A stretch of 64,000 nucleotides of DNA from positions 7,319-71,318 of the forward strand of contig CAZRVK010000009.1 of the NCBI GenBank assembly GCA_964603585.1. Reading direction: 5' to 3'. The first letter of the stretch is position 1. Each line of letters begins with the position of its first letter. Shown piece after piece: positions 1 through 64,000 of the stretch. The position numbers and the translations under genes are program-made. Source of the stretch: an uncultured Planctomycetales bacterium (lineage in GTDB: Bacteria; Omnitrophota; Gorgyraeia; Gygaellales; Profunditerraquicolaceae). A model generated the notes under the pieces. It was not told where the DNA came from. It did no database searches and was given only the letters and a program-made list of their open reading frames with translations.

Positions 1-82
1 CTGTTAGCACAAGGCCCCTTTGCCCACAAACAAAAAAGGCAGCCGATGATATAACTCATTGACTACCTTTCTCTTCTATTTA

Positions 83-156
<74 letters not shown>

Positions 157-225
157 AATCTTTTTAGATATCAGAAACAATTGAGATGTATTATACCACA
201 AATCTATCAACAACAAGAACTTTAT

Positions 226-507
226 TTACTCTTTATCCCTGGGGATGATCTTAACCGGGATCTCGCCTTTACGCACAATTCCCATGCGCTCACGCGCGAT
301 CCTTTCCTGATAAACCGGGTCATTCTCAATTAAATGCGATTCCTGGCTTAAAAGGGCATTTTCAATATTCAAACGCTTGATCTTTGCTTCCAGATCACGG
401 TTTCTCTCACGTAAATCCTGCAGTTTGGCATAACCGGGCAGGAATATAAAAAACATAAGGACAGAAATCCCAAAGAGCCAAAAAGCTTTCTTAAACTTCT
501 TTAACAT
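226..507 (-). CDS. ftsB: septum formation initiator FtsB/DivIC-like (93 aa)
   Basis: N-terminal TM helix followed by a coiled coil, and a conserved DPxYxExxAR..G tail. It lies directly downstream of eno. Confidence 0.6.
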   Translation of the reverse strand: MLKKFKKAFWLFGISVLMFFIFLPGYAKLQDLRERNRDLEAKIKRLNIENALLSQESHLIENDPVYQERIARERMGIVRKGEIPVKIIPRDKE

Positions 508-515
508 ACGCCCAG

Positions 516-1793
<1,278 letters not shown>

Positions 1794-1963
1794 TTATATT
1801 ATTATGTGAATTTATATCAACGTAAGGCTATATTATACACATCCGCCTATTGAGGTCAAATGATTTTTTACCACTTAAACGCGATTTACACCCGGCCTCA
1901 TAAAACGATTGACTAATATTTAGAGGTATGTTATCTTGCATATATATTAATAAGGAGCGACCT

Positions 1964-3646
1964 GTGAATTTTAAGAAAATAAGATTTTTCTGGAAATTAT
2001 ATTGGCTTAGGATATTAGGCATTGCCGGGGTTTCCGGATTAGCCATCTCCCTGGTGATCCTGGTGGTAAACGGGATGCGGGCATGGAATGAATCCGAATC
2101 TTTTTTACGGCAATCCAATATGGCCATGATCCCCCTGCAGTTATACCTGCAGATAGTAATGGCTTTGATCTTCGGCTTTGTTTATACTTTCCTGATGTAC
2201 TGGCTGTATTTCAAAAAAGGCGCATCCTCATTTTCACAAACCAGCAAGAAATCCATCTCCGGCCAGGAATTAGGCATTACCTGGAATGATGTGATCGGAA
2301 TGGATGAAGCAAAACAGGAAGCACTGGAAGTAGTGAAACTGATCACCGACCGCGCAGAATTACAGCGTATCGGCGGAAAGATCCTAAGGGGAATACTTAT
2401 GTTAGGCCCTCCGGGATGCGGAAAGACCTACCTGGCTAAAGCCATTGCTTGCGAGGCAAAAATGCCTTTTATCTCCATGTCCGGATCAGAGTTTGTTGAA
2501 ATGTTTGTCGGAGTAGGAGCAGGCCGCATTAGAAGCCTGTTTAAAAAAGCCCGTCAGCTGGCGGAATTAGAAGGCGGATGTATTATATTTATTGACGAGA
2601 TCGACGCCGTAGGCGCACAAAGGTCCACTGAATCGGGTTTGAGCGGACAAACCGAGACCAATACTACCTTAAACCAACTTTTAGTGGAAATGGACGGGTT
2701 AAAAGAAAAAGAATTGAATGTGGTAATTATCGGCGCAACCAATATGCCGGAATATTTTCTTGATGCGGCATTGTTAAGACCCGGGAGGTTTGACCGCAAG
2801 ATTTATGTAGATAAACCCAGCCTCGAAGACCGGCAAAAACTATTCGCCTATTATCTTAAGAAAGTAAAATATGACACCGAAAGCATGAAAATCGAACGCT
2901 TAGCCCGGATCACCGTAGGTAATAGCCCTGCGGATATTGCCAATATTATCCGTGAAGCCGCCTTGATCACTGTACGGCACAATAAACCCCTAATCACCAT
3001 GAAGGATATTGACGATGCCCGGGAAAGAATCGCCCTGGGGATTAAGCGCCGGATCAAAATGACGGAAAAAGCAAAATTGCAGGTCGCCTATCATGAAGCC
3101 GGACATGCCATGGTTACATATTTACTTGTCCCCAGCAAAGACGTTTTTAAGATCACCATCACTCCACGCGGGCATACCGGCGGCGCCACCTGGGTACCGG
3201 AAAAAGAAGAAATTCTTATTCAAGACCAACAACAGCTTTTAAATGACATAAAAATATCGGTGGGCTCGTATGCCGCAGAAAAATTAAAATTAGGGTTCAC
3301 CACTTCCGGAGTAGGCGGTGATTTTGCCACCGCCTTATATACCGCGCATAATATGGTTTGGCGCATTGGTATGGGCAAATCCGGGCTGATCGGTGATTTC
3401 CATGCCCTTGATTTTTACCGCCGTGTAGGCGGTATGCCGCTTATTTCCGAAGAAACAAAAGCCAAACTGGATAATGACGTCCAGGAAATAATGCAAACCT
3501 GCCTCAAAGAAGTTACCGAGCTCCTAAAAAAAGAAGACCTTCTCCTGGAACGCCTGGCGCAAGAACTGGTTAAGAAAGAAGAGCTTAATTACGATGAGAT
3601 TGAAGCCATCTTTAAGGAATTCGGCAAAGAGCGGCCTGTTTCTTAA
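1964..3646 (+). CDS. ftsH: ATP-dependent zinc metalloprotease FtsH-like (short periplasmic loop)
   Basis: Two N-terminal TM helices, an AAA+ module with Walker A GPPGCGKT, and the zinc motif HEAGHA. The ORF track starts at 1928, but an AGGAG Shine-Dalgarno at 1953-1957 precedes a GTG at 1964. The periplasmic loop is only about 20 aa, against about 70 in canonical FtsH. Confidence 0.8.
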
Positions 3647-4493
3647 CCTGTTATTAGTATTAAGTTTGATCTGTGGATGCTCCACATCTACCGCCCCTAC
3701 CTTTACCTTAGACAAGATCACCACCAGTATCGAAGATATCTGTAAAAAAGAATACGGGATGAATGTATCCTCAAGAATGGTTGGAGAAACGCTGTGGGTA
3801 TACCTGCCCCTTAATAACATCCTGGAAAAAAAAGACCCGCCAACCAAAGTTACCGACATATTTGAGATAAGGGACTTAACCGAAGAATTTAGAGATAAAA
3901 CCTTCCGGCTGGAATATTCCGTAATGAGTATCCCGCCAAAAGAAACCCTTGATGATTCTCAAATAACTAAAGACGCCTCGGACAAGATCGGCAACCTTTG
4001 GAAGGTTATCCGCCGGATAATTTTCAGCCTTGAGCATGCCGAGAATTCCGAGCCTAAATTCTACTGTGTAGTTGCCGCAGACATCAAAAAAGGATTTGAA
4101 ATAAAACTGGTTGTCTATTACCTCGACCTCAAAAAAGTTTCTTACGGCCTAATATCCAGCGAGGAGTATCAACACCGAACCATTCAAGATATCAATATCG
4201 ATCCGGCTATAATCGGCGACCGTCAAGGAGCTTACCTGCAATATCAGGATATCTCATTGAAAGAGTTTATCGCCAAGCAAATAATCAGCCGGATCAAGCT
4301 TAAATTCCAGAAACCCGAGGTAACCAAACATGCCGATATCGGAAAAGAAATCTTAAAGATAGTGGTCAATGTCTTTAATATTTATAAATTCGAGGGTTTT
4401 GAGAACGTAGAATTAGACGGCAAGGAGCAACAACTAAAGATACTGCTTAATAAAGCGGCGATACAAGAAAAGGCTAAAGAGTACGGATTTTAA
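3594..4493 (+). CDS. hypothetical lipoprotein/secreted protein
   Basis: Signal peptide with a Cys-containing lipobox-like LICGCS. No recognisable catalytic motifs. The start is uncertain because it overlaps the ftsH end by 53 nt. Confidence 0.45.
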   Translation: MRLKPSLRNSAKSGLFLNLLLVLSLICGCSTSTAPTFTLDKITTSIEDICKKEYGMNVSSRMVGETLWVYLPLNNILEKKDPPTKVTDIFEIRDLTEEFRDKTFRLEYSVMSIPPKETLDDSQITKDASDKIGNLWKVIRRIIFSLEHAENSEPKFYCVVAADIKKGFEIKLVVYYLDLKKVSYGLISSEEYQHRTIQDINIDPAIIGDRQGAYLQYQDISLKEFIAKQIISRIKLKFQKPEVTKHADIGKEILKIVVNVFNIYKFEGFENVELDGKEQQLKILLNKAAIQEKAKEYGF

Positions 4494-5082
4494 CCTTTCT
4501 TCCTTCCTGTTTCAATTTACCACGGATACACATCTGTATCGCCTGCGGATAAATCCTGTGTTCTATTTTATGGATTTTTGCTTCCAGGGTCTCTAAGGTA
4601 TCCTCTTCTTCTATCTTTATTGCTTGTTGTAAAATAATCGGCCCGTGATCCATCTCTTCATCCACAAAATGCACGGTTACGCCAGTTACTTTTGCGCCAT
4701 AATCAAAGGCGTCTTTTATCCCCCTGGATCCTTTAAATGCAGGCAAAAGCGCAGGATGAATATTCAATATCCTGTTTTTAAACCGGGCAACAAAATCCGG
4801 GCTAAGCATACGCATAAAACCGGCCAAAACAATTAGATCGATATCCTCCGCCTCTAAAGAAGTAATGATCTGGGATTCGAAGTCTTTCTTTGAGGAAAAA
4901 TCTTCTCTTCTTACCAAGGCTACTTTTATCCCTGCTTTTTGCGCATGCAAAATTGCACCTGCCTGCGGGTTATCGCATACAAGAAGCGCTAATTTAGCAG
5001 AGATCTTTTTCTGTTTGACCGCCTTAATAATGGCAACAAGGTTACTTCCCCAACCAGAGGCAAAAACCGCTATCTTCATCAT
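4474..5082 (-). CDS. purN: phosphoribosylglycinamide formyltransferase
   Basis: 202 aa with a GSNL motif and HPALLP. Typical PurN length. Confidence 0.85.
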   Translation of the reverse strand: MMKIAVFASGWGSNLVAIIKAVKQKKISAKLALLVCDNPQAGAILHAQKAGIKVALVRREDFSSKKDFESQIITSLEAEDIDLIVLAGFMRMLSPDFVARFKNRILNIHPALLPAFKGSRGIKDAFDYGAKVTGVTVHFVDEEMDHGPIILQQAIKIEEEDTLETLEAKIHKIEHRIYPQAIQMCIRGKLKQEGRKVKIRTL

Positions 5083-5903
5083 TTGCTCTCCAATTTATTC
5101 ACCCAGCCTTTATTCTCTTTTTTAGCGATAGCATTTACCGGGCAAACCTTAAAGCACTCCCCATGATCCTTGCAAAGCCCATAATCTATTACTGCCAGGT
5201 TATCCACTAATTTTATCGCTGAAACCGGGCACGCCTTAACGCATTTGCCACAGGTAATACATCCGACAGAACAAACTTCCATTACCTTCTTTCCGGAATA
5301 AAGCGATTTACAACGGATATTATACCCCTTACCTATCTCAACCAGGGTAAAAAGTTTCTTAGGGCAAGCCGAAACACATTTTCCACAAGCAGTGCATTTA
5401 TCCTCACTGACTCGAGGCAGGCCGTCTGTACTCATAGTGATCGCGCCAAACGGACAAACCTTAACACAGCTGCCATAGCCAATACAACCATAGATACATT
5501 CTTTTGGCCCGGCCATGATAAGGTTAGCGGCCAGGCAGTCTTTGATCCCGGAATAGCTGTATTTATCCTTTACCCGTTTACTGCCGCCATGGCAATGTAA
5601 TACTGCTACCTTCCGGGATGCAGTATTCAATTCTACTCCCAGGATCTTTGCAATTTCTGCTCTTTGCGATACGGGAGTAACCACGCACTTATCCACCGTC
5701 GTAGCCCCCTGGACAAGCGCCTCGGCAAAACCAAGGCATCCCGGATAACCGCAAGAGCCGCAGTTTGCCCCGGCAAGCAAGGCATAGACCTTCTCTATCC
5801 GCGGGTCGCTATGGACAGATAATTTCTTGGCCGCCCAGGCAAGGCCCGCCCCAAAGATCACCCCTAATCCGGTCAAAGCTAAAACAGGTATGAGAATGCT
5901 CAT
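5079..5903 (-). CDS. rnfB: Rnf complex subunit B (polyferredoxin)
   Basis: N-terminal TM helix, a CGSCGYPGC motif and several 4Fe-4S CxxCxxCxxxCP motifs. Confidence 0.85.
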   Translation of the reverse strand: MSILIPVLALTGLGVIFGAGLAWAAKKLSVHSDPRIEKVYALLAGANCGSCGYPGCLGFAEALVQGATTVDKCVVTPVSQRAEIAKILGVELNTASRKVAVLHCHGGSKRVKDKYSYSGIKDCLAANLIMAGPKECIYGCIGYGSCVKVCPFGAITMSTDGLPRVSEDKCTACGKCVSACPKKLFTLVEIGKGYNIRCKSLYSGKKVMEVCSVGCITCGKCVKACPVSAIKLVDNLAVIDYGLCKDHGECFKVCPVNAIAKKENKGWVNKLESK

Positions 5904-6508
5904 AATGAAAACCCGTTAAACCCCATAAACGCTAAACTCATCAAAGCCGCGACAATAAAAGCCAGAGGCACGCCCTCTAAAGCCTTGGGCGCATCAGATA
6001 ACTCCAGGCGCTCTCTTATCCCCGACATTAAGACCATCGCTAACAAAAACCCCGCCCCGGCAAATAGCCCCTGCACCGTACTCAAAATAAAACCGCCATG
6101 GATACTTTTACCCTGAATAAAGAAAGTCTCGGAATTTAAAACCGCCACCCCCAGGACCGCACAGTTTACCGTGATCAAAGGAAGATAAATCCCGAATGAC
6201 CGGTATAAAACCGGTGCGGTTTTACGAATAACCATTTCCACTAATTGGACAAAACTGGCGATCACTAAAATAAAAGAAATCGTCCGCAAATATGTAATAT
6301 CAAAAGGTATCAGTAAATACTGGTAGATCAACCAGGTAATCATACTGGACATGGTAGTGACAAAGGTAACGGCCAGCCCCATGGAAAGCGCGGGTTTAGT
6401 TTCTTTGGAAACTCCCACGAAGGCGCACAAACCCAGGAATTTAGAAAGAATGAAATTGTTGATAAAAACCATGGAGATCATGATCGATATAAATTTACTT
6501 GCATCCAT
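5900..6508 (-). CDS. rnfA: Rnf complex subunit A
   Basis: 202-aa polytopic protein with an NNFILSKFLGLCAFVGVSK signature. Confidence 0.85.
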   Translation of the reverse strand: MDASKFISIMISMVFINNFILSKFLGLCAFVGVSKETKPALSMGLAVTFVTTMSSMITWLIYQYLLIPFDITYLRTISFILVIASFVQLVEMVIRKTAPVLYRSFGIYLPLITVNCAVLGVAVLNSETFFIQGKSIHGGFILSTVQGLFAGAGFLLAMVLMSGIRERLELSDAPKALEGVPLAFIVAALMSLAFMGFNGFSL

Positions 6509-7130
6509 CGCATCCCACCTTTGTTATTTCTTTGTTGGTTTTACATTTAATATGCCAGCAATTAACCGCACCGATCAACAACCCAAGGGTCAAAAGCGCA
6601 CCCGGAGCAAGAATAAACATAGTTACCGGCTCCAACCCTTTAAAGATCTTTATGCCAAACAAACTCCCCGCCCCCACTACCTCCCGGATAAAAGCGATCA
6701 GGCAAAGGGCAATGGTAAAACCCGTACCCATCCCTAAAGCATCGAATATGGACTCCAGCACACCGTGTTTACTGGCAAATGCCTCCGCCCGGCCCAAAAC
6801 AATGCAGTTAACCACAATTAAAGGGACATATATCCCTAAGGCAAGGTTCAAAGCCGGAAAATAAGCCTTCATCATCATTTCATTGATTGTGACAAAGGTA
6901 GCAATGATCACGATAAAACAGGGGATCCTTATCTGGTTCGGGATTAAATTACGCACTAAAGAAATTATAATATTTGACCCCAGAAGCACAAAGGTCGCCG
7001 CTACCCCCATGCCAATGGCATTAGTCACGGATGTTGATACCGCTAACGTCGGGCATAAACCCAGGACTAAAGCAAAGGTTGGGTTCTCTAAGATTATCCC
7101 TTTAGTAAATTCCTTGATCAACTTTTTCAT
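6495..7130 (-). CDS. rnfE: Rnf complex subunit E
   Basis: 211-aa RnfA/E-family protein with NPTFALVLGLCPTLAVS. Confidence 0.85.
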   Translation of the reverse strand: MKKLIKEFTKGIILENPTFALVLGLCPTLAVSTSVTNAIGMGVAATFVLLGSNIIISLVRNLIPNQIRIPCFIVIIATFVTINEMMMKAYFPALNLALGIYVPLIVVNCIVLGRAEAFASKHGVLESIFDALGMGTGFTIALCLIAFIREVVGAGSLFGIKIFKGLEPVTMFILAPGALLTLGLLIGAVNCWHIKCKTNKEITKVGCDGCK

Positions 7131-8083
7131 TTAACCTCTCCATATCTTATCGGCTTGATGTAGCGGTCAATCAAAGGTACCGCCGCATTCATCATAAGGA
7201 TAGAATAAGATACCCCTTCCGGATACCCGCCAAAACGGCGGATAACAAAAGTCAATATTCCACAACCCAGGCCGAATATTAACTGCCCGGTCTTAGTGAG
7301 CGGAGTAGTAACATAATCGGTGGCCATAAAAAATGCTCCCAACACCAGGCCTCCGGATAAAATACTGAAAATAAAATCCCCTTTGAACGTCCCGGCACTG
7401 CTAAAGATCCAGCTTAAGGTGCCTACGGTCAAAATAAAACTAACCGGCGTCTGCCACCAAATATAACCTTTCCATAGCAAATATACGGCACCGATCAATA
7501 AGGCAACGATACAAACTTCTCCTAAACAGCCTGAACGTTTTCCCAAAAAGAGATCCCAGTATGATAACCCCATCTGCACTAAATTATCCGCTTTAGCTTC
7601 TTTAAGCATCATTAAAGGAGTAGCACTGGCCACGGCATCCGGAGCAAACGGACGGATAAATTCCGTCATATGTTTTGGCCAGGAGGCTAAAAGGAACGCA
7701 CGCGCGGCAAGAGCTGGATTAAAGATATTCTTGCCTAAACCGCCAAAAGCAAGTTTAGCGATAGTAATGGCAAAAACCCCTCCGATAACCGGTATCCAAA
7801 ACGGCACCGAAGAAGAAAGATTATACGCCAAAAGCAAACCGGTAAGGACAGCGGATCCGTCATTAATGGTTATCTTCTTATGGCTTAACTTTTCAATAAG
7901 CGCCTCGGTAATAACACAGGTAAAAACCGAAATGAGCATGATCTTTAAGGCCGAAAACCCGAAGATCAATACCCCGGCAATCCCGGCGGGAATAAGCGCC
8001 AATAATACCATCCACATCGCCTTGGCAGAAGATTCCCTGCTGTGGATGTGCGGCGAAGTACTGACAACAAACCTATTTTGCAT
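7127..8083 (-). CDS. rnfD: Rnf complex subunit D
   Basis: 318-aa membrane protein with an N-terminal TSPH motif and a GKNIFNPALAARAF motif (NqrB/RnfD family). Confidence 0.85.
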   Translation of the reverse strand: MQNRFVVSTSPHIHSRESSAKAMWMVLLALIPAGIAGVLIFGFSALKIMLISVFTCVITEALIEKLSHKKITINDGSAVLTGLLLAYNLSSSVPFWIPVIGGVFAITIAKLAFGGLGKNIFNPALAARAFLLASWPKHMTEFIRPFAPDAVASATPLMMLKEAKADNLVQMGLSYWDLFLGKRSGCLGEVCIVALLIGAVYLLWKGYIWWQTPVSFILTVGTLSWIFSSAGTFKGDFIFSILSGGLVLGAFFMATDYVTTPLTKTGQLIFGLGCGILTFVIRRFGGYPEGVSYSILMMNAAVPLIDRYIKPIRYGEVK

Positions 8084-8609
8084 TCTTTATCTCCTCAAGC
8101 AGTTTGGGCTTTAATTGAGAGATGATTTCCTTTAAACCATTTACGGCCGCGGTTGAAGAAATAGTCGCCCCGGCAATCGGAATAATCTTATCCATTGAAT
8201 CCAGTGTCTTTCCTGCAAATTGAGATAAGAACTCATTCTCGGTTATCCTAACCCCAAGGCCGGGGGTCTCATTTTGTGATAATACCCTGGCATTAACAAT
8301 TTCCAGTTTAAGATTTAATCCCGCCATGACCTCGATTTCCGAAGAATACCCTTTAGCCTTTGATTTCACCACAAATCCCGATATCTTATCGTCCTTATTA
8401 TAAGCCGTATAATAAACTGCCTTCTCCTTATCTAAATAAGGTTCGAACCTTGCCGCTTCAGGCAAGACTTTTCTCAATGCCGCCTGCTCATTTTCTTGGG
8501 CCTGTTTTATGATCTGCGGCTGGGTAACCGCATTGACTACCGCCAAAACCCCTCCCGACAAACAACAGATTATCCCCAGAACAACCCCATACCTGAACAT
8601 CTCATTCAT
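8073..8609 (-). CDS. rnfG: Rnf complex subunit G (FMN-binding)
   Basis: 178 aa with one TM helix, ETPGLG and the GATISS FMN-attachment motif. Confidence 0.8.
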   Translation of the reverse strand: MNEMFRYGVVLGIICCLSGGVLAVVNAVTQPQIIKQAQENEQAALRKVLPEAARFEPYLDKEKAVYYTAYNKDDKISGFVVKSKAKGYSSEIEVMAGLNLKLEIVNARVLSQNETPGLGVRITENEFLSQFAGKTLDSMDKIIPIAGATISSTAAVNGLKEIISQLKPKLLEEIKNAK

Positions 8610-8620
8610 CGCATTATCCT

Positions 8621-9892
8621 TTATTTGGGAGATTTGAGTTTAGCATACTTGATAGACTGAACAATATTCCTTTTTTGCGGGCAAAGATAGTTGCATAAAC
8701 CGCACTCCATACATTCCAAACATCCGTATGCCTTCGCCAAACCCCATTTTTCTTTTTCCGAAGCCAAAGAGATCAAACAAGGTTCCAAGCCTAAAGGGCA
8801 ATTTTCTACACACCTGGCGCATTTTAAACAGACAGGCTGCTCTCCTAAAGCTGGCTCGGATTCAGATAAACAGATTATCCCATTAGTGCTTTTTATTACC
8901 GGAGTATCCAAAGTATATTGAGCCAACCCCATCATTGGGCCACCAAAGATCACCTTTTGTGGATGCTTAATGAACGGCCCGCAAAACTCCAATAATTCCT
9001 TTGCTGTAGTGCCAATACGCACTAAAAGGTTCTCTGGTGTTTTAAGGCAATCTCCGCTTACCGTAACTACCCTTTCATACAAAGGTTTGCCCAAATAAAC
9101 TGCTTCATAAATCGCATTTATCGTCGCGACATTCTGCACTACAACCCCTAAATCAAAAGGGAGTTTGCCCGAGGGAACCTGGCACTTCAACACTTCTTGG
9201 ATCAACTGTTTCTCCCCTCCTTGAGGGTATTGCGCCTTCAACACCTTTAGCGAAAAATTATTTTTAGGGAGCCTTTTCCTGAAAGCCTCTATCGCCTCCG
9301 GTTTATTCTCCTCAATGGCAATATAAACATGCTTGACCCCAGTGCATTTTACCACTAAATCTATCCCGGCAAATATCTCTTGCGTTCTTTCAATCATCAA
9401 CCGGTCATCTGAAGTTAAATAAGGCTCGCATTCTGCGCCATTGACAATCAAAACTTCAACCGGCTTTGGAGGATCGAGCTTTATATGTGTCGGGAATGCC
9501 GCCCCTCCCATTCCCACGATCCCAGATTCAAATATGATATTACGGACCTGAATTGCGGTTAATTGATCTATTGGGTCAAATCTCTCCTTAGGCATAAGCC
9601 GGTCGGCCCCGTCATTTTCGATCACAATTGCCTGGCACTTGCCTAACGAAGGATGCGGACACTCCTGGATCGCCAAAACCTTGCCGGATACTGAAGCATG
9701 GATAGGCGACCAAACATGCCCCTGGCCAACAGCAATCTTTTGCCCTAAAAACACATTATCGCCGGATTTGACCTGGGGAGTGCAGATCTTGCCTAAATGC
9801 TGGCTTAAAGGGATATAGGCTAAAGCAGGAAGAGGCGCTTTCTTTATAGGCTTATGCTCGGTTTGAGATTTATGCTCAACTAATTTAAACAT
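8621..9892 (-). CDS. rnfC: Rnf complex subunit C
   Basis: 423 aa with an NADH-binding fold and two C-terminal 4Fe-4S motifs (CLKCARCVENCP, CLECMECGLCNYLCP). Confidence 0.85.
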   Translation of the reverse strand: MFKLVEHKSQTEHKPIKKAPLPALAYIPLSQHLGKICTPQVKSGDNVFLGQKIAVGQGHVWSPIHASVSGKVLAIQECPHPSLGKCQAIVIENDGADRLMPKERFDPIDQLTAIQVRNIIFESGIVGMGGAAFPTHIKLDPPKPVEVLIVNGAECEPYLTSDDRLMIERTQEIFAGIDLVVKCTGVKHVYIAIEENKPEAIEAFRKRLPKNNFSLKVLKAQYPQGGEKQLIQEVLKCQVPSGKLPFDLGVVVQNVATINAIYEAVYLGKPLYERVVTVSGDCLKTPENLLVRIGTTAKELLEFCGPFIKHPQKVIFGGPMMGLAQYTLDTPVIKSTNGIICLSESEPALGEQPVCLKCARCVENCPLGLEPCLISLASEKEKWGLAKAYGCLECMECGLCNYLCPQKRNIVQSIKYAKLKSPK

Positions 9893-11132
9893 TTATTCTG
9901 CGGTTAAAAATGAAGTTTACGATCCCTACAACGCTGAATATACAACCCACCACTACTAAAATCGAGACCCGGGATATTCGTTCAGCAAGCATACTACTTA
10001 CAAACATAAACAATAAAAACCCCAGATGCATTACTATCTCCAGGGAACTAAAAACCTTTCCCCTCATCTCGGTATCGCTGGAATTATGAATAATGGTATT
10101 AGAAGCGATCATAATCGGAGAAACCAGGAGCCCTAACGCAGAAGAAAGCATTGCCGCGATCAAAAATGAAGGGTATCGATTCAGCGTAAGAGCAAATACC
10201 ACTATCATTATACCACTTAAGAAAAGAGAAATAAATATTATCTTGTATTGTGAAAACTTCTGGCCGAACCGCCCATAAGCCAAAGACCCCAGGAATAACC
10301 CTATCCCCAAGAACATCACCAACAGCCCAAGGTCCTTAGTAGCGGAGTGCAGGGTGTTCTGCACAAAAACGATCAACACCACATAAATCGCCCCCAAGGC
10401 CGACCATAAAATAAAGGTGATCCCGGAGGTAAAACGGATATCTTTATTATTTATAAAATACTGCACTCCCTCTTTAATCTCCTGCAAGACCGATTTTCTG
10501 ATCAGCTCGACGATCTGCTTTCCTACATTCTTAAAGCTTACGGAAGAAACGGGTTTCTTGGCGATACAAAAAATGAGTGTCGCAGAGACTAAAAAGCTTA
10601 TTCCATCAAGGATAAACCCGAACTGCGCCCCCAGCCACTGCACCAATACCCCGCTGATCCCAAACCCCAGGATCGCCGCGATCATCCCGGTAATATTAAC
10701 CAGTGAATTGGCCAAAAGAAGGTCTTTCTTATCCACCAGGTCAGGAATGATCGCCAGCTTTGCCGGAACAAAAAACCTGCCGATAGAAAATATGATAAAA
10801 ACAATAATATAAATCGGCACCAGGCTTTTAGAGTAAAAAAGGCACAGCGGAATAATTAATACGAGAATTGCCCGAAGGAAATCACAGATATACATCGTGC
10901 GCCTTCTATCCCAGCGGTCCACATACACCCCGGCGATCGGCCCGATGAGAAACACCGGAATGATCGTAAATGACAGGATTTTAGCGATCTCCATTGCCGA
11001 ACCAGGGGCCCGATGATAAACAAAAGCGATCAAAGCCATCTGGTCAAGCCGGTCACCCAATTGCGAGATGATCTGGCCGATCCAAAGCAGGAGGAAATTA
11101 CGATTCCTTAGGACTTCATGGAATTTTGCCAT
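9885..11132 (-). CDS. MFS transporter
   Basis: 415 aa with about 12 TM helices and MFS-like loops. Confidence 0.7.
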   Translation of the reverse strand: MAKFHEVLRNRNFLLLWIGQIISQLGDRLDQMALIAFVYHRAPGSAMEIAKILSFTIIPVFLIGPIAGVYVDRWDRRRTMYICDFLRAILVLIIPLCLFYSKSLVPIYIIVFIIFSIGRFFVPAKLAIIPDLVDKKDLLLANSLVNITGMIAAILGFGISGVLVQWLGAQFGFILDGISFLVSATLIFCIAKKPVSSVSFKNVGKQIVELIRKSVLQEIKEGVQYFINNKDIRFTSGITFILWSALGAIYVVLIVFVQNTLHSATKDLGLLVMFLGIGLFLGSLAYGRFGQKFSQYKIIFISLFLSGIMIVVFALTLNRYPSFLIAAMLSSALGLLVSPIMIASNTIIHNSSDTEMRGKVFSSLEIVMHLGFLLFMFVSSMLAERISRVSILVVVGCIFSVVGIVNFIFNRRINV

Positions 11133-11144
11133 ATAAAAAATAAA

Positions 11145-11217
11145 AGCCGATGAGAGGGATCGAACCTCCGACCTTGACTTTACGAAAGTCCTGCTCTACC
11201 AACTGAGCTACATCGGC
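11145..11217 (-). tRNA. tRNA-Thr (anticodon CGU)
   Basis: The reverse complement GCCGATGTAGCTCAGTTGGTAGAGCAGGACTTTCGTAAAGTCAAGGTCGGAGGTTCGATCCCTCTCATCGGCT folds as a cloverleaf with anticodon loop TTCGTAA. Confidence 0.75.
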
Positions 11218-11232
11218 ATAAATACCTTACCA

Positions 11233-11238
11233 ATTATA
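11233..11238 (-). promoter_or_regulatory. putative extended -10 (TGgTATAAT) for tRNA-Thr
   Basis: On the minus strand GTTGGTATAATTGG sits about 9 nt upstream of the tRNA 5' end. The -35 is weak. Confidence 0.35.
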
Positions 11239-11312
11239 CCAACTTTTTAGAAAAAATAAAGCAGATTAAACCAAGTTCTGTGAAAAATTATTATAAAGGT
11301 ATTGACAAGAAC

Positions 11313-11340
11313 CCCGGTTATGTTATAATTTTTTTGTTAT
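11313..11340 (+). promoter_or_regulatory. sigma70-type promoter of cspA (TTGACA, 16 nt spacer, TGtTATAAT)
   Basis: Consensus -35 TTGACA at 11313-11318 and extended -10 TGTTATAAT ending at 11340. This leaves a 5' UTR of about 105 nt, typical of cold-shock genes. Confidence 0.7.
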
Positions 11341-11451
11341 TAACAAGCGTGAACAGGAGTAAAGCTATCAAAGACAAGAAGCCGTAAAGCAGACCGTTAT
11401 TGAAAGATGCTTTGCGGTTTTTTTTGTCAAGAAAGGAGCGGAAGGCAACAA

Positions 11452-11652
11452 ATGGCTAAAGGCAAAGTAAAGTGGTTCAGCAATCAAAAAGGTTACGGTT
11501 TTATCACTGGCGAGGATGCTAAAGATGTATTTGTACATTACAGCGCAATTACCGGTGAGGGTTACAAAACTTTAAATGAGGGTGACGAAGTCGAATTTGA
11601 AGTCACTCAAGGGCCAAAAGGCGAACAGGCAACTAACGTCAAAAAAGCCTAA
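11452..11652 (+). CDS. cspA: cold-shock protein (CspA family)
   Basis: [18 protein letters not shown] carries the RNP1 and RNP2 motifs. The true start is Met16 of the tracked ORF, preceded by a GGAG-type Shine-Dalgarno. Confidence 0.9.
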
Positions 11653-11672
11653 AACCCAATCTTAAAAAAATA

Positions 11673-11709
11673 CCCCGTATGGATTTAACTCCATGCGGGG
11701 TTTTTATTT
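11673..11709. terminator. bidirectional rho-independent terminator
   Basis: CCCCGTATGG..CCATGCGGGG stem followed by TTTTTATTT, between convergent cspA and paralog 1. Confidence 0.65.
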
Positions 11710-13348
11710 ATGGCGCGCTTCTTACGAAACGGGCGCCAAACCAGCTTGTACGCCCCGTTCCCGGATTGTCAGCCCGGTAAGAAATAAACCCGGTCGAGGT
11801 AGGGCTTTCCCAGCTGTTCCCGCGGAAACCGCGATTACCCGGAGGATCATAATAAACGCTATTATAAGCTCCCCCCGCATACCCGGGCCAATCAGTATTA
11901 TTGGCATAACCAGAAGTGGTTAAACTGCCGTCACCATGCGTGCCTTCAAAAGCCCGGTCAGTAGAATTACCGACCGTAACTGAACGTTCATAGACATTGC
12001 CGGCTAACTCCATATTACCATAATAACCTGCACCGGATTCCGCCCGGGTAGAATTTGCAGTAGCAAGAATTCCCGACCGCACAGGTCCACTGCCACCGTC
12101 GCCGCCGTCAAACCCTGTGAAACCTTCATTAGACATTATAACATTTGCCCCGGGATTAGCTATCGTCTCCGTACCATCCTCACTGCCAGAAATAGAAGTT
12201 GCTATAACAAGACTGCCCGTGCCATCTACTGTATCGCCTCGAAAAGCAGCATCTGGGCCGCGGGAGGCCTTTTCAAACTCCAGTTCGGTCATCGGCCGCA
12301 ATCCCGCCCAATCCGCATAAGCACAAAGATCCATCCAAGAGAGATAATTGCATGCCCTGTTCGGCCGGGTGGTCGCAGCATCCCCGCTTGACCAGGAAAT
12401 AGTATTACGATTAACTACGCTATCGCTGTTTTTACCGTTTACCCCGGTAAGATCACGGGCAGACTTTTGAGTAGCGGTTAAGCTGTTAAAGAAATCCACC
12501 CACTGGCCTTCAGTCACTTCATATTTCATCAAGTAAAATGCATTATACCCGGTAGGGAAATTAGCATTGTCAATACTTCCATCATTATTGGTATCCAAAC
12601 CAGACCATACCCCTGAACCGCCAATACCAATCCCTGTATTGATAAGCTGTGAATCATCTCCGAATCCGGAAGCAACACGTATATTCCTGGTTAAAGAAGT
12701 GCCGATCACTACTCCGGAATTACTTGTCCCGGAATGAAAAGCTCCTTGACTCTCACCATCCCCATCGCCATCACCAAGATAAAAACTGCCAGCCGGGATA
12801 TACACCATCTCTATTGCATAAACTTTTACGCGCGCGGAAGTGTCCGCAGATAAACCATTCTGGCCCCAGTTCCATTTTAACCCCACAAAAGCCGCGCTCA
12901 CTTGTCCGGCTCCCGCGCTATTTCTCTGAATAAACGCCCCCATCCCACGGATATTTCCGCCAACCGTACTCGTGCCAACCTTTACTTCATAAGGAGGATC
13001 ACAAGTATGATCCGAACCGGTGGTGGACAGATATGCATGATGCCAGGTACTGCCGGAGTCAGTGGAATATTTCGCGAATACCCAGACTGCATCATAATTG
13101 ACCTCATTGCGCCAGGAATTATTCCAGGAAAGTTCAAAACCTATCCTGGCAGTTTGATTAACACTATCTTGATCACTTATAAAAATCGCACCACTATCGA
13201 TGGTGAGGTTATTGGCAAAACTTTGCCCAAAAGGAAGGGAACAAAAAATCAAAGCTATCCCCATCAGAATAATATACAATTTATAAATTTGTTTTAACGC
13301 ACTCATTAAACTCATAAGTTTTGTACTTATACTCCCTTCCACGATCAT
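11708..13348 (-). CDS. secreted FGE-sulfatase (SUMF1/DUF323) C-type-lectin-fold domain protein, paralog 1
   Basis: Sec signal peptide (cleavage about SFA/NN) and an N-terminal beta-rich domain. The FGE-type domain runs from IEMVYIPAGSFYLGDG through RPMTELEFEKASRG and GNMELAGNVYE to RGNSW and GARFVRSAP at the C-terminus. It is very rich in Ser, Thr, Gly and Asn. Confidence 0.7.
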   Translation of the reverse strand: MIVEGSISTKLMSLMSALKQIYKLYIILMGIALIFCSLPFGQSFANNLTIDSGAIFISDQDSVNQTARIGFELSWNNSWRNEVNYDAVWVFAKYSTDSGSTWHHAYLSTTGSDHTCDPPYEVKVGTSTVGGNIRGMGAFIQRNSAGAGQVSAAFVGLKWNWGQNGLSADTSARVKVYAIEMVYIPAGSFYLGDGDGDGESQGAFHSGTSNSGVVIGTSLTRNIRVASGFGDDSQLINTGIGIGGSGVWSGLDTNNDGSIDNANFPTGYNAFYLMKYEVTEGQWVDFFNSLTATQKSARDLTGVNGKNSDSVVNRNTISWSSGDAATTRPNRACNYLSWMDLCAYADWAGLRPMTELEFEKASRGPDAAFRGDTVDGTGSLVIATSISGSEDGTETIANPGANVIMSNEGFTGFDGGDGGSGPVRSGILATANSTRAESGAGYYGNMELAGNVYERSVTVGNSTDRAFEGTHGDGSLTTSGYANNTDWPGYAGGAYNSVYYDPPGNRGFRGNSWESPTSTGFISYRADNPGTGRTSWFGARFVRSAP

Positions 13349-13417
13349 TTAGCAAAACCATACGGAGGAATTATCAGATCAAGAAATATGTACGGGTTAA
13401 ATCATGCAAAATCTTTA

Positions 13418-15097
13418 TTACGGATAACTTCTAACAAACCGGCCGCCCAACCACTGCGGCGAAGGAGTCACAGCTTTTCCATCCTCCGAACCAGGATAAA
13501 AACGAGTAGAAAGGCCGGTCAAATAAAAAACTCCTCCGGTCGATGTCCATAAACTCGTTTCTCCACTACCCCCGCGATCGCCTCCTGAAAGATCACTGGC
13601 AACGCCACTGCCGCTTACATACCCCGGCCAATCAGTATTCGTACCATATCCATTGGTAGTTAAACTGCCGTCTCCATGCGTGCCTTCAAAAGCCCGGTTA
13701 GTGGTGTTACCCACACTGACTGACCGCTCGTATACATTGCCGGCTAACTCCATATTCCCGTAATAACCTGCTCCGGCAACTGCCCGGGTAGAATTAGAAA
13801 CAGAAAATATTCCTGCACGCAATGGCCCAGTGCCGCCATCTCCGCCGCTGTAAACCGCAGGAGAAAAACCTCCCGCCAGCTGATAAACAGCAAACACCGC
13901 ATCACCTCCGCCGCTGACGGTTTCCGTGCCGTTCTCACTGCCGGAAATCGTCTGTGCAGAAGTTACAGCCGTCGTGCCAAAGACCGTCTGATTAGCCAAG
14001 GTACTGCTGGCTCCCCGGGAAGCTTTTTCAAATTCCAGTTCGGTCATCGGCCGCAACCCTGCCCAGTCCGCATAAGCGCAAAGGTCTGCCCAGGAAAGAT
14101 AATTGCATACCCTGTCTGAACGGGTAGTAGTGGCCGAACCCGATCCCGGCCAGGCAATGGTATTACGATAAACCGTGCTCTGGCTATTCTTGCCGTTAAT
14201 ACCGGTTATATCCCTGGCAGATTTCTGTGCGTCGGTTAAACTATTAAAGAAATCCACCCATTGCCCTTCTGTAATTTCATACTTCATCATATAAAACGGA
14301 TTATACCCCGTAGGAAAACTGGCATTATCGATCGTTCCGTCATTATTGGTGTCTAGGCCTGACCAAACGCCTGATCCACCGATACCAATACCTGAATCAG
14401 TTAATTGGGAATCATCACCTGGTGCCGTCCGCTCAACACTTATATTCCTGGTTAAAGATGTCCCGATTAACGCAGGGGTTGTAGAGCTTAAAGTACAAAA
14501 AGCCCCCGGGCTTGCCCCATCGCCAATATAGAATCCCCCTGCCGGGACATAAACCATTTCTATAGCATAAACTTTTACGCGCGCGGAAGTAGTGGCGGAT
14601 AAACCGTTCTGGCCCCAGTTCCATTTTAACCCCACGAAAGCCGCGCTCACTTGTCCGGCTCCCGCGCTATTTCTCTGAATAAACGCCCCAATCCCGCGGG
14701 TATTTCCGCCAACCGTACTCGTGCCAACCTTTACTTCATAAGGAGGATCACAAGTATGATCCGAACCGGTGGTGGACAGATATGCATGATGCCAGGTACT
14801 GCCGGAGTCAGTGGAATATTTCGCGAATACCCAGACTGCATCATAATTGACCTCATTGCGCCAGGAATTATTCCAGGAAAGTTCAAAACCTATCCTGGCA
14901 GTTTGATTAACACTATCTTGATCATCTATAATAACCGCGCCACTATCGATGGTGAGGTTATTGGCAAAACTTTGCCCCAAAGGAAGAAAGCAAAAAATCA
15001 AAGCTGTTCCACCCAGGATAAAACGCAACTTATAAATTTGTTTTAGCGCATTCATTAAACTCATAAGTTTTGTACTTATACTCCCTTCCACAATCAT
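13418..15097 (-). CDS. secreted FGE-sulfatase-domain protein, paralog 2
   Basis: The 5' part (about 400 nt) and the upstream intergenic region are nearly identical to paralog 1. The C-terminal 60-70 aa diverges, including indels. Confidence 0.7.
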   Translation of the reverse strand: MIVEGSISTKLMSLMNALKQIYKLRFILGGTALIFCFLPLGQSFANNLTIDSGAVIIDDQDSVNQTARIGFELSWNNSWRNEVNYDAVWVFAKYSTDSGSTWHHAYLSTTGSDHTCDPPYEVKVGTSTVGGNTRGIGAFIQRNSAGAGQVSAAFVGLKWNWGQNGLSATTSARVKVYAIEMVYVPAGGFYIGDGASPGAFCTLSSTTPALIGTSLTRNISVERTAPGDDSQLTDSGIGIGGSGVWSGLDTNNDGTIDNASFPTGYNPFYMMKYEITEGQWVDFFNSLTDAQKSARDITGINGKNSQSTVYRNTIAWPGSGSATTTRSDRVCNYLSWADLCAYADWAGLRPMTELEFEKASRGASSTLANQTVFGTTAVTSAQTISGSENGTETVSGGGDAVFAVYQLAGGFSPAVYSGGDGGTGPLRAGIFSVSNSTRAVAGAGYYGNMELAGNVYERSVSVGNTTNRAFEGTHGDGSLTTNGYGTNTDWPGYVSGSGVASDLSGGDRGGSGETSLWTSTGGVFYLTGLSTRFYPGSEDGKAVTPSPQWLGGRFVRSYP

Positions 15098-15166
15098 TTA
15101 GCAAAACCATACGGAGGAATTATCGAGTCAGGAAATATGTGCAGGTTTAATTATGGAAAATCTTTA

Positions 15167-16807
15167 TTAAGGATAACTTCTGACAAAACGGGCGCCATAC
15201 CAGGCTTCTTCCGGAGCATAATCACCCTCATCCGCAGAATTAATATATTTACGTGTAGAAAGCCCGCTCTGTAATCTATAATCCGGGGTTGAAGTATACA
15301 GAAGATTACTCCCACTTCCACCCCGTAATCCAGTAGTAATACTGCCCGTAACGCCACTGCCGCTTACATACCCCGGCCAATCAGTATTCGTACCATATCC
15401 ATTGGTAGTTAAACTGCCGTCTCCATGCGTGCCCTGAAAAGCCCGGTTAGTGGTGTTACCGACACTGACTGACCGCTCGTATACATTGCCGGCTAACTCC
15501 ATATTCCCGTAGTAGCCTGCTCCGGCAACTGCCCGGGTAGAATTAGAAACAGAAAATATCCCAGCGCGCAATGGCCCGATGCCTCCATCGCCGCCATAAA
15601 AAGTTACGGAATAACACCTTTCTCCGCTAATACAAGTAGCAAAAAGGGCGTTGCCTACACCACTGATAGTTTCAGTACCGTTCTCACTGCCGGAAATCGT
15701 CTGTGCAACCGTAATATCACTGCCGGAAACTGTTTGGCCAGCCGAATAAGTACTTGGACCGCGGGAAGCTTTTTCAAATTCCAGTTCGGTCATCGGCCGC
15801 AATCCTGCCCAGTCCGCATAGGCACAAAGATCCGCCCAGGAAAGATAATTGCATACCCTATCAGGACGGGTAGTAGTGGCATTGCCCGATCCCGGCCAGG
15901 CAATGGTATTACGATAAACCGTACTCTGGCTGTTCTTGCCGTTAATACCGGTTATATCCCTGACAGATTTCTGTGCGTCGGTTAAACTATTAAAAAAATC
16001 CACCCATTGCCCTTCGGTCACTTCATACTTCATCATATAGAATGGATTATACCCAGTGGGAAAACTGGCATTATCGATCGTTCCGTCATTATTGGTGTCC
16101 AAACCTGACCAAACGCCGGAACCGCCCACACCAATACCTGAAGTATCTAATTGAGAATCATCCCCTGGAGCTGCCTGTTCAACAATTATATCCCTGGTTA
16201 AAGATGTCCCGATTAACGCAGGGGTGGTAGAACCTAATTTACAAAAAGCCCCCGGGCTTGATCCATCTCCAATATAAAAACTTGCGGCCGGGATATACAC
16301 CATTTCAATAGCATAAACTTTCACGCGCGCGGAAGTAGTAGCGGATAAACCGTTCTGGCCCCAATTCCACCTTAAACCGACAAAAACACTGTTGATTGTT
16401 CCCGTTCCGGCAGCATTTCTTTGAACAAATACCCCCATCCCGCGGGTATTTCCACCAACGGTGCTTGTGCCAACCTTAACTTCGAGAGGATAATCACAAT
16501 CATGATCCGAGTTGGTAGTAGAAAGATAAGCATGATGCCAGGTGTTCCCTGAATCAGTAGAGTATTTTACGAAAACCCAGGCGGCATCATAATTGATCTC
16601 ATTACGCCAGGAATTGTCCCAGGTAATTTCAAAACCCACTCTGGCAGTTTGATTGGCTGTATCTTGTTCATCTATACTAACGTAAGAACTCTCTATTATA
16701 AGATTATTGGCAAAAGCCTGATTAGAAAGAACAACCCAGAAAATAAAGATTGCTCCAAACAAGACACACCGGTGCCTGGATCGCCATTTAGCTGTAGTCA
16801 TAAGCAA
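15167..16807 (-). CDS. secreted FGE-sulfatase-domain protein, paralog 3
   Basis: Same architecture with a different signal peptide. It has its own promoter. Confidence 0.7.
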   Translation of the reverse strand: MLMTTAKWRSRHRCVLFGAIFIFWVVLSNQAFANNLIIESSYVSIDEQDTANQTARVGFEITWDNSWRNEINYDAAWVFVKYSTDSGNTWHHAYLSTTNSDHDCDYPLEVKVGTSTVGGNTRGMGVFVQRNAAGTGTINSVFVGLRWNWGQNGLSATTSARVKVYAIEMVYIPAASFYIGDGSSPGAFCKLGSTTPALIGTSLTRDIIVEQAAPGDDSQLDTSGIGVGGSGVWSGLDTNNDGTIDNASFPTGYNPFYMMKYEVTEGQWVDFFNSLTDAQKSVRDITGINGKNSQSTVYRNTIAWPGSGNATTTRPDRVCNYLSWADLCAYADWAGLRPMTELEFEKASRGPSTYSAGQTVSGSDITVAQTISGSENGTETISGVGNALFATCISGERCYSVTFYGGDGGIGPLRAGIFSVSNSTRAVAGAGYYGNMELAGNVYERSVSVGNTTNRAFQGTHGDGSLTTNGYGTNTDWPGYVSGSGVTGSITTGLRGGSGSNLLYTSTPDYRLQSGLSTRKYINSADEGDYAPEEAWYGARFVRSYP

Positions 16808-16835
16808 GCATATTGAAATGCGTGTATTATCTATA

Positions 16836-16863
16836 AGTATAAACTTACCTCTTAATTTGTCAA
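16836..16863 (-). promoter_or_regulatory. sigma70-type promoter for paralog 3 (TTGACA, 16 nt spacer, TATACT)
   Basis: On the minus strand: ATTGACAAATTAAGAGGTAAGTTTATACTTATAG. Confidence 0.5.
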
Positions 16864-16880
16864 TATTAATAGATAAAATC

Positions 16881-18605
16881 TTACTGCGAAAGATCCTCTA
16901 AGATCTGGGGCAAATCTCCCTGCTTAATCAATTTCTTAAAGTATAGTTTTTTGGCGATATTGGCTCTTTTTTTTACGATTCTTTCTGAACGGTCCCAAAC
17001 AGTAAACTGCCTGGGATTAGGCAGTATCACTGCCAAACGGATCGCCTCGGGCATGGTTAAATCCGATGCCGGCTTATTAAAATAAACCTGCGCAGCAGAT
17101 CCTGCCCCATAGATCCCATTCCCCCACTCCACAATATTCAGATAAAGCTCGAGAATTCGGTTTTTTGATAAGGATCTTTCCAACTTATACGCAATAATCA
17201 TCCCCCGTATTTTCCGAATGATACTTTTTGACGGGTTAAGAAATAGGTTTTTTGCCAACTGTTCGGTGATCGTTGAAGCACCTGAAGTAATTTTTTTCTC
17301 TGAAACCACCCTCCTTAACGCCCAATCAAAACTCTCCCAATCAAACCCTCTGTGATCAAAAAAATTACGATCCTCGGCAACAACCACCGCATCAACCAGG
17401 TTCTGGGATATCTGGCTTAAAGGTGTATATTGCCACTGGATAAGATATGGCTTATCCAGATTGGCTGCTTCATTATTGCGGATACGCATCAAAGCAGTCT
17501 CTGAAGGATTCCTCTCTTTCAACCAGGAAATATCCGGAGTGAAAAACCAGAACAATAATGACATAAAAACAATAACAGCAAATAAACAAGCTATCCCCAT
17601 TAACACTTTTCTTCGTAAGATTTTTAATGAATACTTTTCATCTGCACCGCTTGCGCTTGCGTTAACCCCCATAATAAAACCGCACAACAGGCAAAAAAAC
17701 ATATAAAAATTGCTCTTATAAAGTAATGCCCCCCGGTTCAACTCAATTAAAATCACGGCAAGAATCAATATACCGGCAAGTAAAGCTTGTTTTTTATTAT
17801 CCTGCGTGATCCGGATAAACCCTGAAATACCGCGTTTAAATAACGCAGATACCAGGACAATAAATCCTGATAGCCCGATCAAACCGGTTTCTATCAATAA
17901 GCTAAGGTACATATTATTCATTGCAGATTTAGACACCCATCCGCGTTTAAAAGGATAATATTGATCGAAAACATACCCGTACCTGTCCAGCCCCACCCCT
18001 ACAAAAGGATAATCTTTGAATATCTCCAAAGACATCTCCATCTGCAGGGGTCGGTACGGATAAAAAATATCCCGGTTAAACACTCCCGGGAAGAAATGAC
18101 TTATTGCTATTGCCATCAATAATACGACGGAGGAAATAATGAAGCTTTTATACCGCTTATTCGCCAAAAGATAAACCAGCACCGCAGTGATCAGTATCAA
18201 AACCATCTGCTTGCCGATAAAAGCGGCTAACCCTCCGGAGAGCAAGAAAACCTTAATGGCAAGACGTCTATCTTCATCTGAAAAGGACAAAGATTTACCG
18301 ATGTAAAAAAGAAAGAACATGTTCGTAGATAGGTCAAGGTATATGCCTAAGGCCAGGTCTTTTCTTGACACCGGAAAAAGGCAGGCGCAAAGGCCTATTA
18401 TGAATAACCACACCGGCCAATCAGACAACGTAACCAAGCCCGGCGCTTCTTTTTTGGCAGGCAATAAATAACAAAAAAAAGCAAGTAAGAATAACTTTAC
18501 CAAGAGCACATATTCTTTTTGCACTTGTAAAGGAACAAAGAAAATCAAAATAAAAAGGGAACTGATAAAAAAAAGGTTTTTAGGTATATTTATCTTTATC
18601 GGCAT
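16881..18605 (-). CDS. polytopic membrane domain (O-antigen-ligase/Wzy-like, unverified) fused to a GT51 peptidoglycan transglycosylase (MtgA-like) domain
   Basis: About 10 TM helices in the first 340 aa. The C-terminal domain carries GT51 motifs: EDRNFFDHRGFD, GASTITEQLAKN, RKIRGMIIAYKLE, and a GxG motif. Confidence 0.65.
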   Translation of the reverse strand: MPIKINIPKNLFFISSLFILIFFVPLQVQKEYVLLVKLFLLAFFCYLLPAKKEAPGLVTLSDWPVWLFIIGLCACLFPVSRKDLALGIYLDLSTNMFFLFYIGKSLSFSDEDRRLAIKVFLLSGGLAAFIGKQMVLILITAVLVYLLANKRYKSFIISSVVLLMAIAISHFFPGVFNRDIFYPYRPLQMEMSLEIFKDYPFVGVGLDRYGYVFDQYYPFKRGWVSKSAMNNMYLSLLIETGLIGLSGFIVLVSALFKRGISGFIRITQDNKKQALLAGILILAVILIELNRGALLYKSNFYMFFCLLCGFIMGVNASASGADEKYSLKILRRKVLMGIACLFAVIVFMSLLFWFFTPDISWLKERNPSETALMRIRNNEAANLDKPYLIQWQYTPLSQISQNLVDAVVVAEDRNFFDHRGFDWESFDWALRRVVSEKKITSGASTITEQLAKNLFLNPSKSIIRKIRGMIIAYKLERSLSKNRILELYLNIVEWGNGIYGAGSAAQVYFNKPASDLTMPEAIRLAVILPNPRQFTVWDRSERIVKKRANIAKKLYFKKLIKQGDLPQILEDLSQ

Positions 18606-20329
18606 TGTTTTATACTAAGCTCCAGCAACTTTATCCCCAATGTACGCTCATCGCCATTGCCGGGTTTTTTTATGATAGGCGCCTCAAAAGTGATATTATT
18701 GATCTGGTTGAACCTAATCATCCCTGCGTCAAATACCAGGGATTGCCTTTTTGAGCGATTTCCAACTGTCAAGTTGCCAATCAATCGATTATTCAGAAAA
18801 ACACTGACAACCTGGTTTACCAAGGATTCAGCGTGAATAACCAGGGCATACTCCCTGCAATCATCTTCTTTATCTTTAAGCCTCAATAAAAGCACGGATC
18901 TTTTTGCCAGGCTCCAGCGGTATCTGGCATTCGGCCATGACCAGCCCTCGACAAATATCGCCTGGCTGTAACCATCAAGCCCTATCCGTTCATTCATTTT
19001 GTATTCCCGCATTGTTTTCTTTAACTGCGGATAATAACTCTGGTAATTACCGCCCAACCTCGTGCCGCGTAAAAACTGGATATCCTGCAAATTCCAGGCC
19101 CTCTCCTGGTTATAGTTAATATCATTTGGCTCCCAGTTCCATTTCCATACCTCCCAATCAGTCGCCCCGCGGTAATGCACAAAGAAACTGAATGCCAAAA
19201 ACAGCCAAAAAATTAGTCCCGCCAACATCCGCTTTTTATTTTTCCGGCTGAATATTAAAGGGATAACCGGGATAATGAAATAAATAAAAAAAGGAATTAT
19301 ATCCGAAATATAACGCGAGCCAAAAGATGCGCCGGCACACCAATAAGGGATAAGGGAAGCCGCCAGCCAATACAGAAGCATCGTTATCAGCACAAAATAA
19401 TCCAAACGTCCAAACTTAGCGCTTTTTATTTTCAGATAAATCCCCAGAATAGAAAATAAGAGTATGGGGGAAAAAATAAATATCCCCCGGGAAGGGCTGA
19501 CCAAATGGCCAAGCAGCCTCACAAAAAAACCCGCATCGACCCCGGTTTTTCTATAAAGATAATACTTCGGCAGGATCGCTCCATATATATTCAAGTTATG
19601 GATAAAAAACAAGCCGATAATTACCGTCAGCCAAAAGAAATAATACAACGCGTATTTCCGGTAAGAGAACAAGATAAATATCGAGAAAATACCGATGACG
19701 ATAATGTTCGTTGGCCTGACTAAATAGGAAAAGGCCAGGGTGATCCCCGCAAATTGCGCTAAGTACGGTTTTTTGCGCGCTAACACAAATAGGTACAAAG
19801 TTAAAGCCAAAAACAGCATTGACGGCCCGTGCTGCCATAAGGCCCGCGTGCCGATCGACCAGGCAGAGGTACAGAAACTAAAAATAAAAGTAACCAGCAA
19901 TGCCTGGATCTTATTGATAAATTGGCTCGCCAAAAGGTAAATTAAAGCCGCGCATAAAGCAATAATGCATGATGCAATCAGGCGCTCTATCTGTTCATAA
20001 TATTCGGTAAGGTCAAGATCCCAGAAACGATTGAAGATATAAACAAATGGCACAGCAACCAGAGATACCCCAAGAGGGAATATCGTATAGAAATGTCCCC
20101 GGGAGTTTATAATAGTCCAGCCGCCGTGGGTTCGAGAAAGGATTGTGGAGTAATCGATGTATTCATCCAGGTCGGTATTGCCTTCTTTAAGGAGGCTAGT
20201 TGCGGTATGTATTGTCCAGCTGGAATCCCAGGCAGTTGTAATAGGTAATCTTGCATTAATCAATGTTACGCATATGCTGATTGCCAGGGCGATAACAAGA
20301 TTACTGGTAACAAGCCTCTTAATTGTCAT
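18596..20329 (-). CDS. GT-C fold membrane glycosyltransferase (ArnT/PMT-like, family uncertain)
   Basis: About 11 TM helices plus a C-terminal extracytoplasmic domain. The ORF track begins at TTG 20368, but an ATG at 20329 (MTIKRLVTS...) sits 6 nt after a TGGTATAAT element. This suggests a leaderless start. Confidence 0.55.
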   Translation of the reverse strand: MTIKRLVTSNLVIALAISICVTLINARLPITTAWDSSWTIHTATSLLKEGNTDLDEYIDYSTILSRTHGGWTIINSRGHFYTIFPLGVSLVAVPFVYIFNRFWDLDLTEYYEQIERLIASCIIALCAALIYLLASQFINKIQALLVTFIFSFCTSAWSIGTRALWQHGPSMLFLALTLYLFVLARKKPYLAQFAGITLAFSYLVRPTNIIVIGIFSIFILFSYRKYALYYFFWLTVIIGLFFIHNLNIYGAILPKYYLYRKTGVDAGFFVRLLGHLVSPSRGIFIFSPILLFSILGIYLKIKSAKFGRLDYFVLITMLLYWLAASLIPYWCAGASFGSRYISDIIPFFIYFIIPVIPLIFSRKNKKRMLAGLIFWLFLAFSFFVHYRGATDWEVWKWNWEPNDINYNQERAWNLQDIQFLRGTRLGGNYQSYYPQLKKTMREYKMNERIGLDGYSQAIFVEGWSWPNARYRWSLAKRSVLLLRLKDKEDDCREYALVIHAESLVNQVVSVFLNNRLIGNLTVGNRSKRQSLVFDAGMIRFNQINNITFEAPIIKKPGNGDERTLGIKLLELSIKQCR

Positions 20330-20335
20330 TTTTAG

Positions 20336-20364
20336 ATTATACCACCCTGGCTTAACCTTGATAA
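20336..20364 (-). promoter_or_regulatory. promoter with TTATCA, 17 nt spacer and extended -10 TGGTATAAT; likely leaderless mRNA
   Basis: On the minus strand TTATCAAGGTTAAGCCAGGGTGGTATAATCTAAAAATG, so the ATG lies at about +1. Confidence 0.5.
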
Positions 20365-20594
20365 GCAATTTATAGCAATAAGGGTTTAAACATCTCTAAT
20401 ACCGCTTCAAGCATAAAAAAACTGAACGGTTAAGTCCAGGCGGGGAAAATACTACCCTAAAAGTGGTTAATGGCAGTTCAACTCCCAAGGCCTTTTTTAA
20501 ATATCCGGCTGTAACAAAAAACCAACAGGCTCAAAATAAATACCCAAGAGATAATCATGAACATCCCGCCGCTAAATGTCATCTGGCCCCCCGC

Positions 20595-21806
20595 TTATAA
20601 ATAAACAACATCGTCCTTATAAAATAACGAAAGAAACAGCAGGATATAGTCACGTAAATGCCTGGTGATGAGAAAATTGTTCCGGATATGTTCCTTGCCG
20701 TTGTCTCCCAGTTTTTGGGCATACGCCGGGCTGTTTAAAAGTTGTTTTAAGCCAAAGGATGCCCCCGGGACCGAATGGCACAACAATCCGGAATATTTGT
20801 GTTTGATCTGCAGGGGGATCCCCCCTACATTAGAGGCAATCACCGGTTTTGCTTTCCATAAAGCTTCCGCCACCGTCAGACCAAACCCTTCGCGAAGGGA
20901 TTTTTGCATGATGATCGTGGAAGCCCGCTGCAGCGCATTAATTTCTATGTCATTTTGAGAAAGAAGCAAAATATGGATATCTTCGTCTTTATCGGCGCGT
21001 TCTTTTACCTCGGCAAAGACTTGAGCCCCTTCCGGGTCATCCACTGCACCCCCTCCGGCTAAAACCAGCCGGCAATCAACATATTTCTTTACTTCCGCAT
21101 ATGCCTCAATGACACCTAAAGGATCCTTTAAACGGTCAAAACGGGATATTTGCGTAATAATAGGTTTATCTTTGGGGATCTTGTATTTACGCAGTACCGC
21201 ATCAATTATTTCCTGCGGCAATTCTTTATTTTTATCACTTAAAGGGTCAATCGAAGGAGAGATCAAAAATTGCCTTATCGGTAGTTTTCTTGAAAAAGAA
21301 GGCGCAGAAAATACAGCCGAATCATATTGGACTATGAAATCCATTAAGAAATCCCAAACCTTCTTATTGGGATTGGACACATCAATATGGCAGCGCCACA
21401 GCCATTTATTGGCGCCTTTCTTCTTGACCATGGCGATCGGTTGCGGGTCATGCACAAATACAATATCCCCGTATATATTCAATTCTTTAAGATTCTCCTG
21501 GCTTGTTTCCAGAAAAATATCAAAATCCCGGGAATTAATCGCTCCCGCCTGCCCGTGAAGCAGGTTATGGAACTTCTTCGTGACCTCAAAAAACTGTTCT
21601 CCCCCTTTTATCACATCCCAGCGGGTATCAATCCCCAGCTGCTGCAGCAATGGGGTCATCCGGTTAAGGATCTCGGCAACACCCCCTCCTACGGCCGTAG
21701 AATTAATATGCTGGATAGACTTTCCTTTTAGGCGGCTTGATATAAGGCGCAGATCATCTATCACGGATTGCCCCACAAGAGGGATATACTCTTCTATGTT
21801 TATCAT
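20595..21806 (-). CDS. GT4 retaining glycosyltransferase, TreT-like (trehalose glycosyltransferring synthase) candidate
   Basis: 403 aa with N-terminal INSTAVGGGVAEIL and a C-terminal E..G....EA motif (REGFGLTVAEALWKAKPV). Size and motifs resemble TreT. It sits in an operon with otsB and otsA. Confidence 0.55.
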   Translation of the reverse strand: MINIEEYIPLVGQSVIDDLRLISSRLKGKSIQHINSTAVGGGVAEILNRMTPLLQQLGIDTRWDVIKGGEQFFEVTKKFHNLLHGQAGAINSRDFDIFLETSQENLKELNIYGDIVFVHDPQPIAMVKKKGANKWLWRCHIDVSNPNKKVWDFLMDFIVQYDSAVFSAPSFSRKLPIRQFLISPSIDPLSDKNKELPQEIIDAVLRKYKIPKDKPIITQISRFDRLKDPLGVIEAYAEVKKYVDCRLVLAGGGAVDDPEGAQVFAEVKERADKDEDIHILLLSQNDIEINALQRASTIIMQKSLREGFGLTVAEALWKAKPVIASNVGGIPLQIKHKYSGLLCHSVPGASFGLKQLLNSPAYAQKLGDNGKEHIRNNFLITRHLRDYILLFLSLFYKDDVVYL

Positions 21807-21807
21807 T

Positions 21808-22479
21808 TTAACAGGATATCCTATTCTCGACGATATTAATAATCGTTGCCCTTAAATCTTCCAATGTCCTGGTGTACGGGTCAAGCCTAGATATTTCTTC
21901 AGCAGTATCTTTATCATCCAATGAATGCTCGAACCAATTCGAAAAATCATTGGTATCATGCTCTAACCTTAAACGCGACTCAAAGATATGGAAGTAAATA
22001 GAATCCACCGTGATTCTCTTTAGGATATTAACGAATTCTTCACGATCACGCGCCTCATTTGCGGTAGGGATGATAAAACTTATCGATTTTATGAAATGAA
22101 ACTCTTCACCTTCCCTGGCGAATTTAAGCTTTGCCCACTGATTATTCTTGAGATGCTCTTCAATCGTTTCGACGATCTTGTCCCTTAAGTTCCTGATGTT
22201 GGAGAACTGTATGGTATCGATACTGGCAAGCTCCTCCCCTAACCTCTCATCGCCTATGATCTTAGTTACCCAATACGCAAAATCATTGGGCGGCTCGGGA
22301 GACAAGTATTGATGCTGTAGCAAAAACCTGTGGGTGTGATGATAGATACATGAACCGGGGACACTTTTTATCAAATCTTTCAATTGCCATAGCGTGGCGG
22401 CCCTTAACCCGGTCAGCTCGGATAAATGCAGCCGCGCATAAAATCTGAATGGCTCTTTTGACTTAGATAAAGATGGCAT
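21808..22479 (-). CDS. hypothetical protein (223 aa) in the trehalose operon
   Basis: Good coding potential. No recognisable motifs. Confidence 0.5.
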   Translation of the reverse strand: MPSLSKSKEPFRFYARLHLSELTGLRAATLWQLKDLIKSVPGSCIYHHTHRFLLQHQYLSPEPPNDFAYWVTKIIGDERLGEELASIDTIQFSNIRNLRDKIVETIEEHLKNNQWAKLKFAREGEEFHFIKSISFIIPTANEARDREEFVNILKRITVDSIYFHIFESRLRLEHDTNDFSNWFEHSLDDKDTAEEISRLDPYTRTLEDLRATIINIVENRISC

Positions 22480-22481
22480 CG

Positions 22482-23273
22482 TTATCCTATCCCCAGTATT
22501 TGTTCCATGAATTTATCCACTTCTACCGCATCATTCACAAAATAATCCGCCTCTGAAACCTTGGGAGGGCCTACAAATATTGTTAAGCCTTTGTTCTTTA
22601 ATATTCGAAAACCATCCTCGTCGGTTATATCATCCCCGAGGTAAACGGGGAAGATATCATCTTTTACGGCTGAACCTTGGGGCCTGGACAAAAACCACAA
22701 TACCGCCTTGCCTTTATCCCAGTCCACCTTAGGCCTGATTTCACAGACCTTCTTACCTTCTTTAATCTCGATCTTTTTGCGCACCATAAAAGGATCTGTA
22801 ACCTCCGAGAAAATGCGCAAAAACCTTGGCATCTCTTTTGGATCCATTAAACGATAATGCACACTAATCGCCAAGCCTTTATCCTCGATCAACACCCCCT
22901 TGATCCCTGCAAGATTATTTAATATATCCTTATAAAGGTTGCGGATAACCAACCTTAATCTCGGTGAAACCTGGCTTTCAAACTTTATTCCGGGCCCTTC
23001 TATCTCTATACCATGATTACCTACATAAACAATCTCTTTTAGTCCAATAATGTTCTTTATATCTGGCAATGCCCGCCCGCTTATTACCGCTACCTTAAAA
23101 TTATTTCTTTTAGACAATTGCCTTAGCAATTCTTTTGTCTTCCCGGAGATCTCCGCCTGCTGCGGGGTCTCTGCGATCGGGGTTAAAGTCCCATCATAGT
23201 CAAAAAAGAATAAAATATGTTTGCCGTACAACTGCCCTTTTATCTGTTCCCACTGGTCGAATAAATATTGCAT
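22482..23273 (-). CDS. otsB: trehalose-6-phosphate phosphatase (HAD superfamily)
   Basis: FFDYDGTLTPIA and GDDITDE HAD motifs. Confidence 0.8.
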   Translation of the reverse strand: MQYLFDQWEQIKGQLYGKHILFFFDYDGTLTPIAETPQQAEISGKTKELLRQLSKRNNFKVAVISGRALPDIKNIIGLKEIVYVGNHGIEIEGPGIKFESQVSPRLRLVIRNLYKDILNNLAGIKGVLIEDKGLAISVHYRLMDPKEMPRFLRIFSEVTDPFMVRKKIEIKEGKKVCEIRPKVDWDKGKAVLWFLSRPQGSAVKDDIFPVYLGDDITDEDGFRILKNKGLTIFVGPPKVSEADYFVNDAVEVDKFMEQILGIG

Positions 23274-23277
23274 CCAG

Positions 23278-25515
23278 TTATACTTTCTTTAACGCCGCAA
23301 GTTCGGTAATAATATTCCCTGCCCAGCGATAAATATTGTTCTCCATGACCACCTTCTGCATCTTCTCCATCCGCCTTGTTTTTTCCTCACCCGGCAGGTC
23401 AAGGGCTGACTTTATACTGTCGGCAAACTCTTCTATCGAATAGGGATTTACTTGAACCGCATCGGTCAACTCTCTTGCTGCCCCGGTAAACTGGCTTAAA
23501 ATCAGGGCGCCCGAGAGGTCTTTTTTGGCCGCTACGTATTCCTTGGCCACAAGGTTCATCCCGTCATGAAGCGAGCTAACGATACAAAGATCGGCCATTT
23601 TATAAAACGGCTCGATTTCATCCAGTGAAAAATGCTTTTTAAGATAAATGATCGGTTTCCAGCTATGATCGGAATATTTCCAGTTTTTCTTCTCGATTAA
23701 TTCGTCGATTTCTGCCATCAGGTCATGATAACGCTTTATATGCACGCGGCTGGGGGCAGCCAGCTGGATAAAAACAAATTTCTTCTGATACTCCGGGTAC
23801 TTTTCTAAAAACCTGTCTATCGCAAGCACCCTTTCCACGATCCCTTTTGTATAGTCGATCCGATCGACCCCCAGGCCAATGATTTTTCCTTCAAGATCAA
23901 ACTCCTTCTTAATCGTATCCACCTCTTGCATTACTGCTGGATCATTTCGGCTTTGATTTAAATGCCCATTAACACTGATCGGAAAAGCCCGCACAAAAGT
24001 TTCTTTTTCGGAACGGACAATACTGAACTTCTCCAAGTCAACTCTTGATTCAAGGAGCCTGTTAGCTGTATCCAGGAAATTATTGCAATGGTTCTGCACA
24101 TGAAAACCTATTAAATCGCACCCAAGCATCCCTTCCAGGATCTCTTTGCGATAAGGGCAAATGGAAAATGCCTCTGGGGTAGGCCAAGGTATATGCCAAA
24201 ACATGGCGATCGTAACGTCGGGACGCTTCTCCTTGATCATTTTCCCAAGCAGGGTAAAATGATAATCCTGAATGAACACAAAGGCGTGTTTGGCGGGAAG
24301 CTCATCTAAAACAGAATCCGCGAACTTCTGATTCACCTTCTTATAAATCTGCCAGTCCGAATCACGAAAGATCGGCCGGGTATGTGTATTATGGCTTAAA
24401 GGCCATAACCCCTCATTGGAAAACCCGTAATAATAACCGTCCTCTTCTTCTTTATTAAGCCATACCCTTTTTAAGATATAACGTATATCTTTAGGCGGGA
24501 CACCGAGCTTGTCCTTTGAATTGACGAATTTTTTATCCACATTCCCGGACCCGTGAGCAATCCATGTGCCGCCACAAGCACATAAAACCGGGTGAAGCGC
24601 CGTAACCACCCCGCTTGCAGGCCTGATACATCTTTCTAAACCAGTTGCCTCATCAGCTATATGCATATATGGCTCACGGTTAGAAACTACAAATAACGAA
24701 TTCTCACCCAGCTTAGCCCGGACAAGGTCTTTTAATTTTACTTCCGTCCATATTTCTTCTTTTTCTATACGCACCTGTGCTTCGTCGGAGATCGAACGCC
24801 TGGCGACCCTTAAATTCAAAGCCACCTGCTCAACCTCACTGGCAAGTTTGCCTAAATCCCCCTTTTCCCTGATAGGATGTGCTTCATCGGTTTCGCCTTT
24901 CTGAAAATATTGAAACCAATCCGTGAGCCGTTTAATAGGCAAAACAAAGATCTGCCGATGCAAAAGAATGGATATCGCAAAGATCACTACTACTAAGATT
25001 ATTAACGTCGAGCTAATACGTCTCCAGAGTTCAGTTAACCTGGCAAAAACATATGAGGTATCATGTATAACCTCGATCATTCCCAAAAGCTCGCCCTCAT
25101 CATCAAGGATAGGAAGGATATAACTGTAAATCTGGTAATCCTTAAACTGCTCCATTTCCCCTCTGGGGGATTTGCCGGTCAAAACATCTTTGATATAAGG
25201 CTTATCTTTTTCTTTCCAATCGCCGAAACGTTTAGTAAGCGCGATTATATTACCGTCTTTGTCATAAATAGCGCACCCCTGTAATCTTTCCCTGGTTTCA
25301 AACTTCTCGGTAAGATAATTTGCGTTCTTGAGATCATTGGCTAAAAGCACGTGTTTTACCGATAATTCCATGCTTTCAGCGATGCTTTTGGCTTTTCGTT
25401 TCAAGTCATCAATCAGCTTCTCTTCTTCAAAACGCACCTGAAAGAAACCAAAAAGCGTAAAAGCCGCGGAAACAATAATTAAGATCGGCAGGATAAATAA
25501 AAGGACTCTTCGCAT
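23278..25515 (-). CDS. otsA: membrane sensor-HAMP domain fused to trehalose-6-phosphate synthase
   Basis: A TM helix (residues 5-25), an extracytoplasmic domain of about 140 aa, a second TM helix and a HAMP-like segment. A full OtsA GT20 domain then runs from about residue 265 to 745, including a VNPYS motif. GAGGTGG Shine-Dalgarno. Confidence 0.8.
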   Translation of the reverse strand: MRRVLLFILPILIIVSAAFTLFGFFQVRFEEEKLIDDLKRKAKSIAESMELSVKHVLLANDLKNANYLTEKFETRERLQGCAIYDKDGNIIALTKRFGDWKEKDKPYIKDVLTGKSPRGEMEQFKDYQIYSYILPILDDEGELLGMIEVIHDTSYVFARLTELWRRISSTLIILVVVIFAISILLHRQIFVLPIKRLTDWFQYFQKGETDEAHPIREKGDLGKLASEVEQVALNLRVARRSISDEAQVRIEKEEIWTEVKLKDLVRAKLGENSLFVVSNREPYMHIADEATGLERCIRPASGVVTALHPVLCACGGTWIAHGSGNVDKKFVNSKDKLGVPPKDIRYILKRVWLNKEEEDGYYYGFSNEGLWPLSHNTHTRPIFRDSDWQIYKKVNQKFADSVLDELPAKHAFVFIQDYHFTLLGKMIKEKRPDVTIAMFWHIPWPTPEAFSICPYRKEILEGMLGCDLIGFHVQNHCNNFLDTANRLLESRVDLEKFSIVRSEKETFVRAFPISVNGHLNQSRNDPAVMQEVDTIKKEFDLEGKIIGLGVDRIDYTKGIVERVLAIDRFLEKYPEYQKKFVFIQLAAPSRVHIKRYHDLMAEIDELIEKKNWKYSDHSWKPIIYLKKHFSLDEIEPFYKMADLCIVSSLHDGMNLVAKEYVAAKKDLSGALILSQFTGAARELTDAVQVNPYSIEEFADSIKSALDLPGEEKTRRMEKMQKVVMENNIYRWAGNIITELAALKKV

Positions 25516-25730
25516 TAAAATACCACCTCACATGACCAGGGGGCCCAAGGATTGTAAAAACAATGGGCCGGCACCTGAGATGACTCAGATGGCGGCCCGA
25601 CCATCTATTAATCCTCCAAGGATATTTTACGCATCCCCAGACCACTTAGATTAAATTTCTTCCTGTAATATACCACAACCCAAGCAAACTTCAACAAAAA
25701 CTTACAAACCGCAGATACCTAATAAAGTAA

Positions 25731-25795
25731 TAAAGGGGACGTTTCTATTTTTCTAAATACTATCGAAAAAACGAAAAATAGAAACGTCCCCTTTA
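25731..25795 (-). terminator. 22-bp perfect palindrome hairpin (21-nt loop)
   Basis: TAAAGGGGACGTTTCTATTTTT at 25731-25752 is perfectly complementary to 25774-25795. It lies directly 3' of the small ORF. Confidence 0.5.
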
Positions 25796-25797
25796 TT

Positions 25798-26004
25798 TCA
25801 AGAAGCAACTATTGTAGAACAAACATCGCAAGGGATTGATCCGCAAGGGGAGAATTCCGAGTCTGGACCGCTGGTAAACTCCACACCATCAGGCATTTTG
25901 CAAGAAATAAGAACCACTTCTTCCCTGCTTGCTTTTATTAGCCTTATCAACGATGGCTTTACCCAAATCTTTTTGATTTTACACTCCATGCTTTCATTAG
26001 ACAT
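25798..26004 (-). CDS. small Cys-rich protein (68 aa), leaderless
   Basis: MSNESMECKIKKIW...SPCGSIPCDVCSTIVAS begins at an ATG 7 nt after a perfect -10. It ends at the palindrome. Confidence 0.35.
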   Translation of the reverse strand: MSNESMECKIKKIWVKPSLIRLIKASREEVVLISCKMPDGVEFTSGPDSEFSPCGSIPCDVCSTIVAS

Positions 26005-26010
26005 GAAAAA

Positions 26011-26039
26011 ATTATACTTCACAAGTTTTATCCTGTCAA
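26011..26039 (-). promoter_or_regulatory. perfect consensus sigma70 promoter (TTGACA, 17 nt spacer, TATAAT)
   Basis: On the minus strand ATTGACAGGATAAAACTTGTGAAGTATAATTTTTTCATG. Confidence 0.6.
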
Positions 26040-26149
26040 TAACCCGATAAGGAGGTAATAGAAAAATGCCTGTCCCAAAAGTGACTGTCACCTTTGACAT
26101 GCCTAAATAAAACAAAAAGAGAGGGTTACAATAACCCCCTCTTTTTAAA

Positions 26150-26224
26150 TGGTGCCGAGGAAGAGAATCGAACTCCCCACGCCGGCCTTTTCAGGGCCGC
26201 GCTCTACCACTGAGCTACCTCGGC
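26150..26224 (-). tRNA. tRNA-Phe (anticodon GAA), CCA encoded
   Basis: The reverse complement GCCGAGGTAGCTCAGTGGTAGAGCGCGGCCCTGAAAAGGCCGGCGTGGGGAGTTCGATTCTCTTCCTCGGCACCA has anticodon loop CTGAAAA. Confidence 0.8.
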
Positions 26225-26262
26225 AGAATATCTATTAAAACTTGACTTGAAATATATTGCTC

Positions 26263-26982
26263 TTATAAGCCTAACAATTTTACCACAAATGGTGAAAATA
26301 TCAAATAAATTATGAATAGAATGGCCATGATCAAAGAAAATGAGAATCCCCCAGTAATCCAATAAGATACAAACAAAACCAGCAATAACCCCGCAAGAGA
26401 AACAAAAACCGCTGGAATTGACCGGCATAAGATCATTCTTACGGAATTCAGGTTTGGATACTTGATCTTCGAGATCATGAGAAAAGACAGCCCTAACATT
26501 AAGAATAAAAATCCATACTTAGGGAAATACTGGACAGAATTTAAATACAGCAAAATAAGAAAACCCAGTATCCCCCCACTCATAGTAACAGGCAAACCGA
26601 CGAAACAATTTGATAATTCTTCCTTAGGAGTAAGATTGTATCTTGCCAGGCGCAATACAGCGCAAATCAAGTAAATAGATAAAACCCCGACTACCCAAAA
26701 ATGAGATTTTTCATATATCAACGTATACCCCAATACTGACGGAGCTACGCCAAAAGATACCAGGTCCGCAAGTGAATCGAGCTCCCTGCCGAATTGGTTA
26801 GAGTGATGGTTCATCCTCGCTAATTGCCCGTCCAAACCATCGAAAAACACAGATAATAGTATCGCCCAGCTCGCAATAAAAAATTGGGATTTAAAAGAGG
26901 AAATAACAGAAAGAAACCCCAAGATAAGGTTTACCAGGCTAAAAATATTAGCCAGACGATTATAAGGCACATCATTCTTCAT
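26263..26982 (-). CDS. pssA: CDP-alcohol phosphatidyltransferase (phosphatidylserine synthase-like)
   Basis: DGLDGQLAR...GRELDSLADLVSFG matches the D-G-x2-A-R...G-x3-D-x3-D motif. Polytopic. Confidence 0.7.
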   Translation of the reverse strand: MKNDVPYNRLANIFSLVNLILGFLSVISSFKSQFFIASWAILLSVFFDGLDGQLARMNHHSNQFGRELDSLADLVSFGVAPSVLGYTLIYEKSHFWVVGVLSIYLICAVLRLARYNLTPKEELSNCFVGLPVTMSGGILGFLILLYLNSVQYFPKYGFLFLMLGLSFLMISKIKYPNLNSVRMILCRSIPAVFVSLAGLLLVLFVSYWITGGFSFSLIMAILFIIYLIFSPFVVKLLGL

Positions 26983-27073
26983 TTGATTTCTTTTTTAGAG
27001 GACGGCTTGCAGGAATAACGGGCTGAAAGAAGAATGGCGCAATACCTAAACATGAATAACAAAATACCCGGCG

Positions 27074-28633
27074 TCATTTATAAACCCTTTCCTCCCTGCG
27101 TGCCCAGGCAATCTTAACCAAAACAGCTAATAATGCAAAAATCATCACCAATCCGACCCTGGTCCATAATATAAACGGACGATTGATCTGGGATACGTTT
27201 TTCATAAGGATAATCGGCATCCATTCCTGCCAAAACCACATCCCTAAAATAAAGAACAAAAATAAAGGGGTAATGTATTTAATAATGAATTTGTATGCTC
27301 CAGGCACGCGCATATCCGCACCCTTATGTATCTCATCCCAGGCTTTTTCCATCCCGAAAACCCAGGCAAAAAGGATAGTCTCAATGGTGGCAAAAAGCAC
27401 CAGGAAAAAAGTCCCTCCCCAGAAATCAAGCTCATCCACCACTCCCCGGCCTAAGAAAAATATCCCCGGCTGGCAAAGGATAAAACTTACTATTGCGAAT
27501 ATCTTTACCGCTTTTTTACGGTTAATATTGAATTCGTCTTCTAAAAAAGCTACTGCCGGCTGCGCAAGAGAAACAGAAGAAGTGATCCCTGCCAGAAAAA
27601 GCAGGAAAAACCAAAGGAATCCGAATATCTCCGAGAAAGGCAGTTTATTCAGCACAAGCGGCATGGTCACAAACCCCAGATTAAATACCCCGGAATGAGC
27701 AATCGATTGGATATCCTGCGGACCAAAAAAAACAAAGGCGGCAGGAATAATAATACTGCTTCCCAAAATCACTTCTGCAAACTCATTAGTGCTTGAGGCG
27801 GTAAGCCCGGAAAGGACTACATCATCACCTTTAGAGAGATAACTGGCATAAGTAAGGATCACGCCAATCCCTACGCTCAAAGTAAAGAATATCTGTCCTG
27901 CGGCTTCTAACCAGACTTTCGCTGACTTTAAAGCCGAAAAATCCGGGTTCCATAAGAAACCAAAACCATTAGCAATATTCCAATCCGGTTTGAGGGGGTC
28001 CGGAGCACCCAAGGTAATAACTCTTAATAATAACACTACCCCAAAGATAAAAAGAAGCGGCATTGCCCATTTGCAAAGTTTTTCAATCCCGCCTTTAATC
28101 CCATGATAAATCACCCAGATATTTAAAACAAAGGTTATCAGAAAAAATATATATGCCGGAGCAATCCCGTTAAAATGCTGGTTCTTTTCTAAACCTTGGA
28201 AGGCGCTTAGGAAGCTTTGCATCGCTGACTGGTCAAATAATTTACCGTATTTGCCGAATAAGGCGAAAAAACTATATGCTAACGTCCAAGATTCTATATA
28301 AAGATAATATATGAATATAACCAACGGGCCGAATATCCCAATTATCCCAAAATATTTGATAAACCGGTTTTTCTTCCAAAGGTTGTGGAATATACCAGGC
28401 GCGGTTCCATGTTCAAAACCTCCGCCATAACGCCCAAGCGTCCATTCAATCCACATCAAAGGTATCCCCAAAAGAAGAAGAGAGATAAAATACGGGATCA
28501 TGAATGCTCCCCCGCCATTTGCCGCAGCTTTGGCCGGAAAACGCAAAAAGTTACCCAGCCCAATGGCAGAACCCGCCACCGCCATAATGATCCCTAAACG
28601 CGTTCCCCAGCTATCCCTTATTTTCTTAGGCAT
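27074..28633 (-). CDS. sodium:neurotransmitter symporter family (SNF) transporter
   Basis: 519 aa with N-terminal GTRLGIIMAVAGSAIGLGNFLRFP and 11-12 TM helices. Confidence 0.8.
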   Translation of the reverse strand: MPKKIRDSWGTRLGIIMAVAGSAIGLGNFLRFPAKAAANGGGAFMIPYFISLLLLGIPLMWIEWTLGRYGGGFEHGTAPGIFHNLWKKNRFIKYFGIIGIFGPLVIFIYYLYIESWTLAYSFFALFGKYGKLFDQSAMQSFLSAFQGLEKNQHFNGIAPAYIFFLITFVLNIWVIYHGIKGGIEKLCKWAMPLLFIFGVVLLLRVITLGAPDPLKPDWNIANGFGFLWNPDFSALKSAKVWLEAAGQIFFTLSVGIGVILTYASYLSKGDDVVLSGLTASSTNEFAEVILGSSIIIPAAFVFFGPQDIQSIAHSGVFNLGFVTMPLVLNKLPFSEIFGFLWFFLLFLAGITSSVSLAQPAVAFLEDEFNINRKKAVKIFAIVSFILCQPGIFFLGRGVVDELDFWGGTFFLVLFATIETILFAWVFGMEKAWDEIHKGADMRVPGAYKFIIKYITPLFLFFILGMWFWQEWMPIILMKNVSQINRPFILWTRVGLVMIFALLAVLVKIAWARREERVYK

Positions 28634-28941
28634 TAGAACTTTTTACCGTGCCGATAAGCACGCGTTTTATTATACTCGATCTTCTTTAAAAGCGCGCCTT
28701 CCAAGTCTATTTCTCTTGCCCCGCAATAATCAAAGATCCGGATACAACAATCAGCGAGCTCTTCAGCAACATTCTCCTTGGTGCCATGGTTACGCATTGC
28801 CTCCAAAGCCTCCGATAATTCTGAATGCATTAAAGCGATTAACTCTCCGTCATTACGCGCCTCGATCCACCACCCCTTTTCTTTCGCAATGCTGTGGCAG
28901 ACCTCGATCAATTTATTGATGGAGTTATTATTCCCTGGCAT
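28633..28941 (-). CDS. MazG-like nucleotide pyrophosphohydrolase domain protein
   Basis: 102 aa with the small all-alpha EExxE/D motifs (ELSEALEA, EELADC). Confidence 0.6.
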   Translation of the reverse strand: MPGNNNSINKLIEVCHSIAKEKGWWIEARNDGELIALMHSELSEALEAMRNHGTKENVAEELADCCIRIFDYCGAREIDLEGALLKKIEYNKTRAYRHGKKF

Positions 28942-29366
28942 TATGGGGTCCTTTCTTTTTCAGTAAGTGCATTTTCTATAAACGGAAAAATCTTCTTTGA
29001 CATCTCCTCGACGGCATAAGTGCTGGGAGAGGCTAACTCTACCTTGGTATTATTTGCATCGATCTCTGTCAGAAATACCCCTACCGGAGTAGTATCAGAT
29101 TCTGAAACATAAAAAGCAATCAGTCTCTGGCTAAGATCCTCTCTATATATATACGCCTTGATATCTTTTAATGCCTCCCGCACCTTATTATCGCAAGCCT
29201 GGTAATCACAATTAAAAGTCTTAGACAAAGACCTGCTCCGGGCATCTTCGATCTGCTTGGTAGAAACACCCAGAAACCCACGGGTCGTCTCTTTAAGCAT
29301 CGCACATCCAGAGAATAAGAATAAAATTAGAACCCAGTAAAAAGCATGAAGCATTTTCCTTGGCAT
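28941..29366 (-). CDS. lipoprotein, unknown function
   Basis: Signal peptide with an LFSGC lipobox. Confidence 0.55.
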   Translation of the reverse strand: MPRKMLHAFYWVLILFLFSGCAMLKETTRGFLGVSTKQIEDARSRSLSKTFNCDYQACDNKVREALKDIKAYIYREDLSQRLIAFYVSESDTTPVGVFLTEIDANNTKVELASPSTYAVEEMSKKIFPFIENALTEKERTP

Positions 29367-29381
29367 ATTCCCTCCGTTAGA

Positions 29382-31400
29382 TTAATCATTGATCATTTTA
29401 AATATCTTGTCCAGATTACTACGCGCCTCGGCTTCTCCCCGCAAGAAAAATTCCTTGGCCCGGCCTAACTCCAGCCAATGCATACCTTGGGTATCCGGAT
29501 GTAAGACGACATCCGCCAACAACGCCTCTTTCTGTGCTAATTCTGACTGCATCATTTCAAAACTGCTGAAGATCGAATCCAGGATATTCGTCTTGAATTG
29601 ATCTTTTAAATACGAACGTAAATCAAACCATCTCCTCTTCTTTACTGCCGCATAGGTATCGGCAAGCTGTTTTTCTAAAGATCTGCGGTATTTAATCACA
29701 TCCTCTTTGGAAGGGGTAACATTGACCGCAATGATCTTTTTAACCCCCATGGAGATCAACGGCTCCGTGGGTAACGGATGCACTACACCTCCGTCAAAAA
29801 GCAGTTCACCTTTAAACCTAAAGGGCCAAAATACACCCGGCATCGAACAGCTTGCCATGATCGCATCCAATAAAAGGCCTTTTTCTATGACCCGCGGCTC
29901 TTTTTTCTTTATATCACTGGCGATGATCTTTAGGGGAAGCCTTGTATCATAAAAAGTCTTATGCCCAAAATATTTCTTTAAAAGATTATAAAGTTTATTG
30001 CCTTTTATAAAGCCTATTACAGGGAACGTCAAATCAACCAAACTCCAGACATAACGGGGATCATGGAACTCCTGGGTGATCGACAATATCTCATCCGCGG
30101 ATTTTCCTATTGCCCAGAGGCTGGCGATCAATGAACCCATGCTTGTTCCGGTGATGACATCAATAGGGATATGTTCTTCCTCAATCACCTTTAAAACACC
30201 GATATGGCAGAACCCATATGCAAACCCCACGCCCAAAGCCAGGCCTACCAAAGCATCCCCTTCCTGCCGGGAAATCCTCCTAATCACCCGGGAATACTCA
30301 CAACCCGGGTCATCAATGATCATCCGGTCCCCGGTCTTAAACTCCACCTTGGGCAGAGTGGCAAAGATACTATACCCCAATATCTCTACCTGTTCATCAG
30401 GGGATACCTTTGCAAATTTATATTCATTGATTATAACCTTGATCTTCGATTCCTGAAAATTAAAATCATCTTTAAGCCTTTCGATCAAACTACGGGTGCG
30501 CTTCAAATCCACAGGCTCCGGGCTGGTTAGGGTATGGATAGAATCTGATTGATTGAGGACATGAAAAACAAAATGATCCATTGAAGACGGCAAATCAAGA
30601 ATAATATAGTTATAATCATTTACCAGCAAAGTAAAGATTTCCACCAGCCTGCGCACACAGGATGCATCTTCAATGTTGTAAGTAAAAAATGCTACATCAA
30701 TACCAAATTTATCTTTAATAATAAAGTCTTGGATCCGGCCAAGGTTTTCAGAATCAAGGCTCAAATCGAATACCCCGTAATCCCCGGTAATGTCCAGCCG
30801 TTTCGGTAAACTATGAAGCCTGTCCTTGGGGCAAACATCCAGGATAATCAACCGCTTCCTTGTCTCATGCTGCAGGCTAAACGCCAAATTAAGGGCATAA
30901 ATGGACTTACCGGCCTGCGAATAAGAACTAAAAACCGAGATCACCTTGCTTTCAAAAACAATTTTTTGATGTATATCCTTGTTTTTGAGCCTGCGGGAAA
31001 GAGTATGGCTGAAATGAATAGCCAGCGACGGTATTTTCTCAAGAATAAGCTTAAAATCGTCTTTGTTAATCACTAAAATAGTGCAGTCATTAACCGCCCG
31101 CGCGGTAACTGAATGGGTTTCTCCGGTCAAAAGAGAGATGATCCCAAAATACTTGCCATGATGGAGATATTCCAATACAGTTTCATTGCCTTTTGAATCA
31201 TGGGTAAAAACAGAGACCCTCCCGGAGACAATACAATAAAATGCAGCTCCGGGGGAACCTTCCTCATAAATAACCTCGCCTTTCTTGAAATTGGCAATAC
31301 CCGATCTTTCCTTTATGTAATCGATGTCTTTTCCCTTAAGCCCGGAGAATAAAGGGATTTCCTGGAATATTAAATCTTTATTGATCGGGTCCATGTTCAC
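29382..31400 (-). CDS. cNMP-binding domain :: degenerate ParA/MinD-like domain :: patatin-like phospholipase (NTE-like)
   Basis: Residues 15-130 form a cyclic-nucleotide-binding fold. Residues 150-370 form a ParA-like fold with altered Walker A (SSYSQAGKS). Residues 385-580 are a patatin domain with GVGFAYG, the GTSMG serine motif and a DGG Asp. Confidence 0.7.
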   Translation of the reverse strand: MNMDPINKDLIFQEIPLFSGLKGKDIDYIKERSGIANFKKGEVIYEEGSPGAAFYCIVSGRVSVFTHDSKGNETVLEYLHHGKYFGIISLLTGETHSVTARAVNDCTILVINKDDFKLILEKIPSLAIHFSHTLSRRLKNKDIHQKIVFESKVISVFSSYSQAGKSIYALNLAFSLQHETRKRLIILDVCPKDRLHSLPKRLDITGDYGVFDLSLDSENLGRIQDFIIKDKFGIDVAFFTYNIEDASCVRRLVEIFTLLVNDYNYIILDLPSSMDHFVFHVLNQSDSIHTLTSPEPVDLKRTRSLIERLKDDFNFQESKIKVIINEYKFAKVSPDEQVEILGYSIFATLPKVEFKTGDRMIIDDPGCEYSRVIRRISRQEGDALVGLALGVGFAYGFCHIGVLKVIEEEHIPIDVITGTSMGSLIASLWAIGKSADEILSITQEFHDPRYVWSLVDLTFPVIGFIKGNKLYNLLKKYFGHKTFYDTRLPLKIIASDIKKKEPRVIEKGLLLDAIMASCSMPGVFWPFRFKGELLFDGGVVHPLPTEPLISMGVKKIIAVNVTPSKEDVIKYRRSLEKQLADTYAAVKKRRWFDLRSYLKDQFKTNILDSIFSSFEMMQSELAQKEALLADVVLHPDTQGMHWLELGRAKEFFLRGEAEARSNLDKIFKMIND

Positions 31401-31405
31401 TTAAA

Positions 31406-32626
31406 TTACTCCAGAGTACCGTTCTTACAAACCAGTGCAAAACGCCTGGCGCTTTCTCTAATCTTGCGCTGATAAGTGTTATAATCCACATCCACAAGCC
31501 CAAACCGAGGGCCAAACCCTTTATCCCATTCAAAATTATCCATTAAAGACCAGTAGATATACCCGGAAACCTTTACCCCTGCTTGCATCGCACGATGCAG
31601 GCTAAAAAGATGCGCGCGAATAAACTCCCAGCGCAAATTATCATCTGCCGTGCAAATCCCGTTTTCCGTAATAATTACCGGCAGATTATACCGTTTTACT
31701 TTTAAAAGCGTATCATACAACCCTTCGGGATAAATATCCCAATTTAACGAATTCTTTTTTAAGGGATGGTGATTTTTCTGGCACTCGTCTAAAAGCAAGT
31801 TCATAAACCTGGGTTTTTGCACCTCCACCAAGCTGCGCGTATAATAATTGATCCCGATAAAATCAATCGCTTTATGCCGGTAAACCTCATCCAGGAACAA
31901 TGTATTATAAAGCTTATCCCTCAAATAGACAGCAAATTTATCCCGCAGGCGGTCAGTGCAGGGAACAAATGCCTGCATGTTCTTGGCAAAACTAATATAA
32001 GGAGCCGGCAAATTAGATTTTCTGTAAATATCCTTTATCGCATAATACGCCTTAACATGGGCGTTTTTAAAAGTCGCTCCTATCTTCCATGCCTTACAAA
32101 GAGATCTCTCCTGGGGAGGCCAATCCCCAAGGATATAGCCATGATAAACATACACCATCGGCTCATTAATTGTGATCCAGTAACGAGCCTGCCCGCTTAA
32201 AGCCTGCACAATATGCTTTACATACCGCAAGAAAGACTCACAGGCATCACGCCTAAGCCAACCGCCAGAATGGGCAAGCCAAAGGGGGATGGTAAAATGA
32301 TTCAAGGTGACCAAAGGCTCAATTCCCCGGGACTTTAACTGACCAATGACATTTACATAATGCTGTGTTTCTTCAGCAGAAAATTCCCCCTCTTTTGGTT
32401 CAACACGGCTCCATTCAATAGAAAGCCGATGCGCATTATGCCCCAATTGCCCCAACAAATCAAAATCCTGCGGATATAATTCATAATGCCGGCAGGCAGA
32501 CCCGGAGGTATGGGCCAACCCAACCCGCTTCTCCCATTCCCACCAATCAGCGTTAGAATTATTCCCTTCGACTTGATAACTGGAAGTAGCTGACCCCCAA
32601 AGAAAATTTCCAGGAAATTCAATCAT
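31406..32626 (-). CDS. bglA: GH1 beta-glucosidase
   Basis: LWGSATSSYQVEG at the N-terminus, ITENG nucleophile and NEP acid/base motifs. Confidence 0.85.
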   Translation of the reverse strand: MIEFPGNFLWGSATSSYQVEGNNSNADWWEWEKRVGLAHTSGSACRHYELYPQDFDLLGQLGHNAHRLSIEWSRVEPKEGEFSAEETQHYVNVIGQLKSRGIEPLVTLNHFTIPLWLAHSGGWLRRDACESFLRYVKHIVQALSGQARYWITINEPMVYVYHGYILGDWPPQERSLCKAWKIGATFKNAHVKAYYAIKDIYRKSNLPAPYISFAKNMQAFVPCTDRLRDKFAVYLRDKLYNTLFLDEVYRHKAIDFIGINYYTRSLVEVQKPRFMNLLLDECQKNHHPLKKNSLNWDIYPEGLYDTLLKVKRYNLPVIITENGICTADDNLRWEFIRAHLFSLHRAMQAGVKVSGYIYWSLMDNFEWDKGFGPRFGLVDVDYNTYQRKIRESARRFALVCKNGTLE

Positions 32627-32631
32627 GATTG

Positions 32632-33030
32632 TTAAGATTGTGTTTGGATGAAAAGATTTTCTTTCTTGAAACCTTTGTATATCCGGTATGATAAGAAATA
32701 AAAATACCCCCGCACCGGATTAGTTAGAATATCTACAATCAAATGCTGGGTAAGCCCCAGCATAAAAGCAATCCATATTACTGATAAATGCATGGACAAT
32801 ACAGCCATCCAAAGGACCAGGATAAGCTCGATAGAATGAAAGAATATAAAAACAAACCGGAATTGTCGTAAAACAAACCATTGATAAACCTTAGGGAAGT
32901 TAAAAGTAAACCCGCGCTGCAGATAATAATCAAGCATATGGTCTGCGTCTATTAAAGTCCCGGCAGCAAGAGCCGCATAAAAAGCTCCCCACGACTTAGA
33001 AATAAAATAGATTATAGAGCTTATACCCAA
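32632..33030 (-). CDS. DUF457/YdjM-like membrane-bound metal-dependent hydrolase (putative)
   Basis: 132 aa with 4 TM helices and His/Asp motifs DADHMLDY and HLIVDIL. It is the first gene after the riboswitch. Confidence 0.5.
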   Translation of the reverse strand: MGISSIIYFISKSWGAFYAALAAGTLIDADHMLDYYLQRGFTFNFPKVYQWFVLRQFRFVFIFFHSIELILVLWMAVLSMHLSVIWIAFMLGLTQHLIVDILTNPVRGYFYFLSYRIYKGFKKENLFIQTQS

Positions 33031-33114
33031 TGAATAGATAAAATGCCCGCTAACTCTGATATTTTTCCTCCAGAATTATTATCCTTTACTCATTATATCA
33101 CCTGAAAATAAAAA

Positions 33115-33141
33115 ATCCCAACAAAATATGTTGGGATTTTT
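33115..33141 (-). terminator. intrinsic terminator (9-bp stem ATCCCAACA/TGTTGGGAT, U-tract), riboswitch expression platform
   Basis: Perfect stem with a 5-nt loop, flanked by A-tract and T-tract. About 90 nt upstream of the DUF457 start. Confidence 0.6.
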
Positions 33142-33160
33142 AAAGCAAAAAAATAAGACG

Positions 33161-33341
33161 GCCGATAAAGGCAATGGCCACACACCCACGCCATCTCCTT
33201 CGGCAACCCAGCTGCCATAACAGCTAACCCGCTAAAACCGCTGGCCAGAAAACCCACAACCAGCACCAGCAAAAACGAGCATCACTGCCTTAGGCCTGTA
33301 GCTTTGCGCCCCCCGGTTTCCCGAGGTTTGCCTTTATCGGC
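33161..33341 (-). promoter_or_regulatory. c-di-GMP-I (GEMM) riboswitch aptamer with extended P3
   Basis: Minus-strand RNA: AGCCGAUAAAGGCAAACC UCGG-GAAA-CCGG GGGGCGCAAAGCUACAGGCCUAAGG ... GCUGGGUUGCCGAAGG ... UUGCCUUUAUCGGC. GGCAAACC, the GNRA tetraloop hairpin, GGGRCGCAAAGC, GGCCUAA and GGGUUxCCGA appear in the order and spacing of the V. cholerae Vc2 aptamer. P1 is closed by a 14-bp helix (33161-33174 with 33328-33341). Confidence 0.65.
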
Positions 33342-33385
33342 TAAGTTAAGTATATACCAAGATTACACTGATTTCAAGTAAAGCC

Positions 33386-33880
33386 TTAACGTTTCTTTGC
33401 CGGGCTTTTCTCTACCGCTTCTGTGGCTACGGGTGCCGGATTAAGATGCGTACTTAAAACTGCCCAGGTCTTTGGCCCCACCTTGCCATCTACTTGCAAA
33501 TTGTTGGCCTTTTGGAAAGCTTCAATCGCCTGTTTTGTCTTGGGACCGCTCTTACCATCGATGTTTCCTGTATAAAATCCAGCGTTCTTTAATGCCGTCT
33601 GAATTTCATTGACACTGGGCTTATACGGGCCTGATGGTGGAAGCATTTCTAATTTTGGCTCTGTCGCTGATACCGCAGGAATGCTTTCCGGTACAACCTG
33701 GGGTTTTACTTCAACCCCTTTCATTTCCGGAGATGCTTGAGTCTGATTACCAATAGTGCTTAAAGCCTCGATCGACATGGGCTCCTGCATCTCTTCTAAA
33801 GGCTGCTGCTTTTTGCCACATCCTGCCAGATGCATAACCACAACCAAACCTAAAGCTATAAATACCGCTTTCTTCATCAA
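33386..33880 (-). CDS. lipoprotein with C-terminal peptidoglycan-binding (PG_binding_1) domain
   Basis: LAGC lipobox. The C-terminus LKNAGFYTGNIDGKSGPKTKQAIEAFQKANNLQVDGKVGPKTW is a PG-binding repeat. Confidence 0.65.
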   Translation of the reverse strand: MMKKAVFIALGLVVVMHLAGCGKKQQPLEEMQEPMSIEALSTIGNQTQASPEMKGVEVKPQVVPESIPAVSATEPKLEMLPPSGPYKPSVNEIQTALKNAGFYTGNIDGKSGPKTKQAIEAFQKANNLQVDGKVGPKTWAVLSTHLNPAPVATEAVEKSPAKKR

Positions 33881-33966
33881 AACACTCCTTTCTTAAGATT
33901 AGTATAATTGATTTTTATTGTATTACTTATTCAGGAAAAAGCAAATAAAAATTATGCCTTTGTTCC

Positions 33967-35163
33967 TTATAATTTACTTAACTCCGGATACCTTAAATTT
34001 ATCCCAACAAAAAAAACCGCGCAGGCCAAACCGCTGATAAAAACAGCTGCTGGCGCACCGATCCATTGAGTAAGGCTGCCGGCAATAAGATTGCCAAATG
34101 GCATTACTCCGGCAAAAGTAAACATGAACGCACTCATTACCCGGCCACGAAAACTATCCTGGACCAAGGTTTGCAGCAACGTATTTATTAAACTTACGGC
34201 AGTAACTGATGACCATCCGACGAATACCAAGCTTATTGAAGAAAGCAGGTACATATGGGATGAAGCAAATACTAATTGCGAAATAGAAAATACTGCCGTA
34301 GCAATAAAAAGCAATTTGCCTTTGTATTTAAAATCTCCCATCCGGGCAAGTATTAAGGCCGCCGCTAAAGCACCCGCCCCGGCAGAGGACATTAACACAC
34401 CCAGCCCCTTTACTCCTACCTGAAGGATATCTTTGGCAAAAACCGGCATCAATATCACATAAGAAATCCCGAACAAGCTGGTAAGCCCCACCATGGAAAT
34501 TAAAATCATGATCTGCCGGTTACTGCGAATAAATATTAATCCGGCCAGCAGATCTTTCATAAAATGGTCCTTTGTCCCGGGATGAACCGCGCCAGGAAGA
34601 TGTATCGCTAAAAGTGCAACGATTACCGCCAGGAAACTTATGCCATTTAAATAAAAACATCCGCTCATTTCTATACTCGCTATAAGAATCCCCGCTAACG
34701 CCGGCCCAATGATGCGCGCGGAATTAAAAGCCGCGGAATTCAAAGCAATCGCATTCATTAAATGCGCCTTACCCACCAACTCCACCACCATTGCCTGCCG
34801 GGTCGGGCCGTCAAAAGCCATGACTATCCCGTTGAGTACAGCAATAACCATAATTTGAAAAGGAGTGATCACTCTTAATTGGGTCAATACCGCCAGGACA
34901 AAAGCCAAGGTCATAAAAGCGCTTTGCGTAACAAGAAGTATGTTCCTCTTATTTACTCTGTCTGCGACTACACCCCCAAATAAAGAAAGAATAAATACCG
35001 GGATAGTGCTTAAAAAACCCACTAATCCTAAAAGGAATGCTGAATTAGTCAGTTCAAAAACCAGCCAGCTCTGGGCAACTGATTGCACCCAGGTCCCGAT
35101 CAGTGAAAAGAACATCCCAAACCAATAAATCCGGAAATCTTTTATTTTAAGAGAGGAAAACAT
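33967..35163 (-). CDS. MFS transporter
   Basis: 398 aa with 12 TM helices. Confidence 0.7.
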   Translation of the reverse strand: MFSSLKIKDFRIYWFGMFFSLIGTWVQSVAQSWLVFELTNSAFLLGLVGFLSTIPVFILSLFGGVVADRVNKRNILLVTQSAFMTLAFVLAVLTQLRVITPFQIMVIAVLNGIVMAFDGPTRQAMVVELVGKAHLMNAIALNSAAFNSARIIGPALAGILIASIEMSGCFYLNGISFLAVIVALLAIHLPGAVHPGTKDHFMKDLLAGLIFIRSNRQIMILISMVGLTSLFGISYVILMPVFAKDILQVGVKGLGVLMSSAGAGALAAALILARMGDFKYKGKLLFIATAVFSISQLVFASSHMYLLSSISLVFVGWSSVTAVSLINTLLQTLVQDSFRGRVMSAFMFTFAGVMPFGNLIAGSLTQWIGAPAAVFISGLACAVFFVGINLRYPELSKL

Positions 35164-35203
35164 CGGTATTTTTTAGTTGATTTGCTACTCTTCAAACTGG
35201 CCT

Positions 35204-36394
35204 TTACATGAATTTCCTTGCAGCACGGACAATGGAATCATCTCCGAATTTGCATCTGATCTTATCCACAGCCTTATGAATATTTTCTTTTTTAATTTCC
35301 AATTTCTCTGGGAAAAACCCCGGGTCTGAATCTATCGCGGACAAATCAGAAGCTTTGACCCCAACTAACCGGATATCCTGGCCGGATGATATAAAATCAT
35401 GATATAACTGCTTAACCCGGAGGTTTAAGATATCCACAAGATTAGTCCCGCCGGTAACCGTAACTGAACGGGTATAAGTCTGGAAATTCTTTAACCGGAT
35501 CTTTAAGGTGATCGTCCGACATTTTTTCCCTTCCCGGCGTAAACGCATAGATACCTTTTCGCACAAATACATTAAAACACTCTCAACCTTCTCATGGTCC
35601 GAAGTATCCTCTGCAAATGTAACCTCGTTGCTGATCGATTTAGCCGCTTGCTTTGCCTGAACCTCGCTTTCATCCCTGCCATTAGCTAACTCCCAAAGAT
35701 AAGCCCCATTCTTACCCAATAACCCGATCAATTCCCTCACATCACGGCGGGCTAAATCTCCAATAGAATGGATCCCTCTTTCATTTAAACGCTGTTGCGA
35801 TTTCTTCCCCACACCCCAGATCTTCGAAACATCCAAAGGCCAAAGAAACTCCAGGACCCTGCCATTTTCGACTTCTACCAGCCCATCCGGCTTCTTAAGA
35901 TCAGAGGCGATCTTTGCTGCCATTTTTATCGGAGCCAGGCCAATAGACGCAGTAAGCCCGGTAACATCTCTTATCCTGGATTTTATGACTGAACAGGCAT
36001 TATAAGCAGAATCAGCAAAAAGCTGGTATGTTTGACTTATATCTAAAAATGCTTCATCGATGCTTACCGGTTCAACAAGCGGAGTAAAATTATTGAGTAT
36101 CCTATAAATCTGTTCTGAAACACCGCAATATTTATCCATATCCACAGGTAAAAACACTCCTTCAGGGCATTTCTGGTATGCAAGAGAAATAGGCATTGCA
36201 GAATGTATACCAAACTGCCTGGCCTCATAAGAACAGGTGGAAACCACCCCGCGGCCGTAGCCGGCCTTTGGGTCTGATCCGACTATTACCGGCCTTGACT
36301 CAAGAGAAGGATCATCCCTTTGCTCTATAGCGGCAAAGAATGCATCCATATCGATATGAACAATATACCGGCTGTTAAGAAGGTCTTTAGTCAT
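35204..36394 (-). CDS. dinB: DNA polymerase IV (Y-family)
   Basis: IVHIDMDAFFAAIEQRDDP at the N-terminus and SIDEAFLD motifs. Confidence 0.85.
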   Translation of the reverse strand: MTKDLLNSRYIVHIDMDAFFAAIEQRDDPSLESRPVIVGSDPKAGYGRGVVSTCSYEARQFGIHSAMPISLAYQKCPEGVFLPVDMDKYCGVSEQIYRILNNFTPLVEPVSIDEAFLDISQTYQLFADSAYNACSVIKSRIRDVTGLTASIGLAPIKMAAKIASDLKKPDGLVEVENGRVLEFLWPLDVSKIWGVGKKSQQRLNERGIHSIGDLARRDVRELIGLLGKNGAYLWELANGRDESEVQAKQAAKSISNEVTFAEDTSDHEKVESVLMYLCEKVSMRLRREGKKCRTITLKIRLKNFQTYTRSVTVTGGTNLVDILNLRVKQLYHDFISSGQDIRLVGVKASDLSAIDSDPGFFPEKLEIKKENIHKAVDKIRCKFGDDSIVRAARKFM

Positions 36395-36409
36395 CTGCCA
36401 ATGATAACA

Positions 36410-36458
36410 AAGGGCCCGATCTTATACAACATTAAATTAATTATAAGATCGGGCCCTT
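36410..36458 (-). terminator. 17-bp perfect inverted repeat hairpin downstream of gpmA
   Basis: AAGGGCCCGATCTTATA (15-nt loop) TATAAGATCGGGCCCTT, followed by T-rich sequence on the minus strand. Confidence 0.5.
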
Positions 36459-36468
36459 AGGGATTCTT

Positions 36469-37215
36469 TTATTTGGTCTTTCCCTGATTAGCCACCTGAT
36501 CCATCGCCTTTTTCACCTCTAACGGGTCACCTAAATAATAATGCTTGATCGGCTTTAAATCATCGTCTAATTCATAAACCAGAGGCATCCCTGTCGGGAT
36601 ATTCAACTTTACGATTTCAGCATCCGAGATATTATCCAGGTATTTCACCAATGCCCTTAGGCTGTTGCCATGCGCGGCAATTATCAGGCGTTTGCCGGAT
36701 TTTAGCGCAGGGGCAATAGTTTCATGCCAATAGGGCAGGAACCTGGCCACTGTATCCTTTAGGCATTCCGTGAGCGGCAGGTCACTCTTATTAAGCGCGC
36801 TATAGCGGGGATCAAACCCCGGATACCGGGGATCGGTCTCGGTCAAGGCAGAAGGACGTATATCATAACTTCGTCTCCAGATCAAAACCTGATCTTCTCC
36901 GTATTGGGATGCCGTTTCGGATTTATTCAAACCCTGTAAAGCCCCATAATGCCTCTCATTCAATCTCCAGGTATTGTAAACCGGTATCCACATCAGATCC
37001 ATCTCATCCAAAACAACCCATAAGGTCCTGATTGCCCGTTTTAATACCGAGGTATAGGCGGCATCGAAAATAAACCCTTCCTTCTTTAAAACCTCTCCGG
37101 CAGCCTTGGCCTCCTGAAGGCCTCGAGGCGAAAGATCAACATCCGTCCATCCGGTAAACCGGTTTTCTTTATTCCAGGCACTTTCACCGTGTCGCAAAAG
37201 AACGATCTTTTTCAT
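36469..37215 (-). CDS. gpmA: 2,3-bisphosphoglycerate-dependent phosphoglycerate mutase
   Basis: RHGESAWN and the histidine phosphatase signature. 248 aa. Confidence 0.85.
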
Positions 37216-37308
37216 TTATTTGTCTCCTCTCAATCAATCAGTAAAGATTATATATTACTATTTCCTATACCGGTATTTTAAAACGATTTACCCAGAAAGG
37301 ATTTATTT

Positions 37309-39798
37309 CTATGGTGCGGGTGGGCTCCCTCCGAGAACAGGAACATTCCAAATATCTTTGGCATACTCACCAATCGTCCTGTCACTAGAGAATTTCCCGG
37401 ATTTTGCCACATTAATAATGGATTTCTCGATCCATTCCTGCTTGTTGGCATAAAGCTGGGTTGCATCCTCCTGGGTCCTGCAATAAGCATCGAAATCAGC
37501 ACAAATAAAATAGGTATCGCTATAAAGTAAATTATCCACGATCGGTTTAAACAGATTATAATCCATAGGAGAAAAGAAATTAGCCTGAATGAGCTGAATG
37601 ATCTCCTTTAAAACAGTAGAGCGTCCGATATACTCCTGCGGGTTATACCCGCTTCTTTGCATACTGCGGATATTCTCCACATTCAGTCCGAAAATAAATA
37701 TATTCTCTCGGCCCACCTCTTCAACCATCTCGACATTAGCCCCGTCTAAAGTGCCGATCGTCAACGCCCCGTTCATCATGAATTTCATACATCCAGTACC
37801 GGAGGCTTCAGCGCCTGCGGCGGATATCTGTTCAGAAAGATCGCTTGCCGGGAATATCTTTTCTGCAAGAGAAACCTGATAATTCTCCAGGAATACCAGC
37901 TTCATCCGGTCATTGGCCACCTTATCATTATTTATCACATCGGCTATACTGTTAATGAACTTAATGATCAATTTCGCCATAAAATAACTCGGCGCAGCCT
38001 TACCGGCAATAATAAAAGTCCGCGGGATAAAATTGGCCTTGGGATTCTTTTTTAATCTAAGATAATGCGAAATAATATAAAGTGCGAATAATAACTGACG
38101 CTTATACTCATGGATACGTTTAACCTGGACATCGAACATAGATTCAGGATCAACTACCACCCCGGTAGTTTTATAAATATAACTGGCCAGCACTTTCTTA
38201 TTCTCGACTTTAACCTTATACCATTTATCCCGAAAAGAATCATACCCCTTAAAAGCCATCAGTTTTTCCAGTTCATAAAGGTCGGTGATCCATTTCTTAC
38301 CGATCACCTCGCTAATCAGGTTAGAAAGCCCCGGGTTAGCCTTTTGCAGCCACCGGCGCTGTGTAATCCCGTTAGTTTTATTATTAAACCTTTCGGGGAA
38401 AAACTCATAAAAATCACGGAAGAGCTCGGATTTTAAAAGATTGGTATGCAGTTGAGAAACGCCGTTTACGGAATGCGACCCGATGATCGAAAGAAAGGCC
38501 ATCCGCACTCTTTTAGGGTTACCTTCATCAATAATGGACATACGGCGCAAACGGTCATTATCTCCCGGGAACCTGATCGCTACACTTTTTAAGAAACGCA
38601 TATTGATCTCAAAAATGATCTGCATATGCCTGGGAAGCAGGTTTTCCATCACTGGGATAGGCCAGCTTTCTAACGCTTCCGGCATAACAGTATGGTTTGT
38701 ATAAGCAAAAGTTTTTACTGTAATATCCCAAGCCAAGTCCCAATCAAGGTTCTCTTCATCAATTAATATGCGCATCAACTCTACGATCGCAAGCGAAGGA
38801 TGGGTATCATTCAGCTGGATCACCACCTTGTCGGGGAAATTCCGGAAATCGGAATTTTCCATTTTGAAACGGCGGATAATATCAGCAATAGAGGCCGCCG
38901 TAAAAAAATACTCCTGTTTAAGCCTAAGTTCCCGACCACGGATCACTTCATCGCTGGGATAGAGGACTTTAGAGATATTTTCAGAAAATATTTTATTATA
39001 AGCGGCCCGTTCATAGTCCCCTTCATTAAAATATTTCAGATCAAATTCCTCACTGCTCAAAGCCGACCATAAACGCAAGGTGTTCACCACATTAGTCTTG
39101 TATCCGGAAATAGGGATATCGTAAGGTTTAGCTAACACCTCTTCAGTATCCACCCATTTGGCCCGTAATTTACCTTTGGAATCGTTAAACATATAGGTGT
39201 GCCCGTAAAATTGGACCTTTACGGTATATTCAGTACGGGCAAATTCCCAAGGACAGCCTTTACTTAACCATTCATCAGGAAACTCAACCTGGTATCCCCG
39301 AAGTATTTTTTGCTTAAATATACCGTAATCATACCTGATCCCATAACCATGAGCAGGGATACCTAAAGTAGCCATAGAATCAAGGAAACAAGCCGCCAAC
39401 CTCCCTAAACCGCCGTTTCCAAGCCCGGCATCGGCTTCGCATTCACGGATATCCTCAAGATCAAAACCCAAATCCGACATCGCCTGGGTCACTTCATTTT
39501 CCAACCCCAGATTAAACATATTCGTCCCGAATAAACGGCCGATCAGGAATTCAAGGGATAAATAATATACCCGCTTTACATTATCTTTATGATAATTCTG
39601 TTGAGTAACTATCCAGCGTTCGATCAAACGATCACGGACAACTATAGCTAAGGCAATAAAATCATCATTTAAGGTGGCGGTATACTGGTCTTTGGCAAGG
39701 GCGTATTCACGATTAGTCAGGAATGACCTTTTAATCCCTTCTGTAGTCATATCCTTATGAATACTCAACCAAATGGTATCAACTTTATTCTTAGCCAT
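37309..39798 (-). CDS. glgP: glycogen/alpha-glucan phosphorylase
   Basis: 829 aa with the PLP site EASGTGCMKFMMNGALTIGTLDGANVE. Confidence 0.9.
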   Translation of the reverse strand: MAKNKVDTIWLSIHKDMTTEGIKRSFLTNREYALAKDQYTATLNDDFIALAIVVRDRLIERWIVTQQNYHKDNVKRVYYLSLEFLIGRLFGTNMFNLGLENEVTQAMSDLGFDLEDIRECEADAGLGNGGLGRLAACFLDSMATLGIPAHGYGIRYDYGIFKQKILRGYQVEFPDEWLSKGCPWEFARTEYTVKVQFYGHTYMFNDSKGKLRAKWVDTEEVLAKPYDIPISGYKTNVVNTLRLWSALSSEEFDLKYFNEGDYERAAYNKIFSENISKVLYPSDEVIRGRELRLKQEYFFTAASIADIIRRFKMENSDFRNFPDKVVIQLNDTHPSLAIVELMRILIDEENLDWDLAWDITVKTFAYTNHTVMPEALESWPIPVMENLLPRHMQIIFEINMRFLKSVAIRFPGDNDRLRRMSIIDEGNPKRVRMAFLSIIGSHSVNGVSQLHTNLLKSELFRDFYEFFPERFNNKTNGITQRRWLQKANPGLSNLISEVIGKKWITDLYELEKLMAFKGYDSFRDKWYKVKVENKKVLASYIYKTTGVVVDPESMFDVQVKRIHEYKRQLLFALYIISHYLRLKKNPKANFIPRTFIIAGKAAPSYFMAKLIIKFINSIADVINNDKVANDRMKLVFLENYQVSLAEKIFPASDLSEQISAAGAEASGTGCMKFMMNGALTIGTLDGANVEMVEEVGRENIFIFGLNVENIRSMQRSGYNPQEYIGRSTVLKEIIQLIQANFFSPMDYNLFKPIVDNLLYSDTYFICADFDAYCRTQEDATQLYANKQEWIEKSIINVAKSGKFSSDRTIGEYAKDIWNVPVLGGSPPAP

Positions 39799-39812
39799 AT
39801 TTATCTTTGGGG

Positions 39813-40253
39813 TTATAAGCAGCTGTAATATGCGTAGATCACATCGCGCCGGCCGACAATTCCGACTATAAAATCACCTTCCACAACCGGAAGAGTATGA
39901 ATATTCTTATCTCGCATCAGACTGATTATTTCATGAAGGGTGGTTTCGCGATTAATGGTAGAAACATTCCTGGTCATAACATCTTTGACTAAAGTTGCCT
40001 CATTCAAAGCAGGAGACTCTCCTGCCACCGATTTCTCCATGACCTTGAACAGGTCAGTAACTGTAATGATCCCGGCTATTTTACCTATTGAAGAGACAAC
40101 CGGCGAGCCACTGATCCTCAAACGCATCATCTGATGCGCCACGCCAAGCAAAGGATCATCCTCCTTAACAGTGACCGCAAAAGGGGTCATAATATTCGTG
40201 GCTTTGATTTGTTTTATCTTTTCCGTAATATCTATTTTACTCTGGCTATCCAT
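39813..40253 (-). CDS. CBS-pair domain protein
   Basis: 146 aa with two CBS motifs. Confidence 0.7.
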   Translation of the reverse strand: MDSQSKIDITEKIKQIKATNIMTPFAVTVKEDDPLLGVAHQMMRLRISGSPVVSSIGKIAGIITVTDLFKVMEKSVAGESPALNEATLVKDVMTRNVSTINRETTLHEIISLMRDKNIHTLPVVEGDFIVGIVGRRDVIYAYYSCL

Positions 40254-40380
40254 AGCTCTCCTCTTTTACAACATCATTTCCCGATCATTCACTGAAGAAT
40301 AAAATATCTATTTTATTTTATCATTAAACAATCTGCTGTTCAATTTAAATATATAAAATAATTACGTGCGGAACAAGCCT

Positions 40381-41514
40381 TTACGTAAGCCACTTAGGAG
40401 AGCCTTCTCCTATAAAATTGCTTAAGAAAACCGGGAAATCCGCTTCCACTAAGCGCATATCATAGAAATCATTAGCCCCGGCCTTTTGCCACCGGTTCTT
40501 CATCTCCCGAAGCACCGCTATATTATCGCGTTCTGCTCCCTGGACCCGCCAGTTACAATACATAATGATCAAAACATCTTTGTTCTTAATGGTACGTATC
40601 TTGGCAATAAAATCCGCCGGATTGCTTTTTACTCCCGTTAAATATACAACAACGATCTTATATTTAGATGCCTTTGCATGCTCAAATACAGCCTCTTCAT
40701 CGCGGGCAAGATGCACTTCATAACGATATGACCGCAGAGCATCAGTAATCCGGTCAGAAACGGTATCATCAGAAAGGACCAGGGCCTTATCTTTAAGCAA
40801 ATACCGGATCTTATCTACCATTTCCTTGCCGTCAAAAGGCTTGGATACAAATTCATCTACATCGGAAGCCGCAAAAATATCCCGCATCATAGACCGGGCG
40901 GTAAGGACAATAACCGGTATATTGGCATAAAGCGGATCTTTTTTAATGGTTTTATAAAACTCAAATCCATCCATCACCGGCATTAAGACATCCAAAACGA
41001 TTAGATCAGGATTCTCACTCTTAACCTTATCTAACCCCTCCCTGCCGTTAGAAGCGATAACTACATCAAAATCACTCGCCCGCAGCCTCATCCCCAGCAG
41101 CTCGGTGATCGCCGGCTCATCATCAATCAACAATACCTTCTTGGCTAAGGCATCACCGATATGTTTCCTGACTTTAGCGATCAGCTCTGCGGCCTCAAAA
41201 GGCTTGATAATATAATCTTTAACACCCTCGATCTGCAGCACCTTGACCATACGCTGATGTGCGGTAAGGACAATGACCGGGATTGCGCGAGTTGAAACAT
41301 CCTCTTTGATCCTGGAGACAAAATTATACCCGTCGATCTTAGGCATCATAATATCCAACAGGATCAAATCAGGCTTAATGTTCTTGGCCTTTTCCAGTCC
41401 GTCCTCTCCGTCAAAGGAACCGATAACCTCATAACCTTTCGCTTCCAGACGCAGACGCACCAATTCTACCATATCCTCTTCATCATCGATAACCAAGACC
41501 TTTTTGGGCATCAT
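40381..41514 (-). CDS. response regulator with two receiver domains plus a third degenerate receiver-like domain, no output domain
   Basis: REC1 covers residues 5-120 (DD...D...K) and REC2 residues 127-245. The C-terminal 130 aa is REC-like but lacks the phospho-Asp context. Confidence 0.7.
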   Translation of the reverse strand: MMPKKVLVIDDEEDMVELVRLRLEAKGYEVIGSFDGEDGLEKAKNIKPDLILLDIMMPKIDGYNFVSRIKEDVSTRAIPVIVLTAHQRMVKVLQIEGVKDYIIKPFEAAELIAKVRKHIGDALAKKVLLIDDEPAITELLGMRLRASDFDVVIASNGREGLDKVKSENPDLIVLDVLMPVMDGFEFYKTIKKDPLYANIPVIVLTARSMMRDIFAASDVDEFVSKPFDGKEMVDKIRYLLKDKALVLSDDTVSDRITDALRSYRYEVHLARDEEAVFEHAKASKYKIVVVYLTGVKSNPADFIAKIRTIKNKDVLIIMYCNWRVQGAERDNIAVLREMKNRWQKAGANDFYDMRLVEADFPVFLSNFIGEGSPKWLT

Positions 41515-41584
41515 ACCCCCTGTATGTTAAGATTTTACCCTGAAAGCAATGGTTTGGCAAGACAAAAACAAAAAAGGAGCTGGA

Positions 41585-42832
41585 TCAATACTGCTTTTTC
41601 CCACGATAAAAAGCATCCAGTGCAGCAGGAAAAGGGGATAAAACCCTCTCTACTACACCTTGCAGCAGAGATATGCAAATACCGTAATTCGTGACGGCGA
41701 CCCCGGAATCTTTCGCCTTTTGCATCCTAAACAGCATCTCTCTGCGGTTCAACATACATCCGCCGCAATGAACAACCAGTTTATATTCCCGCAGGTTCTC
41801 CGGATAATCATGACCGGAACAAATATCAACTTCCAGATCAACCCCGGCATACTGCCTTAACCAACGGGGTATCTTTATACGCCCAATATCATCTTCTATG
41901 GCGTGATGACTGCAGGCTTCAGCAATCAAAACTTTATCATTGGCTTTTAATCTGTCGATCACCGCGGCACCCCTCGCCGCTTCTATCAAGTCGCCTTTAA
42001 AACGGGAGAAAAGAATGGAAAATGTAGTGCATAAGATATCTTTCGGAGTGTCCGCCACCATCTTTAATACCACCTGCGAATCACATACTACCAGGTCCGG
42101 AGGCGACTTCAATCTTGCCAGTAAATGCGCATACTCACGCTCCTTAACTACCAAAGCCGCGGCATCATTATCCAGGGCATCACGTATGGTTTGCACTTGC
42201 GGCAGGATCAGACGACCTCGAGGCGCCTCCAGATCAATGGGAACAATTAAAACTGCAAGCCCCCCGCAAGGAAGCAAATCACCAACCAAAGGCGAAGGAT
42301 TCAAGAATTCATCAGGACAAACAGCCAAAAGATGCTGTTTTAGGATATTGATATAAGTATCCCGTTCAGACAGATTGATGCTGGAGCAGGCAAAATAATG
42401 CGCGCTTTTAGATGCAAGATGTTTGACAAATCCATCCGTAAGGGCCCCCAAGTCACTTTTATTAACAACAATGATCACCGGGATTTCTTTCTTTACTGCC
42501 TCACCAAGTATATTATCCTCATACTCATTCCAAACCCCTGGCTCGGTTAAAAGCATGATTATATCTGAACGCTCAAAGACCTTCTTGGTCTTTTTAAGCC
42601 TAAGAGAGGATAGCAATGATTTATCATCCAGGCCTGCGGTATCTAAAAAAACCACCGGACCTAAAGGTAAAAGTTCCATGGTTTTTTCTACCACATCGGT
42701 TGTGGTTCCTGCAACCGGAGAAATGATCGCTACATCCTGGCCCGCTACCATATTCAAGAAACTGGATTTCCCGACGTTCGTACGGCCGAATAAACCGATA
42801 TGCAATCGTAGTGATTTAGGAGTTTTTTCCAT
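41585..42832 (-). CDS. hydF: [FeFe] hydrogenase maturase GTPase HydF
   Basis: G1 motif GRTNVGKSS, a GTPase domain and a C-terminal CxH...C cluster domain. Confidence 0.8.
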   Translation of the reverse strand: MEKTPKSLRLHIGLFGRTNVGKSSFLNMVAGQDVAIISPVAGTTTDVVEKTMELLPLGPVVFLDTAGLDDKSLLSSLRLKKTKKVFERSDIIMLLTEPGVWNEYEDNILGEAVKKEIPVIIVVNKSDLGALTDGFVKHLASKSAHYFACSSINLSERDTYINILKQHLLAVCPDEFLNPSPLVGDLLPCGGLAVLIVPIDLEAPRGRLILPQVQTIRDALDNDAAALVVKEREYAHLLARLKSPPDLVVCDSQVVLKMVADTPKDILCTTFSILFSRFKGDLIEAARGAAVIDRLKANDKVLIAEACSHHAIEDDIGRIKIPRWLRQYAGVDLEVDICSGHDYPENLREYKLVVHCGGCMLNRREMLFRMQKAKDSGVAVTNYGICISLLQGVVERVLSPFPAALDAFYRGKKQY

Positions 42833-42920
42833 AAATATAGTCCCTTTGCTGTTGTTAGGGTCACCATCCTGGCCCTAGTCCCAAAACCACAACTTACCTT
42901 AAACCTTTAAACAAATTCAA

Positions 42921-43979
42921 CTAAGCCAGATCACTAAATAAACTATCTCCCCGCGAATAATCAAGCTCCCTGCCTATAGAGTTTACTTTCTTCTTCAAGC
43001 AGCCAAGACAGGTACGCGACTCTTCACTGATACATCTTTTGCCGGGATAAATCTCATAGAGGGCTTTGTATTTCAAAGGCGTAAAGTTCGGCATCAAAAC
43101 ATTGGCGCCGATCTTTAAACCATCAACGCGGTAATCCTCCTCCTGACTGCCTAATGCAGTAGTTGCCGGAAGATGCGGATATTTTGTCACAATGCGTGTT
43201 AACGCCAAGGTTTTTAAGGTAAGGCGCGTATCTCCCCTGGATTGCGAAGACAATTTAGTCCTCTGATGGGGGATAAACGGCCCGATACCGATCATATCAA
43301 AGTTATTCTGCTTAAAGAAAATGATGTCTCCGGCAATATGCTTCAGACTTTGGCCCTTTAAACCAATGATATTGCCTGAACCAACCTGATATCCCAATTC
43401 TCTCAACTGGCGTAAACATCTTAGCCGGTTTGGGAAACTCATCCCCGGATGAAGCGATTCATATAACTTCCGGTCCGAAGTCTCTATTTTTAATAAATAC
43501 CGGTCAGCTCCGGCCCGGCGCCATACTTTATATTCTCTAAGCGTTCTTTCCCCCAGGCAAAGCGTTATCGCAATACTAAACTTGGCCTTTATTTCTTGAA
43601 TAATCCCGGCAAACCAGAGATAATCCAGAGCATCATCCTCCCCTGACTGCAGAACTACAGTTTTTATGCCGGCTGCGGACAATCGCGCGATACTTCCCAG
43701 GATCTCTTTGCTGGTTAAACGGTACCTTTGTAAATTGCGGTTATTCCGATTAAGGCCGCAATATAAACAGGCATTCCGGCAAAAGCTTGAGAACTCGACG
43801 ATACCTCTTAACAAAACGCCCGGACCAGCAAATTCAGCTCTAACCTCATCGGCAAAACAAAAAAGCTTGCACAATGCAGCATCGTTCTTTAAGGAAAGCA
43901 GATACTCGAGATCTTTACTATCGGGGATATCTGCGTCATAGATCCTTTTTAAAATCAGGTCCGTTTTAGACAAACTCAT
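42921..43979 (-). CDS. hydE: [FeFe] hydrogenase maturase HydE (radical SAM)
   Basis: CRNACLYC radical-SAM motif, 352 aa, biotin-synthase-like. Confidence 0.8.
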   Translation of the reverse strand: MSLSKTDLILKRIYDADIPDSKDLEYLLSLKNDAALCKLFCFADEVRAEFAGPGVLLRGIVEFSSFCRNACLYCGLNRNNRNLQRYRLTSKEILGSIARLSAAGIKTVVLQSGEDDALDYLWFAGIIQEIKAKFSIAITLCLGERTLREYKVWRRAGADRYLLKIETSDRKLYESLHPGMSFPNRLRCLRQLRELGYQVGSGNIIGLKGQSLKHIAGDIIFFKQNNFDMIGIGPFIPHQRTKLSSQSRGDTRLTLKTLALTRIVTKYPHLPATTALGSQEEDYRVDGLKIGANVLMPNFTPLKYKALYEIYPGKRCISEESRTCLGCLKKKVNSIGRELDYSRGDSLFSDLA

Positions 43980-45357
43980 CCCTCATCCCATTATCAATAT
44001 CGGCAAAAAATCTTGGCAGTTGATCAATGATATCCTTGTCCAGCTGCTGTTTAAGCTGGTCAATTAACTGATACCCATCCCTTTTGACCTTTGGAGAAGC
44101 AAAATCATCAAGGTATTCTTTTAAGGTAATTATAGCGTTAAGGCTGCATTTGCCTTTAATCGTCCCGGGTTTCGCTAAGTTCATAAACGCCTCTCCGGTC
44201 CTTTCCTTGCGGTAACAGGCCGCGCAAAAACTAGGGATAAACCTTTTTTCGATCAAAGATCCCACAACATCATCCAGGGTACGCTGATCTCCTAAAGTAA
44301 ATTGGATATCGGTATCTTGATTATTGTCTGCAGAGGAATACCCCCCGGGCGAGGTCCTAGACTCCGCGCTTATCTGCGATACGCCTAAAGAGAATAAGGC
44401 ATCACGCATTTGCGCATTCTCACGAGTAGAAAGGATTAATCCGGTATAAGGCACTGCCAGCCGGATGACCGCAACTAATTTCTTAAAATCATCGTCGTTG
44501 ACCTTATAAGGCATATCCCGGGTGAATTCGACTCCTTCTGCCGGCTCAATGCGCGGGACCGAGATCGTATGCGGGCCAACATTAAAGGTATTCTCCAGAT
44601 GCTCTACATGCATCAGCATCGCCAGCGTATCGAACTTCCAATCGTACAAACCATATAATACACCGATGCCTACATCATCTATACCGGCATGAAATGCCCG
44701 GTTTACCGCATCCAGTCGGTTATCCGGGTCGCTTTTAGGGCCTTTAGGATGCAGCCGGCGGTAAGTTTGTTCATGATAAGTCTCCTGAAATATCTGATAG
44801 GTCCCAATCCCGGAAGATTTCAATTGTTTAAAATCTTCGGTACTAAGAGGCGCACAATTTATATTCACTCTTTTGATCTTATGTACTCCCACGCCTGCGG
44901 CATAAACCGCCCTTACCGCAGCAGTATAATAATCTACATTTCTCAAGCCTCCTGGTGCAGATTCTCCGGCAACAACCAGTATCCTTTTATGCCCGCGCCT
45001 AAGGAGCCACTCTACCTGCTTCTTTATCTCATCAGGGCTAAGCGCTTTTCTTTTGGTAACCGGGTTATCGAATTTAAAAGCACAGTAAAGGCAATTATTT
45101 GAACAAAAGTTACTGATATAAAGCGGAGCAAAAAGCACCACCCTGCGGCCATAAATTGTATCTTTGACATAAGAAGCCGCGGAAAAGATCTTATTTAATA
45201 AGCCCGGATCGCTGACATTTAGAAGTATGGCGGTTTCCTTTAGTGTTAACCGGCATAAGGATCTTGATTTATTTAAGATCTTTTCCACCTCCACGAAAGG
45301 GACCTGCCGGGTATCATCTAAAAGGCTAAAGATCTTTTTATCATCAATATATTTCAT
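43966..45357 (-). CDS. hydG: [FeFe] hydrogenase maturase HydG (radical SAM tyrosine lyase)
   Basis: CSNNCLYCAF and the C-terminal Cys motif CAACYRKE. 463 aa. Confidence 0.8.
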   Translation of the reverse strand: MKYIDDKKIFSLLDDTRQVPFVEVEKILNKSRSLCRLTLKETAILLNVSDPGLLNKIFSAASYVKDTIYGRRVVLFAPLYISNFCSNNCLYCAFKFDNPVTKRKALSPDEIKKQVEWLLRRGHKRILVVAGESAPGGLRNVDYYTAAVRAVYAAGVGVHKIKRVNINCAPLSTEDFKQLKSSGIGTYQIFQETYHEQTYRRLHPKGPKSDPDNRLDAVNRAFHAGIDDVGIGVLYGLYDWKFDTLAMLMHVEHLENTFNVGPHTISVPRIEPAEGVEFTRDMPYKVNDDDFKKLVAVIRLAVPYTGLILSTRENAQMRDALFSLGVSQISAESRTSPGGYSSADNNQDTDIQFTLGDQRTLDDVVGSLIEKRFIPSFCAACYRKERTGEAFMNLAKPGTIKGKCSLNAIITLKEYLDDFASPKVKRDGYQLIDQLKQQLDKDIIDQLPRFFADIDNGMRDEFV

Positions 45358-46754
45358 GCCCCCTCCGGATCGTTAGATTTGGACTGCTTATATCCCAAAG
45401 ACATCAGGTTCTCAACGGATAAAACCTGTTTTACTAAATCATCCCCCAGCTTTTTTCCTAAGAACTCCTGGATATTCTCATTCTTGGTTTGAGCAAATTC
45501 CTTTAATATTTTACTTGCCTGGTCATAACCGATATGCGGCAGAAAAGCGGTAATGATCACCGGGCTTTTCTTAAAATACTCCTGGCATTTTTCTTCGTCC
45601 GCGCTTATCGCATACACATGGGTTTTAAACATTGCGCAGGTATTAATCAAAAGATCGAGCGACTCTAAGATTCCTTGTGCCAAAAGCGGCATAAATTCAT
45701 TGATCTGTAAAGTGCTACGGGATGCGGCTTCAAAAACCATTCCGCAATTGGCATTAACTTTAAGCCCCGCCTGAATTACCGACTCCAGGACAACCGGATT
45801 GACTTTCCCGGGCATGATCGAAGATCCTGCCTGCAAGACAGGTAACTTTATTTCGCCCAAGGCATGCAAAATACGCAGGTCATTCGCAATTTTAATCAAG
45901 TTGCCGGCATGCGCATTAAGAATACCGCAAACCTCTACAAAAGCATCACTATTGGCGGTCTGATCCACAGTATTTTCTCCCCGCGACAACCCTATCCCGG
46001 TGAGTTCCCGTAATTTTTCAATTACCAGAAAAATATAACTGCGCGGACTGGCCAACCCGGTTCCGACCGCTGTCCCGCCCATATTGACTACCCTTAAACG
46101 CTCTTGGCACTTAAACACCCTCCAACGGTCGCGGGCAACCGCCTCGGAATAAGCACTGAATTCCGCGCCCATCGATAATGGAACCGCCTCCTGTAATTCT
46201 GTACGGCCGATTTTAACTATCCGGGCAAATTCATTTTCTTTCTTTTGAAAGGCATCCTGCAGGCCAGTGATCATTTCGCTTAATTCTCTTAACGCAAGCA
46301 TAACTGCGATCTTTAATGCTGTCGGATAAACATCGTTAGTCGACTGATGCAGGTTAACATCCTCTAAGGGATGGACTAAACGATCATCACCGATTTTTCC
46401 CCCTAATAATTCTATAGCACGATTAGCAATCACTTCATTGACATTCATATTCGTGGAAGTTCCTGCCCCGCCCTGAAGGGCGTCCAGCGGGAACTGGCCA
46501 TCTAATTTACCTGCGATAACCTCATCACAGGCAGAGATGATGGCGGAAGCTTTATCTTTTTCCAAAAAACCCAACTCTAAATTACTTAAAGCCGCGGCTT
46601 TTTTTACCTTAGCCATTGACTTAATTAAACGCGGGCTTACTTTAGATCCGCTTAAAGTAAAATTATCTTTGGCCCGCTGTGTATGTATCCCCCAATAAAT
46701 ATCCCGGGGGATCTTCTTTTCGCCTAAAAGGTCTTTTTCGATCCTGTATTCCAT
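45354..46754 (-). CDS. aspA: aspartate ammonia-lyase/fumarase class II family protein
   Basis: GSSIMPGKVNP signature, 466 aa. This family is commonly linked to hydEFG clusters. Confidence 0.75.
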   Translation of the reverse strand: MEYRIEKDLLGEKKIPRDIYWGIHTQRAKDNFTLSGSKVSPRLIKSMAKVKKAAALSNLELGFLEKDKASAIISACDEVIAGKLDGQFPLDALQGGAGTSTNMNVNEVIANRAIELLGGKIGDDRLVHPLEDVNLHQSTNDVYPTALKIAVMLALRELSEMITGLQDAFQKKENEFARIVKIGRTELQEAVPLSMGAEFSAYSEAVARDRWRVFKCQERLRVVNMGGTAVGTGLASPRSYIFLVIEKLRELTGIGLSRGENTVDQTANSDAFVEVCGILNAHAGNLIKIANDLRILHALGEIKLPVLQAGSSIMPGKVNPVVLESVIQAGLKVNANCGMVFEAASRSTLQINEFMPLLAQGILESLDLLINTCAMFKTHVYAISADEEKCQEYFKKSPVIITAFLPHIGYDQASKILKEFAQTKNENIQEFLGKKLGDDLVKQVLSVENLMSLGYKQSKSNDPEGA

Positions 46755-46756
46755 AT

Positions 46757-47008
46757 TTACTTTCCTTTGCTAAGGGCGGACTTTACTGACACCCCCTCTA
46801 ACAAGCCCAATTTGCCGGTAAATGAACCTACCTCATCTGTCGTCGCATCCACGATCAAAACAATGACACTACAGGATTTCTTGGCATAAGGCAGACCCAT
46901 TCTGGCCACGACTAACTCACCAAACTCGGAAATGATATTATTCACGCCCAATGCCGAGCGCTTCCTGTTTTCAATAATGATCCCCACAAAGCCCAGTCTT
47001 TTTTCCAT
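46757..47008 (-). CDS. small ACT-like 'iron-only hydrogenase system regulator' (TM1266-like)
   Basis: 83 aa, in the position conserved next to hydG and hydA in many anaerobes. Confidence 0.5.
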   Translation of the reverse strand: MEKRLGFVGIIIENRKRSALGVNNIISEFGELVVARMGLPYAKKSCSVIVLIVDATTDEVGSFTGKLGLLEGVSVKSALSKGK

Positions 47009-47148
47009 CTCGCTCGCTCCTTTATCCGGGATTTTAGCCCAAAAAAATCCCGGCTCTACTTAATCTTGCAGTAAAGTCGGGATAGTATTATTATTTTGTA
47101 TCCCCATGGTTTCAGAGTTGCCTCCTTACCGCAGGATATAACCAGCTA

Positions 47149-48900
47149 TTATTTTACGTAAATCGGCCTTGCCTTATAATGCACATGCAGGAGTTTTTCC
47201 GATCTCTCTCCCAAAGGTTTGCCCAGGAACTCATTATAAAGCCTTTTAATGTACGGGTTCTGATGGCTTGAACGAACTTCTTTTTGATCATCATCCTGAT
47301 ATAAAGCCTGTGCCCTTTTAATCCTTAGTTCATCGGTAACCATATAAGGCTGGCCTCCGCCACCTACACAACCGCCAGGACAAGCCATAACCTCAATAAA
47401 ATGATAGGGGATCTCCTGGTTATTCTTTTTTGCATCCCTTATCTTATCGATAAGATATTCAACATTGCTCAAACCATGGGCGATCGCGATCCGGATCTTC
47501 TTTCCCCCCACTTCAATCTCTGTTTCTTTAACTCCCTTTAAACCTCTTACACTCTCAAATTCGACCTTTTTTAATTCCTTGCCGGTAATGAAATAATGCG
47601 CGGTCCTTAAAGCCGCTTCCATTACCCCACCGGTAGCGCCAAAGATTACCCCAGCTCCGGCATATTCGCCCAGAATAGAATCAGATTCTTCATCGGGCAG
47701 ATTGTCGAAATCTATTCCCGCCTGCTTGATCATACGCACTAATTCCCGTGTCGACAAAACCACATCAATATCCTGAAAACCAGATGCCGACATTTCTTCG
47801 TTCCTGGTAATCTCATACTTTTTAGAAGTACACGGCATGATCGAAACCATATATATCTTGGCCGGATCGATTTTATTCTTTTCGGCATAATAAGTCTTGG
47901 AAAGCACCCCTAAGATCTCATGCGGTGATTTACAGGAAGAAAAATGTTCGATCATATCCCCATGGAACTTCTCCATAAAATCAACCCACGAAGGGCAACA
48001 TGTAGTAATTAACGGCAGCGGCCGTTTACCCGACAACAATCTTCCTTCAAATTCACTGGCCTCTTCCATGATCGTAACATCGGCGGCAAAAGATGTATCG
48101 AAAACTGCCTTAAACCCTAAGCGCCGCAGCAATGCATACAGCTTTTTAGTAAAATTCTTGCCTACGTAGCCAAATGCCTCTCCGATAGAGACCCTTACTG
48201 CTGGAGCGATCTGAACCACACAATATTTATCTGTATCCTGCAAGGCTTTCCAGGCTAACGCCGTATGGTCCTGTTCAACGAAAGCTCCTGTTGGGCAATG
48301 GGCCGAACACTGGCCGCAACGCACACAAGGAGAATCTGCCAACTGGATATCCCCGGCAGGAGAGATCCTGGTCTTAATACCTCTTTCCAAGAATGACAAC
48401 GCCCAAACATCCTGGCATTCCTGGCAGACATAAACACACCTGCCGCAAAGGATACATTTCTTAGGGTCAAGATCAACCGCCCGGGTAGAAGTATCGATCG
48501 GCAGATCTCTTAAGAACTGCGGGAATGATTCTTCTTTAATCCCGAACTCGGCAGTAAGTTTTTGCAATTCACACTCATTATTCCTGCCGCATTTAAGGCA
48601 GTCATTGGGATGATTGGATAAAATCAATTCAATAACCGTTCTTCTTATCTCGACGATCTCCGGGTCATGGGTAATGATATCCATCCCCTCATCCAAAGGC
48701 GTACAGCAGGCACGCAGCATCTTATGCGTACCCCTTAATTTAACGATACAAATACCGCAGGATGCCGAAGCAGGCAGATCCGGATGTTTGCACAACGTAG
48801 GGATCTTTATCTGCACCTGCTTAGCCGCTTCCAGAATAGTCGTTCCGGCTTCCACCCTCAAGAGAATACCGTTTATCTTTGCTTGGATTATTTTAGCCAT
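47149..48900 (-). CDS. hndD: [FeFe] hydrogenase catalytic subunit HndD-like
   Basis: N-terminal 2Fe-2S and 4Fe-4S domains. H-cluster motifs are intact: L1 TTCCPSW, L2 MPCTSKKYE, L3 EVMACPGGCVGGGGQP. Confidence 0.85.
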   Translation of the reverse strand: MAKIIQAKINGILLRVEAGTTILEAAKQVQIKIPTLCKHPDLPASASCGICIVKLRGTHKMLRACCTPLDEGMDIITHDPEIVEIRRTVIELILSNHPNDCLKCGRNNECELQKLTAEFGIKEESFPQFLRDLPIDTSTRAVDLDPKKCILCGRCVYVCQECQDVWALSFLERGIKTRISPAGDIQLADSPCVRCGQCSAHCPTGAFVEQDHTALAWKALQDTDKYCVVQIAPAVRVSIGEAFGYVGKNFTKKLYALLRRLGFKAVFDTSFAADVTIMEEASEFEGRLLSGKRPLPLITTCCPSWVDFMEKFHGDMIEHFSSCKSPHEILGVLSKTYYAEKNKIDPAKIYMVSIMPCTSKKYEITRNEEMSASGFQDIDVVLSTRELVRMIKQAGIDFDNLPDEESDSILGEYAGAGVIFGATGGVMEAALRTAHYFITGKELKKVEFESVRGLKGVKETEIEVGGKKIRIAIAHGLSNVEYLIDKIRDAKKNNQEIPYHFIEVMACPGGCVGGGGQPYMVTDELRIKRAQALYQDDDQKEVRSSHQNPYIKRLYNEFLGKPLGERSEKLLHVHYKARPIYVK

Positions 48901-48903
48901 TTT

Positions 48904-50643
48904 TTATTTTTTAAGCACTGCTTTAAATTTACAGACATCCCAACACCGGCCGCATTTTATACATTTATCCTGAATGATACTATACCCTGATTCTTTATCC
49001 CCGATAATTGCCTGGACCGGGCAATTATTAAAACAGATCCCGCAACGTTTGCATTTATCCTCAATTATTTCAAACACCACCAGGCTGCGGCATTTTCCTG
49101 CCGGGCACCGCTTATTCACGATATGCTCGGTATATTCCTGTTCAAAATACTTCAGGGTAGAAAGCACCGGGTTCGATGCCGTTTGGCCTAACCCGCATAA
49201 TGAAGCTTTCTGCATCGCCTGGGCAATCCGTCTTAATTGCCCCAGATCTTCCGGACGGCCTTTACCTTCCGATATTTTTTTAAGGTATCCGAGCATTTGA
49301 AAACCGCCGATACGGCAAGGCGCGCATTTCCCACAGGACTCTTCCACGCAAAATCCCAGATAAAATTTAGGGATATCCACCATACAATCGTCTTCGTCGA
49401 TCACGATCATTCCGCCTGAACCCATGATCGAACCTAATTTCTGTAAATTCTCATAATCGACCGGGGTATCCAGCAATTCATTGGGAATGACCCCTCCGGA
49501 AGGCCCGCCGGTTTGTACGGCCTTGATCGGCTTGCCGGATAATGTCCCGCCGCAGATATCCGATACGATCTGCCTTAAGGTAGCCCCCATGGCAATCTCA
49601 ACCAGACCGGAATTTTTGACCTTGCCGGTAACCGCAAAAACTTTGGTGCCTTTTGAAGTAGGCGTACCAACCTGCGTCAACCACTTACCGCCTTTATGGA
49701 CAATTGCCGGGATATTAGCTAAAGTCTCTACATTATTGATCACCGTCGGCTTTCCCCATAACCCTTTTACTGAAGGATACGGAGGGCGGGGATGCGGAGT
49801 CCCCCTTTTGCCTTCGATCGAAGAAATTAAGGCGGTTTCCTCGCCGCAAACAAACGCACCGGCACCTAATCGGATATCTATGTCGAGGCTAAAAGGAGTG
49901 CCAAGGATATTCTTGCCTAATAAACCATAATCATACGCCTGCTGGATAGCTTTATTGATCCTTTCAACCGCCAAAGGATACTCGGCGCGGATATAAAAAT
50001 ACCCCTGGGAAGCGCCGATAGCAAAAGCCGCGATGATCAAGCCCTCGATAACCGCATGCGGATCACCTTCTAAAATGCTCCTGTCCATATACGCACCCGG
50101 GTCACCTTCATCAGCATTACAAATGACAAATTTTTCTTTCGAATCAACTTCCCGGGCAAAATTCCATTTCATCCAGGTAGGATACCCGGCACCGCCTCTG
50201 CCGCGGATACCGCTGACCTTTATCTCTTCGATCAGTTTTTGCGGACCTAACTCAACAAGGGCTTTCTTTAAACCCAGATACCCGCCACAGGAAATATACT
50301 CTTCGATACTCTCCGGATTGATCTTACCGCAATTACGCAAAACGATCCGGTGTTGTTTGACCTTAGGAGTAAAAACCAAATCCTGAATGACCTTGTTTTC
50401 ATTCAGGGAATCGACTATTCTTTTAATATCGGAATCCGCGACATTGGCATAAACCAGTTTATCCGGAAGTATTTTGACCACCAGCCCCCGGTCATAAACA
50501 CCGATATCGGCTACTCTGACCACCTGGAACTGCGCATGCAGGTTAGCCTCTCTAAGATAATCAAGCAGGCGGGTATAGAACTCCCTGGTCTTATCTTCTC
50601 TTTTTGCATCCGTATCTTTTACTAAAATAACCTTGGCATACAT
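48904..50643 (-). CDS. hndC: NuoF-like NAD(P)H-binding flavoprotein subunit HndC
   Basis: FMN/NADH site GGAGYPTWMKW, CGKCAPCRIG and two C-terminal 4Fe-4S motifs. Confidence 0.85.
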   Translation of the reverse strand: MYAKVILVKDTDAKREDKTREFYTRLLDYLREANLHAQFQVVRVADIGVYDRGLVVKILPDKLVYANVADSDIKRIVDSLNENKVIQDLVFTPKVKQHRIVLRNCGKINPESIEEYISCGGYLGLKKALVELGPQKLIEEIKVSGIRGRGGAGYPTWMKWNFAREVDSKEKFVICNADEGDPGAYMDRSILEGDPHAVIEGLIIAAFAIGASQGYFYIRAEYPLAVERINKAIQQAYDYGLLGKNILGTPFSLDIDIRLGAGAFVCGEETALISSIEGKRGTPHPRPPYPSVKGLWGKPTVINNVETLANIPAIVHKGGKWLTQVGTPTSKGTKVFAVTGKVKNSGLVEIAMGATLRQIVSDICGGTLSGKPIKAVQTGGPSGGVIPNELLDTPVDYENLQKLGSIMGSGGMIVIDEDDCMVDIPKFYLGFCVEESCGKCAPCRIGGFQMLGYLKKISEGKGRPEDLGQLRRIAQAMQKASLCGLGQTASNPVLSTLKYFEQEYTEHIVNKRCPAGKCRSLVVFEIIEDKCKRCGICFNNCPVQAIIGDKESGYSIIQDKCIKCGRCWDVCKFKAVLKK

Positions 50644-50662
50644 AAGTTACTTATCTCCGTTA

Positions 50663-51010
50663 TCAATCCAAAAGCTCAAAGATACAATCGTTAACCAGCA
50701 TCTTAGAAATTACATGCTTTTCCAGTATTTTAGTCGCAACATCTTTATTTACCGCGCCATAAGTTACTGCCGGCATACCGTCAACTCTTACCTCTACTAA
50801 CGGCTCGGCATAACAGGCCCCGGCGCAACCACATTTCTTGATCTCAATCTGCAGGTTCCTCTTTTTAACCTCATCAACGAAGAAGTTAAAAACTTCCTCT
50901 GCTCCGGCAGCGATACCGCAGCTGCTCATACCGACCTTAATCCAATCCTTGGGCTTATCAGAAAGCCCCTGGCTCATTTTTTCCAAATCATCCGGGGTCA
51001 ATTTATTCAT
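50663..51010 (-). CDS. hndB: thioredoxin-like [2Fe-2S] protein HndB
   Basis: 115 aa with GMSSCGIAAGAEE...CGCAGACYAEPLV. Confidence 0.7.
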   Translation of the reverse strand: MNKLTPDDLEKMSQGLSDKPKDWIKVGMSSCGIAAGAEEVFNFFVDEVKKRNLQIEIKKCGCAGACYAEPLVEVRVDGMPAVTYGAVNKDVATKILEKHVISKMLVNDCIFELLD

Positions 51011-51016
51011 CGCCAG

Positions 51017-51490
51017 TTATTCCTCTTTTATATATTTCGATAAGATATCCGCGATCTCATTTTTCTTTACCTTGCCATACACCTTGTCATCGATCATGAC
51101 AACCGGCGCTAACCCGCAGCATCCTAAACAGCGGACAACATCCAAGTAAAAAAGCCCATCCTTGGTTGTCTGGCCTTCCTTAATGCCCAGTATATTCTTT
51201 ATTTCATCAAGGATAACTTCAGCGCCCCGCAAATAACAGGCAGTTCCCATACATAAAGCAATCCGATGTTTACCGGGGGGGGTTAATTTAAAAAAATTAT
51301 AAAAAGTAATTACTTCATAAATCCTGGCTAAAGGGACATCAAGCATTTTGGAAAGCTGCAGTGAGGCCTCGCGCGGGACATAACCGTAGTGGTTCTCCAA
51401 TTCATGTAAAATCATGATCAGATTACCCGGCTTATCCTTCCACTTCTTTACCAAACCCGTAATCTCTTTTAATACCTCTTCCTTAACCAT
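51017..51490 (-). CDS. hndA: NuoE-like [2Fe-2S] subunit HndA
   Basis: 157 aa with the CxxxxC...CxxxC NuoE fold (CMGTACYLRG...CLGCCGLAPV). Confidence 0.8.
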   Translation of the reverse strand: MVKEEVLKEITGLVKKWKDKPGNLIMILHELENHYGYVPREASLQLSKMLDVPLARIYEVITFYNFFKLTPPGKHRIALCMGTACYLRGAEVILDEIKNILGIKEGQTTKDGLFYLDVVRCLGCCGLAPVVMIDDKVYGKVKKNEIADILSKYIKEE

Positions 51491-51648
51491 CTTATTTACT
51501 CCCAGGATTTACTTCAGCTTATGATAAATACCTGTTTTTAGAAGCGTTTCCGATAGCAAATATTTCTGCGGGGGATACTTTTGCAGGGATTTGACTTAAT
51601 AGAAACAATACAAATACGCCCTAAAAATCAGCGTTTACACGCAATCCG

Positions 51649-51676
51649 AATATACCATAGTTATCTCCATTGTCAA
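51649..51676 (-). promoter_or_regulatory. sigma70-type promoter for hndABCD (TTGACA, 16 nt spacer, TATATT)
   Basis: On the minus strand TTCTTGACAATGGAGATAACTATGGTATATTCGG, leaving a leader of about 150 nt. Confidence 0.5.
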
Positions 51677-51711
51677 GAAAATTTTCAACAATGCGCGCCT
51701 TTAAACCTGAT

Positions 51712-53538
51712 TTAAGATTTTTTCGCCCCGGATGAAGAATAGTGGGTATGAAGAAGTTCATGGCTCAAATGGCCGCACGGCCCATCGGTAAAGAATTCTT
51801 TATATATCGCCTTGACAGAAGGGTTATCATGAGATTTCCTGTAAACAAGACCTTCATCTTCTTTATATACGGAATCTTTACGCCGCTCTTTGGCCGCTGC
51901 CGCATCATCTGCGATCGGTTGGCCTCCGCCGCCCAGGCATCCTCCCGGGCAGGTCATAATCTCTATAAAATGATAATCGTCCAATTCCCCCTTAGCAAGC
52001 AATTCCATGATCTGGCGTGCGCTGCCGATAGTATGGCCTACCATCAACTTGAGTGTCACTCCCTCAAGGAATTTCCATTGCCCGACGGCTTTCTGTATCG
52101 GGATCTCAACCCTGCGTAAATAGGAAAACCCGCGGACCGGGACAATGTTCAACTTATCAAACGGCACTTCACTGCCGGTTATGACCTCATAAACAGTGCG
52201 CAAAGCGGCTTCCATGACGCCGCCGGTCGCTCCAAAAATAGTCCCCGCTCCGGTCGACACACCCAGAGGATCATCAAAACTATCTTCCTTAAGAAGTCCG
52301 AAATTAACCCCTGACTCTTTTATCATCCTGGCGACTTCGCGGGTGGTCAAAACATAATCGACATCAGGAAAAGCCTCGTTGTCTTTGAGTTTCATCTTCT
52401 CCTGCCAGTATTTAAAAGCATTTATCATCTCCGGCCTTTTGGCTTCATATTTCTTGGCGGTACAAGGCATGATGGAAACTACAATGAGGTCGCGCGGATC
52501 AATATTCATCTTCTCGGCATAATAGGTTTTAGTCACCGCGCCAAACATCTGCTGCGGGGATTTACAGGTAGAAATATGCGGGACGGCCTTTGGATAAAAC
52601 AATTCGGCAAACCTGATCCATCCAGGAGAGCATGACGTGATCATCGGAAGTCTGCCTTTTGATCTTAGCCTGGCCAGGAGTTCATGGCCTTCCTCGATAA
52701 TCGTAAGATCCGCAGTGAATTGAGTGTCAAACACCTTTAAAAAACCGAGTTTACGTAACGCCCCCACCATCTTGCCGGTGACCAGGCTTCCGGGCTCCAT
52801 ACCGAATTCTTCACCGAGAGCTACCCGGACTGCAGGGGCCGTTTGGACCACAACCTTTTTTTTGGGGTCGCCTATCGCCTTCCAAACATCCTCAATCGAA
52901 TCCTTCTCTACAATTGCTCCGGTCGGGCAAACAAGAAGGCACTGGCCGCAATTAATACATGTGGAACTGGCCAAACCTTTATCGAAGAAAGTGGAAACCC
53001 GTGTGCGTTTACCTCTGCCGGTCAGATTAATTGCGTTGACCGACTGAACATTCGCACATACCCCAATACACCGTTCGCATAATATGCACTTATTGGGGTC
53101 TCTTGACAAAGACAAGCTTGTCAGGTCCTTATTCACCTGGAATGACTCTTGTTTGGCAAACCGGATATCTTTGACCCCCATATCAAAAGCAAGACGGCGC
53201 AGATGGCAATTCTGGTTACGCTCACAAGTCAAACAATCAGCCGGATGGGACGCTAAAAGCAGTTCAATACTAAGCCTCCTGGCCTGGCGAACCCTTTCGG
53301 AATTAGTATATATTTCCATATGCTCGCTTACTTTACTGACACATGAACGTAACAGAGTTTTAGCCCCTTTAACCTCGACTAAACACACAGAACAGGCACC
53401 TTCTTCATTGACACCTTCCAAATAACAAAGAGTCGGGATTTCAATACCGATATCCTTACAGGCCTTTAATATAGTAACCCCTTCCGGACAATCGTAATAT
53501 TCCCCGTTGATTTTTACGCTGACAAGCTTCTGTTCCAT
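51712..53538 (-). CDS. hydA: [FeFe] hydrogenase-like catalytic subunit with variant L1 motif
   Basis: N-terminal Fe-S domains. L2 (MPCTAKKYE) and L3 (EIMTCPGGCLGGGGQP) are intact, but L1 reads TSCSPGW where TSCCPxW is expected. Confidence 0.75.
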   Translation of the reverse strand: MEQKLVSVKINGEYYDCPEGVTILKACKDIGIEIPTLCYLEGVNEEGACSVCLVEVKGAKTLLRSCVSKVSEHMEIYTNSERVRQARRLSIELLLASHPADCLTCERNQNCHLRRLAFDMGVKDIRFAKQESFQVNKDLTSLSLSRDPNKCILCERCIGVCANVQSVNAINLTGRGKRTRVSTFFDKGLASSTCINCGQCLLVCPTGAIVEKDSIEDVWKAIGDPKKKVVVQTAPAVRVALGEEFGMEPGSLVTGKMVGALRKLGFLKVFDTQFTADLTIIEEGHELLARLRSKGRLPMITSCSPGWIRFAELFYPKAVPHISTCKSPQQMFGAVTKTYYAEKMNIDPRDLIVVSIMPCTAKKYEAKRPEMINAFKYWQEKMKLKDNEAFPDVDYVLTTREVARMIKESGVNFGLLKEDSFDDPLGVSTGAGTIFGATGGVMEAALRTVYEVITGSEVPFDKLNIVPVRGFSYLRRVEIPIQKAVGQWKFLEGVTLKLMVGHTIGSARQIMELLAKGELDDYHFIEIMTCPGGCLGGGGQPIADDAAAAKERRKDSVYKEDEGLVYRKSHDNPSVKAIYKEFFTDGPCGHLSHELLHTHYSSSGAKKS

Positions 53539-53562
53539 AAAAATGCCCCTTTAATGTCCTGC

Positions 53563-56500
53563 TTATTTTATGTCACACCGCAGGCAACGCCTGATCTCGG
53601 TATACACCTGTTTCTGGGTCAAACCAAGATTGATTTCCTTAAAATTATTGACCCGGCGATTGATTTTTAATTTATCCATTGCCTGATGCGGCTCTTTTTC
53701 AACCGTAAGCGGCAGGCTCATACTATACTTAAAAACAGGCACCAACTTCTCAAAACGCCTCTTGTCTGACATTAATGCCATATCGATCTTTTCGGAAAAC
53801 CTTCTTCCCCAACTCATCGCCTCTACAGCGGTAGCCGGACCGGTAACAAGATCGCCCCCGGCAAAAATCTTGGGATTCCGAGTTTTAAGCGTATTGCGGT
53901 CAACAACCAACGCGCCATATTTATCCAACTCGACACCAAAATCCCGCAAAAAATCCGCATCTACTTTCTCCCCAATAGCCGTCATAACGGTATCGCAAGG
54001 GATCTCATATGTTTCAGAGGTAGATATCGGTTTACGCCGTCCGGTAAGATCATACTCACCCGGGACCATTTTCATGACATCCAACGCCACAACATGGCCT
54101 TTTTCATCTCCAATAATAGCCTTGGGATTGGCAAAGAATACAAAATTGACCCCTTCCTTGAACGCCTCGGCTATCTCTTCCTTATTTGCCGGCATATCTT
54201 CCTGCGAACGCCGATAAACAATGGTCGCCTTTGAACCTAACCTCCATACACTGCGCGCCGCATCAATGGCGACATTGCCCGCGCCTATTATAACCACGTG
54301 ATTGCCGATCTTCGGTTTCTTTCCAAATGCCAATTCTTCCAGGAAATGCACTCCGGACCAAACCCCTTTTAAGGTTTCACCAGGGATATTCAAGGGCATC
54401 TCTTTATATGCCCCGGTAGCCAGAAAAACAGCATCGGATGTTTTTTCTATTGCCCGCAGTTTTTTAGAATCAATTTTAGAGTTAAAAATAAACTTGGCGC
54501 CGCACCGTTTGATAAACTCTATCTCTTTTGCGAGTACCCCCCGGGGAAGGCGGTATTGCGGGATACCATAGCGTAATATCCCTCCTGCCTCGGGATTCTT
54601 TTCATAAACACTAACACAATGGCCCAGCCGGGACAAATAATACGCGGCCATCAATCCTGCTGGTCCGGCACCAATAATAGCAATCTTTTTCCCCGTAGGA
54701 GGAAAACGCTCTTTAAGTATCTTCTTATAAACAGCTTCCTGGGCCTTATTTTTGTATACTGTATCGGCGATGTACCGATGCACCTCTCCCTGGGCAACAG
54801 GAGAATCGATATCCTCCCTCCTGCACCTTAACTTGCAATGAAAATGACATATCCTGCCCGTACTGGCCGGGAGAGGGTTATCACGCAGAGATAATTCAAA
54901 AGCATCCTTGAGCCTTTTGGCCTTAGTCAGTGCCATAAACCCGGAAATGTTCATATGTAATGGACAACTATTCTCACAGGGAGAAACAAATAAACTCTGG
55001 CAAACGCCGGATTCACAACGTTTATCCTTGGCGTGTGATTCGTATTCATCCAGGAAATATTTAATTGTGGTTAACACCGGATTCGGACCGGTCTGGCCCA
55101 GCCCGCAAAGAGCACTATCTTTGATAAATGACCCCAGGGATTTAAGCTCATCTAAATACCCTGAAGAGGCCTTGCCTTCTGTAATTGCATTCAGGTTTTC
55201 TAAAATATGATGTAAGCCTTCCCGGCAGGGAGTACACTTACCGCATGACTCGGAATTTGTAAATTCCACAAAATAGCGCGCTACATCCACCATACAGTTA
55301 TCATCGTCCATGACAACCATCCCGCCGCTTCCCATGATCGCGCCAAGTGAATTTAAAGACTCATAATCGACCGGCGTATTGAAAAGCTCAACCGGGATAC
55401 AGCCTCCTGAAGGGCCACCCGTCTGAACCGCCTTGACCGCGCGATGCGTACCTGTTCCCTCGCCGATATTATAAATGATCGTTTGGATAGGCGAGCCAAG
55501 CGGCATTTCGACAAGTCCAGTATTCTTGATCTTACCAACCAGAGAGAACACTTTCGTCCCCGGGCTTGTTTTTGTACCTGTCTGCAGAAAGAAATCCGCT
55601 CCTTTATGAATAATCACCGGGATATTACACCAGGTCTCCACATTATTGATTGTCGTCGGCTTATCCCATATCCCTTTCTGTGCCGGAAACGGCGGCCTCG
55701 GACGCGGACGTCCCGATTTACCCTCGATAGAACGTATTAACGCGGTTTCTTCCCCGCAGACAAAAGCACCGGCACCTTCAACCATATGCAGATCAAAGTT
55801 AAAATCAGTGCCAAATATTTTCTCCCCTAAGAAACCGCTCTCGGTGGCTTGTTTAATCGCAAGTTTCAGCCTTTCGACAGCCAAAGGATACTCTGCGCGT
55901 ATATAAATAACCCCTTTGGAAGCTCCAGTCGCATAAGCACCTATCAACATCCCTTCAAGAAGCATATGCGGGTCTGATTCGATCTCATTACGGTTCATAT
56001 ATGCCCCGGGATCTCCTTCATCGGCATTACAAACAATATACTTCTCTTTTGCCTCAACTTTAGCCATCAACCCCCATTTAACACCGGTAGGAAAACCCGC
56101 TCCCCCACGGCCGCGCAACTTTGACCGGCTGACTTCATCAATCACCTGCGAAGGAGTAACACCATGCATAACCTTATACAAAGATGAATACCCTCCTACC
56201 CCTATATACTCCTCAATATCCTCCGGGTTAATAAGGCCGCAATCCCTTAAAACGATCTTCTTCTGCCATTTGAAAAACGGTATGTCACTCCAATTAGGCA
56301 GATCATCGAACCCATGCCCGTAAAACACCCTGCCCGTCAGATGATCCCACTCCTCTATCTTGCACAAGGCTTTATCCAAGAATATCTCCCCGTCAAGGAT
56401 ACGTTCGATTATCTTTGCCACATCCTTAGGCTGGACCTTTTGCAGAATAACAAGGGGCTTATGCGGCAGAATGATATTAACCAGCGGTTCGCGCGCGCAG

Positions 56501-56724
56501 AAACCAAAACATCCGGTTTTTACCAAATGCGCCTTCGATTTCTTTTTCCGTAAAATCGAATCAAAAGAATTATAGAGTTCATCGGCACCGTTACCAATCC
56601 CGCAGGTATCCATGCCGATCGCGATCCTGGGTTCAGCCGGCATTATTTTCCGTAAGCCTTTTTCCTTTACTTGATTAAGCTGATCAAGATTTCTTATTAG
56701 CACCGCTGGCCCCTTTTCTATCAA
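53563..56724 (-). CDS. fusion: HndB-like Trx domain + NuoF-like flavoprotein + GltD/NfnB-like NADPH:FAD oxidoreductase (1053 aa)
   Basis: N-terminal GMDTCGIGNGADE..CFGFCAREPLV, then NuoF motifs (GGAGFPTGVKW, CGKCTPCREG). The C-terminal 400 aa has GltD-type Cys motifs, GAGPAGL (FAD) and IIGAGNVAIDAA (NADPH). A start at GTG 56703 or ATG 56643 is possible. Confidence 0.8.
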   Translation of the reverse strand: MIEKGPAVLIRNLDQLNQVKEKGLRKIMPAEPRIAIGMDTCGIGNGADELYNSFDSILRKKKSKAHLVKTGCFGFCAREPLVNIILPHKPLVILQKVQPKDVAKIIERILDGEIFLDKALCKIEEWDHLTGRVFYGHGFDDLPNWSDIPFFKWQKKIVLRDCGLINPEDIEEYIGVGGYSSLYKVMHGVTPSQVIDEVSRSKLRGRGGAGFPTGVKWGLMAKVEAKEKYIVCNADEGDPGAYMNRNEIESDPHMLLEGMLIGAYATGASKGVIYIRAEYPLAVERLKLAIKQATESGFLGEKIFGTDFNFDLHMVEGAGAFVCGEETALIRSIEGKSGRPRPRPPFPAQKGIWDKPTTINNVETWCNIPVIIHKGADFFLQTGTKTSPGTKVFSLVGKIKNTGLVEMPLGSPIQTIIYNIGEGTGTHRAVKAVQTGGPSGGCIPVELFNTPVDYESLNSLGAIMGSGGMVVMDDDNCMVDVARYFVEFTNSESCGKCTPCREGLHHILENLNAITEGKASSGYLDELKSLGSFIKDSALCGLGQTGPNPVLTTIKYFLDEYESHAKDKRCESGVCQSLFVSPCENSCPLHMNISGFMALTKAKRLKDAFELSLRDNPLPASTGRICHFHCKLRCRREDIDSPVAQGEVHRYIADTVYKNKAQEAVYKKILKERFPPTGKKIAIIGAGPAGLMAAYYLSRLGHCVSVYEKNPEAGGILRYGIPQYRLPRGVLAKEIEFIKRCGAKFIFNSKIDSKKLRAIEKTSDAVFLATGAYKEMPLNIPGETLKGVWSGVHFLEELAFGKKPKIGNHVVIIGAGNVAIDAARSVWRLGSKATIVYRRSQEDMPANKEEIAEAFKEGVNFVFFANPKAIIGDEKGHVVALDVMKMVPGEYDLTGRRKPISTSETYEIPCDTVMTAIGEKVDADFLRDFGVELDKYGALVVDRNTLKTRNPKIFAGGDLVTGPATAVEAMSWGRRFSEKIDMALMSDKRRFEKLVPVFKYSMSLPLTVEKEPHQAMDKLKINRRVNNFKEINLGLTQKQVYTEIRRCLRCDIK

Positions 56725-57223
56725 CCTGTTTTATCAACCGTTTTATTTTCGCTTCAGTCATGTGGCTGTATATCTTACCGTCTATATCGATTACGGGGGC
56801 AAGTGCACATTGTCCGAAACAAGCAACGGTTCTAATGGTAAATTTATTATCGGCAGTAGTCAAAAAGATCTTTTCATTCTCTTTGAGATTTTCTTCTTTA
56901 AACCCTAAAGTAAGCGCCAATGAACGCAGGAGATCCTTTGAACCCCTGGTATGGCATGCCGTTCCGCGGCAGACAATTATGGAATGCTCTCCTTGCGGTT
57001 TCAGGTTAAAGAAAGAATAGAATGTTGCCACGCTATATACCTGAACAAGCGGCAAACCCAGATTCTCGGCAATATAGGCCAAGACTTCCTCGGGCAAATA
57101 ATTGTGCTGATTAAGCTTTTGCGCCTCCTCCATGACACTAAGCAGCTCACCCGGCTTTCCCTTATATGCCAGGATCATTTTATCGAGCGCCTTGAAATCA
57201 GAGCCTTTGGTTTTTGCCTTCAC
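56684..57223 (-). CDS. NuoE-like [2Fe-2S] subunit (second copy)
   Basis: 179 aa with the NuoE fold CRGTACHTRG...CFGQCALAPV. GTG start with an AAGGGGGG Shine-Dalgarno. Confidence 0.8.
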   Translation of the reverse strand: MKAKTKGSDFKALDKMILAYKGKPGELLSVMEEAQKLNQHNYLPEEVLAYIAENLGLPLVQVYSVATFYSFFNLKPQGEHSIIVCRGTACHTRGSKDLLRSLALTLGFKEENLKENEKIFLTTADNKFTIRTVACFGQCALAPVIDIDGKIYSHMTEAKIKRLIKQVDRKGASGANKKS

Positions 57224-57270
57224 AATCCCCCCTTAAAACACTTTATTTTACGCCTTTAAATGGCATCACG

Positions 57271-57298
57271 CAATATAAGTAGTATAGCAAAACATAAC
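57271..57298 (-). promoter_or_regulatory. sigma70-type promoter for the second hydrogenase operon (TTGATA, 16 nt spacer, TATACT)
   Basis: On the minus strand TTGATAAGGAGTTATGTTTTGCTATACT. Confidence 0.5.
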
Positions 57299-57361
57299 TC
57301 CTTATCAAGCAAATTAACGCTTCAGGAGATACAAATCAAATCCCAATAGGATAAGAGAGCT

Positions 57362-57787
57362 TTACTTCTTCTCTAAATATTTGATCAACACCGACCAGGT
57401 CTTTGACCCCACGACACCGTCAGCGTTGATCCCATTTGCCTGCTGAAACTTGCGGATCGCATCTTTTGTATTAGGCCCGATCTGTCCGTCGATTGCCCCA
57501 TCATAAAAATTAGCGTTCTTTAACGCAGTTTGTATCTCTGCGCCATTGGGCATACGGATATTTTCTTCCTGCAAGGAGCGCACTGTCGACTCTAACTGCT
57601 CCAGTTTGGCCCTTAAGGCCGCGTTCTCATTGCGGAGGTTATTTAATTCAGCCGAACGCTCAAGAATAACCTTGTCTTTACCTCTGGTTTGTGATTCCAA
57701 ATTGCTGTATTCCGTTGCAGTTACACACCCGGACAAAAATAATAATGACATGGCCATTAAAACACGAAGCATTTTATCCCTCCTCAA
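57362..57787 (-). CDS. coiled-coil lipoprotein with PG_binding_1 domain
   Basis: LSGC lipobox, heptad coiled coil and PG-binding repeat. A paralog of the C-terminus of the gene at 33386-33880. Confidence 0.6.
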   Translation of the reverse strand: MRRDKMLRVLMAMSLLFLSGCVTATEYSNLESQTRGKDKVILERSAELNNLRNENAALRAKLEQLESTVRSLQEENIRMPNGAEIQTALKNANFYDGAIDGQIGPNTKDAIRKFQQANGINADGVVGSKTWSVLIKYLEKK

Positions 57788-57798
57788 AAGATTTAAAC

Positions 57799-58659
57799 CT
57801 ATTTGGATTTTACGATTATTTTTATCTTCTGCCCGCTATAAATCGTAGTCCCTGTTATATTATTCCAATCGCTTATCTGTTCTACACTGGCACCAAAACG
57901 TTTAGCTAAACCGCACAAAGTATCTTTTGGCTTAACTACATAATATAAAACTTCACCCTTCCTGCCGGATGCCTTTAACGATTTTCCATTTCGATTCAAA
58001 GGCAGATATCCTTTTAAAAGCGGTTTGGCACAATTGATCGGAAGGGCAAAATTTATATTCTGCCCCTGGGTATTTGTGGCAGTAGTAATTGCGATCACCT
58101 CCCCTTTAAGATTGAACAAAGAACCCCCGCTTGAACCACTCGAAAGCGGGACACTGACCTGGAACACCTTAAATCCCTCGTTTGTATCTCTTAGCGAACT
58201 AACCAGGCCGTCGGATACAGTATTCTCAAGGCCAATAGGGTTACCGATGGCAACAACTTTCTGCCCGACTTTTACCTGATTGCTATCCCCAAGGCTAACT
58301 GGCTTAAGGCCTTTGGCGTCTATTTTTATGATCGCAATATCTTTACGCGGGTCGATTTTCAGTATCTGCACATTATTATACTCTTTTTTATTCTTTAACC
58401 TGACCGCGATCTTTTTAGATTTATGAATAATATGCAGATTGGTGACGATCACGCCATCGGAAGTAACAATAAAACCGCTCCCCAAAGATGAGCCGCCTTT
58501 ATCCCGCATCGCCCCGATCAAAACCACGGATTCTGACTGCCGATTGTAAATACTGGAAGCGGAATATTCCGGTTTAACCGAGGCATAAGCCTCCGGGGAT
58601 AAATAAACCAGAAGAAATGCGGATATGATCGCTCTTACATATAGTCTCATTTTATCCAA
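57799..58659 (-). CDS. trypsin-like serine protease (S1C/DegP-like, no PDZ) with C-terminal LysM
   Basis: Signal peptide. His, Asp and Ser triad motifs (TNLHII, DIAIIKI, GSSGGSLF). LysM motif DTLCGLAKRFGASVEQISDWN. Confidence 0.7.
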   Translation of the reverse strand: MDKMRLYVRAIISAFLLVYLSPEAYASVKPEYSASSIYNRQSESVVLIGAMRDKGGSSLGSGFIVTSDGVIVTNLHIIHKSKKIAVRLKNKKEYNNVQILKIDPRKDIAIIKIDAKGLKPVSLGDSNQVKVGQKVVAIGNPIGLENTVSDGLVSSLRDTNEGFKVFQVSVPLSSGSSGGSLFNLKGEVIAITTATNTQGQNINFALPINCAKPLLKGYLPLNRNGKSLKASGRKGEVLYYVVKPKDTLCGLAKRFGASVEQISDWNNITGTTIYSGQKIKIIVKSK

Positions 58660-58726
58660 TTATACCGCGCCACTCTGCCTTAAACAAGAAAAAACCACGC
58701 CTTTATCCCCAAAGGCAGGAGGATGA

Positions 58727-58758
58727 CAAAAAAAGGCCGTTTCTAAAAAGAAACGGCC
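58727..58758 (-). terminator. rho-independent terminator
   Basis: GGCCGTTTC (6-nt loop) GAAACGGCC, followed by a U7 tract on the minus strand. Confidence 0.6.
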
Positions 58759-58780
58759 GAAAACAAGTTCTATATTATTT

Positions 58781-59227
58781 TTATACCTTAGATAACCTTT
58801 CCCGCACCAAATCACTTACTAACCTTCCATCTGCCTTACCGGAGATCCTGGCATTTATTTCCTTCATTACTTTACCCATATCCTTAGCGCCACAAGCAGA
58901 TATCGCAACAACCACATCCTCAATAACCTTTTTGATCTCATCCGCAGAAAGTTCTTCAGGCAGATAAGGCTTAAGCAGCTCCAATTCCTGTTTTTCTTTT
59001 TCTGCCATCTCCAACCTTCCGCCTTGGGTAAACTGTTCAATGGAATCCTGGCGCTGTTTGATCTGTTTTTTAATCAAGGAAACCACTTCGCTATCATCCA
59101 AATTGTTCTTCTTCTTTGCCACAGCAAGATTAGTGATCTCTGCCCGCAATAGACGCAATACCGAAACCTTTAGCGCATCCTGATTTTTCATAGCTTGTTT
59201 ATAATCATTAAAGATATTCTCTTCCAG
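58781..59227 (-). CDS. yqeY: GatB/YqeY domain protein
   Basis: YqeY-like sequence. The internal Met start (MLEENIFNDYKQAMKN) is preferred over the tracked start. Confidence 0.65.
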   Translation of the reverse strand: MEENIFNDYKQAMKNQDALKVSVLRLLRAEITNLAVAKKKNNLDDSEVVSLIKKQIKQRQDSIEQFTQGGRLEMAEKEKQELELLKPYLPEELSADEIKKVIEDVVVAISACGAKDMGKVMKEINARISGKADGRLVSDLVRERLSKV

Positions 59228-59244
59228 CATGAAACCTCTCCTTC

Positions 59245-60144
59245 TTACAGACAAATATATTTCTTAAAGATCTTTAACCGGCGATCCAGGTCTTTCAATC
59301 TTAAGCGGCTGGTCTTATCCATCCCGAACCCTTCCACATTGAAAGAAGCAGCGATCGTACCATAAGCCAGAGCATTCTTGATATTGCCCCGGCAAATCCT
59401 GCCGGAACGCGCTAAATACCCCATAAATCCACCGGCAAAGGTATCTCCGGCGCCAGTCGGGTCGATCACATCATCCGTAGGGAATGCCGGCAGGGAGAAA
59501 ATAAATTCCCGGCTGTAAAAAAGCACTCCGTGCTCGCCTTTTTTGATCAAGATCATCTCTGGCCCCAATGCCCGGAGTTTTTTAGCGGCACGCAGTAAAT
59601 TATTTTCCCCGGAAAGAGCCCTGGCTTCCTGATCGTTAGCCACATAGATATTCACATCTTTAAGCAAACGCAATAAGGAAGCGCGTTTGCTGTGTATCCA
59701 GAAATTCATACTGTCTAAACCGACAAAAATAGGCTTCTGCATATTCTTTAACAACTGCCGCTGAATATCCGGGTCAACATTAGCCAAGAATATATACTTT
59801 ATCTTCTTTTGCTCTTGGGCAACATGGGGGGTAAAAGCAGAAAGCACTCCCAATTGGGTATTTAAGGTAAGCGCGGTATTCAGGTCCCCCTCATATTTAC
59901 CCTCCCATTTAAAAGTCTTCCCCTTGGAGTGCAGCAAAGAGGTCAGGATAATGCCTTTTTGGTGCAGAAAATCAATATGTCTGCGCGGAAAATCCTCTCC
60001 CACTACCGCCACCAGATTGACATCGGTAAAAAGACGGGCGGACATGGCAAAATGCGCAGCAGACCCTCCGAGCATTTCTTTACGCAGGCCAAAAGGAGTT
60101 TTTACCGAATCCAAAGCTACTGTACCCAAAACCAATATACTCAT
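59245..60144 (-). CDS. PfkB-family carbohydrate/nucleoside kinase
   Basis: DPTGAGDTFAGGF motif. Start set at MSILVLGTV, which has a GAGGTGA Shine-Dalgarno. Confidence 0.65.
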   Translation of the reverse strand: MSILVLGTVALDSVKTPFGLRKEMLGGSAAHFAMSARLFTDVNLVAVVGEDFPRRHIDFLHQKGIILTSLLHSKGKTFKWEGKYEGDLNTALTLNTQLGVLSAFTPHVAQEQKKIKYIFLANVDPDIQRQLLKNMQKPIFVGLDSMNFWIHSKRASLLRLLKDVNIYVANDQEARALSGENNLLRAAKKLRALGPEMILIKKGEHGVLFYSREFIFSLPAFPTDDVIDPTGAGDTFAGGFMGYLARSGRICRGNIKNALAYGTIAASFNVEGFGMDKTSRLRLKDLDRRLKIFKKYICL

Positions 60145-60170
60145 TATCACCTCTCTATGCCTAAAAAGGT

Positions 60171-60914
60171 TTATTTTACAAACAATAAAGTAAGGACAGC
60201 CACAATTATACAATAATAACCGAAATAATACAACTTCGCCCGGTGTAAAACCAGTTTTAATGCCCAGAGTGCAAAAAGCCCGGTTAACAAACTGGCCAGA
60301 AACCCGGCAATAAGATCCGCGGAAGAGGTTTTGACTGCAAAATTCATTTTCTTCGCTTCCAGCAAAGCTGCTCCGAAAATTACCGGGATCGAAACTAAGA
60401 ATGACAACTTAAAACTAGTTTTGATATCGATCCCTCTAAATAAAAGCGCAGAAATTGTCGATCCTGAACGGGAAATCCCCGGGATGACTGCGATCCCCTG
60501 AACAATCCCAAGGATAAAAGCATCTAATAACCCAAATGATTCCTTTTTGCCCTGCATGAATCTCCTAGTTGAAATAAGCAGGATCCCGGTAATCATTAAA
60601 GACCATGCTACCTTGCCTGGGCAGTTAAAAAGGCTTTCAAAGAAATCATTGCCGGCAAACCCAATGGCTGCCGTGATTATAGTAACAAGAGCCAGCATTA
60701 AAACCAGCCGAAAATTACGCAAGGCCTCCAATATATCCTTAAAGAAGAATATAACTACAGAAAACCCTGTGCCTAAATGCAGGATGATGGTTAGAGCCAA
60801 CCCCCCCTCCTTAATCCCTAAAATATGCTCTAAGATCACCAGATGCCCGGAGCTGCTTACCGGCAGGAATTCAGTCACCCCTTGAACTATACCCAGAATA
60901 ACATATTTAAGCAT
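60171..60914 (-). CDS. uppP: undecaprenyl-diphosphatase
   Basis: VQGVTEFLPVSSSGH, 8 TM helices and a PGISRSG motif. Confidence 0.8.
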   Translation of the reverse strand: MLKYVILGIVQGVTEFLPVSSSGHLVILEHILGIKEGGLALTIILHLGTGFSVVIFFFKDILEALRNFRLVLMLALVTIITAAIGFAGNDFFESLFNCPGKVAWSLMITGILLISTRRFMQGKKESFGLLDAFILGIVQGIAVIPGISRSGSTISALLFRGIDIKTSFKLSFLVSIPVIFGAALLEAKKMNFAVKTSSADLIAGFLASLLTGLFALWALKLVLHRAKLYYFGYYCIIVAVLTLLFVK

Positions 60915-60915
60915 T

Positions 60916-61542
60916 TCAAGGGTTCCTTTCTGTGAATTCATTCATATGCTGCGGTAATCCGGCTTCGAAATGCAGGTTTTTCTTAGTTAATGGATGGATG
61001 AATTCTATTTCTTTTGCGTGCAAACATAATTTCTTTGCCCTGACTTTAAAATCGCGCCGGAAAGCGAACTTATCCTCTCCCATCAGCGGATGACCAATAC
61101 CAGCGAAGTGTATCCGGATCTGGTTGGTCCTTCCGGTCAAAAGGATGATCTCAACAACAGTATAATCCTTTTTTGTTTCCAATACTTTATAAACAGTGTG
61201 TGCAAAAACACCTTCGATGGGGCTTTTGATCTGGCTTTGCCCAGGATTAACCACGCCATGGACAAACGCAATATACTTTTTCTTAATTTGCCTTGATTTA
61301 AAAAGATCCATCATCCGCTTTTGCCATGATTTTCCTTTAGCATAAATAATCAGCCCCGAAGTGTCCCGATCAAGGCGATGACAGGGATGAAGCCGATATA
61401 ATGCGCCTTTCTCCTTTAAATCATTGTTTAGGATACTGGTCAAAGTACGTGTTTCATTCTTTGGGGTAGGAATAACGAGTAACCCTGCGGGCTTATTGAC
61501 AACCACCAACTGTTCATCCTCATAAACAACAGGGATATTCAT
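60916..61542 (-). CDS. RluA-family pseudouridine synthase
   Basis: HRLDRDTSGLIIYAKG catalytic Asp motif. Confidence 0.75.
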   Translation of the reverse strand: MNIPVVYEDEQLVVVNKPAGLLVIPTPKNETRTLTSILNNDLKEKGALYRLHPCHRLDRDTSGLIIYAKGKSWQKRMMDLFKSRQIKKKYIAFVHGVVNPGQSQIKSPIEGVFAHTVYKVLETKKDYTVVEIILLTGRTNQIRIHFAGIGHPLMGEDKFAFRRDFKVRAKKLCLHAKEIEFIHPLTKKNLHFEAGLPQHMNEFTERNP

Positions 61543-62460
61543 CTAAACTATATTCAACATAAGATCGATGGCATTCTTGGCGCGGATGCGTATTTGATCA
61601 CTGACTCTGACCTCTTCCCGCAGCTCCTCTAACGCCCAAAGCACTTTTTCCTGTGTAGTGCGTTTCATATTCGGGCAAACCGCGGCTTCGGATGCAGGAT
61701 AAAACTCCTTATCCGGAAAGTCTTTTTTTAACCTGTAGATCAGCCCGATCTCGGTTGCGACGATAATCTCCTTGGCTTGAGTTTCTTTGGCAAATTTACA
61801 CATCTGGCTGGTAGAAAGCACTTCGTCAGCCAAATCCAAGACCGCAGGCAGGCATTCCGGATGCGCAATCACCAAGGCGCGCGGATGGAACTTTTTCTCC
61901 CGCAGGATATCCTCGGGAAGTATTTTAACGTGCGTGGGACAAAAACCTTTCCAAGAAACAATCTTTCTCCCTGATTTCTTTGAAACATAATGGGCTAAAT
62001 ATTTATCCGGGATAAAAATAACCTCTTTTTTATCTTTGAAATAATTCACCACAGCCACGGCATTTGTAGAAGTACAGCAAACATCCAGCTCCGCTTTAAC
62101 CGCAGCGGGAGTATTCACGTAACCAACCACAACCGCATTGGGGTGTTTTGCGCGAAGCTCACGCACATCCTCGGGCTTGATCATATTGGCCATCGGGCAA
62201 GCGGCAAAAGGATCCGGCATAATGATCTTTTTATCCGGGCAGATGATCGAAGCCGTTTCTGCCATAAAATACACTCCGCAAAAAACAATCACCCGGGCGT
62301 CTGTCTTACTGGCCTTACGCGCAAGTTCCAGTGAATCACCGTGAAAATCTGCGACATCCTGGACCTCGGGAAGCTGGTAATTATGCGCCAGGATCACTGC
62401 CTGGCGGGCTTTCTTTAGTTCCTTTATCTTTTTTTCTATTTCCGCAAACGGTTTTAGCAT
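61543..62460 (-). CDS. nadA: quinolinate synthase A
   Basis: 305 aa, NadA family with conserved Cys ligands. Confidence 0.8.
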   Translation of the reverse strand: MLKPFAEIEKKIKELKKARQAVILAHNYQLPEVQDVADFHGDSLELARKASKTDARVIVFCGVYFMAETASIICPDKKIIMPDPFAACPMANMIKPEDVRELRAKHPNAVVVGYVNTPAAVKAELDVCCTSTNAVAVVNYFKDKKEVIFIPDKYLAHYVSKKSGRKIVSWKGFCPTHVKILPEDILREKKFHPRALVIAHPECLPAVLDLADEVLSTSQMCKFAKETQAKEIIVATEIGLIYRLKKDFPDKEFYPASEAAVCPNMKRTTQEKVLWALEELREEVRVSDQIRIRAKNAIDLMLNIV

Positions 62461-62461
62461 T

Positions 62462-63526
62462 TTAATCCAACACTCTTTCTATGATCCCGCCGCCTACAAC
62501 AATATCTCCATCATAAAACACTGCCGATTGTCCTGGAGTAATGGCAAACTGGGGTTTTTGGAAAACAACTTTGAGTTTACTGCTATAAGGAGAAATCAAA
62601 GCTTTTTCTTCTTTATGATTATACCTAATCTTTACCTGTAAAACAACCTTCTTTTTTATTACGGAAGAAACAAAGTGCGTTTTTCCTACCATAAACTGCC
62701 TGGCACAGGCATCATCCCTTTTACCAACCGTTATCCGGTTCCTCCTGGCATCGATATTAGTAACATACAGAGGATAACCGGCCGCGATTCCTAAACCACC
62801 TCTCTGGCCGAGAGTATAATAAGGAATGCCCTGATGCCTGCCCATAAGTTTCCCGGTTTTATCCACCACCTCGCCCGGGCCCGCGCTTACATGACAGTGT
62901 TCTCGCAAGAATTCCCGGTAAGACATCTTCGGGATAAAACAAATCTCCTGGCTATCTACCTTATCCGATACCGGCAAAGCAAATTTTCGCGCCAAGGCGC
63001 GAACCTCTTCTTTGGAATAATCCCCTAAAGGGAAAATAAGGTGCTTAAGCTGACGCTGCCCCAGGCGGTATAAGAAATACGACTGGTCTTTACGCAAGTC
63101 ATTGGCTTTATGCAGAAAATATCTTTTCTGCCGGGAAACTTTTGCATAATGGCCTGTTGCCATAAAAAGCGCGCCCAAGGCAATAGATTTTTTCAGGAGC
63201 GCATCAAACTTTACATACTGGTTGCATCTTACACAAGGGTTAGGTGTTCTGCCTCCTAGATACTGGAGGCAAAAATCCTTGATCACGCGTTCCTCTAACA
63301 CCTTTTGCATGTTCACGACATAATGTTTGATCCCGATCTTATGTGCCACCCTTTGGGCATCCTCGATTCCCTGAAGGCCGCAACAACTGGGCTTTCTACC
63401 AGCTGATTCTGCCAGATTAAAACACATCGTCAGCCCAATGACTTCATACCCGGCATCTTTTAACAAACAGGCTGCGACCGAGGAATCAACGCCGCCGCTC
63501 ATCGCCACAACAACACGGTCTTTCAT
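62462..63526 (-). CDS. mnmA: tRNA-specific 2-thiouridylase
   Basis: PP-loop VAMSGGVDSSVAA, 354 aa. Confidence 0.85.
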   Translation of the reverse strand: MKDRVVVAMSGGVDSSVAACLLKDAGYEVIGLTMCFNLAESAGRKPSCCGLQGIEDAQRVAHKIGIKHYVVNMQKVLEERVIKDFCLQYLGGRTPNPCVRCNQYVKFDALLKKSIALGALFMATGHYAKVSRQKRYFLHKANDLRKDQSYFLYRLGQRQLKHLIFPLGDYSKEEVRALARKFALPVSDKVDSQEICFIPKMSYREFLREHCHVSAGPGEVVDKTGKLMGRHQGIPYYTLGQRGGLGIAAGYPLYVTNIDARRNRITVGKRDDACARQFMVGKTHFVSSVIKKKVVLQVKIRYNHKEEKALISPYSSKLKVVFQKPQFAITPGQSAVFYDGDIVVGGGIIERVLD

Positions 63527-63531
63527 TGGGA

Positions 63532-64000
63532 TTATTTTGCTACCTCTACAGGATTGGTTCTGCCTGGGTTTATTAAACTATATTCGCGCATTAACAGGAT
63601 ATACCCAAAAGCTCCCGTACCCTTTATTCTCACCGGGATCCTGCGCTTATCTGCAGTAACCCAAATCTCGAATTTATCCGGCTGGCTGTCAAAACGGTAA
63701 ACCTCGAATTCTCCGGCGGGAACTTTTATTTTTTCCAAACCGGACAACCGGATAACAAAGTCTGCAGTAGGAAGCTGTACCGACAAACTCCATCCCGGCT
63801 CAATATCCGAGTAACGCCGCAGATAAAACGGCAATAAGATCGCATTATGGATAACATCGCTTTTCTGGATATGCATCAACTCCGATTTATCTCCGACAAC
63901 TTTTGTAATCGAAAGACGGTGGTTCTTCTGGTCATAATCTTCTGTGATCTGCTCATTTTTATTCCAGCCGGTTACCCGGCGAACAACCTTTATGGGGAGG
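63532..64000 (-). CDS. hypothetical protein, possibly 5'-truncated by the window edge
   Basis: The reading frame is open with no stop to 64000, and the upstream in-frame residues look like coding sequence. Alternatively it is complete, starting at ATG 63876, which has a GGAG 3 nt upstream. Confidence 0.4.
   Translation of the reverse strand, partial: LPIKVVRRVTGWNKNEQITEDYDQKNHRLSITKVVGDKSELMHIQKSDVIHNAILLPFYLRRYSDIEPGWSLSVQLPTADFVIRLSGLEKIKVPAGEFEVYRFDSQPDKFEIWVTADKRRIPVRIKGTGAFGYILLMREYSLINPGRTNPVEVAK

Follow-up and report, generated by a model that had tools for sequence, protein, structure and literature searches.

This study revealed a three-subunit [FeFe]-hydrogenase cluster whose flavoprotein joins, in one polypeptide, an HndB-like domain, a NuoF-type core and a GltD/NfnB-type NADP(H)-FAD module. 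The alignments indicate that the last of these replaces the C-terminal 2x[4Fe-4S] domain of HydB and is not an addition to it. We propose a hydrogenase of the HydABC type in which H2 is coupled to both NAD(H) and NADP(H), the latter being connected to the arm that usually serves ferredoxin; we put the probability of this reading at about 0.45, a little short of even. The window, that is the whole stretch of 64,000 nucleotides that was analysed, encodes the trimeric cluster announced in an earlier note on this DNA: a NuoE-like subunit, the fused flavoprotein and a full HydA, as seen in the ORF listing and by Pfam (Table 1).

Table 1. Features of the hydrogenase locus, with positions in the window
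Feature	Position	Strand	Basis or remark
Promoter-like site TTGATA-16-TATACT with TG	57281..57308	minus	58 nt upstream of the NuoE-like start
NuoE/HydC-like [2Fe-2S] subunit, 179 aa	56684..57223	minus	ORF listing; Pfam 2Fe-2S_thioredx (PF01257), E 3e-42
Fused flavoprotein subunit	53563..56724	minus	single ORF, 1053 codons from TTG
HndB-like thioredoxin-fold domain, B5 site, residues ~30-125	56350..56637	minus	alignment to 9n5u_B, 7t2r_B N-domain, HndB
NuoF/HydB core: FMN/NAD(H) site, B1 [4Fe-4S], B2 His/Cys, residues ~150-580	54985..56277	minus	
GltD/NfnB-like NADP(H)-FAD-2x[4Fe-4S] module, residues 581-1053	53566..54984	minus	PDB matches
HydA, [FeFe]-hydrogenase catalytic subunit, 608 aa	51712..53538	minus	Pfam, NCBIfam
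Promoter-like site TTGACA-16-TATATT with TG	51649..51676	minus	221-nt gap before hndA
hndA	51017..51490	minus	Pfam, NCBIfam
hndB	50663..51010	minus	Pfam, NCBIfam
hndC, with C-terminal 2x[4Fe-4S] domain	48904..50643	minus	Pfam, NCBIfam
hndD	47149..48900	minus	Pfam, NCBIfam
TM1266-like regulator gene	46757..47008	minus	
Aspartase-like gene (Lyase_1)	45354..46754	minus	
hydG, H-cluster maturation	43966..45357	minus	
hydE, H-cluster maturation	42921..43979	minus	
hydF, H-cluster maturation	41585..42832	minus	

According to the ORF listing, hydA begins 24 nt past the end of the fused ORF. Downstream of it lies a canonical hndABCD (47149..51490, minus strand), followed by the TM1266-like, aspartase-like, hydG, hydE and hydF genes (41585..47008, minus strand). 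The promoter-like site upstream of the NuoE-like gene (10/12 match) is among the two best minus-strand matches in 41-58 kb, but it is only suggestive, since the total number of promoter matches equals the shuffle expectation. The site before hndA (11/12 match) has the top promoter-scan score of the region and suggests that hndABCD is a separate transcription unit. Direct reading of the translated NuoE-like product shows all four cysteines of the CxxxxC...CxxxC pattern, and the subunit shares 35% identity with the HndA encoded in the window.

The fusion is genuine and reflects neither a frameshift nor an assembly artefact. No internal stop interrupts the 1053 codons of the ORF listing. The true start is likely GTG 56703, giving 1046 aa: it is preceded 6-7 nt upstream by AAGGGG and results in a 20-nt overlap with the NuoE-like gene. 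An NCBI protein of 1046 aa (P0001) is 100% identical to the fused product, and the best 120 homologues listed measure 1042-1057 aa, with few exceptions, at 99% query coverage. That two genes were joined by a sequencing or assembly error has a negligible probability; the source is apparently a metagenome-assembled genome, yet no point supporting such an error was found. It is contradicted by at least 120 independent clusters of equal length and full coverage, by about ten more 50%-identity clusters with the identical three-domain architecture, by fusions in 23 of the 80 genome loci examined, in at least 12 phyla, and by [4Fe-4S] ligands that are complete only if both ends of the GltD module share one chain. 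The two-gene artefact, which the earlier note had named as the way its reading could fail, is effectively refuted by these same-length homologues and by the cross-module ligand set, and the fusion that it described stands, with the start corrected.

Pfam finds both NuoF-type and GltD-type domains on the 1053-aa product: Complex1_51K (PF01512) at 198-369 (E 2.5e-45), NADH_4Fe-4S (PF10589) at 480-564 (E 1.3e-28), Fer4_20 at 560-660 (E 2.1e-20) and Pyr_redox_2 at 680-971 (E 3.2e-39). The N-terminal domain shares 36% identity over 75 aa with the HndB encoded in the window (E 2e-12) and aligns with the thioredoxin-like N-domain of the solved BfuB chains 9n5u_B and 7t2r_B. Conservation was assessed in 20 fused members from several phyla, in which the ligands of both halves are invariant. 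In this set C121 is conserved in 90% of members and C41, C72 and C76 in all, forming a putative [2Fe-2S] or Zn site (B5); the matching site in Tsi NfnB holds Zn (PMC12018979).

The core is 55% identical to HndC and contains the FMN/NAD(H) domain and B1 [4Fe-4S] cluster of a BfuB. RGRGGAGF, NADEGDPGA, C494/C497/C500/C540 and C477/H564/C570/C575 are all invariant in the 20 homologues. At B2, residues C477, T515, H564, C570 and C575 correspond to C438, C476, H525, C531 and C536 of 7t2r_B. His and Cys/Thr ligands at B2 mark bifurcating BfuB and are absent from non-bifurcating HydB homologues (PMC9304861). The NuoE-like [2Fe-2S] subunit expected as HydC is also present in the cluster.

The GltD module matches 9n5u_A (1e-100), 9bov_A (8e-100), 5jca_L (3e-89) and 8oh5_C (4e-89), and its topology is circularly permuted, of the Stn/Nfn-Bfu type. 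Residues 581-1051 can be aligned over their whole length with 8oh5_C 102-566 and 9bov_A 102-567, the terminal RCLxC included, and the C-terminal RC1047LRC1050 is aligned to the N-terminal CxxC of NfnL. Seven cysteines (C583, C587, C626, C630, C634, C1047 and C1050) are invariant in the 20 homologues, as are H649, the FAD motif GxGxxG (685-690), GxGxxA (814-819) and YRR (837-839). The last two motifs predict an NADPH-type second nicotinamide site, as in Stn, Nfn-Bfu and NfnL, and so bear out the second site in the same polypeptide that had been claimed earlier.

The position of the replacement can be read from the alignments. No Fer4-type Pfam match was obtained on the fused ORF, compared with several on HndC, and Pfam finds no C-terminal 4Fe-4S ferredoxin-type domain (IPR017896; B3/B4) on it; this domain of BfuB is used in the family definition (PMC9304861). 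The BLASTP alignment to HndC stops at the first ferredoxin motif of HndC, where SPC583xxxC587P corresponds to the third and fourth cysteines of CxxCxxCxxxCP. C583 lies only 8 residues after the B2 ligand C575, and the missing CxxC of that motif comes from the extreme C-terminus of the fused protein. The AlphaFold model is weak at the junction (pLDDT <50 for 530-589, pTM 0.45), and the junction geometry proposed here is that suggested by the sequence. Ferredoxin is reduced at the HydB C-terminus (PMC10021017), and cryo-EM of Tsi NfnABC placed it 12.8 A from B3 and B4 (PMC12018979). As the domain carrying this site is replaced by the GltD module, a point that had escaped the earlier note, the involvement of ferredoxin is doubtful. 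The NADH and NADPH parts of the NADH/NADPH/ferredoxin-linked hydrogenase suggested previously are thus retained by their predicted sites, but the ferredoxin part is in doubt. Docking of ferredoxin at the distal GltD cluster, as in NfnAB, might nonetheless occur.

HydA combines Fer2_4, NADH-G_4Fe-4S_3, 2x4Fe-4S, Fe_hyd_lg_C (4e-89) and Fe_hyd_SSU domains, passes the NCBIfam model NF040763 (812.7 against a cutoff of 765) and has A. woodii HydA1 (7q4v_A, 6.5e-187) as its closest PDB match. Its H-cluster motifs are TSCSPGW (L1), MPCTAKKYE (L2) and EIMTCPGGCLGGGGQP (L3), for which the references are TSCCPxW, MPCxxKxxE and ExMxCxxGCxxGGGQP. The Cys-to-Ser change in L1 matches Ser301 of A. woodii HydA1, and A. 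woodii HydABC is active with this Ser as a [4Fe-4S]H ligand (PMC10021017). All 12 HydAs examined that adjoin a fusion retain L1, L2 and L3. We therefore predict HydA to be a true hydrogenase.

The earlier note had also considered an Stn-type transhydrogenase, in which the HydA-like protein would be an Fe-S scaffold lacking hydrogenase activity. This is very improbable, although the top PDB matches of both fused halves are the B and A subunits of archaeal Nfn-Bfu 9n5u, and although some relatives of the fused subunit stand beside small Fe-S proteins without an H-domain (L011, L013, L026). The complete H-cluster motifs, the passed [FeFe]-hydrogenase cutoff and a Ser variant proven compatible with an active H-cluster argue against it, and the reading fails here. 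Moreover, the gene string also contains hydG, hydE and hydF, which in L007 follow directly after this type of hydA. The arrangement that defines Stn, namely a GltD within the NuoG-like subunit and an StnB keeping its ferredoxin-like C-terminus, is not found; there is instead a full HydA with hydGEF.

The order NuoE-fusion-HydA recurs in Omnitrophota, Bacteroidota, Margulisiibacteriota, Armatimonadota and Verrucomicrobiota, and a NuoE-like gene precedes the fusion in most related loci with upstream sequence (L002, L005, L007, L088, L089 and others). A second HydABC set, of ferredoxin or NADH type, is often found alongside (the window, L002, L007, L020, L089). The canonical HndABCD reported 2 kb away is indeed there, starting roughly that distance beyond the fused gene, and the pairing is repeated in another Omnitrophota genome (L089), where the maturation string follows both hydrogenases without the aspartase-like gene; in L017, hydG, hydE, the aspartase-like gene and hydF follow. 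The fused subunit also occurs with FdhA (L022, L028, L035), with HoxU/[NiFe] (L010, L012) and with a Glu_synthase-domain protein (L011, L013, L026). Of the relatives, only one, from Omnitrophota (L005), carries a canonical nfnAB directly upstream, so that nucleotide and ferredoxin pools may be linked in a more complex manner. Widespread as this hydrogenase design is, a literature search gave no biochemical description of it.

In the proposed mechanism, HydA would make or split H2 at a normal H-cluster, and electrons would pass along its Fe-S chain to the FMN and NAD(H) site of the fused subunit. The characterised relatives use the mobile [2Fe-2S] domain of HydC to take a second, low-potential electron pair from the FMN region, and this pair reaches ferredoxin through the C-terminal 2x[4Fe-4S] ferredoxin-like domain of HydB. 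The two [4Fe-4S] clusters of the NADP(H)-FAD module would occupy the place of this domain, and the replacement leads us to propose that NADP(H) substitutes for ferredoxin, with the reaction NADH + NADPH + 2 H+ <-> 2 H2 + NAD+ + NADP+. Gene structure, domains, conserved cofactor ligands, the site of the replacement, synteny and the maturases next to the cluster were observed directly; the electron path through the junction, this stoichiometry and the absence of ferredoxin are what we infer. During fermentation the enzyme could dispose of both nucleotide pools as H2, and under abundant H2 it could make NADH and NADPH; the usual coupling of NADH with ferredoxin would be left to the neighbouring HndABCD. 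At physiological potentials of -280 (NAD), -380 (NADP) and -414 mV (H2) (PMC9304861), a Nernst calculation indicates that NADH and NADPH together sustain ~150 Pa H2, compared with ~3 Pa for NADH alone.

Bfu enzymes have a low-potential arm tuned to ferredoxin (~-500 mV). NADPH (~-380 mV) is a much weaker reductant than ferredoxin, and obligatory coupling may therefore be unnecessary or absent. A rather unlikely alternative is a two-port, uncoupled NAD(P)H hydrogenase, with FMN taking NADH and FAD taking NADPH, each reaching the H-cluster independently and without obligatory confurcation. The range of partners (FdhA, HoxU/[NiFe], Glu_synthase proteins) is as expected of a NuoE and NuoF::GltD pair serving as a general-purpose diaphorase. 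Since the acceptor reaction of glutamate-synthase-type partners should need no confurcation, the loci containing them favour this simpler diaphorase. The three substrate potentials lie within ~130 mV, and NADH-only non-bifurcating [FeFe]-hydrogenases exist (PMC7311640). Nevertheless, without gating such an enzyme would let the NADPH and NADH pools short-circuit, and NADH by itself can drive H2 production only at H2 pressures under a few Pa. The His/Cys signature of B2, which non-bifurcating HydB homologues lack (PMC9304861), is invariant, as is the HydC subunit.

A four-substrate enzyme, in which ferredoxin docks on the distal [4Fe-4S] cluster of the GltD module or elsewhere and which acts as both bifurcating hydrogenase and Nfn-like transhydrogenase, was the main idea of the earlier note and is distinctly unlikely. 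The whole Bfu core is retained, and the two homologous [4Fe-4S] clusters of NfnAB form a route to ferredoxin. Against this, the only experimentally mapped ferredoxin site of the family needs the B3/B4 domain, which is missing here; a tether of 8 residues holds the distal cluster to the core, which probably leaves it buried; the module belongs to the Stn type and has His where NfnB has Glu; and a separate ferredoxin-type HndABCD is encoded next door.

The preferred coupling of H2 to both nucleotides could be taken further, to a ferredoxin-independent Bfu member in which bifurcation or confurcation takes place between NAD(H) and NADP(H), with NADP(H) reached through the His-ligated [4Fe-4S] pair on the low-potential arm, an arm that delivers electrons to ferredoxin in every characterised Bfu enzyme. 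This wider proposal, which extends to a whole "NADP-arm" BfuBC sub-family, is tentative and somewhat unlikely as it stands. If true, an unrecognised sub-family would serve HydA, FdhA, Hox-type [NiFe] and glutamate-synthase partners; fused BfuBC-type cores are spread over more than 12 phyla, with a Promethearchaeota (Loki-type) genome bin among their sources.

With regard to known systems, HydABC (A. woodii, T. kivui, T. maritima; 7q4v, 8a6t, 7p5h; Bfu, Greening group A3) likewise has three subunits, encoded as hydC-hydB-hydA. HydA resembles A. woodii HydA1 nearly as closely as proteins of this kind ever do, and both have Ser for a Cys ligand. In contrast, HydB has B3/B4 where the fused subunit has a 470-residue FAD/NADPH module. 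The NuoE-like and NuoF-like core is shared with Stn/NfnABC (S. ovata 8oh5, C. saccharolyticus 9bov, T. sibiricus 9n5u), as are the permuted GltD topology, the CxxC after the FAD/NADPH domains and the NADPH motifs. However, GltD is inserted there in the NuoG-like A subunit (StnC/NfnA) and feeds a mid-potential chain, whereas here it is C-terminal on the NuoF-like subunit. The A subunit of Stn/NfnABC lacks an H-cluster, having an inactive FdhF-like domain, as opposed to a complete HydA, and the B subunit of these enzymes retains B3/B4 as well as ferredoxin binding. The FAD-proximal cluster has a strictly conserved Lys as its non-Cys ligand in Stn, and here His649, invariant in the 20 fused proteins. 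The NADPH module of Stn is a plain, non-bifurcating electron input (PMC10482914), and the ferredoxin-reducing cluster of NfnB is not conserved in StnC.

NfnAB/NfnSL (P. furiosus 5jca, T. maritima 4ylf) shares the large-subunit fold, FAD, NADPH and two [4Fe-4S] clusters, but the fused module is permuted and has His in place of the Glu ligand. A tblastn search with an NfnA detected no NfnA/S partner in the window, and nothing indicates that the FAD of the fused module bifurcates. The neighbouring HndABCD, of the Solidesulfovibrio fructosovorans type, belongs to the same subunit families, but has a separate HndB, a ferredoxin-like C-terminus on HndC and no NADPH/FAD module. Finally, HydA is genetically linked to a GltD-type protein in glutamate synthase-linked [FeFe] group A2 as well, a group still termed functionally uncharacterised in 2026. 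The HydDB rule for A2 is that the gene downstream of hydA has GltD "but not NuoF", whereas the downstream gene here is hndA. Given that GltD, in its fusion with NuoF, is encoded upstream of hydA, automatic schemes will assign the enzyme to A3, A2 or A1 according to rule order.

The earlier note had read HndB-like, NuoF and GltD/NfnB-type parts as fused in one ORF, and this reading held: the fusion is real and widespread in public data. A protein-cluster search (5.8 billion proteins) yielded at least 120 clusters among the matches listed, at a near-constant length of 1042-1057 aa (with few exceptions), with 99% query coverage and 59-100% identity. Their named sources are mostly Omnitrophota, whose homologues are 62-86% identical to the window protein, together with Margulisiibacteriota, Bacteroidales, Paludibacter, Rikenellaceae and Deltaproteobacteria. 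Clustering at 50% added about 10 representatives with identities down to 31%, in which the architecture of NuoF, Fer4_20 and Pyr_redox_2 was kept. The source annotations of the listed clusters read only 'FAD-dependent oxidoreductase' or 'NuoF', the fused protein fell under all cutoffs of the curated NCBIfam models, and the subunit is unnamed and uncharacterised in the literature searched. The domain HMM run proposed in the note found both NuoF- and GltD-type domains on the fused product with Pfam.

Features of the trimer, domains of the fused product, and relatives' loci with the gene order NuoE-fusion-HydA
Feature	Position or locus	Strand	Source or remark
NuoE/HydC-like ORF, 179 aa	56684..57223	-	Pfam: NuoE/HydC thioredoxin-like [2Fe-2S] family
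Fused ORF, 1053 codons from TTG	53563..56724	-	ORF listing
HydA ORF, 608 aa	51712..53538	-	ORF listing, Pfam
Complex1_51K	residues 198-369 of 1053-aa product		Pfam
NADH_4Fe-4S	residues 480-564 of 1053-aa product		Pfam
Fer4_20	residues 560-660 of 1053-aa product		Pfam
Pyr_redox_2	residues 680-971 of 1053-aa product		Pfam
NuoE-fusion-HydA, Bacteroidota	L002-L004, L008, L024
NuoE-fusion-HydA, Omnitrophota	L005/L006, L014, L088, L089
NuoE-fusion-HydA, Margulisiibacteriota	L007
NuoE-fusion-HydA, Armatimonadota	L017		with separate hndB-like gene, hydG, hydE, aspartase-like gene, hydF
NuoE-fusion-HydA, bin labelled Hyphomicrobiales	L018
NuoE-fusion-HydA, Verrucomicrobiota	L020		followed by another NuoE-NuoF-HydA set

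With regard to the gene limits, the length of 1053 aa given in the note stands for the single ORF read from TTG, but the true start is likely the GTG at 56703, which is preceded by the Shine-Dalgarno sequence AAGGGG and gives 1046 aa. An NCBI protein of 1046 aa is 100% identical to the fused product, a length that fits this start, and the resulting 20-nt overlap with the upstream gene was also found in an 82%-identical relative (L088). From about 4.5 kb to 64 kb, every gene of the window is on the minus strand. The NuoE-like and fused ORFs overlap and the fused ORF is separated from hydA by 24 nt, forming a tight three-ORF unit. The best two sigma-70-like matches on the minus strand fall in the two intergenic gaps, before the trimer (57308-57281) and before hndA (51676-51649). 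This suggests, weakly because the total count of such matches was at the level of shuffled sequences, that the trimer and hndABCD are two transcription units.

The window HydA exhibits Fer2_4, the NuoG His-ligated cluster, two ferredoxin clusters, the H-cluster domain and the small-subunit domain, which is the complete Pfam set for a multimeric-type HydA, and it scores 812.7 against the curated NCBIfam [FeFe]-hydrogenase model (cutoff 765). Motifs L2 and L3 are intact, and L1 reads TSCSPGW instead of TSCCPxW. Loss of the H-cluster through this exchange was considered and rejected: the same motif is present in A. woodii HydA1, the closest solved homologue (7q4v_A, E 6.5e-187), where a serine (Ser301) in place of the Cys ligand of the [4Fe-4S]H subcluster leaves H-cluster spectra and activity unaffected (PMC10021017). 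L1, L2 and L3 were kept in all 12 of the 12 HydAs adjoining a fused gene in other genomes, and hydF-hydG-hydE directly follow the trimer's hydA in the Margulisiibacteriota locus L007. Judged by its motifs, the window HydA is a hydrogenase. Fusion-paired HydAs share an insertion of about 13 residues, SAFxYWKxKxxLxxxDxFPD (window 52366-52425, HydA residues ~372-391), that is missing in HndD and in the HydAs of A. woodii and T. kivui. The HydA of the window has a further insertion of about 10 residues, QKAVGQWKFLEG (~52045-52080, residues ~487-498), which is also present in the non-fused-type HydA of L002 (13012-14802).

Downstream of hydA, across a 221-nt gap, lies a canonical hndA-hndB-hndC-hndD operon, whose HndC carries the 2x[4Fe-4S] domain usual at its C-terminus (Pfam). 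It is followed by a TM1266-like 'iron-only hydrogenase system regulator', an aspartase-like lyase and then hydG, hydE and hydF, so that the locus comprises two hydrogenases and the machinery for H-cluster maturation. The TM1266-like and aspartase-like (Lyase_1) genes occupy window 45354-47008; L089 has the former in this position, and L017 has the latter among its maturase genes. Directly 3' of hydF, window 40381-41514 (minus strand) encodes a protein of 377 aa that has two response-regulator receiver domains but no output domain and may be part of the regulation of the hydrogenase locus. In L007 (6847-7476, Margulisiibacteriota) and L089 (8806-9444, Omnitrophota), the gene immediately upstream of the NuoE-like gene encodes a Rex-type redox-sensing repressor. 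Neither nfnA nor rex was found in the 64-kb window, and a Rex operator search of the window gave chance-level matches only, none of them in promoter gaps and none a recognisable Rex box.

Elsewhere in the window, an nhaA-I (Na+-sensing) riboswitch (25587-25644, minus strand) stands upstream of a trehalose operon (region 20595-25644) encoding a GT20 trehalose-6-phosphate synthase, trehalose phosphatase, DUF5752 and a TreT-like glycosyltransferase, where osmolyte synthesis appears to be controlled by Na+. A c-di-GMP-I riboswitch (33199-33342, minus strand; 73 bits, Rfam gathering threshold 35) precedes an ORF of 132 aa (32632-33030) that no Pfam model matches; next come a GH1 glycosidase and a cNMP-binding patatin-like phospholipase. 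Three tandem paralogues of 546, 559 and 546 aa, each with a partial FGE-sulfatase domain, occupy 11708-16807 (minus strand).

The search for genomes with the same fusion, also suggested in the note, showed that the trimer order recurs in several phyla (table). The genome scan was a sample of 600 stretches, the counts of which do not give frequencies; among the 80 kept loci, with apparent coverage of both halves, about 10 were Stn/NfnABC loci with two adjacent genes. L089 shows the full arrangement of the window (trimer, hndABCD, TM1266-like gene, hydG, hydE, hydF), preceded by genes for Rex and for an Ech-like [NiFe] hydrogenase. A second HydABC-type set adjoins the fused trimer in the window, L002 (with a short 394-aa NuoF), L007, L020 and L089, and this pairing supports the proposal that coexistence with HndABCD reflects functional specialisation. 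In L005 (5132-7421, Omnitrophota), canonical nfnA-nfnB, preceded by acetate kinase, lie immediately upstream of the trimer and co-oriented with it. A Paludibacter sp. MAG (L001:11279-13602) has a DUF559 gene between the fused gene and hydA; its hydA, broken into two overlapping ORFs (165 and 438 aa), is a pseudogene or was misassembled.

The fused subunit was also found with partners other than HydA. A formate dehydrogenase alpha subunit (TIGR01591, above cutoff) accompanies NuoE and NuoF::GltD downstream in L022 (9978-13043) and L035 (9931-12732) and upstream in L028 (3792-6578); in L023 and L025 the partner ORF ends within the molybdopterin domain, which we tentatively interpret as a selenocysteine TGA. 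L010 (3137-3895) has a HoxU partner above the HoxU cutoff, and L012 (8973-11489) a HoxU-like Fe-S protein, after which come a [NiFe] large subunit and the protease HycI. A 2Fe-2S/4Fe-4S protein of about 240 aa and a protein of about 530 aa with a glutamate synthase FMN domain are the partners in L011 (10042-12339), L013 (4050-6424) and L026 (10096-12459). In L011 (NJBI01000003.1, Promethearchaeota archaeon Loki_b31, 6427-13737) the order is NuoE, NuoF::GltD (49% identity with the window protein; the host is an Asgard-archaeal bin, with contamination possible), Fe-S protein, Glu_synthase-domain protein and glutamate dehydrogenase, a set that may be an NADH/NADPH-linked glutamate synthase of new subunit make-up. 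In a rough NJ tree, the window protein belongs to a clade with identities of at least 58%, all members of which are HydA-linked. Two more HydA-linked groups are placed elsewhere in the tree, so there has been repeated swapping of partners. The fused subunit thus looks like a portable dual-nucleotide module. The glutamate-synthase partners are the main support for an uncoupled version of the fused hydrogenase, with two independent nucleotide ports, which we consider unlikely.

In an alignment of 20 fused sequences, the FMN/NAD motifs RGRGGAGF and NADEGDPGA, the ligands of metal site B1 (C494, C497, C500, C540) and C477, H564, C570 and C575 were invariant. The same was true of the module cysteines C583, C587, C626, C630, C634, C1047 and C1050, of H649 and R725, of the FAD motif GxGxxG (685-690) and of the NADPH motifs GxGxxA (814-819) and YRR (837-839). 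The GltD module starts 8 residues past C575. In BLASTP, SPC583ENSC587P corresponds to the third and fourth Cys of the first ferredoxin motif of HndC, CKRCGICFNNCP, the first CxxC of which is gone from the fused subunit through an 11-residue deletion. The C-terminal end, NFKEINLG...RRC1047LRC1050DIK, matched residues 15-47 at the N-terminus of P. furiosus NfnL (PDB comparison with query 556-1053), so the lost CxxC is found at the C-terminus of the fused subunit. Residues 581-1051 align over their full length with StnC 102-566 and Csac NfnA 102-567, and the module is thus of the circularly permuted form that Stn/Nfn-Bfu A subunits carry. By analogy with pig dihydropyrimidine dehydrogenase, we tentatively take the distal cluster to be bound by C1047, C1050, C583 and C634, and the FAD-proximal cluster by C587, C626, C630 and H649. 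H649 (codon 54778-54780) is aligned with K170 of StnC, a cluster ligand that is 'strictly conserved' in StnC and is Glu in NfnB (PMC10482914). The surrounding motif is CHFHCKxRC, versus CPxxCExxC, which suggests that the FAD-proximal [4Fe-4S] cluster is tuned differently. An AlphaFold2 model of the fused subunit built on a 20-sequence alignment (mean pLDDT 66, pTM 0.45) fell under 50 at 384-508 and at the junction (530-589), and is therefore of no use for inter-domain geometry.

To our knowledge, ferredoxin is the low-potential partner of every characterised HydABC/Bfu enzyme, and the position of its site was not fixed experimentally until 2025. It is reduced at the C-terminal B3/B4 domain of HydB (PMC10021017); by cryo-EM its binding place, at 12.8 A from B3 and B4, is flanked by the C-terminal domain of NfnC and the ferredoxin-like domain of NfnB, and the mobile C1 cluster moves between FMN and B3/B4 (PMC12018979). 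The T. sibiricus enzyme of that study (9n5u), in which B2 and B5 are Zn sites, was the top PDB match for both halves of the fused protein. From the alignment and the ferredoxin site of these relatives, the NADP(H)-FAD-2x[4Fe-4S] unit therefore takes the place of the ferredoxin-reducing end of the low-potential arm. The B2 ligands of NiFe-Bfu HydB are C438, C476 (Thr in [FeFe] enzymes), H525, C531 and C536, and non-bifurcating homologues lack the His (PMC9304861). Those of 7t2r_B aligned with C477, T515, H564, C570 and C575 of the fused subunit, and the bifurcating-core signature is therefore present. The homologous NADPH module of Stn serves as an input without bifurcation, running from FAD to C7 and then C6 (PMC10482914).

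We propose, with a probability of roughly 0.45, that the enzyme couples H2 to NAD(H) and NADP(H) in HydABC fashion. From the anatomy, H2 would be exchanged at the H-cluster, and the HydA Fe-S chain would carry electrons to B1 and FMN, where NAD(H) would exchange hydride. By its movement, the HydC [2Fe-2S] domain would link the FMN region to the GltD module's distal cluster, from which electrons would pass through the proximal (His649) cluster and FAD to NADP(H). The overall reaction would be NADH + NADPH + 2 H+ <-> 2 H2 + NAD+ + NADP+, with NADH plus ferredoxin left to the neighbouring Hnd. A version in which the fused hydrogenase still uses ferredoxin also seems unlikely. At in-vivo potentials of -280 mV for NADH and -380 mV for NADPH (PMC9304861), the mean is -330 mV, and our Nernst calculation (29.6 mV per decade) gives an equilibrium H2 pressure of ~1.5e-3 atm (~150 Pa), with ~3 Pa for NADH alone and ~16 kPa for NADH plus ferredoxin.

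If the coupled mechanism is true, fermenters among Omnitrophota, environmental Bacteroidales and Margulisiibacteriota could vent NADPH and NADH as H2 at an H2 pressure about 50-fold higher than with NADH alone (our calculation), and in reverse could obtain NADPH straight from H2. The widespread natural exchange of the ferredoxin domain for an NADPH module offers a direct test of the requirements of the low-potential arm, and of whether NAD/NADP bifurcation can work. Rule-based hydrogenase classifiers are expected to give inconsistent A1, A2 or A3 calls for the fused type, which is therefore probably mislabelled in surveys of H2 metabolism. One paper in which the words NuoF, GltD and fusion occur (PMC5736913) may describe the Fdh-linked form in Chloroflexi. 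No description of a NuoF/HydB-GltD fusion was found in the papers covered (the Bfu survey, one on Hydrogenedentota BfuABC, one comparing HydB, genome papers on Omnitrophota and Margulisbacteria, Nobu 2020, and reviews of [FeFe] enzymes and of bifurcation) or through phrase searches.

The fused enzyme has its core in common with HydABC/Bfu hydrogenases and would work similarly; the C-terminal 4Fe-4S ferredoxin-type domain IPR017896, one of the features by which BfuB has been defined, is missing. The 2022 Bfu survey selected sequences by four BfuB domains including IPR017896 (PMC9304861), so it probably missed the fused proteins. The HydDB A2 rule does not cover the window locus. According to a 2026 preprint, group A2 is still uncharacterised; its glutamate-synthase test is applied ahead of the NuoF test, an order under which fused loci would be expected to be filed as A2. 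The Stn-type transhydrogenase, which the note had offered as an alternative, does not fit. In Stn, the GltD module resides in another subunit and the A subunit has no H-cluster, whereas that of the window is a real HydA. At the position of the Lys that is conserved in Stn as a ligand of cluster C7 (and is Glu in NfnB), the fused subunit has the invariant His649, which is, across the aligned sequences, a mark setting the NuoF::GltD fused family apart.
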